A stretch of 46,064 nt of DNA from Candidatus Dormiibacterota bacterium (GTDB taxonomy: Bacteria; Chloroflexota; Dormibacteria; Dormibacterales; Dormibacteraceae): NCBI GenBank assembly GCA_036378395.1, contig DASUWN010000023.1:1-46064 (forward strand). Direction: 5' to 3'. The position numbers were made by a program, and so were the translations under genes. Shown here piece after piece: positions 1-46,064 of the stretch; position 1 is the stretch's first letter, and each line of letters begins with the position of its first letter. A model generated the notes under the pieces. That model saw only the letters and a list, made by a program, of their open reading frames with translations. It had not been told where the DNA came from and ran no database searches.

Positions 1-2
1 CG

Positions 3-476
3 GTGGCGGCCCGGCCGACTCCCCCACTCCCCACGCCGGTGCCGATCATCGATCTGCCCCAGACGATTCCGACTGCCGCTCCTCAAGCGGACCCGGCGGC
101 GCGGATCGAGATTCCAGAACTCGGGATCGACCTACAAGTCGTGCCTGGGGATGGGGTAAATGCGCCGTACTACAAGGCCGCCGAGTATCCGGCGCCCTTC
201 AAACTGCCCGGCCAGGGCGGGCGCTCGATGATCTACGCCCACGCCCAGAAGGGCATGTTCGGCCCCCTCTTCAATGGCAAGGTCGGCCAGCACGTCGACG
301 TCACGCTGGCCAGCGGGCGGGAGCTCCACTACGCGATCAGGGAGTACTACGCGCACTGGCCAGTCGACGACCTGCGCTGGTTCCAGCCCGGCGACCACGA
401 GCAGCTGCTGCTGGTCACCTGCACGACCTACAACCCCAACGATCCCCGAATCGTGGCTGTCGCGGAGCCGGTCTAA
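3..476 (+). CDS. sortase-family transpeptidase; 5' end probably lies outside the window
   Basis: The ORF is open to the window edge. A Pro-rich linker is followed by sortase motifs: IEIPELGIDLQVV, His in MIYAHAQ, Cys in LLLVTCTTY (TLxTC-like), Arg in DPRIVAVA. Confidence 0.8.
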   Translation: MAARPTPPLPTPVPIIDLPQTIPTAAPQADPAARIEIPELGIDLQVVPGDGVNAPYYKAAEYPAPFKLPGQGGRSMIYAHAQKGMFGPLFNGKVGQHVDVTLASGRELHYAIREYYAHWPVDDLRWFQPGDHEQLLLVTCTTYNPNDPRIVAVAEPV

Positions 477-2840
477 TTAGGCCGCGTGCGTGTGGACGAC
501 GAACCGCTGCGTGTAGCCGCCGTTCACGAAGTCTCCGGCGCAGGTAACCAGCGACAGGCTGGCCACCCCGTTGCCGTTGCGATCGAAGAGCCAGCTTGGC
601 GGCGAGCTGGCCCCGTAGTAGTTGTAGCCGTCAACGACGAAGTGGCCGGTGCTGCCGTCCACCCGGTCGACAAACACGTCCATCCCGCCGGTCACGCTGG
701 TCAGATGGCAGAAGACCGCGCACGAGGTGTCGTACCAGTCGACGTGGCCGGTCATCAGGGCGTCCCCGTACTCGCCCGGGCTCGGCCACTGGTTCTCCCA
801 GGCGACATCCCAGCTGTTGCTCGGCGAACCCAGGTCGCCGCCCGGCGTCATGGCGACCGACTCGACCGCCGCGTTGATGCCGAGGGCCGGAATGCGCAAA
901 CGTGCCGGCGCCGCCGCCACGGGACCCGGCCGCACCGGACCGAAGTACGCCGGGAGACCCTGCCCGTATGAGTTCAGGGCTCGAATCGTGAAGGAGTAGC
1001 CCACGTTGGGATCCAGGCCGGCGACCTGGATTCCGTTGTGATCGGTCCCAATCGGCTCCGCGTAACCCGCCGGAGCCGGACTGACCCAGACGTAGTAGCC
1101 GAACACGGCAGCGCCGCCGTTGTTGAGCGGAGTCTGCCAGCTGAGGCTGATCGCGCCCGCCGTATGCACATAGGTGATGCCGGTGACAGCGTCTGGTGTC
1201 CCCACCGGCGTGGTCACTGAAAGCGAGGCGGCGGGGCTGGTGCCCGTGCCGTTCAGCGCCACCACCGCCATCGTGTACGTGGTCTGGTTGGACAGGCCAT
1301 CGAACAGATAGGTCGTCTGCGAGCCGGGGACGGGGATGTCGCCGAGGCCAGGGACCAGGATGTCGTAGCTGACAATCGCCGTCCCGCCGGTGTCGGCTGG
1401 CGGAGTCCAGGAGACACGGACCTGGTGGTCGCCGGTCGCGGCGCTCAGGGAGGGCGCCGCGGGCGGCGAGACGTAGCCCGGAACGTAGTCGTAGTAGCCG
1501 ACCACGTCGGCGATCACCTGGGTGACGTTGGCCGAGTTGTAAACGGTGACCGAGCCATCCGCCGAGAGTGGGGTCACATCGAGGTTCGGCACCGGGCCGC
1601 CAGCCGCGAAGTTGATGTCCGAGGCCAGTGGCCTTCCCCCGCCGGCCGCGAAGGCGAGCTCGTAGGTCGGGCCGCTGGTCTCCGCCAGGGTGAGGTTCAT
1701 CACCACCGCACTGGCCCCGGCGGGGACCGTCGAGTAGGTGGCGACGGGAAGGTTGATCCGTGAGTTGGGGCCGAGCGCGCCGTAGTGGGCGGTGCCCGGA
1801 ACTCTGGTGTCGAGAATGCGGGTTGGCGAGGTGCCGATGAAGTGGCCCCCGGCTGCGCCCGGATTCGAGCTGTCGGTGAACCAACCCGAGACGTCAACCA
1901 GGACCTGCACGCTTGCGCTGGCGTTGTAGATCCCGATGTAGCCGCGGCCATCAAGGCGGACCACCGCCCGCACCGCGCGCGTCTGGCCGCCGACGAAATT
2001 GAGGTTGGAGACGCCGCTGTTGCCATCCGCGAGCGGGAACACCGCGAGGTAGTCGGGACCCGAGGCGTCAGTCTCGGTGAGGTTGATCGCGACCGCCGAC
2101 GCATTGGCGGGGACGTCGCCGACCCCGGCGACGGCGAGTGCGATCGTGGCCTGAGGAGCAATGGGTCCGGTCGTCCCCCCGGTGCCGATACGGGTGTCGA
2201 GCAGGCGCTGCGGCGTGAGCGGCCGGAAGAGGCCCGACGGCCCCGGATCGGACTGATACCAGCCCTCGAGGTCGATGATCAGCGAGATCGCGCTGTTGTT
2301 GACGTAGACGTCGAGGTAGCCGGCCTGCGGGCCGCTCTGCTGGATCGCGACTTCGACCAGGTTGGCGTGGGTCTCGCCGGGACCCCAGTTGAGGTTGGAG
2401 GCCAGCGGCCGCGCGTCGCCGGCGGGATAGACCGTGAGGTATCCCGGGCGGTCGGTATCCGTGACCGTCACGCTGGCGACCACGGCGGTCACGCCCTGCG
2501 CGACGCTCGGGATCTCGAAGGCGCCGGCGATCGGGACCAGCACCGTTTGCTCGGGCCCGATGCGCCCGATGCCCAGCAGCCCGAGCCGGGTGTCGACCAG
2601 CCTTCGCGGAGTCGAAAGTGAGTGGTAGCGGGAAGCGTTGGTGCTGGAGTGGCCGGTGGCCGCCGCTGCGGGCTGCGGCCGCCCCGGGCCCACCGTCGCC
2701 ATCAACGCAAGGGCGAGCAGTGCGGACAAAAAAAGGGCGGGCCACCGTGGCCCGCCCTTGATGTTGGGTATCAGTTGGCTGCTAGGCGCGCGAGGGCATC
2801 TCGGAGCGGCGCCGGCCGCGGGAGAGCCCAAAGGTCCCAC
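477..2840 (-). CDS. secreted or anchored multidomain protein: 3 x ~110-aa repeat, 2 x FN3-like, C-terminal sortase (class F-like) catalytic domain
   Basis: Signal/anchor KGGPRWPALFLSALLALALMATVG..AAAA. Three repeats (LVDTR/LLDTR/ILDTR ... SNLNW/SNLNF/SDINF ... GWY/GWF/GYY). FN3-like modules (VRVSWTPPADTGG, ISLSWQTPLNNGG). The last ~150 aa read RLRIPALGINAAV, MTGHVDW, SLVTCAGDF, QRFVV, giving a His/Cys/Arg sortase triad. The start is uncertain: ATG 2840 or TTG 2831 both overlap the upstream gene. Confidence 0.8.
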   Translation of the reverse strand: MGPLGSPAAGAAPRCPRAPSSQLIPNIKGGPRWPALFLSALLALALMATVGPGRPQPAAAATGHSSTNASRYHSLSTPRRLVDTRLGLLGIGRIGPEQTVLVPIAGAFEIPSVAQGVTAVVASVTVTDTDRPGYLTVYPAGDARPLASNLNWGPGETHANLVEVAIQQSGPQAGYLDVYVNNSAISLIIDLEGWYQSDPGPSGLFRPLTPQRLLDTRIGTGGTTGPIAPQATIALAVAGVGDVPANASAVAINLTETDASGPDYLAVFPLADGNSGVSNLNFVGGQTRAVRAVVRLDGRGYIGIYNASASVQVLVDVSGWFTDSSNPGAAGGHFIGTSPTRILDTRVPGTAHYGALGPNSRINLPVATYSTVPAGASAVVMNLTLAETSGPTYELAFAAGGGRPLASDINFAAGGPVPNLDVTPLSADGSVTVYNSANVTQVIADVVGYYDYVPGYVSPPAAPSLSAATGDHQVRVSWTPPADTGGTAIVSYDILVPGLGDIPVPGSQTTYLFDGLSNQTTYTMAVVALNGTGTSPAASLSVTTPVGTPDAVTGITYVHTAGAISLSWQTPLNNGGAAVFGYYVWVSPAPAGYAEPIGTDHNGIQVAGLDPNVGYSFTIRALNSYGQGLPAYFGPVRPGPVAAAPARLRIPALGINAAVESVAMTPGGDLGSPSNSWDVAWENQWPSPGEYGDALMTGHVDWYDTSCAVFCHLTSVTGGMDVFVDRVDGSTGHFVVDGYNYYGASSPPSWLFDRNGNGVASLSLVTCAGDFVNGGYTQRFVVHTHAA
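2728..2759 (-). terminator. intrinsic-terminator-like hairpin plus T7 run downstream of the small surface-protein gene
   Basis: The minus strand reads AAGGGCGGGCCA-CGG-TGGCCCGCCCTTTTTTT: a perfect 10-12 bp GC stem, a 3-nt loop and 7 T. It begins 23 nt after the stop at 2782 and lies inside the predicted signal-peptide codons of the 787-aa ORF. Confidence 0.6.
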
Positions 2841-3294
2841 CGATCAGAAGCAGCACGCCGAGGGCGATCACAAACCAGCCGAAGGGAATCGACTGCTGGG
2901 CCGCCGTGGTGTTCGGGAAGCCACCGGCCACGGTCACGCTGGCCGAAACGGTCGCTCCACCCGGAGCGGTCGCGGTCAGGGTCACGGTCTGGCCCGCGCA
3001 GGAGCTCGGGATCACGACCGAGGTCGTGGCCTGGTGGTTGGCGTCGAGCGCGGCGCTCGCCGGGTTCATCGTTGTGCCCGAGCACGAGGAGCTGAATGCG
3101 ATGCTGGTGCCGGCCGGGAGGTCGGTGAAGGTCGCGGTGAAGGAGAACGCGGATCCGGGCTGGACCGTGCTGGCGCTCACCGAGCCACCGGAGCCGGGCG
3201 AGGTGTCTACGTATGCGAATGCCGGGACGCTGATCATGAGCGCGCCGCCAACGATGGCGAGCAACCCAAGCGAACGGACGAGCTTCCGAATCAT
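2782..3294 (-). CDS. small secreted surface protein with a C-terminal sortase-type sorting signal (FPNTT + TM + RGRRR)
   Basis: Start taken at MIRKLVRSLGLLAIVGGALMISVPAFA (signal peptide). A ~110-aa Ser/Thr-rich, beta-rich body with 2 Cys. The C-terminus is GGFPNTTAAQQS-IPFGWFVIALGVLLLIGGTFGL-SRGRRRSE, a pentapeptide/hydrophobic/basic tripartite signal. Confidence 0.7.
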   Translation of the reverse strand: MIRKLVRSLGLLAIVGGALMISVPAFAYVDTSPGSGGSVSASTVQPGSAFSFTATFTDLPAGTSIAFSSSCSGTTMNPASAALDANHQATTSVVIPSSCAGQTVTLTATAPGGATVSASVTVAGGFPNTTAAQQSIPFGWFVIALGVLLLIGGTFGLSRGRRRSEMPSRA

Positions 3295-3349
3295 CGTTGC
3301 GCGAGCCCTCCTCAGAGAAATGGAAACGCCCCCGGTGGGAATCGTTGGG

Positions 3350-3378
3350 ACGTTAACAGACATCGGCGTCAACGTCAA
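3350..3378 (-). promoter_or_regulatory. candidate sigma70-type promoter for the surface-protein gene
   Basis: The minus strand has a tandem TTGACGTTGACG, then a 17-nt spacer from the upstream TTGACG to TAACGT. It lies ~55 nt upstream of ATG 3294, and a GAGGAGGG Shine-Dalgarno sequence follows. Pattern match only. Confidence 0.25.
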
Positions 3379-3393
3379 TCACCGCTCTTTAAT

Positions 3394-4869
3394 CTAGTTT
3401 CCAGCCCTCGACGCCTCGACCGGCGCGGTCGCGGCAGGTGCCGCTTGCGAGGCCGTGGCGGCCGCCGTCCCATTGGGAGCGTAGTAGCCGTATTCGGCGT
3501 AGTAGCCGTCGTAGTCATAGCCCCCGCGGCCGGTGCGCACCTTGTTCACCACGACGCCCAGAATCTGGCCCCGGACGCGTTCAATCGCTTCGCGCGCATG
3601 GGCGAGCGCCGGATATGTTGTGCGTGCACTTTCGGCTACAAAGATCACGCCGTCGCAGCGCGCGGCGAGGATCATCGCGTCCGTTACCGCATTGACCGGC
3701 GGGGTATCGATCACGACGTAGTGATAGCTCTCCCGGAAGTGCGCCAGAACCTCGAGCATCCGGCCCGACCCGAGCAATTCGGAGGGATTCGGCGGCGTCG
3801 GTCCGGAAGCAACGAAATGCAGGTTGGGAACGCCCTCGACCGCGCTCACCAATTCGCGCTCGGGAATGTCCTGGATCATCAGGTTGGAAAGGCCGACGTT
3901 GCGCACACGGCCGAGGATCCGGTGCTGCGATGGGCGCCGGAAGTCGGCGTCCACGAGCAGGGTGCGGTAGCCGGCCTGGGCGAGCGCCACCGCGAGGTTG
4001 GCCGTGGTTCGCGACTTGCCCTCGCCAGGGGCCGACGAGGTGATCACGATCGTCCGGAGATCGCGATCGACGCCCGAGAAGAGGAGATTGGTCCGAAGCA
4101 CGCGGTAGGCCTCGGCGATCGTCGAGTTGGGATCGAGGACGACCAGCTCCGCGCGTCGCGCGCGCGGCGCCGGCGCAAAGCCCACGTGAGCGATCGGGAC
4201 GACGCCGCTGCGACGCACGAGATCGTCGTCACTTTTGACCGTCTGATCGAGGTATTCGCGCAGCACGATGATTCCCGCACCGAGCAGCAAACCGGCAGCG
4301 GCGGCGAGCAGCGTGTTGAGCAATAGATTGGGCGAAACCGGCTTGGTCGGGGTCACCGCCGGCGCCACCACGACCAGGTTGTCCTGCGGGCGCGTGTTCT
4401 GCGCGGATTGCTCCTGGCTCTGGATCGCCTTCATCTGGTTGATGAAGTCGCTGACCAGCGTATTCGCGATGTCCCGCGCCAGATTGGGATTGGTGCTGTC
4501 GGCGGAAACGTCGAGGATGGTCGTGTTGGGCTGCGGCGTGACCTTGATCTGCTTGGCGAGGTTCTCGGGCGTGGTGTTGAGATTGAGCTCGGTGATCACC
4601 TGCTGGAGCAGGGGCCGCTCCGTCATCAGCGTGGCGTAGGTGCGCGAGATCTGGTCGCTGGTGAGTGCGGCGCCGTTGGTGTCGACCGGCAGCACCTGCG
4701 CGGGTCGCACCAGCAGCGCGACGTGTCCTTCGTATACCGGTGGCAGGACTTTGCTCACGCCCGCGGCCACCGCGGCCGAGATCACCGGGCACAGGATCAG
4801 GATCCACAGCGAGCGGCGCAGGATTCGCAGATAGCGGCGGATGTCGACCGAGCTGGCGCTGGAGTCCAT
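3394..4869 (-). CDS. polysaccharide co-polymerase / tyrosine autokinase (Wzz domain + BY-kinase)
   Basis: N-terminal TM plus chain-length-determinant region, a second TM, Walker A SSAPGEGKSRTTANLA, VDADFRRP, and a C-terminal Tyr cluster GGYDYDGYYAEYGYY. Confidence 0.9.
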   Translation of the reverse strand: MDSSASSVDIRRYLRILRRSLWILILCPVISAAVAAGVSKVLPPVYEGHVALLVRPAQVLPVDTNGAALTSDQISRTYATLMTERPLLQQVITELNLNTTPENLAKQIKVTPQPNTTILDVSADSTNPNLARDIANTLVSDFINQMKAIQSQEQSAQNTRPQDNLVVVAPAVTPTKPVSPNLLLNTLLAAAAGLLLGAGIIVLREYLDQTVKSDDDLVRRSGVVPIAHVGFAPAPRARRAELVVLDPNSTIAEAYRVLRTNLLFSGVDRDLRTIVITSSAPGEGKSRTTANLAVALAQAGYRTLLVDADFRRPSQHRILGRVRNVGLSNLMIQDIPERELVSAVEGVPNLHFVASGPTPPNPSELLGSGRMLEVLAHFRESYHYVVIDTPPVNAVTDAMILAARCDGVIFVAESARTTYPALAHAREAIERVRGQILGVVVNKVRTGRGGYDYDGYYAEYGYYAPNGTAAATASQAAPAATAPVEASRAGN

Positions 4870-4983
4870 TACGGGTTGAGAGATGGGTTCATGGTATGCC
4901 TGGCAGCCCGGACTGGCCCGGGTGGGAGCCGCGCGGCGAGCGGGCCGAAATTGTAGCGGCGGGTTCTGGGCGGGTCAAAGTGC

Positions 4984-5174
4984 CTAGTGGTCTGTCCGGG
5001 AATTAGCTCGACAAGACGCGATCTCGGCGCCCGGTGCCGAGGAGCCGACGAGCAAGTGAGGGAGCGCACCGAGTGGTGCGCGACTGAGCGCGCACAGGAG
5101 GCGACAATGGCATCAGCGCAGCCCGGGCGCCTAGGTCGATGGATTGTCGAGCGGTTTCCCGGATGGACCACTAG
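4984..5174. mobile_element. MITE-like element, family A, copy 1 (191 bp)
   Basis: About 95% identical by eye to 17989-18179. Terminal inverted repeats CTAGTGGTCTGTCCGGGAATTAGCTCGAC / GTCGAGCGGTTTCCCGGATGGACCACTAG. CTAG at both ends. No transposase-sized ORF. Confidence 0.85.
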
Positions 5175-5185
5175 AATCGCGCGGT

Positions 5186-6325
5186 TTGCGGGCATCCCTC
5201 ATCCCTCCCCGACCCAGCCTGCGGTGGCTGGCCGCGATCGCCGGCGCCGGAATCCTGGTTGGGCTAGCGGTCGCCCTCGCCTCGGGGGTGCAGTCGCTGA
5301 ACGACGTCACCCGTTCGGCGGGGGCCGGCTCCGGAGCGGCCGCTTCGGAGGCGCGCCTGTTTCCTTCTGCGTCGCCGGCAGCAGAGCCGACGGCGGTCCC
5401 GCCGGCTTCAGTGGCCGGGCGGGCCGGCGCCGCGCCTCGGCTGTATGCGGCCGACGCCAGGCATCTGCTGCTGGTGGGCGTCCGCGCTTATCTGTCTGCG
5501 GACGGCGGTGTGACGTGGTCTCCGCTACCTGACTCTTCGGGAGAAGGCGTGGTGCCGGATTCGGGCCAGCCCCAGCGGATGATCGCGGGCGGGTCTTCAG
5601 TGTGGACCACGGCCAACGGCGGCTCGGGCTGGCAGCAGGTCACCAACCTGCCGGGAGCCTCGCAGGCGCCGTATGTCGCGCTGGCGATCAACCCCGACGA
5701 TCCGACGGTATGGTTCTTCGCGGCCGGGCCGACGATCTTGCGGACCCGCGACGCCGGCCACTCCTGGAAGCTCGGGCTCGGGGGCGTGCCGGCTCCTCTG
5801 GACCACCCGGTGCTGCGGCCGGCCGGGGCGAAGGACGCGTTCGCGCTGGCGAGCGGGCGCCACGTCTATCTGCTGCGGGACAACGGCCAGGCGGTCGACG
5901 ACCTGGGTGCTCTGCCCGCTTCCGACAGCGGTGCGCCGGTCGTGGACCTGGCCGGCCTCGGCGGTGGGAGCTATGCCGCGGCGGGGGCGGACGGGACGGT
6001 CTACGTCCTGTCGGGTGGCGCGTGGGCGGCGGTGGCGCCGGTGGCGCCGGTGGCGCCGGTGGGTGTCGCCCTGGCTGCGGGGTCGGGGCGGGTGGTGGTC
6101 GCCGGCGGCGGGGGCCGGCTCGGGGCGCCGGGGGTGGCCTGGGCCAGCGGGGACGGCGGGGCGACCTGGACCGCGGCGGCGGGCCTGCCCAAGGACGAGT
6201 CGATCGAGGCGGTCGCGTTCGCCTCGGATGGGAGCGCCTTCGCTTACGGGTTTGGGGGCGACCTGTACGCGTCTTCGAATGGTGGTGGCAGCTGGACGCT
6301 GCGCTCGACGGCCCTCCGGGGCTAG
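5186..6325 (+). CDS. membrane-anchored BNR/Asp-box repeat (sialidase/Ycf48-like beta-propeller) protein
   Basis: TM segment WLAAIAGAGILVGLAVALASG. Five Asp-box-like motifs: SADGGVTW, TANGGSGW, TRDAGHSW, SGDGGATW, SSNGGGSW. The start is uncertain: the ORF-track TTG 5144 lies inside the MITE, and in-frame TTG 5186 lies just outside it. Confidence 0.65.
   Translation: MRASLIPPRPSLRWLAAIAGAGILVGLAVALASGVQSLNDVTRSAGAGSGAAASEARLFPSASPAAEPTAVPPASVAGRAGAAPRLYAADARHLLLVGVRAYLSADGGVTWSPLPDSSGEGVVPDSGQPQRMIAGGSSVWTTANGGSGWQQVTNLPGASQAPYVALAINPDDPTVWFFAAGPTILRTRDAGHSWKLGLGGVPAPLDHPVLRPAGAKDAFALASGRHVYLLRDNGQAVDDLGALPASDSGAPVVDLAGLGGGSYAAAGADGTVYVLSGGAWAAVAPVAPVAPVGVALAAGSGRVVVAGGGGRLGAPGVAWASGDGGATWTAAAGLPKDESIEAVAFASDGSAFAYGFGGDLYASSNGGGSWTLRSTALRG
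6032..6058 (+). repeat. 3 x 9-bp perfect tandem repeat GTGGCGCCG (encodes VAPVAPVAP) inside the BNR gene
   Basis: Direct reading of gtggcgccggtggcgccggtggcgccg. Confidence 0.8.
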
Positions 6326-6330
6326 CCGCG

Positions 6331-6348
6331 CGGTTTCTCGAGAAACCG
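6331..6348. repeat. 18-bp perfect palindrome CGGTTTCTCGAGAAACCG (family P, copy a)
   Basis: Lies 5 nt after the BNR-gene stop and 19 nt before the LutB-LutA GTG. Same core as copies at 12133, 18809, 23767 and 23806. Confidence 0.85.
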
Positions 6349-6367
6349 GAAGTTAGGCTGATGGGAG

Positions 6368-8467
6368 GTGGCTCAACCTTCCGCTGACGTTTCCCGCGAC
6401 GTCCCCTCAAAGAAGGAGTCGCGGCGCCACTTCCGGAAGCGAGTGCGGGAGGCGCTGGCGAACCAGCCGCTCCAGGACAACATGACCGCGGTCATGCCGG
6501 GACTCCGGGAGCGGCGGAACCGCGGCTTCGAGTCCTGGGACTTCGAATCGGGGCGGCAGGACCTCAAGGGCCGACGGCTGGCCAACCTGGACCGCCTGCC
6601 CGAGCTGCTCGACGAGTTTCGCGCGCGATTGGAGGAGGTCGGCGGGGTCTTCCATATGGCGGCCGACGCCGAAGAGGCGCGGCGGATCATCGGCGAGATC
6701 TGCGCTGCGGCCGGGGCGGGGATCGTGACCAAGTCGAAGTCGATGGCGACCGAGGAGATCCTTTTGAACCCCTACCTCGAGGGGCTCGGAATGGAGGTGG
6801 TCGAGACCGACCTCGGCGAGCGCGCGGTGCAGCTGCTGCACGAGCACCCGAGCCACCTGATCGCGCCCGCGATCCACGTCACCCTGGAGGAATGGGCTCG
6901 CACTTTCGACGCGCCGCCCGACCCAGCCCAGATCCAGGCGCGGGTCCGCGAGCAGCTGCGAGAGAAGTTCATCAACGCGGCGGTCGGCATCTCAGGCGCC
7001 AACTTCGCGATCGCCGAGACGGGGACGGTCGGGATCGTCACCAACGAGGGCAACGCCGACCTGACGGTGACTCTGCCGCCGGTGCACATCGCCGTGTTCG
7101 GCGTCGACAAGCTGATCGCGACGCTGGACGACGCCGTCGCCATCCTGCGCATGCTGCCGCGCTCGGGCACCGGTCAGCGGATGACCACCTACGTCAACTG
7201 GGTGACCGGCCCCTCGCGCTCGGCCGACATCGGGTCGACTCTGACGATCGGGGCGCACGGACCGCGCGAGATGCACTGCGTGGTGATCGACAACGGGCGG
7301 TCTGAGATGCGGTCTTCGCCCGTGTTTGCGTCAGCTTTGACGTGCATCCGCTGCGGCGCCTGCTCGAACGCGTGCCCTCCCTTCATGGCCGTGACCGGGC
7401 ACCAGTTCGGGCACATCTACAACGGGCCGATCGGGCTGGTCCTGACGCCGTTCCACCACGGACTGGCCGCCGACGAGCTGCCGCAGTCGCTGTGCACGCA
7501 GTGCGGTGCGTGCCAGGACATCTGCCCGGTCGACATCCCGCTGCCGCGCCAGATTCTCGAGCACCGGCGCGCGTCGGGGCGCAAGACCCTGGCCAAGCGA
7601 GCTCTGCTCGAGGTGTGGTCGCGGCCGGCGATCGCGTCGATGGCGCTGGGGGTTGGCCGGGCGGTCGACGGGTTGGCGCCGGTGCAGCTGGCGCCGCGGC
7701 CGTTCCGGTCGCTGGTGGAGGCGGACGAGTCGTACTCCGGGAAGCCGCTGACGCTCTTCGCCTCCTGCCTGGTCGACCGGGTGACGCCCGAGGCGGCGGT
7801 CGCGCTGGAGCGGATCGCGCGGGCGGCGGGCTATCGCGTTTCCTTTCCCCGCGCCCAGTGGTGCTGCGGGTTGATGCCGGCCAACGCGGGGTCTTTCGAG
7901 CGCGGCGTGGCCCTCAGCTCGCAGCTGTTGTCGGCGCTCGAAGGATCGGAAGGGCCGATCGTGACGCCGTCGGCGTCGTGCTTCGGCGCGGTCACGATGG
8001 ACGCGCGCGAGTGGGGCCAGGGCGATCCGCGGCTGGAGGAGATCGCGTCGCGGATGCGCGACTCGACGCGGTTCGTGCTCGAGCTGCTGGAGGGTGGCTC
8101 GCTGCCGGTGCCGGGGGGCGTGGGCGGGCGGCCGCGGATTGCCTACCACGATTCCTGCCAGTCACAGCGCCAGCTCGGCCTGAAGGCCGAGCCCCGGCGC
8201 GTCCTCGAGCTGGCGGGCTACGAAGTCGTCGACCTGCCCGACATCGCCAACTGCTGCGGGTTCGGCGGGACCTTCAGCTTCGACTGGCCCGAGGTCGCCG
8301 ACCGGCTCGCGCAATGGAAGCTCGACGCCATTGCGGCGACCGGCTGCTCGGTGGTCGCCTCCGACAACCCGGGCTGCCTGATGCACATCCGGGGCGCGGC
8401 CCGCCGGCGCCGGTTGGACCTCCGCGTGGCGCACGTCCTGGAACTGGTCGCCGCCCGCCTGCCCTAA
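6368..8467 (+). CDS. LutB-LutA fusion: LUD-domain / 4Fe-4S protein fused to a CCG-domain Fe-S oxidoreductase (lactate-utilisation type)
   Basis: The N-terminal ~450 aa are collinear with LutB (KSKSMATEEILLN, VETDLGE, NEGNADL, CIRCGACSNACP, CTQCGACQDICP). The C-terminal ~240 aa are collinear with LutA (FASCLVD, QWCCG, YHDSCQ, NCCGFGGTFS, NPGCLMHI). Confidence 0.8.
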   Translation: MAQPSADVSRDVPSKKESRRHFRKRVREALANQPLQDNMTAVMPGLRERRNRGFESWDFESGRQDLKGRRLANLDRLPELLDEFRARLEEVGGVFHMAADAEEARRIIGEICAAAGAGIVTKSKSMATEEILLNPYLEGLGMEVVETDLGERAVQLLHEHPSHLIAPAIHVTLEEWARTFDAPPDPAQIQARVREQLREKFINAAVGISGANFAIAETGTVGIVTNEGNADLTVTLPPVHIAVFGVDKLIATLDDAVAILRMLPRSGTGQRMTTYVNWVTGPSRSADIGSTLTIGAHGPREMHCVVIDNGRSEMRSSPVFASALTCIRCGACSNACPPFMAVTGHQFGHIYNGPIGLVLTPFHHGLAADELPQSLCTQCGACQDICPVDIPLPRQILEHRRASGRKTLAKRALLEVWSRPAIASMALGVGRAVDGLAPVQLAPRPFRSLVEADESYSGKPLTLFASCLVDRVTPEAAVALERIARAAGYRVSFPRAQWCCGLMPANAGSFERGVALSSQLLSALEGSEGPIVTPSASCFGAVTMDAREWGQGDPRLEEIASRMRDSTRFVLELLEGGSLPVPGGVGGRPRIAYHDSCQSQRQLGLKAEPRRVLELAGYEVVDLPDIANCCGFGGTFSFDWPEVADRLAQWKLDAIAATGCSVVASDNPGCLMHIRGAARRRRLDLRVAHVLELVAARLP

Positions 8468-8486
8468 CCCCCCCGCGTGCGGCGGC

Positions 8487-8549
8487 GGCGATTTCTAGAT
8501 GCGGCGCCCTGGGGCGGGGGTTGGAGGGCGCGGGATCTAGAAATGGCGG
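8487..8549. repeat. 63-bp palindromic element, family Q, copy 1
   Basis: GGCGATTTCTAGATGCGGCGCCC...GGGCGCGGGATCTAGAAATGGCGG. ~21-nt inverted arms with 3 mismatches and two CTAGs. A near-identical second copy sits at 10120-10182 in the same orientation. Confidence 0.8.
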
Positions 8550-8600
8550 CCTTAACAGGGATGGTTGGGGGTGGCGAGGCGGCGGGCCGATGCTTTCCCC

Positions 8601-9467
8601 ATGCCCCAACCACTGATCCCGCCCGAACTGGGGGCCGGTCCGTTCAGCCTCGGCCGCGCGCTGAGGGCCGGCCTGTCGCGCCACCACCTCGAGTCCAGAG
8701 TGTGGCGGCGATTGGCCCACCAAACCTACGCCCTGCGGGACGCACCGACGACTCCGGAGGGACTGCTCGCCGCCAGCTTGGAACGGCTGCCACCGGAGAC
8801 CGTGTTTTCGGGAACCACCGCAGCCTGGCTGCACGGCCTCGACCTTTCGCCCACCGATCCGATCGACGTGACGCTGCCACCGGGGAGCGTGGTTTCCCAG
8901 CGAGTGGGGCTCCGCGTACACCGGCGACGCCTGTCCCGGGCCGAGATCGTGCCGCGCGGCAACTTCTCCATCACATCCATCGAGCGGACCCTCTTCGACC
9001 TGGCCCGCGACCTGCCCCTGGTGGAGGCGGTCGTCGCCGCCGACATGGCGCTCTATGCGGGGCAGGTGCGGCTGGGCGCGCTGACGCGGTTTGCGTGGCG
9101 CCGCGGACGGTGGCCGGGGTCGCGAAAGTTGCGGCGGGTCATCGAGCTGGCAGAACCCAAGACCGAGTCGCCGATGGAAACGCGCCTCCGGATGCGGCTG
9201 GTCCTGGCGGGACTGCCACGCCCCGAGGCCCAGGTGGAACTCCACGACGCCGAGGGTCACTTCCTCGCCAGGGCCGACCTTTACTACCCCGAAGCGCGGC
9301 TGGTGCTCGAGTTCGACGGCTCGGTCCACCGGGACCGCCTCACCGAGGACAGCCGGCGCCAGAACCAGCTGCTGGCGGCCGGATACCGCCTCCTGCGCTT
9401 CACCACCGCCGACGTTCTGGGCCGGCCCGAGACCGTGGTCGCGCTGGTTCGGGGCGCGTTGACTTAG
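8601..9467 (+). CDS. DUF559 / Vsr-like endonuclease-fold protein with an AbiEi_4-like N-terminal domain
   Basis: N-terminus MPQPLIPPELGAGPFSLGRALRAGLSRHHLESRVWRRL. C-terminus EFDGSVHRDRLTEDSRRQNQLLAAGYRLLRFT. Typical of the actinobacterial DUF559 family, recognised from memory. Confidence 0.7.
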   Translation: MPQPLIPPELGAGPFSLGRALRAGLSRHHLESRVWRRLAHQTYALRDAPTTPEGLLAASLERLPPETVFSGTTAAWLHGLDLSPTDPIDVTLPPGSVVSQRVGLRVHRRRLSRAEIVPRGNFSITSIERTLFDLARDLPLVEAVVAADMALYAGQVRLGALTRFAWRRGRWPGSRKLRRVIELAEPKTESPMETRLRMRLVLAGLPRPEAQVELHDAEGHFLARADLYYPEARLVLEFDGSVHRDRLTEDSRRQNQLLAAGYRLLRFTTADVLGRPETVVALVRGALT

Positions 9468-9487
9468 TCGGGGACTTAGTTTAGTTT
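9459..9487 (+). promoter_or_regulatory. candidate promoter giving a leaderless TA transcript, with ACTTAGT direct repeats
   Basis: TTGACT, 17 nt, TAGTTT, ending 7 nt before the TTG start at 9495. GACTTAGT occurs twice (9461-9468, 9473-9480). This is the most AT-rich stretch in the window. Confidence 0.35.
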
Positions 9488-9494
9488 GAATTAA

Positions 9495-9725
9495 TTGACG
9501 AGGGTTGGCGTCCACCAGGCCAAGACCCGGCTGTCCGAGCTGCTGCGCCGGGTCGCCAGCGGCGAGGAGATCGTGATCATGCGCGGAGCTGATCCGATCG
9601 CGAAGCTCGTGCCCGTCGCTTCGGGCCGGCAGCGGCGGCTGGGAATCGATCGGGGCAAGCTCACCGTTCCCGACGACTTCGACGCTCCACTCCCCGACGA
9701 GGTCCTGGACGGGTTCGAGCAGTGA
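9495..9725 (+). CDS. type II antitoxin, Phd/YefM family
   Basis: VGVHQAKTRLSELLRRVASGEEIVIMRGADPIAKLVP. 76 aa. Overlaps the toxin gene by 4 nt. Confidence 0.8.
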   Translation: MTRVGVHQAKTRLSELLRRVASGEEIVIMRGADPIAKLVPVASGRQRRLGIDRGKLTVPDDFDAPLPDEVLDGFEQ

Positions 9726-10114
9726 CCTACCTGCTGGACACCCACGTCTGGCTCTGGATGCAGGCGGCGCCGGAGCGGCTGAGCGACCGCGTCCGCAAGC
9801 TGATCGCGGACGCGGGCGTCGACCTGCTGTTCTCCGCGGCCAGCTCCTGGGAGATAGCCATCAAGCATTCACAGGGGCGGCTCGAACTGCCCGAGCCGCC
9901 GGTCACCTATGTGCCCTCCCGGATGCGCGCTTCAGGCGTGCAGGGCCTCCCGATCAAACACATCCACGCCCTCCAGATGGCCGGCCTCGAGCCGCACCAT
10001 CGCGATCCATTCGATCGAATGCTGGTCGCCCAAGCGCAGGTCGAGGGCCTGACGATCATCACCGCCGATCCCGTGTTCTCCCGTTACGCGGTGCCGGTCC
10101 TGATCGCCGCCTAA
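9722..10114 (+). CDS. vapC: type II toxin, PIN-domain ribonuclease (VapC family)
   Basis: MTYLLDTHVWLWM, SAASSWEIAIK, HRDPFDRMLVAQAQVEGLTIITAD. 130 aa. Confidence 0.85.
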   Translation: MTYLLDTHVWLWMQAAPERLSDRVRKLIADAGVDLLFSAASSWEIAIKHSQGRLELPEPPVTYVPSRMRASGVQGLPIKHIHALQMAGLEPHHRDPFDRMLVAQAQVEGLTIITADPVFSRYAVPVLIAA

Positions 10115-10119
10115 ACGGA

Positions 10120-10182
10120 GGCGATTTCTAGATGGGGCGCCCCGCGGAGGCGATTGCAGGGCGCGGGATCTAGAAATGGCGG
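10120..10182. repeat. 63-bp palindromic element, family Q, copy 2
   Basis: GGCGATTTCTAGATGGGGCGCCC...GGGCGCGGGATCTAGAAATGGCGG. Direct-orientation partner of 8487-8549. Lies between the vapC stop and the LLM stop. Confidence 0.8.
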
Positions 10183-10183
10183 G

Positions 10184-11119
10184 TTAGCCGGGAGAGGAGG
10201 CGAGCTCCCGCAGCGGCGCGATGACCTCGTCGACGAGCCGGCGGACGTTGCGCATATCCGCTCCCGGCAGCACGAAGTACTGGTAACCCGCCGCCTGTAG
10301 CGACCGCACCCGCTCCACCGCTTCGGCGGGCGTGCAGTAGCTCGGGATCTTCTCAAGGAAGTCCATAATCCGGGCGCGGACCGGGTCGCTCCGGACCGCC
10401 TCCTGCATCGCCGCGGCCTGCTCCGGGCTGTCGGCGAGGACGAACCCGGCCTGGGTGGTTCGCAGCACCGCCTCCCGCGGGCGGCCGGCCTCGGCGAGCA
10501 GCCGGTCGAGAGTCTCCAGCTTGCGCCGAGCATCCTCGGGCGTGAACGCGCCCCCCGCCCAGGAGGCGGCCGCCATGTTGTTGGCGTCGGCGAAGCGGGC
10601 AGCCAGCGGCAGCGTGGTCTTGGCGCCCCCGCCGGCGACCAGGATCGGCACGTGCGGCTGCTGCGCCGCCGGCGGCCGCAGCTGTGCGCCGCCGACCGCT
10701 TCCCCACGCAGCAGCGCGGGCACCACCTGGAGCGCCCGCTCGAGCGCAACCGCCCGCTCCGCGGGCGGCGGGTAGGCCAGACCCATCTGCTCGAACTCCC
10801 AGGGCATGTCTCCGCTGCCGATCCCGAGAACAACCCGCCCACCGGAGATCCGGTCCACGTCGGCGACCACCCGGGCCAGCTGGACCGGGTTCCGGTAGTA
10901 AACGCAAGTCACCATGGTTCCGAGGCGGATCCGCGATGTCGCCTCGGCCAGGCCGGCCAAGAGGGTCCACGAGTCCCAGCCCAAAAGCGGGTGGTCGGGC
11001 ATCCAGACCGAATCGAAACCGAGCTCCTCATAGGCCTGCACGGTTTCGCGGAGCGCGGGCCAGTCGCCGCCGCCAGTGATCGTCAGGCCGAAGCCGGGCT
11101 TTTCGAGATGGGAGCTCAC
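10184..11119 (-). CDS. LLM-class (luciferase-like) F420-dependent oxidoreductase
   Basis: [31 protein letters not shown]. Start trimmed to GTG 11119 (alternative GTG 11140). The upstream part of ORF 10184-12091 is antisense to metH. Confidence 0.8.
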
Positions 11120-11158
11120 CCAGGGATGGACTTCGCTCACCGCCGGCGGAGGATAACA

Positions 11159-14775
<3,617 letters not shown>

Positions 14776-14779
<4 letters not shown>

Positions 14780-14785
14780 ATCTCC
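14776..14785. repeat. 10-bp direct repeat CTAGATCTCC (left copy; contains the metH TAG stop)
   Basis: An identical 10-mer recurs at 15405-15414. The two copies bracket the 14790-15404 gene to within 0-4 nt. Confidence 0.7.
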
Positions 14786-14789
14786 ACCG

Positions 14790-15404
14790 CTAGTGGATCC
14801 GGCCGTTCATGTCGCTGGCCGCCGTCTTGGCGTCCTGCGAGGTGACTCCCCATCCGATCAGGAAGCACACGAACGACTTGTTCTGCCAGATGGCGACCGA
14901 GAAGCTCGTGCTCTGGATCGCCTGCGAGGCAAAAGCCGAGTTGGGGCCGAGGCCGGTCGCGTCGCCGGTGGTCGCGCCCTGCATCTGCTTGGTGTCGGTC
15001 GGCTTGAAGCCGAACACGCCAGACGTGTAGGCGGTCGCGGCGCTGGCGTCGTCCTTGTACTGGATGACGACGCTGCCCAGGAGCTTCTCGTTGGGTCCGC
15101 TGGCGCCATTGCCGCCGCTCAGCGACTTACACGACGACGCGCTGTTGGTGAAGATCGACACGTAGCCGGCCTTGGCGCCGGCTGCCTGCTGCTTCTGCCA
15201 CTCCTGCTGCGTCGTCTTGTCCTGGGTGCCGACCTTGGTCACGTCGCCAGAGTCCGAGCTGCACTGGCTCAGGCCCGAAGGCACGTCGCTCTGCTGCATG
15301 CTCACCGACTGGGCGCTCGCGGGTGCGATCGCCGCGATCGGGTTGGGCGCGCCGCCACAGGCCATGGCGAGCGCCAGCGGAACCGCTACGAAGAGCCTCT
15401 TCAT
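14790..15404 (-). CDS. secreted protein or putative lipoprotein of unknown function
   Basis: Signal peptide MKRLFVAVPLALAMAC-GG with an imperfect lipobox. A Ser/Thr/Gln-rich 204-aa body with no recognisable catalytic motif. Confidence 0.55.
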   Translation of the reverse strand: MKRLFVAVPLALAMACGGAPNPIAAIAPASAQSVSMQQSDVPSGLSQCSSDSGDVTKVGTQDKTTQQEWQKQQAAGAKAGYVSIFTNSASSCKSLSGGNGASGPNEKLLGSVVIQYKDDASAATAYTSGVFGFKPTDTKQMQGATTGDATGLGPNSAFASQAIQSTSFSVAIWQNKSFVCFLIGWGVTSQDAKTAASDMNGRIH

Positions 15405-15414
15405 CTAGATCTCC
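15405..15414. repeat. 10-bp direct repeat CTAGATCTCC (right copy; its complement GGAGATCTAG abuts the ATG and supplies GGAG)
   Basis: Direct reading: tcat|ctagatctcc. Confidence 0.7.
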
Positions 15415-15557
15415 CTCTGTGGAATTTCCCCCGGGTGCGAGCCGGGAAGAGTAGCAGAGGCCGGCGGCTAAAACTCTGTCTAGCCAGCGACTTGACGGGC
15501 TGTTAGCATGGCGCGGCCATCGGGAGCGGAGGGGTTCCGGGAGCGGGGTCGGGGTGG

Positions 15558-18011
15558 TTGCGGCACGCGATCGCGGCCGCCGGCTGCCTCGCGGTGGTCG
15601 CCGCCCTGGCACCCACTTCAGCGGTGGCGGCGGGTCCGGCGCCTGGACGGGCGATGGCGATCGGCAGCCCGCACTTTGCGGCGCCGCGCCAGGCCGGTCG
15701 CGCTCCGACCGCACCGATTGCGACGACCCCGATGACCTACGGGGGTGGGTCCCCGCGCGGCGCGATCCTGGCGCCGATCGCGTACCTCGTCTTCTGGGGC
15801 GACTGGACCAGCACGGCATCGCAGGTCACGACCCACAACTTCACTCGGAACTTCTTCACCGACGTCGGCGGGACCAGCTGGCTGCACACGGTCACGCAGT
15901 ACTGCTCTGGCGCCGTGGCCACGGCCGCCTCGTGCGGCACGGGCACGCTGCCGATAACCAACCCCGCACTCTCCTTCGGTGGCGAGTGGGACGATACCTC
16001 GAGCCCGAGCTGGGGCGCGAATGCGACGGAGACCGATGTTGCGAACGCCCTGGCCACTGAGGTTCAGAGCTCGCTGAGCCACTTCCCTGGCCTGGTTCCA
16101 ACCAACGCGGTCATCTTCGTGATGCCGCACGGCGGCGCCGTCCCATTCGGCTATCGCAGCACCTATTGCGGATTCCACACGGCGTTTTCCAGCGGCGGGT
16201 TGATATACCAGGATTCGCTGCTCCCGTACTCGTCGGGCGACCCGTATTGCTGGGCGAACTTTGGCAGCAATCCCGACTCCGGCTACTCGATCGTGGGCGG
16301 CCACGAGTACGCGGAGGCGATCACCGATCCGTGGCCCAACGTCGGCTGGGTCAACCGTGATCCGGCTTTAGGCGGACAGGGGGAGATCGGCGACCTGTGC
16401 GACGGCAACCACCTCGCGGACGGGACCGTGACCCTCAGCAACGGGCACAGCTACCCCGTTCAGGCGCTGTTCAGCAACGCTGACCTGCCGAGCCCGTGCG
16501 TATTCGGCACCAGCCTGGCTCAGGTTCCAGGCGCCCCGACCGCTGTGACCGCGGTCGCCGGAATCGGGTCGGCAATCGTGAGCTGGGCACCGCCGGCCTC
16601 GATTGGCTCCAGCGCGATCACGCTGTACACGATCGCGTCCTCCGGCGGCGCCGTTGTGTCAGTCGGTGCCGGAGTCAACACGGCCAAGTTCACCGCGCTC
16701 GCGACGGGCGCTCACACGTTCACCGTCACCGCGACCAACGCCGCCGGCGTCGGACCGGCGTCGTCACCGTCCAACACCGTGTATCCCCTCGCGGGTGGGA
16801 CCTACCACCCGCAGGCGCCGCAGCGCATCCTCGACACGCGAACTGGGAATGGGACCGGCGGCGACACCCATCCGGTGGGCCCAGGCGGAGAGCTGACGGT
16901 GCTGGTCGCGGGCCGGGGTGGCGTGCCCGCCGCCCACGTCAGCGCGGTGGTCCTCAACGTGACGGTCACCGACGCCAGCTGGTTCAGCTACCTTACCGTG
17001 TACCCCACGGGCATCGCGCCACCCCTCGCATCCAATCTCAACTGGGCGCCCGGTCAGACGGTTGCCAACCTGGTCGAAATTCCGCTCGGCACCGGCGGCG
17101 AAGTGTCGATCTACAACTCGCAGGGAAGCGCGGACGTGATCTTCGACGTCCAGGGCTGGGTCGGTGACAACTTCAATTCGGCCGGCCGCGACGGCCTGTT
17201 CAATCCCCTCAGTCCCTCCCGCATCCTCGATACACGGACCGGAAACGGAACTGGCGGCTCCGTCGGTCAGCTTGGCCCGGGCCAGTCGCTCAACCTGGTA
17301 GTCGCCGGCCGCGGCGGCGTTCCCGCCTCGGGGGTATCGGCAGTGGTGCTCAACCTGACCGAGACCAGCCCCACCGCCGGCAGCTATCTAACCGCCTATC
17401 CGGCCGGCGTCCAGCCGCCGCTGGCCTCGAACCTCAACTACGGGCCCGGCATCACTCGCGCCAACCGGGTGATGGTCGCGCTTGGGAACAGCGGGATGAT
17501 CACCATCTACAACTCACAAGGCTGGGTCGACGTGATCGTCGACGTCAATGGCTGGTTTACGGACAGCACCAGCCTGGCCGGCGGCAGCGCGTTCGTCGGC
17601 GGTACTCCGAACCGGGTCTACGACACCCGGAACACAGGCGGACCACTTGGCGATGGCGGCACCCTGACGCTGGTCGATTACGGTGCCGCCTACAGCGACA
17701 TCAAAGCCTTCGTCCTGAACGTGACCGTGACCGACACCAGTTGGTACAGCTACCTCGAAGTGTGGCCTTTCGCGGCACCCCAGCCCACCGCCTCGGACAT
17801 CAACTGGGCGCCGGGCGAGACCAATCCCAACCTCGTGATCGTGGCGTCGGGACCCTCGCTCGCCGGCGGGGTGGCTTATGCGGCCTTTGAGACCTACAAC
17901 TCGCAGGGCGCGACCGACGTGATCTACGACATGGTCGGGTACTACGGCTCAGCGGTGGCGGCGCCCTCGCTCGCCAGCCCCCGTTTCGCTAGTGGTCTGT
18001 CCGGGAATTAG
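15558..18011 (+). CDS. secreted multidomain protein: unknown ~300-aa Cys-containing N-domain, FN3, 4 x ~110-aa repeat (same family as in 477-2840)
   Basis: Signal peptide AAAGCLAVVAALAPTSAVAA. The N-domain carries YLVFWGDW, YCGFHTAF and GGHEYAEAITDP. FN3 segment AIVSWAPPASIGSS. Four repeats (RILDTRTGNGTGG ... SNLNW ... YNSQG..DV..DV.GW). The last 7 codons plus the stop lie inside MITE-A copy 2. Confidence 0.8.
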   Translation: MRHAIAAAGCLAVVAALAPTSAVAAGPAPGRAMAIGSPHFAAPRQAGRAPTAPIATTPMTYGGGSPRGAILAPIAYLVFWGDWTSTASQVTTHNFTRNFFTDVGGTSWLHTVTQYCSGAVATAASCGTGTLPITNPALSFGGEWDDTSSPSWGANATETDVANALATEVQSSLSHFPGLVPTNAVIFVMPHGGAVPFGYRSTYCGFHTAFSSGGLIYQDSLLPYSSGDPYCWANFGSNPDSGYSIVGGHEYAEAITDPWPNVGWVNRDPALGGQGEIGDLCDGNHLADGTVTLSNGHSYPVQALFSNADLPSPCVFGTSLAQVPGAPTAVTAVAGIGSAIVSWAPPASIGSSAITLYTIASSGGAVVSVGAGVNTAKFTALATGAHTFTVTATNAAGVGPASSPSNTVYPLAGGTYHPQAPQRILDTRTGNGTGGDTHPVGPGGELTVLVAGRGGVPAAHVSAVVLNVTVTDASWFSYLTVYPTGIAPPLASNLNWAPGQTVANLVEIPLGTGGEVSIYNSQGSADVIFDVQGWVGDNFNSAGRDGLFNPLSPSRILDTRTGNGTGGSVGQLGPGQSLNLVVAGRGGVPASGVSAVVLNLTETSPTAGSYLTAYPAGVQPPLASNLNYGPGITRANRVMVALGNSGMITIYNSQGWVDVIVDVNGWFTDSTSLAGGSAFVGGTPNRVYDTRNTGGPLGDGGTLTLVDYGAAYSDIKAFVLNVTVTDTSWYSYLEVWPFAAPQPTASDINWAPGETNPNLVIVASGPSLAGGVAYAAFETYNSQGATDVIYDMVGYYGSAVAAPSLASPRFASGLSGN

Positions 18012-18179
18012 CTCGACAAGGCGCGATCTCGGCGCCCGGGGCTGAGGAGCCGACGAGCACGTGAGGGAGCGCACCGAGTGGTGCGCGACTGAGCGCGCAC
18101 CGGAGGCGACAACGGCATCAGCGTAGCCCGGGCGCCCAGGTCGATGGATTGTCGAGCGGTTTCCCGGATGGACCGCTAG
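17989..18179. mobile_element. MITE-like element, family A, copy 2 (191 bp)
   Basis: Same termini and length as 4984-5174, with ~10 substitutions. The left CTAG is inside the 817-aa ORF. The right CTAG contains the stop of the CoA-binding gene. Confidence 0.85.
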
Positions 18180-18697
18180 TTCTCAGGGAGGCGCATCGCC
18201 AGCCGCGAGGTGACGACGCCGGTGTTGAGGCCGATCGTGCGCAGGCCGCCGAAGAAGCGGGCGTGTTCGATCTTGCAGCAGCGGTCCATCACCACCTCGA
18301 GACCGGCTCCGCGCGCCAGCTCGGCGGCCTCGGGGTTGATCACGCCGAGCTGCATCCAGAGGACCTTGGCGCCGATCTCGATCGCCTGGCGGGCGATCTC
18401 GGGCACCTCGGCCGAGGGCCGGAAGACGTCGACGATCTCGACCGGCCGGGGATGGTTGGCGGCCGCCTCGAGCAGGTCCTTGTAGACCGCGCGCCCGAGG
18501 ATCTGCTTGCCGGCCTGGGCGGGGTTGACCGGCACGATGTCGTAGCCGTTGGCGTCGAGGTAGATGCCGGCGAAGGAGCTGGCGTTGTAGTAGTTCGAGC
18601 TGAGCCCGACCATGGCGATCGTCCGGTAGGTGGTCAGGATCCGGTAGCGGTCCCAGGCGGTGAGGCCGAGGTCGTTGCGCTCGCCAACCGCCGTCAT
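18176..18697 (-). CDS. CoA-binding domain protein (YccU/YneT-like)
   Basis: TIAMVGLSSN, GYDIVPVNP, VDVFRP, WMQLGV. 173 aa. Confidence 0.75.
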   Translation of the reverse strand: MTAVGERNDLGLTAWDRYRILTTYRTIAMVGLSSNYYNASSFAGIYLDANGYDIVPVNPAQAGKQILGRAVYKDLLEAAANHPRPVEIVDVFRPSAEVPEIARQAIEIGAKVLWMQLGVINPEAAELARGAGLEVVMDRCCKIEHARFFGGLRTIGLNTGVVTSRLAMRLPEN

Positions 18698-18734
18698 TCG
18701 GGGTCCCCGCGAAATCGCCGATTTTGTGGGGTGA

Positions 18735-20162
<1,428 letters not shown>

Positions 20163-20184
20163 ACGCCGCTAGGATAGTTCGCTT

Positions 20185-21699
20185 GTGCGCTCCAGCCTGA
20201 CGCAGCAGCCGCCGGGGCAGATCGACGCCGACGCGCTCGCCGTTGCAGTCTCGGCGGGCGAGCAGGTAGGTGGACTGGCCGTCGAGCTCGACCAGAGCCT
20301 GGGCGGCCTGATCCGGGAGGCAATCGAGTCCGGCGAGCACCGGGGCCGCCTGAACGAGGTGCTCGTCGTCGGCACCGCGGGACGCGCGGCGGCGCGGCGG
20401 GTGCTGCTCTACGGGATCGGGCCGCGGGCCGACCTCGACGGCCAGCGGCTTCGCTTCGCCCACCACGAGATGGTCCGCGCGGCGCGTGGCTACGGGTACC
20501 GGCGGCTCGCCGTCCTGCGCGTGCCGCCGCTCGCCGAGGGCGACCTGACCGCGGTGGTCGAAGGCTGCGTGATGGGTGCCTGGGAGCGCCGCTCGCGACA
20601 GACCGGGACCCGCCCGGCCCGCCTCGAGGAGCTGGTGCTGGCCGGCTTCGGCGCCGGCCGCGAACGCGAGGTGCTGGCCGCGCAGGAGGTCGGGGAGGCG
20701 GTCAACCAGGCCCGCGAGTGGCAGAACATGCCGCCCAACGAGCTGACGCCGGAGGCGCTCGCTCAGGAGGCGCGCAAGATGGCCGACCGCCACGGCCTGG
20801 AGCTCGAGGTTCTGGGGGCGGCCGAGCTGCGGGCCGGCGGTTACAACCTCCTGCTCGGGGTCGCCGCCGGGTCGTCAGAGCCGCCGCGGCTGATCCGGCT
20901 GACCTACCGGGGCGCGCCGCATTCGCCGGCGGATGCGGGCGGGGAGTCGCGAGCACCAGAGGTGCGGCTGGCCATGGTCGGCAAGGGGATCACCTTCGAC
21001 ACCGGCGGCATCTCGCTCAAACCGGCCGAAAAGATGTACCGCATGAAGGGAGACATGGCGGGGGCCGCAGCCGTGCTGGCGGCGATGGACGTGATCGCCT
21101 CCCGCCGTCCGGCGGGCATCGACGTGATGGCGGTCGTCGCGGCCACCGAGAACATGCCCGGCGGTCATGCCCAGCGGCCGGGCGACATCGTCACCAGCGC
21201 CAACGGCAAGACGGTCGAGATCGTCAACACCGACGCCGAGGGCCGGCTGGTGCTGGCCGACGCCATGACCTTCGCCCTCCGTCATGCCGCCACCCACCTG
21301 GTCGACCTGGCCACCCTGACCGGCGCCGCCACGGTCGCGGTCGGCCACGGCGCCACTGCGGCGCTCGCCAACGACGACGGCTTTTGGGACCTGGTCGAGC
21401 GCGCCGGCAGCCGTTCCGGCGACCGCGTGTGGCGGCTGCCGGCCTACCCCGACTACCGCGTGCTCCTCAACAGCCGCACCGCCGACATCCGCAACGGCGA
21501 GTACGGCGAGGCGGGGATGATCCTGGGCGGCATGTTCATCCAGCAGTTCGTCGAGGAGCGGCCCTGGGTCCACCTCGACATCGCCGCCAGCTCCTGGAAC
21601 GCCAACGACGAGCTGACCACGATTCCGCGCGGGCCGCTCGGTTCCGGCACCCGGCTGCTCATATATCTGACGGAACTCATGTCCGCCGGCCGTCGTTAG
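20185..21699 (+). CDS. pepA: leucyl aminopeptidase (M17)
   Basis: VGKGITFDTGGISLKP, NTDAEGRLVLAD, DLATLTGA. Confidence 0.93.
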   Translation: MRSSLTQQPPGQIDADALAVAVSAGEQVGGLAVELDQSLGGLIREAIESGEHRGRLNEVLVVGTAGRAAARRVLLYGIGPRADLDGQRLRFAHHEMVRAARGYGYRRLAVLRVPPLAEGDLTAVVEGCVMGAWERRSRQTGTRPARLEELVLAGFGAGREREVLAAQEVGEAVNQAREWQNMPPNELTPEALAQEARKMADRHGLELEVLGAAELRAGGYNLLLGVAAGSSEPPRLIRLTYRGAPHSPADAGGESRAPEVRLAMVGKGITFDTGGISLKPAEKMYRMKGDMAGAAAVLAAMDVIASRRPAGIDVMAVVAATENMPGGHAQRPGDIVTSANGKTVEIVNTDAEGRLVLADAMTFALRHAATHLVDLATLTGAATVAVGHGATAALANDDGFWDLVERAGSRSGDRVWRLPAYPDYRVLLNSRTADIRNGEYGEAGMILGGMFIQQFVEERPWVHLDIAASSWNANDELTTIPRGPLGSGTRLLIYLTELMSAGRR

Positions 21700-21714
21700 G
21701 CTAGGTAGGACATC

Positions 21715-23604
21715 TTGCCCGCGTCCATCCTCGATTCCATCTCCTCTCCCGCCGACCTCCGCGGTCTCAGCGCTAGCCAGCTCGACCAGCTGGCGCGAGA
21801 GATCCGCACCTTCCTGGTCGAAAAGATCTCGCGCAGCGGCGGCCACCTCTCCCCCAACCTGGGAGTTGTCGAGCTGACGCTGGCGCTCCACCGCGTCTTC
21901 GAAAGCCCACGCGACGCCATCATCTGGGACACCGGCCACCAGGCTTACGTGCACAAGCTGGTCACCGGCCGCGCGGGCGACTTCGACTCCCTGCGCCAGC
22001 CGGGCGGCCTTTCTGGCTACCCGAACCGGGGCGAGAGCGAGCACGACCACGTCGAGAACAGCCACGCCTCGACCTCGCTTTCCTACGCCGTCGGCCTGGC
22101 CGAGGCGCGCCTGCGGCGGGGCGAGCCGGGCCACGTGGTAGCGGTGATCGGCGACGGCGCGCTGACCGGCGGGATGGCCTACGAGGCGCTGAACCAGATC
22201 GCCCACCTCCGGCCGCCCAACCTGGTCGTGATCCTCAACGACAACGGGCGCTCTTACGCGCCCACCGTGGGCGGCGTCGCCCAGCACCTGTCGTCGCTCC
22301 GCCTGGACCCCCGCTACGAGCGCGTCAAGGAGGAGATCGACCACCGGCTGCGCGAGCTGCCGGTGGTGGGCAGCAGCGCCCACGAGGCGGCGCGACGGCT
22401 CAAGGAGTCGATCAAGCAGCTGCTCTCCCCGCGCTCGATGTTCGACTCGCTGGGACTGAAGTACTCGGGGCCGGTGGACGGCCACGACCGCGCCGCCCTG
22501 GAGGAGATGCTGCGCCGGGCGCGGCGGCTGCGACATCCGGCCGTGCTCCACGTGGTGACCGACAAGGGCCACGGCTACGGGCCGGCGGTCGAGGAGGAGA
22601 TCGACCGCATGCACGGCGTCTCGGCTTTCGACCCGCTGACCGGGAAGCCGCTGCGGACCGAGCTCTCCTACACCGACGTCTTCGGCGAGGCGCTCTTCGC
22701 CTCCGCCCAGCGGCGCCCGGAGGTGGTCGCGATCACGGCGGCAATGGCCTCCTCGACCGGGCTGCTCAACTTCGCGCGCGAGTTCCCCGACCGCTTCTTC
22801 GACGTCGGCATCTGCGAGCAGCACGCCGTGACCTTCGCGGCTGGGCTGGCGCTGGGCGGACTGCGGCCGGTCGTGGCGGTCTATTCGACCTTTCTGCAGC
22901 GCGCCTTCGACCAGGTGATCATGGACGTGGCCCTGCACCGGCTGCCGGTGGTGTTCATATTGGATCGCGCCGGCGTGACCGGGCCCGACGGGTCCTCGCA
23001 CCACGGCGTATTCGACCTCTCCTACCTGCGATTGATTCCCGGCCTGCGGGTGTGCACGCCGGCCGACGCGACCGAGCTCTGCGCGCTGCTGGAGACCGCT
23101 CTATCTCTGGATGGGCCGGTGGCGATCCGCTATCCGCGTGGCGCGGCGCCTTCAACCCCTGACCTGCCGGTCGAGCCTCTGCCGGTCGGACGCTGGGAGG
23201 AGGTCCGCCGGGGATCGGACGCGGCGGTGCTGGCCGTGGGACGGATGGTCGCGGTCGCCGTCGCCGCGGCCGAGCGCCTGGAATCGGACTCGGGCATCTC
23301 GTGCGGCGTGATCAATGCGCGCTGGATCAAGCCCGTGGACGGGCGGCTGCTGTCGGATTGGGCCCGACGCTACCCGATCCTGGTCACGGCCGAGGACAAC
23401 GTCGGCAGCGGCGGCTTCGGTGGCGCGGTGCTGGAGGCGCTGGCGCCGGTCGGGCTGGCGGGCAAGGTGCGCATCGCCGCGCTGCCGGACGCTTTCTTGC
23501 CGCATGGGCGGCCGGCGGAGATCCTGGCCGCGCATGGGCTCGACGCCGAGGGCCTCGCCGGGGCGGTTCGCTCGGCGGTGGGGTCGCCACACCCCGCGCG
23601 TTAG
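21715..23604 (+). CDS. dxs: 1-deoxy-D-xylulose-5-phosphate synthase
   Basis: GHLSPNLGVVELT, GHQAYVHKLVTGR, IGDGALTGGMAYEALN, ICEQHAV. 629 aa. Confidence 0.95.
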   Translation: MPASILDSISSPADLRGLSASQLDQLAREIRTFLVEKISRSGGHLSPNLGVVELTLALHRVFESPRDAIIWDTGHQAYVHKLVTGRAGDFDSLRQPGGLSGYPNRGESEHDHVENSHASTSLSYAVGLAEARLRRGEPGHVVAVIGDGALTGGMAYEALNQIAHLRPPNLVVILNDNGRSYAPTVGGVAQHLSSLRLDPRYERVKEEIDHRLRELPVVGSSAHEAARRLKESIKQLLSPRSMFDSLGLKYSGPVDGHDRAALEEMLRRARRLRHPAVLHVVTDKGHGYGPAVEEEIDRMHGVSAFDPLTGKPLRTELSYTDVFGEALFASAQRRPEVVAITAAMASSTGLLNFAREFPDRFFDVGICEQHAVTFAAGLALGGLRPVVAVYSTFLQRAFDQVIMDVALHRLPVVFILDRAGVTGPDGSSHHGVFDLSYLRLIPGLRVCTPADATELCALLETALSLDGPVAIRYPRGAAPSTPDLPVEPLPVGRWEEVRRGSDAAVLAVGRMVAVAVAAAERLESDSGISCGVINARWIKPVDGRLLSDWARRYPILVTAEDNVGSGGFGGAVLEALAPVGLAGKVRIAALPDAFLPHGRPAEILAAHGLDAEGLAGAVRSAVGSPHPAR

Positions 23605-23724
23605 CGCCTCCGAGCCAGGTTTCGGGCGCTGGGGGCCGACGACATCGGTGAGGTCCGAGCTCGCCGCCAGAGCCCACAGCGCCGGCGGCCCTCGCTCAAT
23701 CCGCCAGAAAAGCTCCCCTCCCCT

Positions 23725-23740
23725 GTTTTCCCGGGAAACC
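23725..23740. repeat. palindrome related to family P (GTTTTCCCGGGAAACC; CCCGGG centre instead of CTCGAG)
   Basis: First of three palindromes in the 226-bp dxs/DUF2203 convergent spacer. Confidence 0.6.
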
Positions 23741-23766
23741 AGAGGATTGGACCCCCAGTAGCCACT

Positions 23767-23782
23767 GGTTTTTCGAGAAACC
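23767..23782. repeat. palindrome family P, copy d (GGTTTTTCGAGAAACC)
   Basis: Intergenic. One arm mismatch relative to the perfect core. Confidence 0.8.
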
Positions 23783-23805
23783 GGCGCCGCGGGAGCCGCT
23801 AATCC

Positions 23806-23825
23806 GCGGTTTTTCGAGAAACCGC
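23806..23825. repeat. palindrome family P, copy e (GCGGTTTTTCGAGAAACCGC)
   Basis: Intergenic, 5 nt before the DUF2203 stop. Confidence 0.8.
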
Positions 23826-23830
23826 AGAGT

Positions 23831-24241
23831 TCAGAGCGGCTTGCGACCGGGGAACCCCTCGCCGATCCGGTGCCAGTGGCCCACCACCGGCTCGCCCAGC
23901 TTCCAGCACAGCTCCACCAGCTCGCCGTCGCGATAGCTGAGGAAGTCGACCAGCCCCTCATGCGGGTCCTTGAGCTGCACCCCCATCTCATCGAGCTGCC
24001 GGATCGCCCTCAACAGCTCGGCCTGCGCCTCCTCGATCGCCGCCTCCCGGCGGCCAACCTCGCCGTCGCTGCCGGAGCTCGGACCGCCGCGCGCGGCCTT
24101 GTAGCGCGCGATCCGGAGCGCGTCCTCGAGCTCGGGCATCTCCGCCATCGTCTCGACGATCCGCACCGTCAGCTGCCGGACCAGCGGCAGCGCCGCGTTG
24201 GCCTCGCGCGCGTCGTAGGTGCGAACCGGTTCCTCGCTCAC
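23831..24241 (-). CDS. DUF2203-family protein
   Basis: ANAALPLVR, GVQLKDPHEGLVDFLSYRDGELVELCWKLGEPVVGHWHRIGEGFPGRKP. Family recognised from memory. Confidence 0.6.
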   Translation of the reverse strand: MSEEPVRTYDAREANAALPLVRQLTVRIVETMAEMPELEDALRIARYKAARGGPSSGSDGEVGRREAAIEEAQAELLRAIRQLDEMGVQLKDPHEGLVDFLSYRDGELVELCWKLGEPVVGHWHRIGEGFPGRKPL

Positions 24242-24263
24242 GCCTCATTAGCGTATTGACTGG

Positions 24264-25463
24264 ATGACTCCCAGCGACCGCCGGCGCGTGCTGGCCACGG
24301 CCGGCACCGTGGTCTTCATGAACTTCGCGGCGGTGCTCGGCCTGGTCCCCCTCTTCCCCAGCGTCGCCCGCGACCTCGGGCTGGGCCCCGACAGCCTCGG
24401 CGTCTACCTGCTCCTGGGCTCGCTGGCCAACTCCCTGCTGCAGCTGCCGGGCGGCGTCCTCGCCGACCGCTTCGGGCGCCGCCGCGTACTCATCGCAGGT
24501 CTGGTCCTGATGTGCGCAGGCCAGCTCCTGCGCTGGCAGGCGCCGACCGCGGCCATCTTCGGCGCCGGCCAGGTCGTGCTCGGCGTGTGCTCGGTCCTCT
24601 CGGTCTCGCCCAGCTATGCGGTGGTGGCCGACGCCTACACGACCGGCCGCGCCCAGGCCATGGGCGTGATCCAGATCGCGGTCAACACCGGCCAGGTCGC
24701 CGGCTACCTGGTCGCCGGCGCGGTCGCCCCCTTCCTCGGCTGGCGCGGGTACGCGCTCGGAACGGCCCTGCTGCCGCTGCTCCTGATCCCGCTGGTGGCG
24801 ACCATGCCCGAAGTGCGGCACCCGCCCAGCGGACGCTCGCTCGGTGGCGAGGTGGTGGCCGCGCTGCGCTTTCTCCTCTGGCCACCCTCAGCCGCGATCG
24901 CGGTCGCCGCCGCCACCGCTCTCGGCTCCGGCTTCGGCGCCTCCTACCTGCTCCCCTTCCTGGCCCACGCGCACGGCATCAGCGCCGGCTGGACGAGCGT
25001 GCTCCTGGTGCCGTACGTCGTGGGCTCGGTGGTGGGAGCGCCACTGGCCGGCCGCTGGGCGGACCGGGCCGGTCTGCGCCTGCCGCTCACTGTGTCCTTC
25101 TCGGCGGCGGCGGTGGCGATCCTGGCCTTCGGGCTGGCCGGCTTCAGCCCGCTGGCGGTGGTTCTCTGCTTCGGCGTCATCGGCGCCGGCACCAGCTCGA
25201 GCGTGGCGATGTGCGCCACCACCATCGTCGAGCTGGCCGGGCGTACCGGTACCGGCTCCGGCGCCGCCCTCGGGGGCCTGCGCGTGGGGCAGGCGCTTGG
25301 CCCCGCCCTGGCGCCGGCCGGGGTCGGCTTCCTGCTGGTGCGCGAGGGCAGCCTCGCCGCCTACGCCGCCCTCGCGCTCACCTGCCTGGTCGGGATCGCG
25401 CTGGCCCGGATCGCTACGGCGCCGCGGGAGCAGCCGCCGGTACCTGCTCCAGAACCGACTTGA
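24264..25463 (+). CDS. MFS transporter
   Basis: ~12 hydrophobic segments and the loop motif LPGGVLADRFGRRRVL. Confidence 0.85.
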   Translation: MTPSDRRRVLATAGTVVFMNFAAVLGLVPLFPSVARDLGLGPDSLGVYLLLGSLANSLLQLPGGVLADRFGRRRVLIAGLVLMCAGQLLRWQAPTAAIFGAGQVVLGVCSVLSVSPSYAVVADAYTTGRAQAMGVIQIAVNTGQVAGYLVAGAVAPFLGWRGYALGTALLPLLLIPLVATMPEVRHPPSGRSLGGEVVAALRFLLWPPSAAIAVAAATALGSGFGASYLLPFLAHAHGISAGWTSVLLVPYVVGSVVGAPLAGRWADRAGLRLPLTVSFSAAAVAILAFGLAGFSPLAVVLCFGVIGAGTSSSVAMCATTIVELAGRTGTGSGAALGGLRVGQALGPALAPAGVGFLLVREGSLAAYAALALTCLVGIALARIATAPREQPPVPAPEPT

Positions 25464-26340
25464 GCGCCTGCGTGGCGCCGAGCAGCGCCGCCGTCTCGAC
25501 CGGAATCACCAGTTTGGTGTTGGCGCTGTCCGCGAACCGCGTCAGCGTGTCGAGCTGAAGGATCGCCAGCAGCTCGGGATCCGGTTTGCCGGCGTGGATG
25601 GCGTTGTAGACCGCGGCGATCGCCTGCGCGCGACCCTCGGCCTGCAGGATCTGTGCCTGGCGCTGGCCCTCGGCATACAGGATCTGCGACTGGCGCTGGC
25701 CCTCGGCCTGCTTGATCGCCGCCTGCTTCTGGCCTTCGGCGACGTTGATCGCCGACTGCTGCTGACCCTCGGACTCCAGAATCGCCGCGCGCTTGGACTG
25801 GTCGGCCTGCTTCTGGAGGGCCATCGCTTGCAAGATCGGGGCGGGCGGCACGATGTCGATGATCTCCACCCGGTTGATCCGGACGCCCCACTTGTCGGTC
25901 TCGGTCTCCATCCGCTGCTGGAGGCGGGCGTTGATCGTCTCGCGCTGGCTGAGGGCGTCGTCGAGTGACATCTCGCCGAGGACGGCGCGCAGTGAAGCGC
26001 GCGCGAGCTGGTCGATTGCGACGAAGTAGTTGCTGACCTGGAAGAGCGCCAGCCGAGGGTCGACGACCTGGCTGAAGATGGTCGCGTTGACCTGCAGCGA
26101 GACGTTGTCCTTGCTGATGACGTCCTGGCGGTCGCCGGTGCGCGGGACCTCGCGCATGTCGATCAGCTCCATGGCGTCGATGAAGGGCACCAGGAAGGTG
26201 ATGCCGGGGTTGCGGATGCTGTGGAATTGCCCCAGGCGCTTGACGACGCCGACGAGGCCCTGCTGGACCACGCGGACCGCCCGCACCACGATCACCAAGG
26301 CGAGCAGGACGATGAGTCCCGCGACGACTACACCAGGCAT
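25414..26340 (-). CDS. SPFH/band-7 (stomatin-like) protein
   Basis: N-terminal TM. VVQQGLVGVVKRLGQF, VSLQVNATIFSQV, RAVLGEMSLDDALS, coiled-coil AEGQRQ repeats. Confidence 0.88.
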   Translation of the reverse strand: MPGVVVAGLIVLLALVIVVRAVRVVQQGLVGVVKRLGQFHSIRNPGITFLVPFIDAMELIDMREVPRTGDRQDVISKDNVSLQVNATIFSQVVDPRLALFQVSNYFVAIDQLARASLRAVLGEMSLDDALSQRETINARLQQRMETETDKWGVRINRVEIIDIVPPAPILQAMALQKQADQSKRAAILESEGQQQSAINVAEGQKQAAIKQAEGQRQSQILYAEGQRQAQILQAEGRAQAIAAVYNAIHAGKPDPELLAILQLDTLTRFADSANTKLVIPVETAALLGATQALKSVLEQVPAAAPAAP

Positions 26341-26358
26341 GGCTACGACTCCTTCAAT

Positions 26359-26790
26359 TCAGGGCGCGACGACCAGCGTCGTGTTGCGGATCTCGACCAC
26401 CTGGACCTCCTGTCCGGTGCTGAGCGGCGACCCGTCCGCGGAGACCGCCCGCCACTGCTCACCCATGATCCGGACGTGGCCGGCCGCCGTGGGTCCCCCG
26501 ATCGGATCGGTGACCACGGCCGTCCGGCCGATCATCTCCTGGGCTCCGGAAAGGACCGGCACACGTGACTGCCGGTGGCGAAGGTAGCGCAGCAGGAGCG
26601 GCCGGGCCACGAAGATCCCGAGCACGGCCAGCAGGAAGAAGACCACCGACTGGCTGATGAGGCTCTCCCCTACCGCGGCGGCGGCAGCGGCGCCCAGCGC
26701 CGCCACCGTCACGAAGATGGCGAACATGGCGAGCGTGGCGACCTCGGCGACCAGGAAAGCGATCGCTATCACCAGCCAGACGTAGGCCAT
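26359..26790 (-). CDS. NfeD-family membrane protein, partner of the SPFH protein
   Basis: Three TM segments, then a C-terminal OB-like GRTAVVTDPIGG..GHVRIMGEQWRAV...GQEVQVVEI. Start taken at MAYVWLV. Confidence 0.7.
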   Translation of the reverse strand: MAYVWLVIAIAFLVAEVATLAMFAIFVTVAALGAAAAAAVGESLISQSVVFFLLAVLGIFVARPLLLRYLRHRQSRVPVLSGAQEMIGRTAVVTDPIGGPTAAGHVRIMGEQWRAVSADGSPLSTGQEVQVVEIRNTTLVVAP

Positions 26791-26815
26791 CTTCTGCGGC
26801 GCTAGGGTAATCCGC

Positions 26816-27235
26816 ATGCTCAGCGTCCGCGAGCGGGTTAGCGCGGCGCGAGTGGGCATCCTCGGCACGCTCGGCCCCGGCGGCGCGCCTCACCTGGTCC
26901 CGTTCTGCTTCGTCCTCGAGGGCGACGTCATCTACTCGGCGACCGACCAGAAGCCGAAGCGGACCAACCGGCTGGCGCGCTTCCTGCACGTCGAGCGCGA
27001 TCCACGGGTGTCGGTTCTGGTCGAGAACTGGTCGGAGGACTGGGAGCGGCTATGGTGGGTTCGCATGGACGGGCGGGCGCGGGTGCTCGGCGGCGGCGGC
27101 GCCGACGCCGCGGAAGCGCAGCGCGCCCTCGCGCTGCTGACCGCGAAGTACGCGCAGTACCGCGAGCGGCCGCCGGCGGGCCCAGTCCTGGCGATCGCGA
27201 TCGAGCGCTATCGATCCTGGCCCGAGTCGCCGTGA
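26816..27235 (+). CDS. PPOX-class (pyridoxamine-5'-phosphate-oxidase-like) probable F420-dependent enzyme
   Basis: ARVGILGTLGPGGAPHLVPFCFVLEGDVIYSATD, RDPRVSVLV, WWVRMDGRA. Confidence 0.7.
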   Translation: MLSVRERVSAARVGILGTLGPGGAPHLVPFCFVLEGDVIYSATDQKPKRTNRLARFLHVERDPRVSVLVENWSEDWERLWWVRMDGRARVLGGGGADAAEAQRALALLTAKYAQYRERPPAGPVLAIAIERYRSWPESP

Positions 27236-27990
27236 GCAGGTTTCTCGGGCTGCTGAATGATCTGGCGCGGTTCACCGATGCCGAGATGGCGCGACCCTGG
27301 ACGTGGCCCGGCCACGCCGGGGAGGCGCTGCAGCTCCGCGACCTGCACTGGCGGATCGTCGAGGCCGAACAGGCGGCGCTGGTCACAGCACCGGTGGCGA
27401 CCACCGAACCGGCCGCCATCATGGACCTCGCCCAGACCGCCTTGGGCGATCTGCGCGGATTGCTGACCGGGCTGCCGGGGATGCTGCTCGACCGCGAGCC
27501 GGACTCCGGCGAGTGGACTCTGCGCGAGGTGCTGGCCCACGTGCTGCTGGTGGAGCGCCGGTACCTGCGCCAGGTTCGGTATGCGGCCGAGCGCGCGGAG
27601 ACCGATCCCGTCTATCTGCGGGCGCCTCTTGAGCTCCAGGAGGAGGAGCGCGCGGGCGACGTGGCCGACTGGCTCGAGCGCCTCGAGCAATCTCGCGCGG
27701 AGAGCGACGCCTACTGCTCCCGGCTGCCGCTGGAAGCGCTGATCCGGCCCACGATGTGGGCCGGTCATGAGGTTGACGTGCGCTTCCGGCTGCACCGCTT
27801 CGCGGCCCACCTCGACGAGCACCGGATCCACTGCCAGAAGGTCGTGCGCGCACTGGGAATCGAGCCCACCGAGGCGCGCGAGATCGTACGCACGCTCTCC
27901 GGGCTGCGCGGCTCCCACGAGCGAAGGACGCCGCGCGAAGAACTGGACAGCCTGGACGCGCGCCACCTGGCCCTCGCCGCCAACGCCTAG
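27232..27990 (+). CDS. DinB-family protein
   Basis: GTGA overlap with the upstream stop. WTLREVLAHVLLVERRY and AAHLDEHRIHC, giving spaced His typical of DinB four-helix bundles. Confidence 0.6.
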   Translation: MSRFLGLLNDLARFTDAEMARPWTWPGHAGEALQLRDLHWRIVEAEQAALVTAPVATTEPAAIMDLAQTALGDLRGLLTGLPGMLLDREPDSGEWTLREVLAHVLLVERRYLRQVRYAAERAETDPVYLRAPLELQEEERAGDVADWLERLEQSRAESDAYCSRLPLEALIRPTMWAGHEVDVRFRLHRFAAHLDEHRIHCQKVVRALGIEPTEAREIVRTLSGLRGSHERRTPREELDSLDARHLALAANA

Positions 27991-29258
27991 CCAAAGCCCG
28001 TGATCTCCGGCTGGGCCTGGCGGACCGGATAGAAGACCGGACCCGCCATCACCTCCACGATGTCCATCCCGTACGGCCCCAGCCAGGTTCCTCCGGAGAG
28101 CACCTCCCAGGAGCGGGCGTAGGTGATGATCGCCGAGACCGGGTAGCCGCCCGCCGACTGGGTCTGGTAGCGATGGACGACGGTGGCCGGCATCGGATAA
28201 GCCTGTCCAAACCCGGCCGGGACCGAGTAGAAGTCCTCCCCGCCATCGCCGAAAACCCAGGTCACCTGCTCGGGCCGCGAAGAGACCACGTACTCGGTCG
28301 AACCTACGTACTCGACGTTGTAAACGCTGGCCGGGCGCGGCGAAAGCCAAAAGTAGGAGTCGAGTCCGGTTAGTCCTGCCGGCCACGGGTTGATCTGAAC
28401 GCTCGGCGGCGGTGGCGCCGGTGGTGGTGGCGGCGGCGCCAGGACCGAGCCACAGGCGACCTGGTCGCCGGTCCCATTGCCGAGGGCGTCGAAGGCGCTG
28501 ACATGGACGCAGGCCGTCTGTCCCGCGGCCAACCCGGAGGCGGTCAGCGCCCGAGGATAGGGCGTAGCCGCGTACTGTTGGGGCGGTCCGCCGTTGACGG
28601 TCACCCAGGACAGAAAGTGATCGAACCCGGCGACAAAGTAGTCGGCGCCCGCGCCGTCGCCGCGATCGCTGACCGGTCCCCAGCTGAAGCTGACCGAGCT
28701 GGTCGTGACCCCGATGACCACTGGGACCGGCGGGTTGGGTGGCACCGAGTCGACATAGATGTCGACCACCGGCCACCCGTAGACGTCGGCCATGTACGGC
28801 GGAGGACCCCCGGCGCCGAAGTAGCCGTACCCGCAGCTGCCGCCGAAGGTCCAGTTGTAGTAGCCCACGAACTGCTTCGCGTGACCGTGCACCTGCCAGC
28901 CGAAGTCGGCGAAGTTCCAGTGGCCCGGAGGACCGCCGTAGTAGCTGGTCGTGATGTAGTGCCAGCCGGAGTCGTCGCCAGGATGGCCGGCGAAGTCCCC
29001 GTACCAGTACCCGTACCACTGGTCCCAGCCGGGGTCGTAGTGGATGCCCCAGAAGGTGTCCCGCTCGGGGTTGTTGGGCACCGAAGGGTCGTTGGTGACG
29101 ACGGAGGTATAGGTGTAGGGCAAGAACGAGTACCAGGGACAGAACCCCCAGGGATCGCCATAGGCGGAGCCCCAGCTGCTGGCCGCCACCTCGCGCGTGG
29201 CGGTCAATGAGCTGAGGCCCCACAGAAGCCCGATCAGCAGGACCGCCACCCGGCGCAT
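27987..29258 (-). CDS. secreted protein: Trp/Tyr/Gly-rich N-domain, FN3-like, poly-Pro linker, PKD-like C-domain; function unknown
   Basis: Signal peptide MRRVAVLLIGLLWGLSSLTA. WDQWYGYWYGDFAGHPGDDSGWHY, VSFSWGPVSD, PPPPPPAPPPP, VTWVFGDGG...VVHRY. Start trimmed to ATG 29258. Confidence 0.65.
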   Translation of the reverse strand: MRRVAVLLIGLLWGLSSLTATREVAASSWGSAYGDPWGFCPWYSFLPYTYTSVVTNDPSVPNNPERDTFWGIHYDPGWDQWYGYWYGDFAGHPGDDSGWHYITTSYYGGPPGHWNFADFGWQVHGHAKQFVGYYNWTFGGSCGYGYFGAGGPPPYMADVYGWPVVDIYVDSVPPNPPVPVVIGVTTSSVSFSWGPVSDRGDGAGADYFVAGFDHFLSWVTVNGGPPQQYAATPYPRALTASGLAAGQTACVHVSAFDALGNGTGDQVACGSVLAPPPPPPAPPPPSVQINPWPAGLTGLDSYFWLSPRPASVYNVEYVGSTEYVVSSRPEQVTWVFGDGGEDFYSVPAGFGQAYPMPATVVHRYQTQSAGGYPVSAIITYARSWEVLSGGTWLGPYGMDIVEVMAGPVFYPVRQAQPEITGFG

Positions 29259-29462
29259 GCACGCACTCTCGGCCCTCGCGAGCGCGAGTGGAACCCCTGT
29301 TAAGACCCGGCCTTTACAACCCGACGTGGGCGCCCATACTGCCCGCACTTTCCGGGGGGACATGGGGGGAGGATGGCAATCAAGGGCCTGCTCAACTCGG
29401 CGTTGGGTTGGTGGCGATGCTGGTCCTCGTCGGCTGCATGACTGTGAACTAGCAGGCTGATG

Positions 29463-29499
29463 AAAAAGCCTCGCGCGCATGCGCGTGCGCGCGCGAGGC
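29463..29499 (-). terminator. hairpin plus T5 inside the IS left end (terminator-like on the minus strand)
   Basis: GCCTCGCGCGC-(loop)-GCGCGCGAGGC followed on the minus strand by TTTTT. It lies between the IS interior and the left IR. Confidence 0.4.
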
Positions 29500-29559
29500 C
29501 CTAAACTGCCAGCAACTCGTCTCCCGCTTCGTCCTCATCCACGTCCTCCAGGAGGCAGC

Positions 29560-30684
29560 ATGCGCGGCTCGACCACCCGCCAGGTCACCTTGCTCACCGT
29601 CACAGCCGACGACCTAATCCCCCCAGACCACCCGATCCGGCGCGTGAAGCCGTTCGTGGAAGCCGCACTCGCACAGCTGAGCCCCGTCTTCGACGAGATG
29701 TACGCCGAGAGCGGCCGACCCTCGATCCCACCCGAGCACCTGCTCAAGGCCTGCCTGCTGATGGCCTTCTATTCGATCCGGAGCGAGCGTCAGTTCTGCG
29801 AGCGGCTGCAATATGACCTGCTCTTCAAGTGGTTCCTGGACCTCAATGTCGAGGATCCCGCCTTCGACCAGAGCACCTTCGCCAAGAACCGAGAGCGGCT
29901 GCTCGACCACGACGTCAGCCGGCGCTTTTTCGAGGCGGTCCTCGAGCTCGCCCGCCAGCAGCACTTGCTCTCCAACCAGCACTTCACGGTTGACGGCACC
30001 CTGCTCGAATCCTGGGCCTCGCTCAAGAGTTTCAAGCCTCGCGGTCCCAACCTGGGCGGCCAGCGCAAGCCGAAGCGGGGAGGCCGGCGACCACCGCCTC
30101 CAGGCAGCAACCCCGAGGTCAACTTCCACGGGGAGAAGCGAAGCAACCAGACTCATATCTCAACCACCGACCCCGAAGCCAGGCTGGCCCGCAAAGGCCT
30201 CGGCAAGGAGGCCAAGCTGAGCTTCGCCGCCCATCTCTTGATGGAGAACCGCAACGGGCTCGCTGTTGACGTCCTGGTCACCGAAGCGACTGGGACCGCG
30301 GAGAGGGATGCCGGCGTCGTCATGGTCAGCAAGCTGCGCCAGCGGCATCCCGGCCGGCGACTGACGGTCGGCGCCGACAAGAACTACGACACCGAGAACT
30401 TCGTCAACCAGATGCGCGAGCTCAAGGTCATTCCCCACGTCGCTCAGAACATCACCGATTTCCGGGGCAGCCGGATTCCCTACCGCATCGCCAACCAGCC
30501 CGGGTACGCCATCAGCCAGCGGATGCGCAAACGGATCGAGGAGATCTTCGGCTGGCTGAAGACGGTCGCTGGTGGCCGGAAGCTCAGATATCGCGGGATG
30601 AGACGAAACCAGCTCTGGGCCGACATAGCCACCGCCGCCTTCAACCTGGTCAGAATCGGAAACCTCATGGCGGAGCCTGCATAG
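29560..30684 (+). CDS. IS5-family DDE transposase
   Basis: AGGAGG 5 nt before the ATG. InsH-type N-domain (PPEHLLKACLLMAFYSIRSERQFCERLQYDLLFKWFL). Candidate DDE residues in FTVDGTLLESWAS, TVGADKNYD and RKRIEEIFGWLK. Confidence 0.88.
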   Translation: MRGSTTRQVTLLTVTADDLIPPDHPIRRVKPFVEAALAQLSPVFDEMYAESGRPSIPPEHLLKACLLMAFYSIRSERQFCERLQYDLLFKWFLDLNVEDPAFDQSTFAKNRERLLDHDVSRRFFEAVLELARQQHLLSNQHFTVDGTLLESWASLKSFKPRGPNLGGQRKPKRGGRRPPPPGSNPEVNFHGEKRSNQTHISTTDPEARLARKGLGKEAKLSFAAHLLMENRNGLAVDVLVTEATGTAERDAGVVMVSKLRQRHPGRRLTVGADKNYDTENFVNQMRELKVIPHVAQNITDFRGSRIPYRIANQPGYAISQRMRKRIEEIFGWLKTVAGGRKLRYRGMRRNQLWADIATAAFNLVRIGNLMAEPA

Positions 30685-30854
30685 ATGGCAACCAAACAGC
30701 GTTTGCCAGCCCGGATCGTGAGCCCGGGCGCCGCTCTTGAGCGCCTCCAGTGGGTGCCTCAGAGCGCTATCGCTGTCGGCGTCGACACCTTCGGCGCCCG
30801 TTCTCACGGCATTAGGCCCCGCAAGCGCCTGCCGGGCGGTTGTTCATCACCCTG

Positions 30855-30949
30855 CTAGTTGCCTGTAACGGTTGGATGGGCTGCAGGCCGCAGGCGCCCG
30901 GCCGGCTGGGACGTCGGATGCGGTCCATCTAGCCGGTAAAGGCATCTAG
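30855..30949. mobile_element. MITE-like element, family B, short copy (95 bp; internal ~120-bp deletion)
   Basis: Equals 39396-39610 minus the segment between two GCCGCAGGCGC direct repeats. The left CTAG is shared with the IS right end. The right CTAG contains the epimerase stop. The right terminus is degenerate. Confidence 0.75.
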
Positions 30950-31863
30950 GGCGTCGAAGTACTGACGCCCTGCGGCGCCGGAGCCAGCGAGCGGTACCAG
31001 GCCGCCAGCTCGGCGACCCCTTCCGCGAAGCTGCCGACCTGCGGCGACCAGGTCAGCTCGCGGCGGCTGCGCCCGCCCTCCAGCCGCCGCGGCTTGGCCA
31101 GCAGGTCCAGGCTCAGGTGGCTGGGCCAGCACTCGCTTCCGACCGCGGTGCGCAGCTCGCGCAGAGAGGCGCCCAGGTAAGCCAGGTCGTAGGGCACCGA
31201 TCCGATCCGCGGGGCGACTCCGAGCACGGCCGCCGCCGCCTCCAGCAGCTCGCGCCACGTCCCCTCGAAGCCGGACACCAGGTAGGTGGCGCCTGGCCGG
31301 CCGCGCTGCGCCGCCGCGGCGAGGGCCCGGCCCAGGTCAGGCCCGGCCAGGAAGCTGTGCGGGACGCGGCCCGCCTCGGGCAGCTTCAGGTGGCCGCCCT
31401 CGAGTTCGGCCAGCAGCCGCGCCAGCAGCCGGTCGTGGCCGCCGAAGCCGGTCGCCGGCCGGACCACCACCAGTTCGAGCGCGCCCCGGTTGAGCCGCAG
31501 CCACTCCTCCTCGCGCCGCTTCAGCTTCTCGTAGGCGTGAACGGGCCGCGGCTCCGACGCCTCGGTGAGCGCCATCGCCTCGGGATGGTCGGCGCCGTAG
31601 ACCAGCGCGGAGCTGAGGTGCACCAGACGCCGCACACCGGCCTGGCTGCAGGCGCCGAGGACCCGTGGCAGCAGGGGGTGCGGCTGGCGCATGACGCGCA
31701 GCTTGGTGCCCGCGTCCCAGGTCGGGGCGGCCACGATCACGACCTCAGCGCCCGAGGCCGCCGCCTCCAGGTCGCCGTCGGGGTCGACTGCTCTCGCCTC
31801 CGGCAGCGCTCTGAGGGCGTGGCGCCCGGCGTACTCCGAGGCACCGATCACGAGCGTATTCAT
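30946..31863 (-). CDS. NAD-dependent epimerase/dehydratase-family (extended SDR) protein
   Basis: MNTLVIGASEYAG, HLSSALVYG, YEKLK (YxxxK). ATGA overlap with the upstream gene. Confidence 0.65.
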   Translation of the reverse strand: MNTLVIGASEYAGRHALRALPEARAVDPDGDLEAAASGAEVVIVAAPTWDAGTKLRVMRQPHPLLPRVLGACSQAGVRRLVHLSSALVYGADHPEAMALTEASEPRPVHAYEKLKRREEEWLRLNRGALELVVVRPATGFGGHDRLLARLLAELEGGHLKLPEAGRVPHSFLAGPDLGRALAAAAQRGRPGATYLVSGFEGTWRELLEAAAAVLGVAPRIGSVPYDLAYLGASLRELRTAVGSECWPSHLSLDLLAKPRRLEGGRSRRELTWSPQVGSFAEGVAELAAWYRSLAPAPQGVSTSTP

Positions 31864-32792
31864 GGCGACCCGCCGCGATCGTAGCTGCCGGGGCTTTCCG
31901 TGTCTCCTCCGCGACGCCGCAGCAGGCCCCTGAAGAGGCCCGACATCCAGCCCGGACGCCGCGCTTGGGCGGGCCGGCCGAAGGCGTGCAGGATGCCGGT
32001 ACGGACCGATTCGAGGATGCGCTGGACCCGCCGGTTGACCTCCCACCAGCTCGGTGGATCGGGCCGGATGGGCGGCCCGATGGAGACGGTCACCTCGCCG
32101 AACGGGCGCAGCCGGTCGATGCCGGTGATGGCGACCGGACAGATCGGCACGCCGGCCTGGAGCGCGAAATGGGCGACGCCCTTCTTGAGCGGCTTGAGGG
32201 CCCGCCCGCGCGAGTAGTGGCCCTCGGGAAAGATCAGGATGTTGCCGCCTCGGCGGAGGACCTGGTAGACGGTGGCGACGCCGCGCTCGTCGAGGTCGCC
32301 GCGCAGCGGCTGGATCGGGAACACGCCGAACCTGGGCACCAGCCGCCGCTTCCAGCGGCGGTTGAAGACGGTGTCGCGACGGGCCATCGTGTACACCATC
32401 GGACGCCGCGGGAAGACGGCCACGATGAAGGCGGTGTCGAACCAGGCCTGGTGGTTGGCGGCGATGATGAAGGGCGGCGGCGGCAGGTTCTCGAGCCCCT
32501 CGACCCGGGTCCGAAAGAGCGTGAAGACCAGGAATCGGACCACGGTGACAGCCAGCCGGTAGAGCCAGGGCGGGTCATACGGTTCGGGGTGCGCCAGCTC
32601 CTCGAAGGGCGGTGCCGGCTGGCGGCCGGCGCCGACCGCCTGTCGATACTCCGGGCCCTGATAGAGCCCGCCGGAAGGCCCGGGCTCGGGCGGCCGCTCC
32701 AGCTCGCCGGGGAGGTCGGCGGGCTGGGTGGCGACAACCGGCAAAGCCGGGTCGGCATCAGAGGAACCGGCTGAGGACTCGGTTGAACTCAT
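31860..32792 (-). CDS. lysophospholipid / 1-acyl-glycerol-3-phosphate acyltransferase (PlsC family)
   Basis: HX4D motif NHQAWFD, FPEGHYSRG, VPICPVAI. Confidence 0.8.
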   Translation of the reverse strand: MSSTESSAGSSDADPALPVVATQPADLPGELERPPEPGPSGGLYQGPEYRQAVGAGRQPAPPFEELAHPEPYDPPWLYRLAVTVVRFLVFTLFRTRVEGLENLPPPPFIIAANHQAWFDTAFIVAVFPRRPMVYTMARRDTVFNRRWKRRLVPRFGVFPIQPLRGDLDERGVATVYQVLRRGGNILIFPEGHYSRGRALKPLKKGVAHFALQAGVPICPVAITGIDRLRPFGEVTVSIGPPIRPDPPSWWEVNRRVQRILESVRTGILHAFGRPAQARRPGWMSGLFRGLLRRRGGDTESPGSYDRGGSP

Positions 32793-33630
32793 CGGGCCTC
32801 TCGGCCTGCGGCGTGTGGCCGGCGCCCTCGATCACCGCCAGCTGCGACCCCGGCAGCTCGCGGTGGGCGCGCGTGGCGTGGGCGAGCGGGAACAGCGGGT
32901 CCGCCGAGCCCCAGACCAGGAGCACCGGCACCTTGATCTGGCGCAGCCGCGGGGTGAGGTCGTGGCGGCCGAAGACGGCCGAAGGCCGGACCATCGAGCG
33001 CACCGTCGCCAGGTAGGCGTCGGCGTAGCCCTCCGCCGAGTACATCTCGCGCAGGAGCTCGAGGTAGCTGTCGTCCATCGTCCGCTCGAGGTCGGCGGCG
33101 GCACCCGTGTAGCGCGAGGCGAAATGCCGGATCACACCCGCCGGGGCGCGGTTGACCGCCTCCCGGGCGACCCGCATCGCCGCCTCCCCAACTCTCGGCA
33201 GCATCACCAGTGGATAGACGAGCTGCACCTGTGGCCGGCCCAGGCCGAGCGAGTTGACGAGCACCAGCTTGCTGACGCGGGTCCTGAATTCGAGTGCCAG
33301 CTCGAGGGCTACCCGGCCGCCCATCGAGGTCCCCACCACGGCCACTGACCGCTGCCCGATCGCGTCCAGGTAGCGAAGCAGCGTGCGCGCGAAGAGCGGA
33401 ATCCCGTAGCGAGCGGTGCGCGGCTTGTCGGTGCGGCCAAAGCCGGGGAGGTCGGGAGCCAGCACCCGGTGCGAGCGCGCCAGCGGCGCGAGGTTGAAGC
33501 GCCACTCGATGTAGCCCGAGGACCCGAGGCCGTGGATGAAGAGCACCGGCGAGCCCCGACCGCCGTAGGTGTGGTGCACCTGCAGCCGCCCGACCGTGAC
33601 GAAGCCCGAATGCAGCGCCGGCGGGCTCAC
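32758..33630 (-). CDS. alpha/beta-fold hydrolase
   Basis: VLFIHGLGSSG, nucleophile elbow GTSMGG, GAGHTPQAE. Confidence 0.8.
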   Translation of the reverse strand: MSPPALHSGFVTVGRLQVHHTYGGRGSPVLFIHGLGSSGYIEWRFNLAPLARSHRVLAPDLPGFGRTDKPRTARYGIPLFARTLLRYLDAIGQRSVAVVGTSMGGRVALELALEFRTRVSKLVLVNSLGLGRPQVQLVYPLVMLPRVGEAAMRVAREAVNRAPAGVIRHFASRYTGAAADLERTMDDSYLELLREMYSAEGYADAYLATVRSMVRPSAVFGRHDLTPRLRQIKVPVLLVWGSADPLFPLAHATRAHRELPGSQLAVIEGAGHTPQAERPDEFNRVLSRFL

Positions 33631-34457
33631 GGCAGGATGACCGTCAGCCCGTTGGGGATCGCCTCGATGTCGGCGGGCGTGCTGCCGGCGCGCGCCGCGT
33701 CGGCGTGGACATGCATCGGTGGATCGGTCTCGATCCGGACGTGGCGCACGCGATAGGCCTGCACGCCCTTCGGCGGCTGGCCGCGGACGACCGCCTCCAG
33801 CACCCGGGCGGGTACACCCAGCTTGGTGCCGCCGTCGATCGCCAGGTCCAGGTAGGGCATCTCGGGAGTCGTCTCTCCAACCGGCATTCGGGCTCCGGTG
33901 TAGGGCGTGTTGGCGACGACGATCGTCACGGCTTCCCCACTCAGCTCGACGTCGCCGGAAACGCGGAAGGGGAAGCGCTGGCCGGAAGCCACCGCCGCCA
34001 GCGCGTCCAGCACCTCGCCGTAGTGGAGGTCCTTGGCGGCCTCGCCCAGCGCGATCGAGTCGCCGAAGAGCCCGATCGCGGCCGCCTCCAGGAAGAGATT
34101 GCCGTTGACCTGGCCGATGGTCACCCCTCGGGGCTGCCCGGTCTTGATGACGCCGATCGCGGCGTCAAGCTCGGTCGGCAGGTCGAGGCTGCGTGCGAAG
34201 TTGTTGAAGGTTCCCATCGGGACCACGCCGAAGGCGTGGGTGGTGCCGGCCAGCCGCCGGGCGACCGCGGCGATCGTGCCGTCGCCACCGCAGGCGATGA
34301 CCAGCGAGCGGCCGGGCAAGCTCCGGATCTGGTCGCTGTCGGGCGGGAAGTGGACGACCTCGCATTCGGGGAACTCGCGCCGCAGCCGCTCCATCACGGC
34401 GTCGGTCACCGCGCCCGCCCCCGGATTCACGATCAGCAGCCGAGCGCGGGCGGTCAC
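33627..34457 (-). CDS. diacylglycerol/lipid kinase-family protein (DagK/YegS-like)
   Basis: LLIVNPGAGA, ACGGDGTIAAVA, GTFNNFARSL. Start trimmed to GTG 34457. GTGA overlap with the downstream gene. Confidence 0.8.
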   Translation of the reverse strand: MTARARLLIVNPGAGAVTDAVMERLRREFPECEVVHFPPDSDQIRSLPGRSLVIACGGDGTIAAVARRLAGTTHAFGVVPMGTFNNFARSLDLPTELDAAIGVIKTGQPRGVTIGQVNGNLFLEAAAIGLFGDSIALGEAAKDLHYGEVLDALAAVASGQRFPFRVSGDVELSGEAVTIVVANTPYTGARMPVGETTPEMPYLDLAIDGGTKLGVPARVLEAVVRGQPPKGVQAYRVRHVRIETDPPMHVHADAARAGSTPADIEAIPNGLTVILP

Positions 34458-34469
34458 TATGTTGGGAGT

Positions 34470-35189
34470 ATGGCGATGGCCGCCGCGCAGCCGGAAGGCC
34501 CGCTCCGCCGCGCGGCGCTGCGCGTGCTGCCGCGGCGCCGGGAGACGCTCGACGCCCGCCTCTACATGCTCGTCAACCGGCTTCCCCATCCGCCGTCCGG
34601 CGACGAGTACATCGAGCTCCTTTCCGACCTCGGCAAGGGCGCGGGCTGGGTGACGGCGAGTGCCTGGCTGGCGATCCGCGACGGCGCCCGCGGCCGGCGC
34701 GCCGGGCTGGCCGCGACCGCCGCCATGTTCGCCTCGGTGGCGCTGGTCCAGGGGCCGCTCAAGCAGGTCTTCCGCCGCCGCCGCCCCTTCAAGCGGCGGC
34801 TGGCGATCGTGGTCGGGCGCGAGCCGGTCGACTCTTCATTCCCCTCCGGCCATACCGCCGGGTCCTTCGCCGCGGCTACCGCCCTCGCTGCGTTCTATCC
34901 CGCCGAGCGCCCGCTGCTGCTGCTCTTCGCGGGCGCGGTCGGAGCCAGCCGCGTCTACCTCGGTCACCACTTCCCGAGCGACGTGCTGGTCGGGGCCGTG
35001 ATCGGCTCCGCCATCGGCGGCGCCTCAGCCCGGCTCGCGGCTCTCCCTCCGCGGCTCAGGCAGCCCGCCGATCTCCTCCCCGCCGCTGAAGCGCCGTCCC
35101 CCCGCCGTCACCGCCCCCGCCCCGTGCGCCGTCCACTGCACACCGTCCCATACGGCGGCCGTAGCTTCGTCGAGTCCGAGGAGGCTTAA
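34470..35189 (+). CDS. PAP2-family lipid phosphatase
   Basis: KQVFRRRRP, PSGHTAG, SRVYLGHHFPSD (the three PAP2 motifs). Start taken at ATG 34470. The 3' end overlaps the convergent S51 gene by 165 nt. Confidence 0.85.
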   Translation: MAMAAAQPEGPLRRAALRVLPRRRETLDARLYMLVNRLPHPPSGDEYIELLSDLGKGAGWVTASAWLAIRDGARGRRAGLAATAAMFASVALVQGPLKQVFRRRRPFKRRLAIVVGREPVDSSFPSGHTAGSFAAATALAAFYPAERPLLLLFAGAVGASRVYLGHHFPSDVLVGAVIGSAIGGASARLAALPPRLRQPADLLPAAEAPSPRRHRPRPVRRPLHTVPYGGRSFVESEEA

Positions 35190-35729
35190 ACCGGGCGGCG
35201 CGTTCTCGACGTTCCAGCGCCAGAAGCGCTCGTAGTGCGGCACCACCGCGACTCCAGGGACAAGGCCCAGGGCCGGCTTCAGGCGACGTTCCTCATGGTG
35301 CGGCCAGCGCGCCATCACCAGCGTCGACTCGGCCATCGCCATCGCGCCCGCCGAGGACCCGGCGAGGGCGGCTCCCGCCCGCCAGGCCGCCACGATCGCG
35401 GCCCACACCCGCGTGTCGTGGAGTGCGTCCACCACCAGCCCGGGGTCGCCGCCCACCAGGTAGAAGAAGGTGCCCCCTTCTGCCTCGACCACCAGCCGTC
35501 CCGCCTGGGCGTCGCGCCGCTTGAGCACCGGCAGCTCGCGCACTTCGAGGCCGAGCCGCGCAAACCAGGCGACCGCGTTGGCGACCGCGCGGTCTGGACC
35601 CTGGCGGGCGGCCGCGGTTGGGACCACGAAGGCGGGGCCGGCGCCCCCCGCCTCGACCAGCTGCTCGTCCTGCGGCTCGTTGCCGGGGCGGAACTCGTTG
35701 CCGCCGTTAAGCACCAGCAGTCCCTCCAT
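35025..35729 (-). CDS. peptidase S51 / cyanophycinase-like (class I glutamine-amidotransferase-like fold)
   Basis: LLVLNGGNEF, FFYLVGGDP, GSSAGAMAM. Start trimmed to ATG 35729. Confidence 0.6.
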   Translation of the reverse strand: MEGLLVLNGGNEFRPGNEPQDEQLVEAGGAGPAFVVPTAAARQGPDRAVANAVAWFARLGLEVRELPVLKRRDAQAGRLVVEAEGGTFFYLVGGDPGLVVDALHDTRVWAAIVAAWRAGAALAGSSAGAMAMAESTLVMARWPHHEERRLKPALGLVPGVAVVPHYERFWRWNVENAPPGLSLLGLDEATAAVWDGVQWTAHGAGAVTAGGRRFSGGEEIGGLPEPRRESREPG

Positions 35730-35754
35730 TTGAGCCTCAGTACGATAGGCCGGA

Positions 35755-37140
35755 ATGCCCGGCTCCCCCGTGCGGGTCCGGATGGCGCCCAGCCCGACCG
35801 GCTTCGTCCATCTCGGCAGCGCTCGCACCGCGCTCTTCAACCTGCTCTACGCTCGCCGTCGCGGCGGCGTCTGGGTCCTCCGCCTCGAGGACACCGATGT
35901 CGAGCGCAACCGGCCCGAGTTCGAGGCCGCCATCTACGACGGCTTCCACTGGCTCGGCTTGGAGTGGGACGAGGGACCCGACGTGGGGGGCCCCTACGCG
36001 CCCTACCGGCAGAGCGAGCGGCTCGACCTCTACCGCGAGTCGGCGGCCCGGCTGCTTCAGACCGGCGGCGCGTACCGCTGCTACTGCACCAAGGAGGAGC
36101 TGGCGGCCGAGCGCGAGCAGGCCGAGCGCGAGCACCGGCCCTACCGCTACTCGCGACGCTGCCTGACCGACCCGCCATCCGGCCGCACCGAATTCACAGT
36201 GCGGTTCAAGCTGCCGGACGCCCCCGAGCGCGTGGAGTGGGACGACCTCATCCGCGGCCCGGTGGCCTTCGAGCTCTCCGAGCTCGACGACTTCATCATC
36301 ATGCGCACCGACGGCACCCCGCTCTACAACTTCTCGGTCGCCGTCGACGACCACCAGATGCGGATCACGCACGTGCTGCGCGGCGAGGAGCACGTCTCCA
36401 ACACGCCGCGCCAGCTGCTGCTGCTCAAGGCCCTCGGCTCCCAGCCGCCGGCCTATGCCCACCTGCCGGTGATCGTCGGCCAGGACCGCGCCAAGCTGAG
36501 CAAGCGCAAGCATCCAGAGGCGCGGCTGTCGCTCTACCAGGAGCTCGGCTACCTGCCGGCGGCGATGCTCAACTACCTGGCTTTGCTTGGCTGGAATCCA
36601 GGCTCGACCGAGGAGATCTTCAGCCTCGAGGAGCTGGAGCGGATTTTCGACCTGGACCGGGTCCAGCGCTCGCCGGCGATGTTCGACTGGCAGCGGCTGG
36701 ACTGGCTCAACGGCCAGTACATCCGGCGCCTCGAGGACGCCGAGCTGATCGAGCTGCTGCGGCCCAACGTCCCCGAGCTGCCGCCGGAGAAGCTGGCGGA
36801 GGCGATGCCTGAGCTCAAGACTCGGCTGCCACGGCTGGCCGAGGCGCGCCCGCTGCTCGAATACCTCTGGGAGGAGCCGGCGGCTGCCGAGCTCGACCCC
36901 GAAGCGCTGGAAAAGCTCCGCGCTGCCCGCGCCGCGCTGTCGGAGGTGGACTGGCAGCCGGAGACCATCGAGCAGGCGCTGGACGCGGTTCGTGACGAGC
37001 ACGGCTGGTCGCGCAACGCGCTCTTCAAGCCGCTGCGGCTGGCGTTGACGGGGAGGTCGATCTCGCTGCCGATCCACTACACGGTGGCGCTGCTGCCCAA
37101 ACCAGAAGCGCTGCGGCGTCTGGATAGAGTGCTCGCCTGA
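35755..37140 (+). CDS. gltX: glutamate--tRNA ligase
   Basis: RMAPSPTGFVHLGSARTALFN (HIGH region), RLEDTD, KLSKRK (KMSKS). Confidence 0.95.
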   Translation: MPGSPVRVRMAPSPTGFVHLGSARTALFNLLYARRRGGVWVLRLEDTDVERNRPEFEAAIYDGFHWLGLEWDEGPDVGGPYAPYRQSERLDLYRESAARLLQTGGAYRCYCTKEELAAEREQAEREHRPYRYSRRCLTDPPSGRTEFTVRFKLPDAPERVEWDDLIRGPVAFELSELDDFIIMRTDGTPLYNFSVAVDDHQMRITHVLRGEEHVSNTPRQLLLLKALGSQPPAYAHLPVIVGQDRAKLSKRKHPEARLSLYQELGYLPAAMLNYLALLGWNPGSTEEIFSLEELERIFDLDRVQRSPAMFDWQRLDWLNGQYIRRLEDAELIELLRPNVPELPPEKLAEAMPELKTRLPRLAEARPLLEYLWEEPAAAELDPEALEKLRAARAALSEVDWQPETIEQALDAVRDEHGWSRNALFKPLRLALTGRSISLPIHYTVALLPKPEALRRLDRVLA

Positions 37141-37976
37141 TGCCGCCGCTGACGATCGTGATCGACCTCGATCCCAACCTGATCCAGTTGGGACCCTTCC
37201 TCGTCACCTGGCACGGCGTCTTCAGCGTGCTCGGGATCATCGCCGCCGCCCGTCTGGGCGCCTGGCTCCTCGAACGGCGTGACGGCGTGACGCCGGATCG
37301 CGTCTACGACATGGCCTTCTGGATGATCGTGGCCGGTTTGATCGGCGCTCGCCTGCTCTACGTCTGGGAGAACTACCAGCAGTTCGCCGGCGGGCCCTGG
37401 TACAAGCCGCTGCTGCTCAACGAGGGCGGCATCAGCCAGTGGGGCGGCATCTTCGGCGCGCTGATCGGCGGCTACCTCTGGTCTCTGCGCAACCGCTTCT
37501 CCTACTGGAAGGTGATCGATGCCGCGGGACCCGCCAACGCGGTCGGCTTCCTGATCGGCCGGATCGGCGACGTGATCAACGGCGAGCACCACGCGATCCC
37601 GACCACGCTGCCCTGGGGCGTGGAGTACGTGAATCCGCACACGCTCGGCCAGCCCGGGCTGGTCGTCCATCCTGAGGTCGCCTACGAGATGGTGCTCTGC
37701 CTGCTCCTGCTGGGCGCGCTGCTGCCGTTCTGGAACCGGATGCGCGACCAGCTTCCGGCCGGGGTCACCGGCCTGACCTGGCTCGCGCTCTATGCGGCGG
37801 GGCGCACGCTGCTCAGCTTCCTGCGTGAGGACTCGCTATTCCTCGGGCTCCGCCAGGCGCAGTGGGCGGGGCTGGCGATGGTCGCGATCTGGGCGATCGC
37901 GGTGCCGATCCTGCTCCGCCGACAGCGGCGGCGACAGCCCGAGCCCGAGGACCCGGCGATGGAGGCGGTGGCCTGA
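37140..37976 (+). CDS. lgt: prolipoprotein diacylglyceryl transferase
   Basis: TGATG overlap with gltX. WHGVFSVLGI, GGISQWGGIFGALIGG, IGRIGDVINGEH. Confidence 0.88.
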   Translation: MPPLTIVIDLDPNLIQLGPFLVTWHGVFSVLGIIAAARLGAWLLERRDGVTPDRVYDMAFWMIVAGLIGARLLYVWENYQQFAGGPWYKPLLLNEGGISQWGGIFGALIGGYLWSLRNRFSYWKVIDAAGPANAVGFLIGRIGDVINGEHHAIPTTLPWGVEYVNPHTLGQPGLVVHPEVAYEMVLCLLLLGALLPFWNRMRDQLPAGVTGLTWLALYAAGRTLLSFLREDSLFLGLRQAQWAGLAMVAIWAIAVPILLRRQRRRQPEPEDPAMEAVA

Positions 37977-37978
37977 CT

Positions 37979-38713
37979 TTGCGGGGGCTCAAAGGCAAGC
38001 GCGCGGTCGTCACCGGCGCCTCGGGCGGCATCGGGAGCGCCATTTGCCGGCGGCTGGCCGAGGAGGGCGCGCTGGTGGCGGTGACCGACCTCGCGCTCGA
38101 GCCGAGCCAGGCGCTGGCGAGCGAGATCGGCGGAACGGCGCACGTCCTCGATGTCACCGACCCCGCCGCGGCGGCCGCGCTCGCCGCCGAGCTGGCCGAG
38201 GTGGACGTCGTGGTCAACAACGCAGGCTGGGACCAGGTCTCGCCCTTCCTGGAGACCGGCCCCGAGCTCTGGGAGAAGCTGCTGCGGATCAACCTCTTCG
38301 GCCAGATCGCGGTCGCGCACGCCTTCGCCAGGGGGATGGCCGCGCGCGGCCGAGGCAGCATCGTCAACATCGCCAGCGACGCGGGCAAGGTGGGCTCGAG
38401 CGGCGAGACCGTGTACTCGGCCACCAAGGGCGGCGTCATCGCGTTCACCCGCAGCCTCGCCCGCGAGCTCGCGCGCAGCGGCGTGCGCGTCAACTGCGTC
38501 TGCCCCGGCCCCACCGAAACGCCGTTCCTGGAAGCCTTCCAGGCCCACGAGAAGGGCGGCCGGATCATCGAGGCGATGACGCGCATGGTGCCGATGCGGC
38601 GGCTCGGCCAGCCGGACGAGATCGCCGCCATGGTCACCTTCCTTGCCAGCGACGACGCCGGCTACATCACCGGCCAGTCGTTCAGCGTGAACGGCGGCCT
38701 GACGATGCAGTAG
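37979..38713 (+). CDS. short-chain dehydrogenase/reductase (FabG-like)
   Basis: VVTGASGGIGSAI, NNAG, YSATKGG, PGPTETP. TTG start trimmed from ORF 37862. Confidence 0.85.
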   Translation: MRGLKGKRAVVTGASGGIGSAICRRLAEEGALVAVTDLALEPSQALASEIGGTAHVLDVTDPAAAAALAAELAEVDVVVNNAGWDQVSPFLETGPELWEKLLRINLFGQIAVAHAFARGMAARGRGSIVNIASDAGKVGSSGETVYSATKGGVIAFTRSLARELARSGVRVNCVCPGPTETPFLEAFQAHEKGGRIIEAMTRMVPMRRLGQPDEIAAMVTFLASDDAGYITGQSFSVNGGLTMQ

Positions 38714-39392
38714 CGGCCCGCGCGAGGAGCGCCAGCGCCCGGGCGGGCGCTTGCGGCTCGTGCTTGAAGTAGGCGTAGACGTCGCGCTCCTGCGCCTCGT
38801 TCGCCAGCCGCTCGGACCAGGGCGCGAGCTCCTCGTCGCTGTAGTCGCGCCGCAGCCGGTAGTAAGCGAAGGGCGCCGTGCGCACCTCCGGCGCGCGCGG
38901 CCACTTGTCCTCGTCGGTGACGACCAGCGCCGCGCCCCGCTGCTCCAGCACCGTATACACGGCGTCGTCGAACCAGGAGGGGTCGCGAAACTCCACCGCC
39001 GCCGCCAGGCCGAGCGCCTCCAGCACGGCGTCCAGCAGCTCGGGATCCCGGCCCCTGGTCGGCGGCCACTGGAGCAGCACCGGGCCCAGCCGCTCGGCCA
39101 GCGCCGCCAGCTGGGGTCCGAGCTGCCGGGCCAGCCCCGCCTTGTCGAATGCCGCGCCGGAGTAGGTCAGGCCGCGATGCGCTTTGAAGCAAAAGCGAAA
39201 GCCGGGCGGGGTCTCGGTGGCCCACTTCGCGAGCGCCGCGGGCTTGGGCGTCCGGTAGAAGGTTCCGTTGAGCTCGACTCCGTTGAGACGCTCCGAGTAG
39301 TAGCCGAGCATTCGCGAGCCGGCCAGCTTCTCGGGATAGAAGACGCCCCGCCAGCCGGGATAGCTGAACCCGCTGGCCCCGGCGTAGAGCAT
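38682..39392 (-). CDS. DUF72-family protein
   Basis: GASGFSYPGWRGVFYP, YYSERLNGVELNGTFYRTP, YAYFKHE. Confidence 0.7.
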   Translation of the reverse strand: MLYAGASGFSYPGWRGVFYPEKLAGSRMLGYYSERLNGVELNGTFYRTPKPAALAKWATETPPGFRFCFKAHRGLTYSGAAFDKAGLARQLGPQLAALAERLGPVLLQWPPTRGRDPELLDAVLEALGLAAAVEFRDPSWFDDAVYTVLEQRGAALVVTDEDKWPRAPEVRTAPFAYYRLRRDYSDEELAPWSERLANEAQERDVYAYFKHEPQAPARALALLARAATASSGRRSR

Positions 39393-39395
39393 CGG

Positions 39396-39610
39396 CTAGT
39401 TGCCTGTAACGGTTGGATGGGCTGCAGGCCGCAGGCGCGGCAGCCCGGCGTTCCTGACGGCCGGAGTCAAGGAGAGGGTGGCGCTAGGAGGAGCGCAGTG
39501 AAGCTGCGTGACGACACGGCGCCAGGCCCCTCGACGCCGACTTCAGCGCCGCAGGCGCCCGGCCGGCTGGGACGTCGGATGCGGTCCATCTAGCCGGTAC
39601 AGGCAACTAG
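39396..39610. mobile_element. MITE-like element, family B, long copy (215 bp)
   Basis: TIRs CTAGTTGCCTGTAACGG / CCGGTACAGGCAACTAG. It fills the whole DUF72-rlmN spacer. The right CTAG contains the rlmN stop. It carries AGGAGG-N6-GTG heading a 31-codon ORF (39498-39593). Confidence 0.8.
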
Positions 39611-40656
39611 AGCGCGGTCTGCAGCAGGCGCTGGCGGAGCTGGCCGCAGGCGGCGTCGCCCTCGCGGCCCTTGGTGTCGCGGACGGTCACGTTCAATCCG
39701 GTCGCGGCCACCTGCGCCGCGAAGCGCCTGACGTCGGCCTCCGACGGTGCCTGGAAGGGCGTCCCCGAGACCGGGTTGAAGGGGATCAGGTTGACGTGGG
39801 CGAGCCGGCGGTCGAGCAGCGCGCCCAACTCCTCAGCGTCGCGCGCGGTGTCGTTGACCCCCGCCAGCAGCACGTACTCGTAAGAAACCCTCCGCCCGGT
39901 CTGCTCGGCAAAGTCGCGCGCGGCGGCGATCAGCTCGGCCAGCGGGTGGCGGCGGTTGATCGGCACCAGCACGTCGCGCAGCTCGTCGCGGGCGGCGTGA
40001 AGCGAGATTGCAAGCGTGAACGGCAACCCCTCCTCAGCCAGCCGCTCCATGCGCGGCACCAGGCCGCTGGTCGAGACCGTCACACGCCGCGGCGAGATCC
40101 CGAGCAGGCGCGGGTCGCAGATGCGGCGCACCGACTCCAGCACCGGCTCGTAGTTGGCGAGCGGCTCGCCCATGCCCATGAAGACGACGTGCGTCAACCG
40201 CCGGCCCTCGGCGAGCAGGCGGCGGTTGGCGTCCAGCGCCTGGTCGACGATCTCGTGCGCCTTGAGGTTGCGCCCGAACCTGCCCTGTCCGGTGGCGCAA
40301 AAGGGACAGCCGATCGGGCAGCCGACCTGCGACGAGATGCACAACGTCGATCGGCGCGCGTAGCGCATGATCACCGCCTCGACCGTGTAGCCGCCGTCGA
40401 GCTCGAACAGGTACTTGGTGGTCTGGTCGGCGGCGACCTCCGATCGCGCCACCTCGCGCAGCGAGCTGACGCGAAAGCTCTCGCCGAGCGCCGAGCGGAG
40501 GCCCGCCGGGACGTCGGTCATGGCTTCGAAGGAGTCGGCCCCGCGAGTCAGCCAGCTCCAGACCTGCGGCGCCCGGTAGGGAGGCTGCTCGTGCTCCGCC
40601 ATCCAAGCCCGCAGGTCCGCGAGGGCGAGCGAAGAGATCGGAGGCAGCGGGTTCAC
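39607..40656 (-). CDS. rlmN: 23S rRNA/tRNA adenine-C2 methyltransferase, radical SAM
   Basis: PPYRAPQVWSWL, CISSQVGCPIGCPFCATG, FMGMGEPLAN, AISLHA, CGQL. Start trimmed to GTG 40656. Confidence 0.92.
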   Translation of the reverse strand: MNPLPPISSLALADLRAWMAEHEQPPYRAPQVWSWLTRGADSFEAMTDVPAGLRSALGESFRVSSLREVARSEVAADQTTKYLFELDGGYTVEAVIMRYARRSTLCISSQVGCPIGCPFCATGQGRFGRNLKAHEIVDQALDANRRLLAEGRRLTHVVFMGMGEPLANYEPVLESVRRICDPRLLGISPRRVTVSTSGLVPRMERLAEEGLPFTLAISLHAARDELRDVLVPINRRHPLAELIAAARDFAEQTGRRVSYEYVLLAGVNDTARDAEELGALLDRRLAHVNLIPFNPVSGTPFQAPSEADVRRFAAQVAATGLNVTVRDTKGREGDAACGQLRQRLLQTAL

Positions 40657-40676
40657 GGGCCTACGATACCCACGCG

Positions 40677-41333
40677 TTGCGACTGCGACTCCCGGTTCCA
40701 GCCGCCCTGGCGCTGCTGCTGATCGCCGCCGGCCCGGCGCCCGCCCCCGACCGCTCGCCGGGCGAAGAGGCGCCCGTTCCACGGGTGATCGGCGTCCAGG
40801 ACTGGACCGCCATCCTCCCCGCTCCCGCCACCGCCGATGGCTTCAAGCCGCCCCCCGGCCCCCGAGAGCAGTGGCCGCTCCATGGCCCGATCACGCAACC
40901 CTACGGCTGCACCGACTTCGACCGCGAGCAGCCGATCGCAACCTGTCCGGGCGGCTTCCATACCGGCATCGACATCGGCCTCCCCCAGGGCACGCCGATC
41001 CGCGCCGCGGGAGCGGGCATCGCCTATCCCTTCCAGGACGACCAGCGCTACGGCAACCACGTCCTGATCCAGGAGCCGGCCGGCATCACTACCGTCTACG
41101 GCCACATGGTTCGAACGGCGGTCGCCTGGGGCCAGCCGGTCGGCGCCGGCGACGTGATCGGCTACGTCGGCTCGACGGGCAACTCGACCGGGCCTCACCT
41201 CCACTTCGAGGTGCGCTTCGCCGGCGTGCCCCTGGATCCGATGCCCTATCTCGATGCCGGTCCGGCCGACCCCTACCCGCTGCCGGCTGGCTGGCCGGGG
41301 TCACCGCCGGATGACTGGCGCGGCCTGCGTTAG
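40677..41333 (+). CDS. M23-family metallopeptidase (secreted)
   Basis: Signal peptide LPVPAALALLLIAAGPAPA. FHTGIDIGLPQGTPIRAAGAG, GSTGNSTGPHLHFEVR. Confidence 0.9.
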   Translation: MRLRLPVPAALALLLIAAGPAPAPDRSPGEEAPVPRVIGVQDWTAILPAPATADGFKPPPGPREQWPLHGPITQPYGCTDFDREQPIATCPGGFHTGIDIGLPQGTPIRAAGAGIAYPFQDDQRYGNHVLIQEPAGITTVYGHMVRTAVAWGQPVGAGDVIGYVGSTGNSTGPHLHFEVRFAGVPLDPMPYLDAGPADPYPLPAGWPGSPPDDWRGLR

Positions 41334-41396
41334 AAGCACCGCTCACTACTCGGACTTGTCGCCGGATCGCAGGGACCGTTTGCCTGAATTGCCGCA

Positions 41397-42983
41397 GTGA
41401 CCCCCCGCCGGCCAACTCACCACTTCTGGGACATCTGGGCTCCCGGCGTGCTGCTCGCGCTGGCCGCAGTTCTGGTGGTTGTGCTGCTGGGGCTGGTGGA
41501 CGCGGCACGTTCGCACGCCAAGTACGGCTCGCTGCTCGCGCTGCTGACGCCTGACCCCGCCGGCGCCGGCTGGGTGATGGCGCTGGTCGGCACCGCGGAA
41601 GGCGTCGCGATCGCGATCGTGATCGTGGTCGTCGTGCTCGGCATCCAGCTCACCGCCGACCGCTACTCGCCGCGGATCATCGACATCTTCATCCGCGACC
41701 CCATGAACCTGGTCGTGCTCGGGCTCTTCCTGGGTTCGATCGTGTTCTCGATCCTGATCACGACCGAGATCAAGGCCGACTACGTGCCGCTGTTCGGCGT
41801 GACCACCGCGGTGGCGCTGGCAGTCGTCGACTTCGCGATCCTGATGCCCTACGTCCGCTATCTGTTCTCGATCATGCGGGCGGAGACCATCATCCGGTCG
41901 CTTCGCCAGCGCGGGGCGAGCGCGATCCGGCGCGCCGCCGCCAACGGCCACAACCTGCAGCCGCGGCACGAGATGCGCGACGTCCTGGCGCAGATCGCCG
42001 ACATCGCCCTCGGCTCGATCCAGGAGGGCGACACCGAGGTCTGCCTGGCGGCTCTCGAGGCGCTCCGCCAGCTGCTGGTCGACATCTACATCCCGGCCAA
42101 GCCACAGCTCAAACCTTGGTGGTTCAGCGTCGACGCGATCGACATGCCCGGAGCCTCCGACCAGACCATCGCCCACGTCGACCGCACCAACACCTGGGTC
42201 GAGCACACCGTGCTCTCGGACTTCCTGGACCTGATCGGCGAGACGCCCAGCTTCCGTAAGGAGGTGATCCACGCGATCGCCCGCGCCACCCGCTCGATCG
42301 GTGACGCCGCCATCCGGCACGACGACCGCGCGCTCGAGGACCTCGTCATCCGCTTCTTCAACACCTACCTGCGCGCGGCCATGAACCAGCGCGCCCCCAC
42401 CTTCGTCTACTCGACGTTCAACGAGTACCGGTCGCTCGCGGTGCATGCGCTGGAGAGCCGCCCCGATCTCGTGCTGCGGGTCGCCGACCACCTGGTTGCC
42501 TACGGCCGCAGCTTCGACGCCGCCGGCTTCCCCTTCATCATCGGAACCGCGATCGAGGACGTCTCCGACATGACGATCAAGGTCGCCCGGCTCGATCGCG
42601 ACCGCGCCATCCTGCTCACCCAGCTGGTGGCCCGGACCGTCACCCAGATGGCCCCAGTGGCGCAGCCGATCGCCCTCAACGGCGTCCTCAAGGCAAGCGT
42701 CAAGCTCGCGCTCTGGGCGATCAACAGCAACGAGAGCGAGATCGAGGCCACGCTGCTGGTCGGAATCCGCGCGGTGCCCGCCGAATTCACAAAGGATGCG
42801 CTGGACCGGATGGAGAACACGGTCGAAGGCATCTTCTGGGAGGTCAGCGACCGGGTCGTCGCCTTCGATTGGGTCGAGCCGGACCTCCGCGAACTGATCC
42901 CGCTCCTGCGCGAGCGCCTCGCCGGCGCGGGGCCCTCCCTCAGCTCAGGGCAAAAGTCGCGTCGGACTCCGGCCCGGAACTAG
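41397..42983 (+). CDS. DUF2254-family membrane protein
   Basis: Four N-terminal TM segments with QLTADRYSPRIIDIFIRD, then a large soluble C-terminal region. Family recalled from memory. Confidence 0.55.
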   Translation: MTPRRPTHHFWDIWAPGVLLALAAVLVVVLLGLVDAARSHAKYGSLLALLTPDPAGAGWVMALVGTAEGVAIAIVIVVVVLGIQLTADRYSPRIIDIFIRDPMNLVVLGLFLGSIVFSILITTEIKADYVPLFGVTTAVALAVVDFAILMPYVRYLFSIMRAETIIRSLRQRGASAIRRAAANGHNLQPRHEMRDVLAQIADIALGSIQEGDTEVCLAALEALRQLLVDIYIPAKPQLKPWWFSVDAIDMPGASDQTIAHVDRTNTWVEHTVLSDFLDLIGETPSFRKEVIHAIARATRSIGDAAIRHDDRALEDLVIRFFNTYLRAAMNQRAPTFVYSTFNEYRSLAVHALESRPDLVLRVADHLVAYGRSFDAAGFPFIIGTAIEDVSDMTIKVARLDRDRAILLTQLVARTVTQMAPVAQPIALNGVLKASVKLALWAINSNESEIEATLLVGIRAVPAEFTKDALDRMENTVEGIFWEVSDRVVAFDWVEPDLRELIPLLRERLAGAGPSLSSGQKSRRTPARN

Positions 42984-43713
42984 TCACCCGGCCCTCCTCC
43001 ACCAGCTTGCGCAGGTGCGCGCGCAGCGTCATCTCGGCGGCGCGCAGCAGGCTCTCGTCCTCCCCGACCTCGGCGGCGTAGACCCGCCGCGTCAGCTCGG
43101 TGGCCGTTCCCGGACCCCGCTCGAGCTCCGCGATCACCTGGTGCTCGCGAGCCAGCCGGTGCTGGATGTACTCGTCGACCTTGGGGCCGGCATCCGTCAC
43201 CGGGTCCCAATGGCCGGGGAACAGCATCCGCGGCTCGAGCTCCTTGACCCGCCGGAGTGAGGCCAGGTAGGCGGCGACGTCGCCTTCGGGGTAGGTGACC
43301 ATCGAACTGCCCCGGCCCAGGACGAGATCGCCGGTGAACAGGAGACGGTCGCCCGCCACCCAGAACGCGAGGTGGTCGGGCGCGTGGCCCGGGGTATGGA
43401 GAGCCGTCAGCGTGAGGCCGCCGGCGTGGACTTCATCGCCGTCAGCGAGGTCGGGATGGCGCAGCACCCGCGCCCCGGTGCGCTGGGCCAGGGGGGCGGC
43501 CAGAGGTAGATGGTCGGGGTGCGAGTGGGTGACCAGGATCGCCCCCACCGGCAGGCCGCCGAGCTTGGCCAGGATGGCCTCGAGATGGGCCGGTTCGTCG
43601 GGCCCGGGGTCGATGACGATCAGCGCCGGACCGTCGCCCAGAATCCAGGTGTTGGTCCCCGGGCCGGTGTAGGGACCAGGGTTGCCGGCGACAACGCGGC
43701 GCACGGTGGGCAC
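42940..43713 (-). CDS. MBL-fold metallo-hydrolase
   Basis: NTWILGDG, VTHSHPDH (HxHxDH), HTPGHAPDH, GHW. Start trimmed to GTG 43713. Confidence 0.85.
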   Translation of the reverse strand: MPTVRRVVAGNPGPYTGPGTNTWILGDGPALIVIDPGPDEPAHLEAILAKLGGLPVGAILVTHSHPDHLPLAAPLAQRTGARVLRHPDLADGDEVHAGGLTLTALHTPGHAPDHLAFWVAGDRLLFTGDLVLGRGSSMVTYPEGDVAAYLASLRRVKELEPRMLFPGHWDPVTDAGPKVDEYIQHRLAREHQVIAELERGPGTATELTRRVYAAEVGEDESLLRAAEMTLRAHLRKLVEEGRVTSSGPESDATFALS

Positions 43714-43731
43714 GCCGGTAGCGTAGGTGAG

Positions 43732-45132
43732 GTGGAGCGGGCACCGAACGAGTACGAGTCGCCACGCAAGTGCGAGCAGATCGCGGCCTGGGCGGCGGAG
43801 CGGCGGTTCGAGGAGATCTCGGCCGACCGGCTGCCCTACCTCAAGGTCCTGGTCCTGGACAGCCTCGGCTGCGCCATCGGGGCGCTGCGGGGGGAGCCGA
43901 TCCAGCCGATTCGGGGCCTGATCGAGGAGCTGGGCGGATCTCCCCAGTGCACCTTGATCGGCGGCGGCCGCACGGCAGCCGACCACGCCGCCTTTCACAA
44001 CGGCGCGCTCGTCCGCTACCTCGATTTCATGGACATCTTCATGGTCCCTGGCCAGACCTGCCACCCCTCGGACAACCTGGCGCCCGTACTCGCCGCCACC
44101 GAGCTGGCGGGCGGCAGCGGCGCCGATTTCCTGGTCGCCCTGGCCGTCGCCTACCAGGTCCAGGGTCGCTTCAGCGAGCTGGCGCCGCTGCAGGAGAAGG
44201 GGTTCGACCACGTCAGCCACCTCGCCTTTTCGATGGCGGCAGGCTGCGCCCGCGCCCTCGGTCTGGAGCCGCGGGCGGGCGCCAACGCGATCGCTCTCTG
44301 TGCCTGCTCGACCAACACGCTCTGGGTGGTGCGCACGGCGCGGCTCTCGAACTGGAAGGGCCTCGCCTCGGCGCAGGCCGGGATGGCATGCACGCACATG
44401 ACGCTGCTCGCGGCGCGCGGCATCACCGGCCCGCTCAACCTCATGGAAGGCCCCCAGGGCTGGGAGGAGGTGGTCGGCGACCGGGTCGAGGTGGACTGGA
44501 CGCGAGAGCCGCTCGACCAGTTCAGCCAGAGCTGCGTCAAGCGCTACAACGCCGAGGCCCACACCCAGTCGATGCTCGAATGCCTGCTCGACCTCCGCGA
44601 GACCCATGCGATCCGCCCCGAACGCGTGGCTCGGGTCGAGATCGAGATCTTCAAGCAGGCGCTCAACATCGTCGGCGGAGGCGACGCGGGCGACCGGACC
44701 CTGGCCGACAGCAAGGAGCAGGCCGACCACTCGATCCCCTACCTCTGCGCCGTGGCCCTGCTCGACGGCGACGTCTGGCCGCCCCAGCTCACCAACGAGC
44801 GGGTTCGCCGCCCGGACGTCCAGCAGCTGCTGCAGCGCGTGTGGGTCCGCCAGCGCGAGAGCCTCACCGTGCGCTATCCGGAGGAGATGCCGAGCCGGGT
44901 GCGCGTGGCGCTCGAGGACGGGTCGGAGGTCACCGGCGAGAAGGCTGATTACCTCGGCTTCTGGCGGACGCGGCCGCTTGATTGGGCCGGCGCGGAGGCA
45001 AAGTTCGACCGCCTGGCGGGACCGCTGCTCGACACCGCACTGCGGCGCGAGATCCCGCAGGCGGTCCAGGCGCTGGAGACGATTCCGATCCGGGAGCTGT
45101 GCGAGCTGCTGGGGCGGGCGGGAGCGGACTAG
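43732..45132 (+). CDS. MmgE/PrpD-family protein (2-methylcitrate-dehydratase-like)
   Basis: VLDSLGCAIGAL, NGALVRYLDFMD, HPSDNLAPVLA, SIPYLCAVALLDG. GTG start after AGGTGAG. Confidence 0.75.
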   Translation: MERAPNEYESPRKCEQIAAWAAERRFEEISADRLPYLKVLVLDSLGCAIGALRGEPIQPIRGLIEELGGSPQCTLIGGGRTAADHAAFHNGALVRYLDFMDIFMVPGQTCHPSDNLAPVLAATELAGGSGADFLVALAVAYQVQGRFSELAPLQEKGFDHVSHLAFSMAAGCARALGLEPRAGANAIALCACSTNTLWVVRTARLSNWKGLASAQAGMACTHMTLLAARGITGPLNLMEGPQGWEEVVGDRVEVDWTREPLDQFSQSCVKRYNAEAHTQSMLECLLDLRETHAIRPERVARVEIEIFKQALNIVGGGDAGDRTLADSKEQADHSIPYLCAVALLDGDVWPPQLTNERVRRPDVQQLLQRVWVRQRESLTVRYPEEMPSRVRVALEDGSEVTGEKADYLGFWRTRPLDWAGAEAKFDRLAGPLLDTALRREIPQAVQALETIPIRELCELLGRAGAD

Positions 45133-45872
45133 GCGGCGGCGAGCCAGACCACCGCCGACCCGTGCTGCGTCTGCACCCAGCCCTGGCAGTGGCTGTCGAT
45201 CAGGAGCCGGACCAGCGGCTCGCCCAGCTCGGCGGCGGCGATCGGCTGCGGGTCGGGCGACGAGACGAACTCGATCCGCCACCAGTCGCCCACGCGCTGC
45301 CCCTGAAGGCGCGTCCCGGGGCCGCCCATCCACTCGTAGGCGCGGTTGATGGCCTCGAAGAGCACCGGCTCGGGCGCCCGGACCACGGCCTCGGGTGGGA
45401 TCTCGATCACCGCCTCGGGTGCGGCAGAACGGATCATGGCCGCGATCACGACCCCCCGTGCGAGGTCCTTCGGGTCCAGGGCCGCGGCTTCCAGCGCGGC
45501 CGCCCTGCGTCCCACCTCCTGCGCCTGCTCGTACAGCTTCTCCAGCAGCTCGGGCCGGCCGAACGCCGCCTGCCGGGCCGACTCCTGCAGCGAGAGCACC
45601 GCCGAGCGGAGCTTGTGTCCGAGGCGCCCGAGGAGCACGCCGCGGCGCTCGGCGGCCAGCCGTTCACCCTGCTCGGCCGCCTGCCGGGCCACCGCCGGCG
45701 AAGGCTGGCCGTCCGTCCAGCCCACCAGCCGGCCTCCGATCAGGAGCGGACTCCAGCCCTCGCCGGCGGGCGGCAGGGCCGGGTCGGCCGGTCCATGGGC
45801 GGCGCCGGTCTCGAGGTTGACGAACCCGCCGCCGACTCGGGCCCAGAGCACGGTGCCGGTGGACGTGGCCAC
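45129..45872 (-). CDS. histidine-kinase-like protein with an H-box but degenerate ATP-binding motifs
   Basis: LGHKLRSAVLSLQESARQ resembles a HisKA H-box. The C-terminal ~110 aa lack clear G1/G2 boxes. The start (GTG 45872, 10 nt after the upstream stop) is uncertain. Confidence 0.35.
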   Translation of the reverse strand: MATSTGTVLWARVGGGFVNLETGAAHGPADPALPPAGEGWSPLLIGGRLVGWTDGQPSPAVARQAAEQGERLAAERRGVLLGRLGHKLRSAVLSLQESARQAAFGRPELLEKLYEQAQEVGRRAAALEAAALDPKDLARGVVIAAMIRSAAPEAVIEIPPEAVVRAPEPVLFEAINRAYEWMGGPGTRLQGQRVGDWWRIEFVSSPDPQPIAAAELGEPLVRLLIDSHCQGWVQTQHGSAVVWLAAA

Positions 45873-45882
45873 GGCGGTGAGC

Positions 45883-46064
45883 CTAACGGCCGCCGGCCGC
45901 AGTCTGAGCTTGGGGCTCGGGTGACTCCTGGGCCGCCACCGCCGGGACCGTGAACTTGAATGTGGTCCCGCCACGGCCGGTGGCCGCCAGCCAGATCCGG
46001 CCGCCGAAGCTGCGCTCGACCACCAGCCGGCAGAAGTAGAGGCCGAGGCCGAGGCCGCCGCGGG
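45883..46064 (-). CDS. C-terminal fragment of a sensor histidine kinase (HATPase_c end); the gene continues beyond the window
   Basis: Minus-strand translation RGGLGLGLYFCRLVVERSFGGRIWLAATGRGGTTFKFTVP, i.e. a G2 box plus the terminal strand. Not in the ORF track because no start codon lies in the window. Confidence 0.75.
   Translation of the reverse strand, partial: RGGLGLGLYFCRLVVERSFGGRIWLAATGRGGTTFKFTVPAVAAQESPEPQAQTAAGGR

Follow-up and report, generated by a model that had tools for sequence, protein, structure and literature searches.

Genes and Features at the Locus

The window analyzed here is the whole 46,064-nucleotide stretch of DNA, from a soil-dwelling Dormibacterota bacterium, a monoderm of the Dormibacterota type. 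The features under discussion are the following:

3..476, forward strand: 5'-truncated small housekeeping-type sortase, 3' 157 codons (Pfam PF04203)
477..2729, reverse strand: stalked sortase gene, most likely extent (maximal ORF to 2840)
486..899, reverse strand: C-terminal class-F-like sortase domain (Pfam E 1.9e-11, residues 648-785)
933..1466, reverse strand: two fibronectin type III (FN3) domains, ~1206-1466 and ~933-1184 (Pfam fn3 E 1.6e-19)
1485..2630, reverse strand: triplet of ~125-aa all-beta jelly-roll-like repeats (repeat HMM, AF2)
2241-2630, reverse strand: repeat 1 (repeat HMM)
1857-2234, reverse strand: repeat 2 (repeat HMM)
1485-1847, reverse strand: repeat 3 (repeat HMM)
2658..2729, reverse strand: putative short signal peptide, MSALLALALMATVGPGRPQPAAAA (a sequence reading that holds only if the start is TTG 2729)
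2726..2759, reverse strand: rho-independent terminator of the small gene, AAGGGCGGGCCA-CGG-TGGCCCGCCCTT plus T-run
2782..3294, reverse strand: 170-aa sortase substrate with signal peptide, FPNTT, transmembrane (TM) segment and basic tail
3214-3294, reverse strand: its signal peptide (…VPAFA↓YVD)
2905-2919, reverse strand: FPNTT within the GGFPNTT signal
2824-2889, reverse strand: its TM segment
2785-2823, reverse strand: its basic tail, SRGRRRSEMPSRA
3394..4869, reverse strand: Wzz/bacterial tyrosine (BY) autokinase (Pfam Wzz, GNVR, AAA_31; TIGR01007 E 5e-56)
15558..18011, forward strand: second triplet-module protein (N-terminal domain of unknown type, one FN3, C-terminal triplet)

Two genuine sortase domains, each with its complete triad, and a genuine tripartite sorting signal are present at the locus; both domains passed Pfam with His, Cys, and Arg in place, and fn3 was matched as well. 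The gene at 3-476 is a conventional sortase, as the initial annotation had it: its translation matches Pfam Sortase PF04203 (E 5.9e-16), and the YAHA, VTCT, and PRIV motifs are all found, with His at 240-242, Cys at 420-422, and Arg at 447-449. It lies on the opposite strand to the other two genes and is convergent with the stalked one. Because the contig ends at base 1, up to which the frame is open, the gene is 5'-truncated, and about 34 codons are missing relative to the 191-aa orthologue of locus L003 (cluster representative P0132, 87% identical); the contig end has cut off the predicted N-terminal TM anchor (~34 aa). That this sortase stands alone, as had also been claimed, is not visible in the window, where the 5' end is missing, but follows by inference from its orthologues, which are membrane-anchored sortases of 191-197 aa, and it is 87-92% identical to stand-alone sortases of 183-197 aa. 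Across an alignment of 37 homologues, His and Arg are invariant and Cys nearly so, and the family, which spans 126-227 aa with nearly all members between 175 and 203 aa, combines a TM anchor with the conserved triad. None of the NCBIfam curated class models was reached by the small sortase (best 30 bits).

The 170-aa protein begins at an ATG preceded by a GGAGG ribosome-binding site and ends in FPNTT, a TM segment, and RGRRR, so that the tripartite signal with a non-canonical pentapeptide proposed from the sequence lies exactly where it had been placed. Because G-G-F-P-N-T is invariant in 9-10 homologues (BLASTP, 33-77% identical), which bears out the conservation of FPNTT in related sequences, this sorting signal is more than chance. 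The mature domain (~100 aa) is Ser/Thr/Ala-rich, has two invariant Cys residues, and is devoid of Lys, Arg, and Glu. It probably adopts an Ig-like fold: Ig-like Pfam matches among family members are weak, with one member matching Big_1 at 2e-4, and the counterpart in locus L008 carries a Big_1 annotation.

Extent and Expression of the Stalked Gene

The 787-aa ORF of the initial annotation (477-2840, reverse strand) exists, but its codons 1-37 overlap the last 19 codons and stop of the small gene and then the terminator; because these codons belong to the small gene's 3' part and its terminator rather than to coding sequence of the stalked protein, the latter has about 741-750 aa. Its likely start is either TTG 2729 (750 aa), which we favor as the most likely, or ATG 2702 (741 aa, the gene-caller's P0001), and the orthologues P0002 and P0003 have 746 and 747 aa. 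The intrinsic terminator that separates the two genes is near-perfect, with a 12-bp stem (stem-loop 2733-2759, T-run to 2726), and it is conserved, since terminators with different stem sequences occupy the equivalent position in loci L005 and L003. The stalked gene starts inside the T-run or ~25 nt past it, so that its expression can come only from terminator read-through or a leaderless start.

From the N-terminus, the stalked protein comprises a short signal peptide, three jelly-roll repeats, two FN3 domains, and the class-F-like sortase domain. If translation starts at TTG 2729, the signal peptide has an AxA-type cleavage site after its core and no basic n-region. This window copy is marginal, and with the orthologous ATG start it has no hydrophobic core. 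In the stalked orthologues, the N-terminus has a hydrophobic core of 12-17 residues and then an AxA site (VAA↓Y, ASA↓Y, VHA↓A, AHA↓Y), and thereby looks typical of a cleaved signal peptide. A comparable signal peptide, also without a basic n-region, is seen in P0003.

A Triplet Module Coupled to a Class-F-Like Sortase Domain

The stalk had been described as three ~110-aa repeats; the three copies stand, with repeat HMM scores of 6e-40, 1e-44, and 2e-39, but each measures ~125 aa by that HMM and opens with an xRxLDTR motif. No family in Pfam or NCBIfam was matched by these repeats, which form an undescribed module. Of 120 homologues, 117 have exactly three copies, and the module sits at either terminus (C-terminal in 94/120). 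Its AF2 model is confident and rigidly packed (pLDDT 95.1, pTM 0.92), and Foldseek returned only weak jelly-roll/CBM-like matches (best E 7e-5, TM ≤0.21). In at least 1,281 proteins, the module carries cargo such as Amidase_2, M23, CHAP, YkuD, GH18, S8, CAP, and others. Enzymes that do not act on peptidoglycan are also found among these cargos (CAP, PQQ propellers, GH5). In P0004 and P0005, the closest paralogues, the sortase is replaced by a YkuD L,D-transpeptidase on a stalk that is 50-52% identical, and the module has been joined to sortases on other occasions, in P0301 of the stalked clade and in P0041 of the small-sortase clade. The second copy in the window, with repeats at residues 431-559, 563-689, and 695-817 (repeat HMM; numbering on the 15507-18011 translation), would show the triplet module to be a portable anchor, and we propose that it may bind an envelope glycan. 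The two FN3 modules expected in this gene are there, in two stretches; their AF2 strands have a pLDDT of ~90, their Foldseek matches are FN3 tandems, and the pair forms the spacer that separates the catalytic domain from the putative anchor module.

The claim of a C-terminal sortase domain with an intact triad also held, as GHVDW, LVTCAG, and QRFVV were all located: His699 at 744-746 (TGHVDW), Cys767 at 540-542 (LVTCAG), and Arg779 at 504-506 (QRFVV). Directly after the catalytic His comes a further C-x4-C pair (DTSCAVFC, 708-731). Against the NCBIfam class_F_sortase model, the domain scored 91.5 bits (E 4e-26, model positions 8-153 of 155), under the cut-off of 166, and we therefore describe it as class-F-like by sequence, below the class F cut-off. 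A 64-sequence profile shows His and Cys invariant and Arg conserved in at least 90%, and matched 8t28, a class C sortase of solved structure, at E 4.3e-11, with alignment of GH and TC; the AF2 model of the catalytic domain is poor (pLDDT <50). The signatures TGH…W, LxTC.G, and Y.QR are common to this domain and 7,883 relatives. A multidomain stalk, initially called unusual, is uncommon but not unique: 13 of the 150 best clade representatives are at least 340 aa long, including the 3xSLH-sortase P0240, and the SrtE of Actinoplanes missouriensis reaches 792 aa.

Synteny and Probable Sortase-Substrate Pairing

In every locus seen, the small gene is directly preceded by the Wzz/BY-kinase gene, which marks a polysaccharide locus. 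In L003 and L004, the conserved order is Wzz/BY-kinase, FPNT protein, convergent 191-197-aa sortase, and DUF4012, without a stalked sortase; the stalked gene lies in between only in the window and in L005. It is thus a variable insert, present in two of the four informative FPNT loci, though with four stalked orthologues in all the synteny statistics for this enzyme are thin, and the orthologues P0002 and P0003 are located elsewhere, without an FPNT gene. With this variability and the terminator in between, the three genes are not one conserved unit, contrary to the coherent module originally envisaged.

For the small sortase, 80 genome loci carrying it were fetched, and pairing was counted on the 29 whose sortase scored at least 160 bits. 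In ~19 of these 29, a small protein with an [FL]PxT[STAGD]-TM-basic ending is found beside or near the small-sortase orthologue; the motifs include FPNTT, FPNTA, FPATS, LPFTS/G, LPNTS, LPRTD/S, LPPTS, and LPAST, and the pairs sit inside polysaccharide loci (Wzz/BY-kinase, DUF4012). Because of this pairing, the small sortase is likely the cognate enzyme of the FPNTT protein, and to the question of which sortase processes the latter, raised at the outset, we would provisionally answer the small one. FPNT[TAS] would then represent a lineage version of the wider [FL]PxT[STAGD] signal of the small-sortase family.

A Proposed Mechanism and Its Alternatives

Taken as a whole, the explanation that we lean towards is that the region forms the edge of a cell-envelope polysaccharide locus with two separate sortase systems. 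A dedicated small-sortase/FPNT pair beside a separate, wall-tethered stalked sortase is a joint reading that we hold with moderate confidence. After export through Sec, the 170-aa protein would be held back by the TM segment and Arg-rich tail at its C-terminus, upon which the small membrane-anchored sortase (3-476) would cut it after the Thr of GGFPNT and move the ~100-aa, putatively Ig-like domain onto a peptidoglycan precursor; because this domain is Lys-free, the product would be a terminal wall-anchored protein rather than a pilus subunit. The 741-750-aa stalked protein, which read-through of the small-gene terminator would supply in small amounts, may be a secreted, wall-tethered transpeptidase: signal-peptide cleavage would leave it in the wall and not in the membrane, its triplet module would bind a wall or capsule glycan non-covalently, as a functional analogue of SLH x3 and CWB2 x3, and its class-F-like domain, held about two FN3 lengths from that module, would perform Cys-dependent transpeptidation or cleavage.

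The stalked enzyme might instead be the enzyme, or a second enzyme, for the FPNTT protein, within one attenuated operon in which read-through yields abundant substrate and scarce enzyme. In both the window and L005, the stalked gene does come directly after the FPNT gene, the two share a strand, there is no promoter room between the terminator and the stalked start codon, and in five sortases of the stalked clade xP[ND]TGL ([LMF]P[ND]TGL) motifs are present in cis, FPNTG and FPDTG among them, which suggests that the clade accepts F/L-P-N-T and makes an xPNTx preference plausible. However, FPNT genes occur without the stalked sortase in L003 and L004, the contexts of P0002 and P0003 are without an FPNT gene, and having a CWSS protein as neighbor is a trait of the small-sortase family as a whole; we regard this operon model as rather unlikely. 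We consider it unlikely that the N-terminal segment is an uncleaved signal-anchor on which a five-domain stalk lifts the sortase through a thick wall or capsule, with the repeats as spacers. FN3 domains are classic spacers, characterized sortases are all membrane-anchored (review PMC8225981), and the A. missouriensis SrtE has ~570 residues before its catalytic domain (PMC13251363). Yet short hydrophobic cores (12-17 aa) followed by AxA sites recur in all stalked orthologues, a membrane-proximal spacer role is impossible in the 94 of 120 proteins whose triplet is C-terminal, and the strict copy number of three together with the rigid packing (pTM 0.92) argues for a functional unit.

That the stalked domain acts on peptidoglycan peptides (cross-link remodeling or endopeptidase activity), interchangeably with a YkuD L,D-transpeptidase, seems quite unlikely, and no sortase is known to use peptidoglycan stem peptides as substrates. 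In P0004 and P0005, YkuD is swapped in while the scaffold is retained (50-52%), other cargos of the module are the peptidoglycan enzymes Amidase_2, M23, and CHAP, and A. missouriensis lacking all four class F sortases had no sorting phenotype (PMC13251363); on the other side, the CAP, PQQ-propeller, and GH5 cargos are unrelated to peptidoglycan. On present data, this idea and our main explanation are inseparable. By far the least probable proposal reads the small protein's C-terminal end as a non-sortase signal (GG, TM, basic) of the GlyGly-CTERM/rhombosortase or PEP-CTERM/exosortase type. Such systems are often linked to EPS loci, the present locus is of EPS type with a BY-kinase that gives a sub-threshold match to an XrtA-associated kinase model, and Gly-Gly is invariant before FPNT. 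A Pfam scan of the genes predicted in the window, however, revealed no exosortase, archaeosortase, or rhombosortase, the wider family keeps [FL]PxT and not GG (ENGCLPFTS, TSVLPNTS), and the conserved neighbor is a sortase.

Relation to Known Systems

Like SrtA (class A) and SrtE (class E, Actinobacteria), which act on LPXTG/LAXTG substrates, the small sortase is a Cys transpeptidase of small size that has a type-II membrane anchor, a His/Cys/Arg triad, and a TLxTC-like signature; the 170-aa protein shares with their substrates the signal peptide and the pentapeptide, TM, and basic tail, and the genes of enzyme and substrate are likewise adjacent. Unlike in those systems, the pentapeptide is FPNT[TAS] (family [FL]PxT[STAGD]), without Gly at position 5, and the small sortase lies in a Wzz/DUF4012/priming-transferase polysaccharide locus. 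The class D SrtC of Bacillus anthracis, with its LPNTA substrates BasH and BasI, offers Asn at position 3, a non-Gly residue at position 5, and a dedicated sortase with very few small substrates, but the likeness is one of motif letters only; here Phe stands at position 1 and there is no sporulation context. This analogy, and with it the initial link of FPNTT to class D sortases, is unsupported: neither enzyme scores as class D, the small one reaching 13.7 bits against a cut-off of 140.

Class F is the best model match of the stalked domain (SrtF of Cutibacterium/Propionibacterium acnes; paralogues in Streptomyces and Actinoplanes, which have multiple SrtF paralogues). The stalked enzyme differs from it in its C-terminal position on a ~600-aa extracellular scaffold, in a cleavable-looking signal peptide in place of a TM anchor and short linker, and in the extra C-x4-C after the catalytic His, with 91.5 bits against 166. 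Compared by length, the 792-aa SrtE of A. missouriensis also carries its catalytic domain C-terminally after a long N-terminal region (class E domain at residues 575-775), although it belongs to a different class (PMC13251363).

As for the triplet module, SLH x3 (pyruvylated SCWP binding) and CWB2 x3 (Clostridioides difficile Cwp) are likewise near-obligate triplets, N- or C-terminal, fused to varied secreted enzymes including peptidoglycan hydrolases, and the 3xSLH-sortase P0240 belongs to the stalked-sortase clade. The module nevertheless has no sequence relationship to them (no Pfam match): its ~125-aa repeats are all-beta and jelly-roll/CBM-like whereas SLH is helical and CWB2 alpha/beta, and its glycan binding is putative. 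YkuD L,D-transpeptidases with wall-binding domains (Bacillus subtilis YkuD, LysM) also unite a Cys transpeptidase with a wall-targeting module, and the direct paralogues P0004 and P0005 bear YkuD on an equivalent scaffold, although the stalked protein of the window has a sortase and not a YkuD fold. P0004 itself sits in a Wzm/Wzt polysaccharide locus.

Gene Content at the Left End of the Contig

The left end of the contig carries the three genes described by the initial annotation, with the domains and the sorting signal that it reported: a small sortase, a protein bearing a sortase domain on a multidomain stalk (hereafter the stalked protein), and a small secreted protein with an FPNTT signal (hereafter the FPNT protein). 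The features on which the argument relies are the following:

3–476, + strand: small sortase; frame open to the first base; Pfam Sortase, E = 5.9e-16
477–2840, − strand: stalked sortase, as the 787-aa maximal ORF; two FN3 domains and a C-terminal Sortase domain, Pfam E = 1.9e-11
2726–2759, − strand: intrinsic terminator after the FPNT gene, found at the same position at 3203–3236 in L005 and at 10539–10577 in L003 (two related genome loci)
2782–3294, − strand: FPNT protein, 170 aa; GGAGG ribosome-binding site, signal peptide MIRKL…VPAFA
3394–4869, − strand: Wzz/BY-kinase, fourth gene of the left end
15558–18011, + strand: second protein with the triple repeat of the stalked protein; unannotated N-terminal domain of ~300 aa, one FN3, repeats at the C-terminus; secreted

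Both enzymes match the Pfam sortase family PF04203 (peptidase C60) above its cut-off of 26.6 bits, with 58.8 bits for the small sortase and 44.2 bits for the stalked domain, and in both the catalytic His, Cys, and Arg align with those of their homologs. In the small sortase, the YAH, LVTC, and PR motifs are kept in 37 homologs and align to class C structures, and all 64 aligned relatives of the stalked domain keep His65 and Cys133, with at least 90% of them keeping Arg145. The analogy with class D sortases and their LPNTA motif found no support since neither enzyme resembles this class: the LPxTATN-specific NCBIfam model NF058671 scores the small sortase at 13.7 bits (cut-off 140) and does not match the stalked domain. 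The class F model NF033748, which is the best NCBIfam model for the stalked domain, gives it 91.5 bits (E = 4e-26, model positions 8–153 of 155) and the small sortase 23.8 bits, both below the curated cut-off of 166.

The suggestion that the three genes form a single module did not hold either. The small sortase gene converges on the stalked gene, so that the three cannot form one operon, and the stalked sortase is absent from both L003 and L004, the loci of the metagenome-assembled genomes nearest to the window (GCA_964383855.1 and GCA_964640005.1, both labelled "uncultured Actinomycetes bacterium").

A Sorting Signal with Phenylalanine at Position 1

The FPNT protein ends in GGFPNTT-AAQQS-IPFGWFVIALGVLLLIGGTFGL-SRGRRRSEMPSRA, that is, in the tripartite layout of LPXTG-type signals, with a pentapeptide, a hydrophobic stretch, and a basic tail, and the FPNTT codons lie exactly where they had been placed (2905–2919). 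BLASTP retrieved nine homologs, eight of them 46–77% identical and one 33%. Across the ten sequences G-G-F-P-N-T is invariant, as are two Cys, and position 5 is filled by T, A, or S; the conservation required by the initial annotation thus extends to all but the last residue of the pentapeptide. Phe at the first position and T/A/S at the fifth set the signal apart from canonical L-P-x-T-G, and among the NCBIfam anchor models the sole match is Microco_LAVTG, below threshold (13.7 vs. 27). The mature domain (2908–3213, − strand, 102 aa) lacks Lys, Arg, and Glu altogether, and Ser plus Thr make up 35% of it; pilin-type polymerization via a Lys nucleophile is therefore ruled out. Pfam matches among the family members are weak and all Ig-like.

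Two other readings of this region were discarded. An antisense ORF (2906–3397, + strand) favored by the GC3 filter was dropped in favor of the minus-strand product, for which a signal peptide, a sorting signal, conserved homologs, and a GC3 of 0.88 all speak. An exosortase (PEP-CTERM) or rhombosortase (GlyGly-CTERM) reading of the C-terminus was rejected on both enzyme and motif: scanning predicted genes of the window against Pfam returned no exosortase or rhomboid family, and the GG of the signal lies 11 residues upstream of the transmembrane (TM) segment and is not kept in the wider family.

Probable Pairing of the Small Sortase with the FPNT Protein

Because the contig ends there, the small sortase gene is truncated and its anchor is absent from the window; orthologs are 191–197 aa long with an N-terminal TM anchor of ~20 residues, and the cluster representative P0132 is 87% identical. 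The family comprises 86 clusters (126–227 aa, nearly all 175–203 aa) with the His/Cys/Arg triad, whose named members are labelled Dormibacteria, Dormibacteraeota, or Chloroflexota. Its usual operon partners are a priming sugar transferase and DUF4012, an established component of Gram-positive EPS clusters (PMC5412050, PMC6744442). In both L003 and L004, the gene order reads BNR protein, Wzz/BY-kinase, FPNT protein, and then a convergent 191–197-aa sortase with DUF4012, the latter two being directly next in L003 and following two inserted genes in L004. A sortase likewise adjoins or lies near a gene with such a sorting signal in the window, in the related locus L013, and in other loci. We fetched 80 genome loci carrying a small-family sortase, scanned all their ORFs for a C-terminal TM segment followed by a basic tail, and restricted the count to the 29 distinct loci with a sortase score of at least 160 bits. 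The search for sorting tails in related genomes, which the initial annotation had proposed, was productive: in ~19 of these 29 loci, a small ORF with motif, TM segment, and basic tail lies beside or close to the sortase, with the motifs FPNTT, FPNTA, FPATS, LPFTS, LPFTG, LPNTS, LPRTD, LPRTS, LPPTS, LPAST, and LPDAG. On the basis of this survey, FPNTT can be seen as one lineage's form of an [FL]PxT[STAGD] signal of the small-sortase family.

It is on account of this genomic context that we assign the small sortase as partner, and sequence, synteny, and models together make it probable that the FPNT protein is the dedicated substrate of this small membrane sortase. The protein would then be anchored as a terminal wall protein, in a context of capsule or EPS synthesis, and the enzyme–substrate pair represents classical sorting in a lineage-specific variant. 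The FPNT protein is also still a candidate substrate of the stalked enzyme, since the two genes adjoin in the window and in L005 and since relatives of the stalked domain carry xP[ND]TGL motifs in cis; FPNT genes are found without a stalked sortase in L003 and L004. The pairing with the small sortase offers, as a small sortase plus a GGFPNT[TAS] peptide, a concrete and testable enzyme–substrate pair in a phylum that is uncultured and, to our knowledge, undescribed in its envelope biology, and a sortase that takes F at position 1 with no Gly at position 5 could widen the toolbox of sortase-mediated ligation.

More speculatively, the composition of the FPNT protein and its fixed place right after the BY-kinase gene would fit an EPS-linked glycosylated carrier, comparable to GspA of A. 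oris. As a side observation, a block of about 10 PIN/antitoxin pairs precedes the related sortase locus L009.

Terminator and Start of the Stalked Gene

The ORF and domains of the 787-aa protein stand, with the exception of its leading 37 codons, which are non-coding: they span the last 19 codons and stop of the FPNT gene as well as the terminator, leaving a product of 741–750 aa. This terminator is a near-perfect stem-loop (2733–2759, − strand) of the form AAGGGCGGGCCA-CGG-TGGCCCGCCCTT, followed by a T-run. Its position is shared between the window, L005, and L003 while the stems differ in sequence, which amounts to compensatory change, and what is conserved in this element is therefore its structure; a search of Rfam over window positions 1–6000 returned nothing. 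Two starts are candidates for the stalked gene, namely TTG at 2729, inside the T-tract, for a product of 750 aa with a short leader (MSALLALALMATVGPGRPQPAAAA), and ATG at 2702, which gives 741 aa, aligns with the start in L005, and lacks a hydrophobic core. The stalked orthologs are 746 and 747 aa long, and at their N-termini a short hydrophobic core precedes an AxA site, which resembles a cleavable signal peptide. In the window copy, this signal peptide is marginal.

The Stalked Catalytic Domain and Its Relatives

The profile built from the 64 aligned relatives matches solved sortases, with GH and TC aligned in the class C structure 8t28 (E = 4.3e-11); this profile was needed, as a single-sequence PDB search with the stalked domain returned a spurious antibody match only. 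As judged from sequence, the catalytic domain thus looks functional. In the full-length AF2 model, it is predicted at pLDDT <50 because only ~4 sequences cover it, and Foldseek of the whole model recovered FN3 tandems only; by Pfam, FN3 (PF00041) occurs in two stretches at 70.3 bits (cut-off 25).

An exhaustive representative search found 7,883 relatives of the stalked domain. The top 150 are mostly 180–280 aa long and thirteen of them reach at least 340 aa, which, with the 792-aa SrtE of A. missouriensis (PMC13251363), makes a multidomain sortase uncommon, as the initial annotation had held, but not unique. Among these long relatives, P0240 (353 aa) joins three SLH domains to a sortase, P0284 an ice-binding-like and an Ig domain, P0275 SpaA/DUF11/DUF7507 domains, and P0301 another triple repeat. 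In P0041, the triplet of the window's stalked protein is joined to the small-sortase clade. P0240 shows, independently, a non-covalent wall anchor that carries a sortase.

Five members of the class-F-like clade (P0247, P0275, P0284, P0341, and P0349) carry a canonical-looking sortase motif, [LMF]P[ND]TGL (LPNTGL, MPNTGL, FPNTGL, or FPDTGL), 15–45 residues ahead of the sortase domain at their own C-terminus, with no TM segment after it and with passenger domains of surface-protein types before it (SpaA/DUF11, ice-binding-like, Ig). From their sequences, these five look like substrate–enzyme fusions; self-cleavage or self-anchoring is conceivable, as is a role of the motif as a pseudo-substrate lid. 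In the window's stalked protein, no [LF]PxT lies in cis between the second FN3 and the sortase domain; its GLPA[YS]xG was considered and rejected, being the end of the FN3 domain.

Other peculiarities of the clade are worth recording. A C-x4-C pair (DTSCAVFC, 708–731, − strand) directly follows the catalytic His of the stalked domain, is kept in P0002 and P0003 (both stalked orthologs), P0217, and P0220, and is missing from most of the clade; it may constitute a disulfide or a redox switch beside the active site. Class-F-like sortases with lipobox starts (…LVAC|GQ, …VTAC|GQ) occur at L001 5093–5416 and in P0230, P0235, and P0320, and would therefore have a lipoprotein anchor in place of a TM anchor; the stalked ortholog P0002 has one of these sortases as its immediate downstream neighbor, and the window itself encodes Lgt (37128–37976). 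The data contain four stalked orthologs only, metagenome scans for further ones yielded none usable, and the genomic context of P0220 was uninformative. A literature search on Dormibacterota sortases and multidomain FN3 sortases found nothing relevant.

A Widespread Triplet Module

The stalk contains three repeats (1485–2630, − strand), as had been described, although of ~125 rather than ~110 aa each. At an E-value of 1e-5 or lower, a search with the full protein returned at least 1,281 proteins, a lower bound because scoring was limited to the 8,000 candidates with most words in common, and most of them align to the triple repeat alone (~48% of the query). One cultivable actinomycete with the module is Kitasatospora gansuensis. 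Of 120 proteins scanned with a repeat HMM, 117 have exactly three copies, two have four, and one has six, the module being C-terminal in 94 and N-terminal in 13. In the AF2 model, the three repeats pack into a single rigid all-beta unit (pLDDT 95.1, pTM 0.92). Foldseek against the PDB gave weak jelly-roll/CBM-like matches (STIV triple jelly roll, SGBP-B, Vip3 and Cry domains, CBM35; best E = 7e-5, TM ≤ 0.21) and no real homolog, and the module falls outside all Pfam and NCBIfam families, Pfam matches being nil at E < 0.1 over residues ~60–455. By sequence the module belongs to neither SLH (PF00395) nor CWB2 (PF04122), and its likeness to these triplets is an analogy only, through the triplet rule of 117 in 120.

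The domains otherwise found on module proteins include Amidase_2, Peptidase_M23, CHAP, YkuD, GH18, GH5, S8, CAP, PQQ propellers, and FG-GAP, among others. In the closest paralogs of the stalked protein, P0004 and P0005, the signal peptide, the three repeats, and the two FN3 are kept at 50–52% identity, and the protein ends in a YkuD L,D-transpeptidase where the stalked protein has its sortase. P0004 (L091 6929–9142) lies in a polysaccharide locus with a Wzm/Wzt ABC-transporter, a GT2, and a UDP-glucose dehydrogenase.

A Sortase Possibly Away from the Membrane

From sequence, synteny, and models, we tentatively propose, as a reading with slightly less than even chances, that the stalked protein is secreted and held in the envelope by its triplet module, which by analogy would be a glycan-binding anchor, that it would present a Cys transpeptidase two FN3 lengths from this anchor, and that its gene would be expressed at a low level through terminator read-through. 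A broader view is more doubtful, at about one chance in three. In it, the stalked protein is a sortase free of the membrane, non-covalently attached to the wall or capsule by a hitherto undescribed jelly-roll triplet, which would join SLH and CWB2 as a third type of triple-repeat anchor and be widespread across Dormibacterota and Actinomycetota. Were this true, sortase chemistry would be shifted from the membrane surface into the wall, where it could ligate or trim proteins on mature peptidoglycan or EPS without the need of lipid II. The stalked enzyme is a new architectural variant on a possibly important family without a Pfam or NCBIfam model, and the relatives with a cis xPNTGL motif may be self-anchoring surface proteins. 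The analysis also exposes this large family, whose module acts like a general surface-display anchor in soil monoderms, with wall hydrolases, proteases, and transpeptidases as cargo.

We know of no physiological role for class F-type sortases. A quadruple knockout of class F sortases in Actinoplanes was silent (PMC13251363). Since the class-F-type domain occurs on putatively secreted, wall-targeted scaffolds, since it is interchangeable with an L,D-transpeptidase, and since it is sometimes fused to its own LPNTG motif, our observations suggest that this domain functions away from classical membrane-proximal sorting.

Other Genes of the Window

The G+C content of the window is 66–73%, and its remaining predicted genes are housekeeping ones (MetH, DXS, LutB-like, M17 peptidase, GltX, Lgt, and others). 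A DUF559 endonuclease-like gene followed by a PIN-domain toxin gene occupies 8556–10114 (+ strand), and an IS-type DDE transposase (DUF772 and DDE_Tnp_1) lies at 29464–30684 (+ strand). The gene at 27987–29534 (− strand) encodes a product of ~420–500 aa with a probable signal peptide, no Pfam match, a Trp/Tyr/Gly-rich N-terminal region, and a poly-Pro linker, which is probably another envelope protein.
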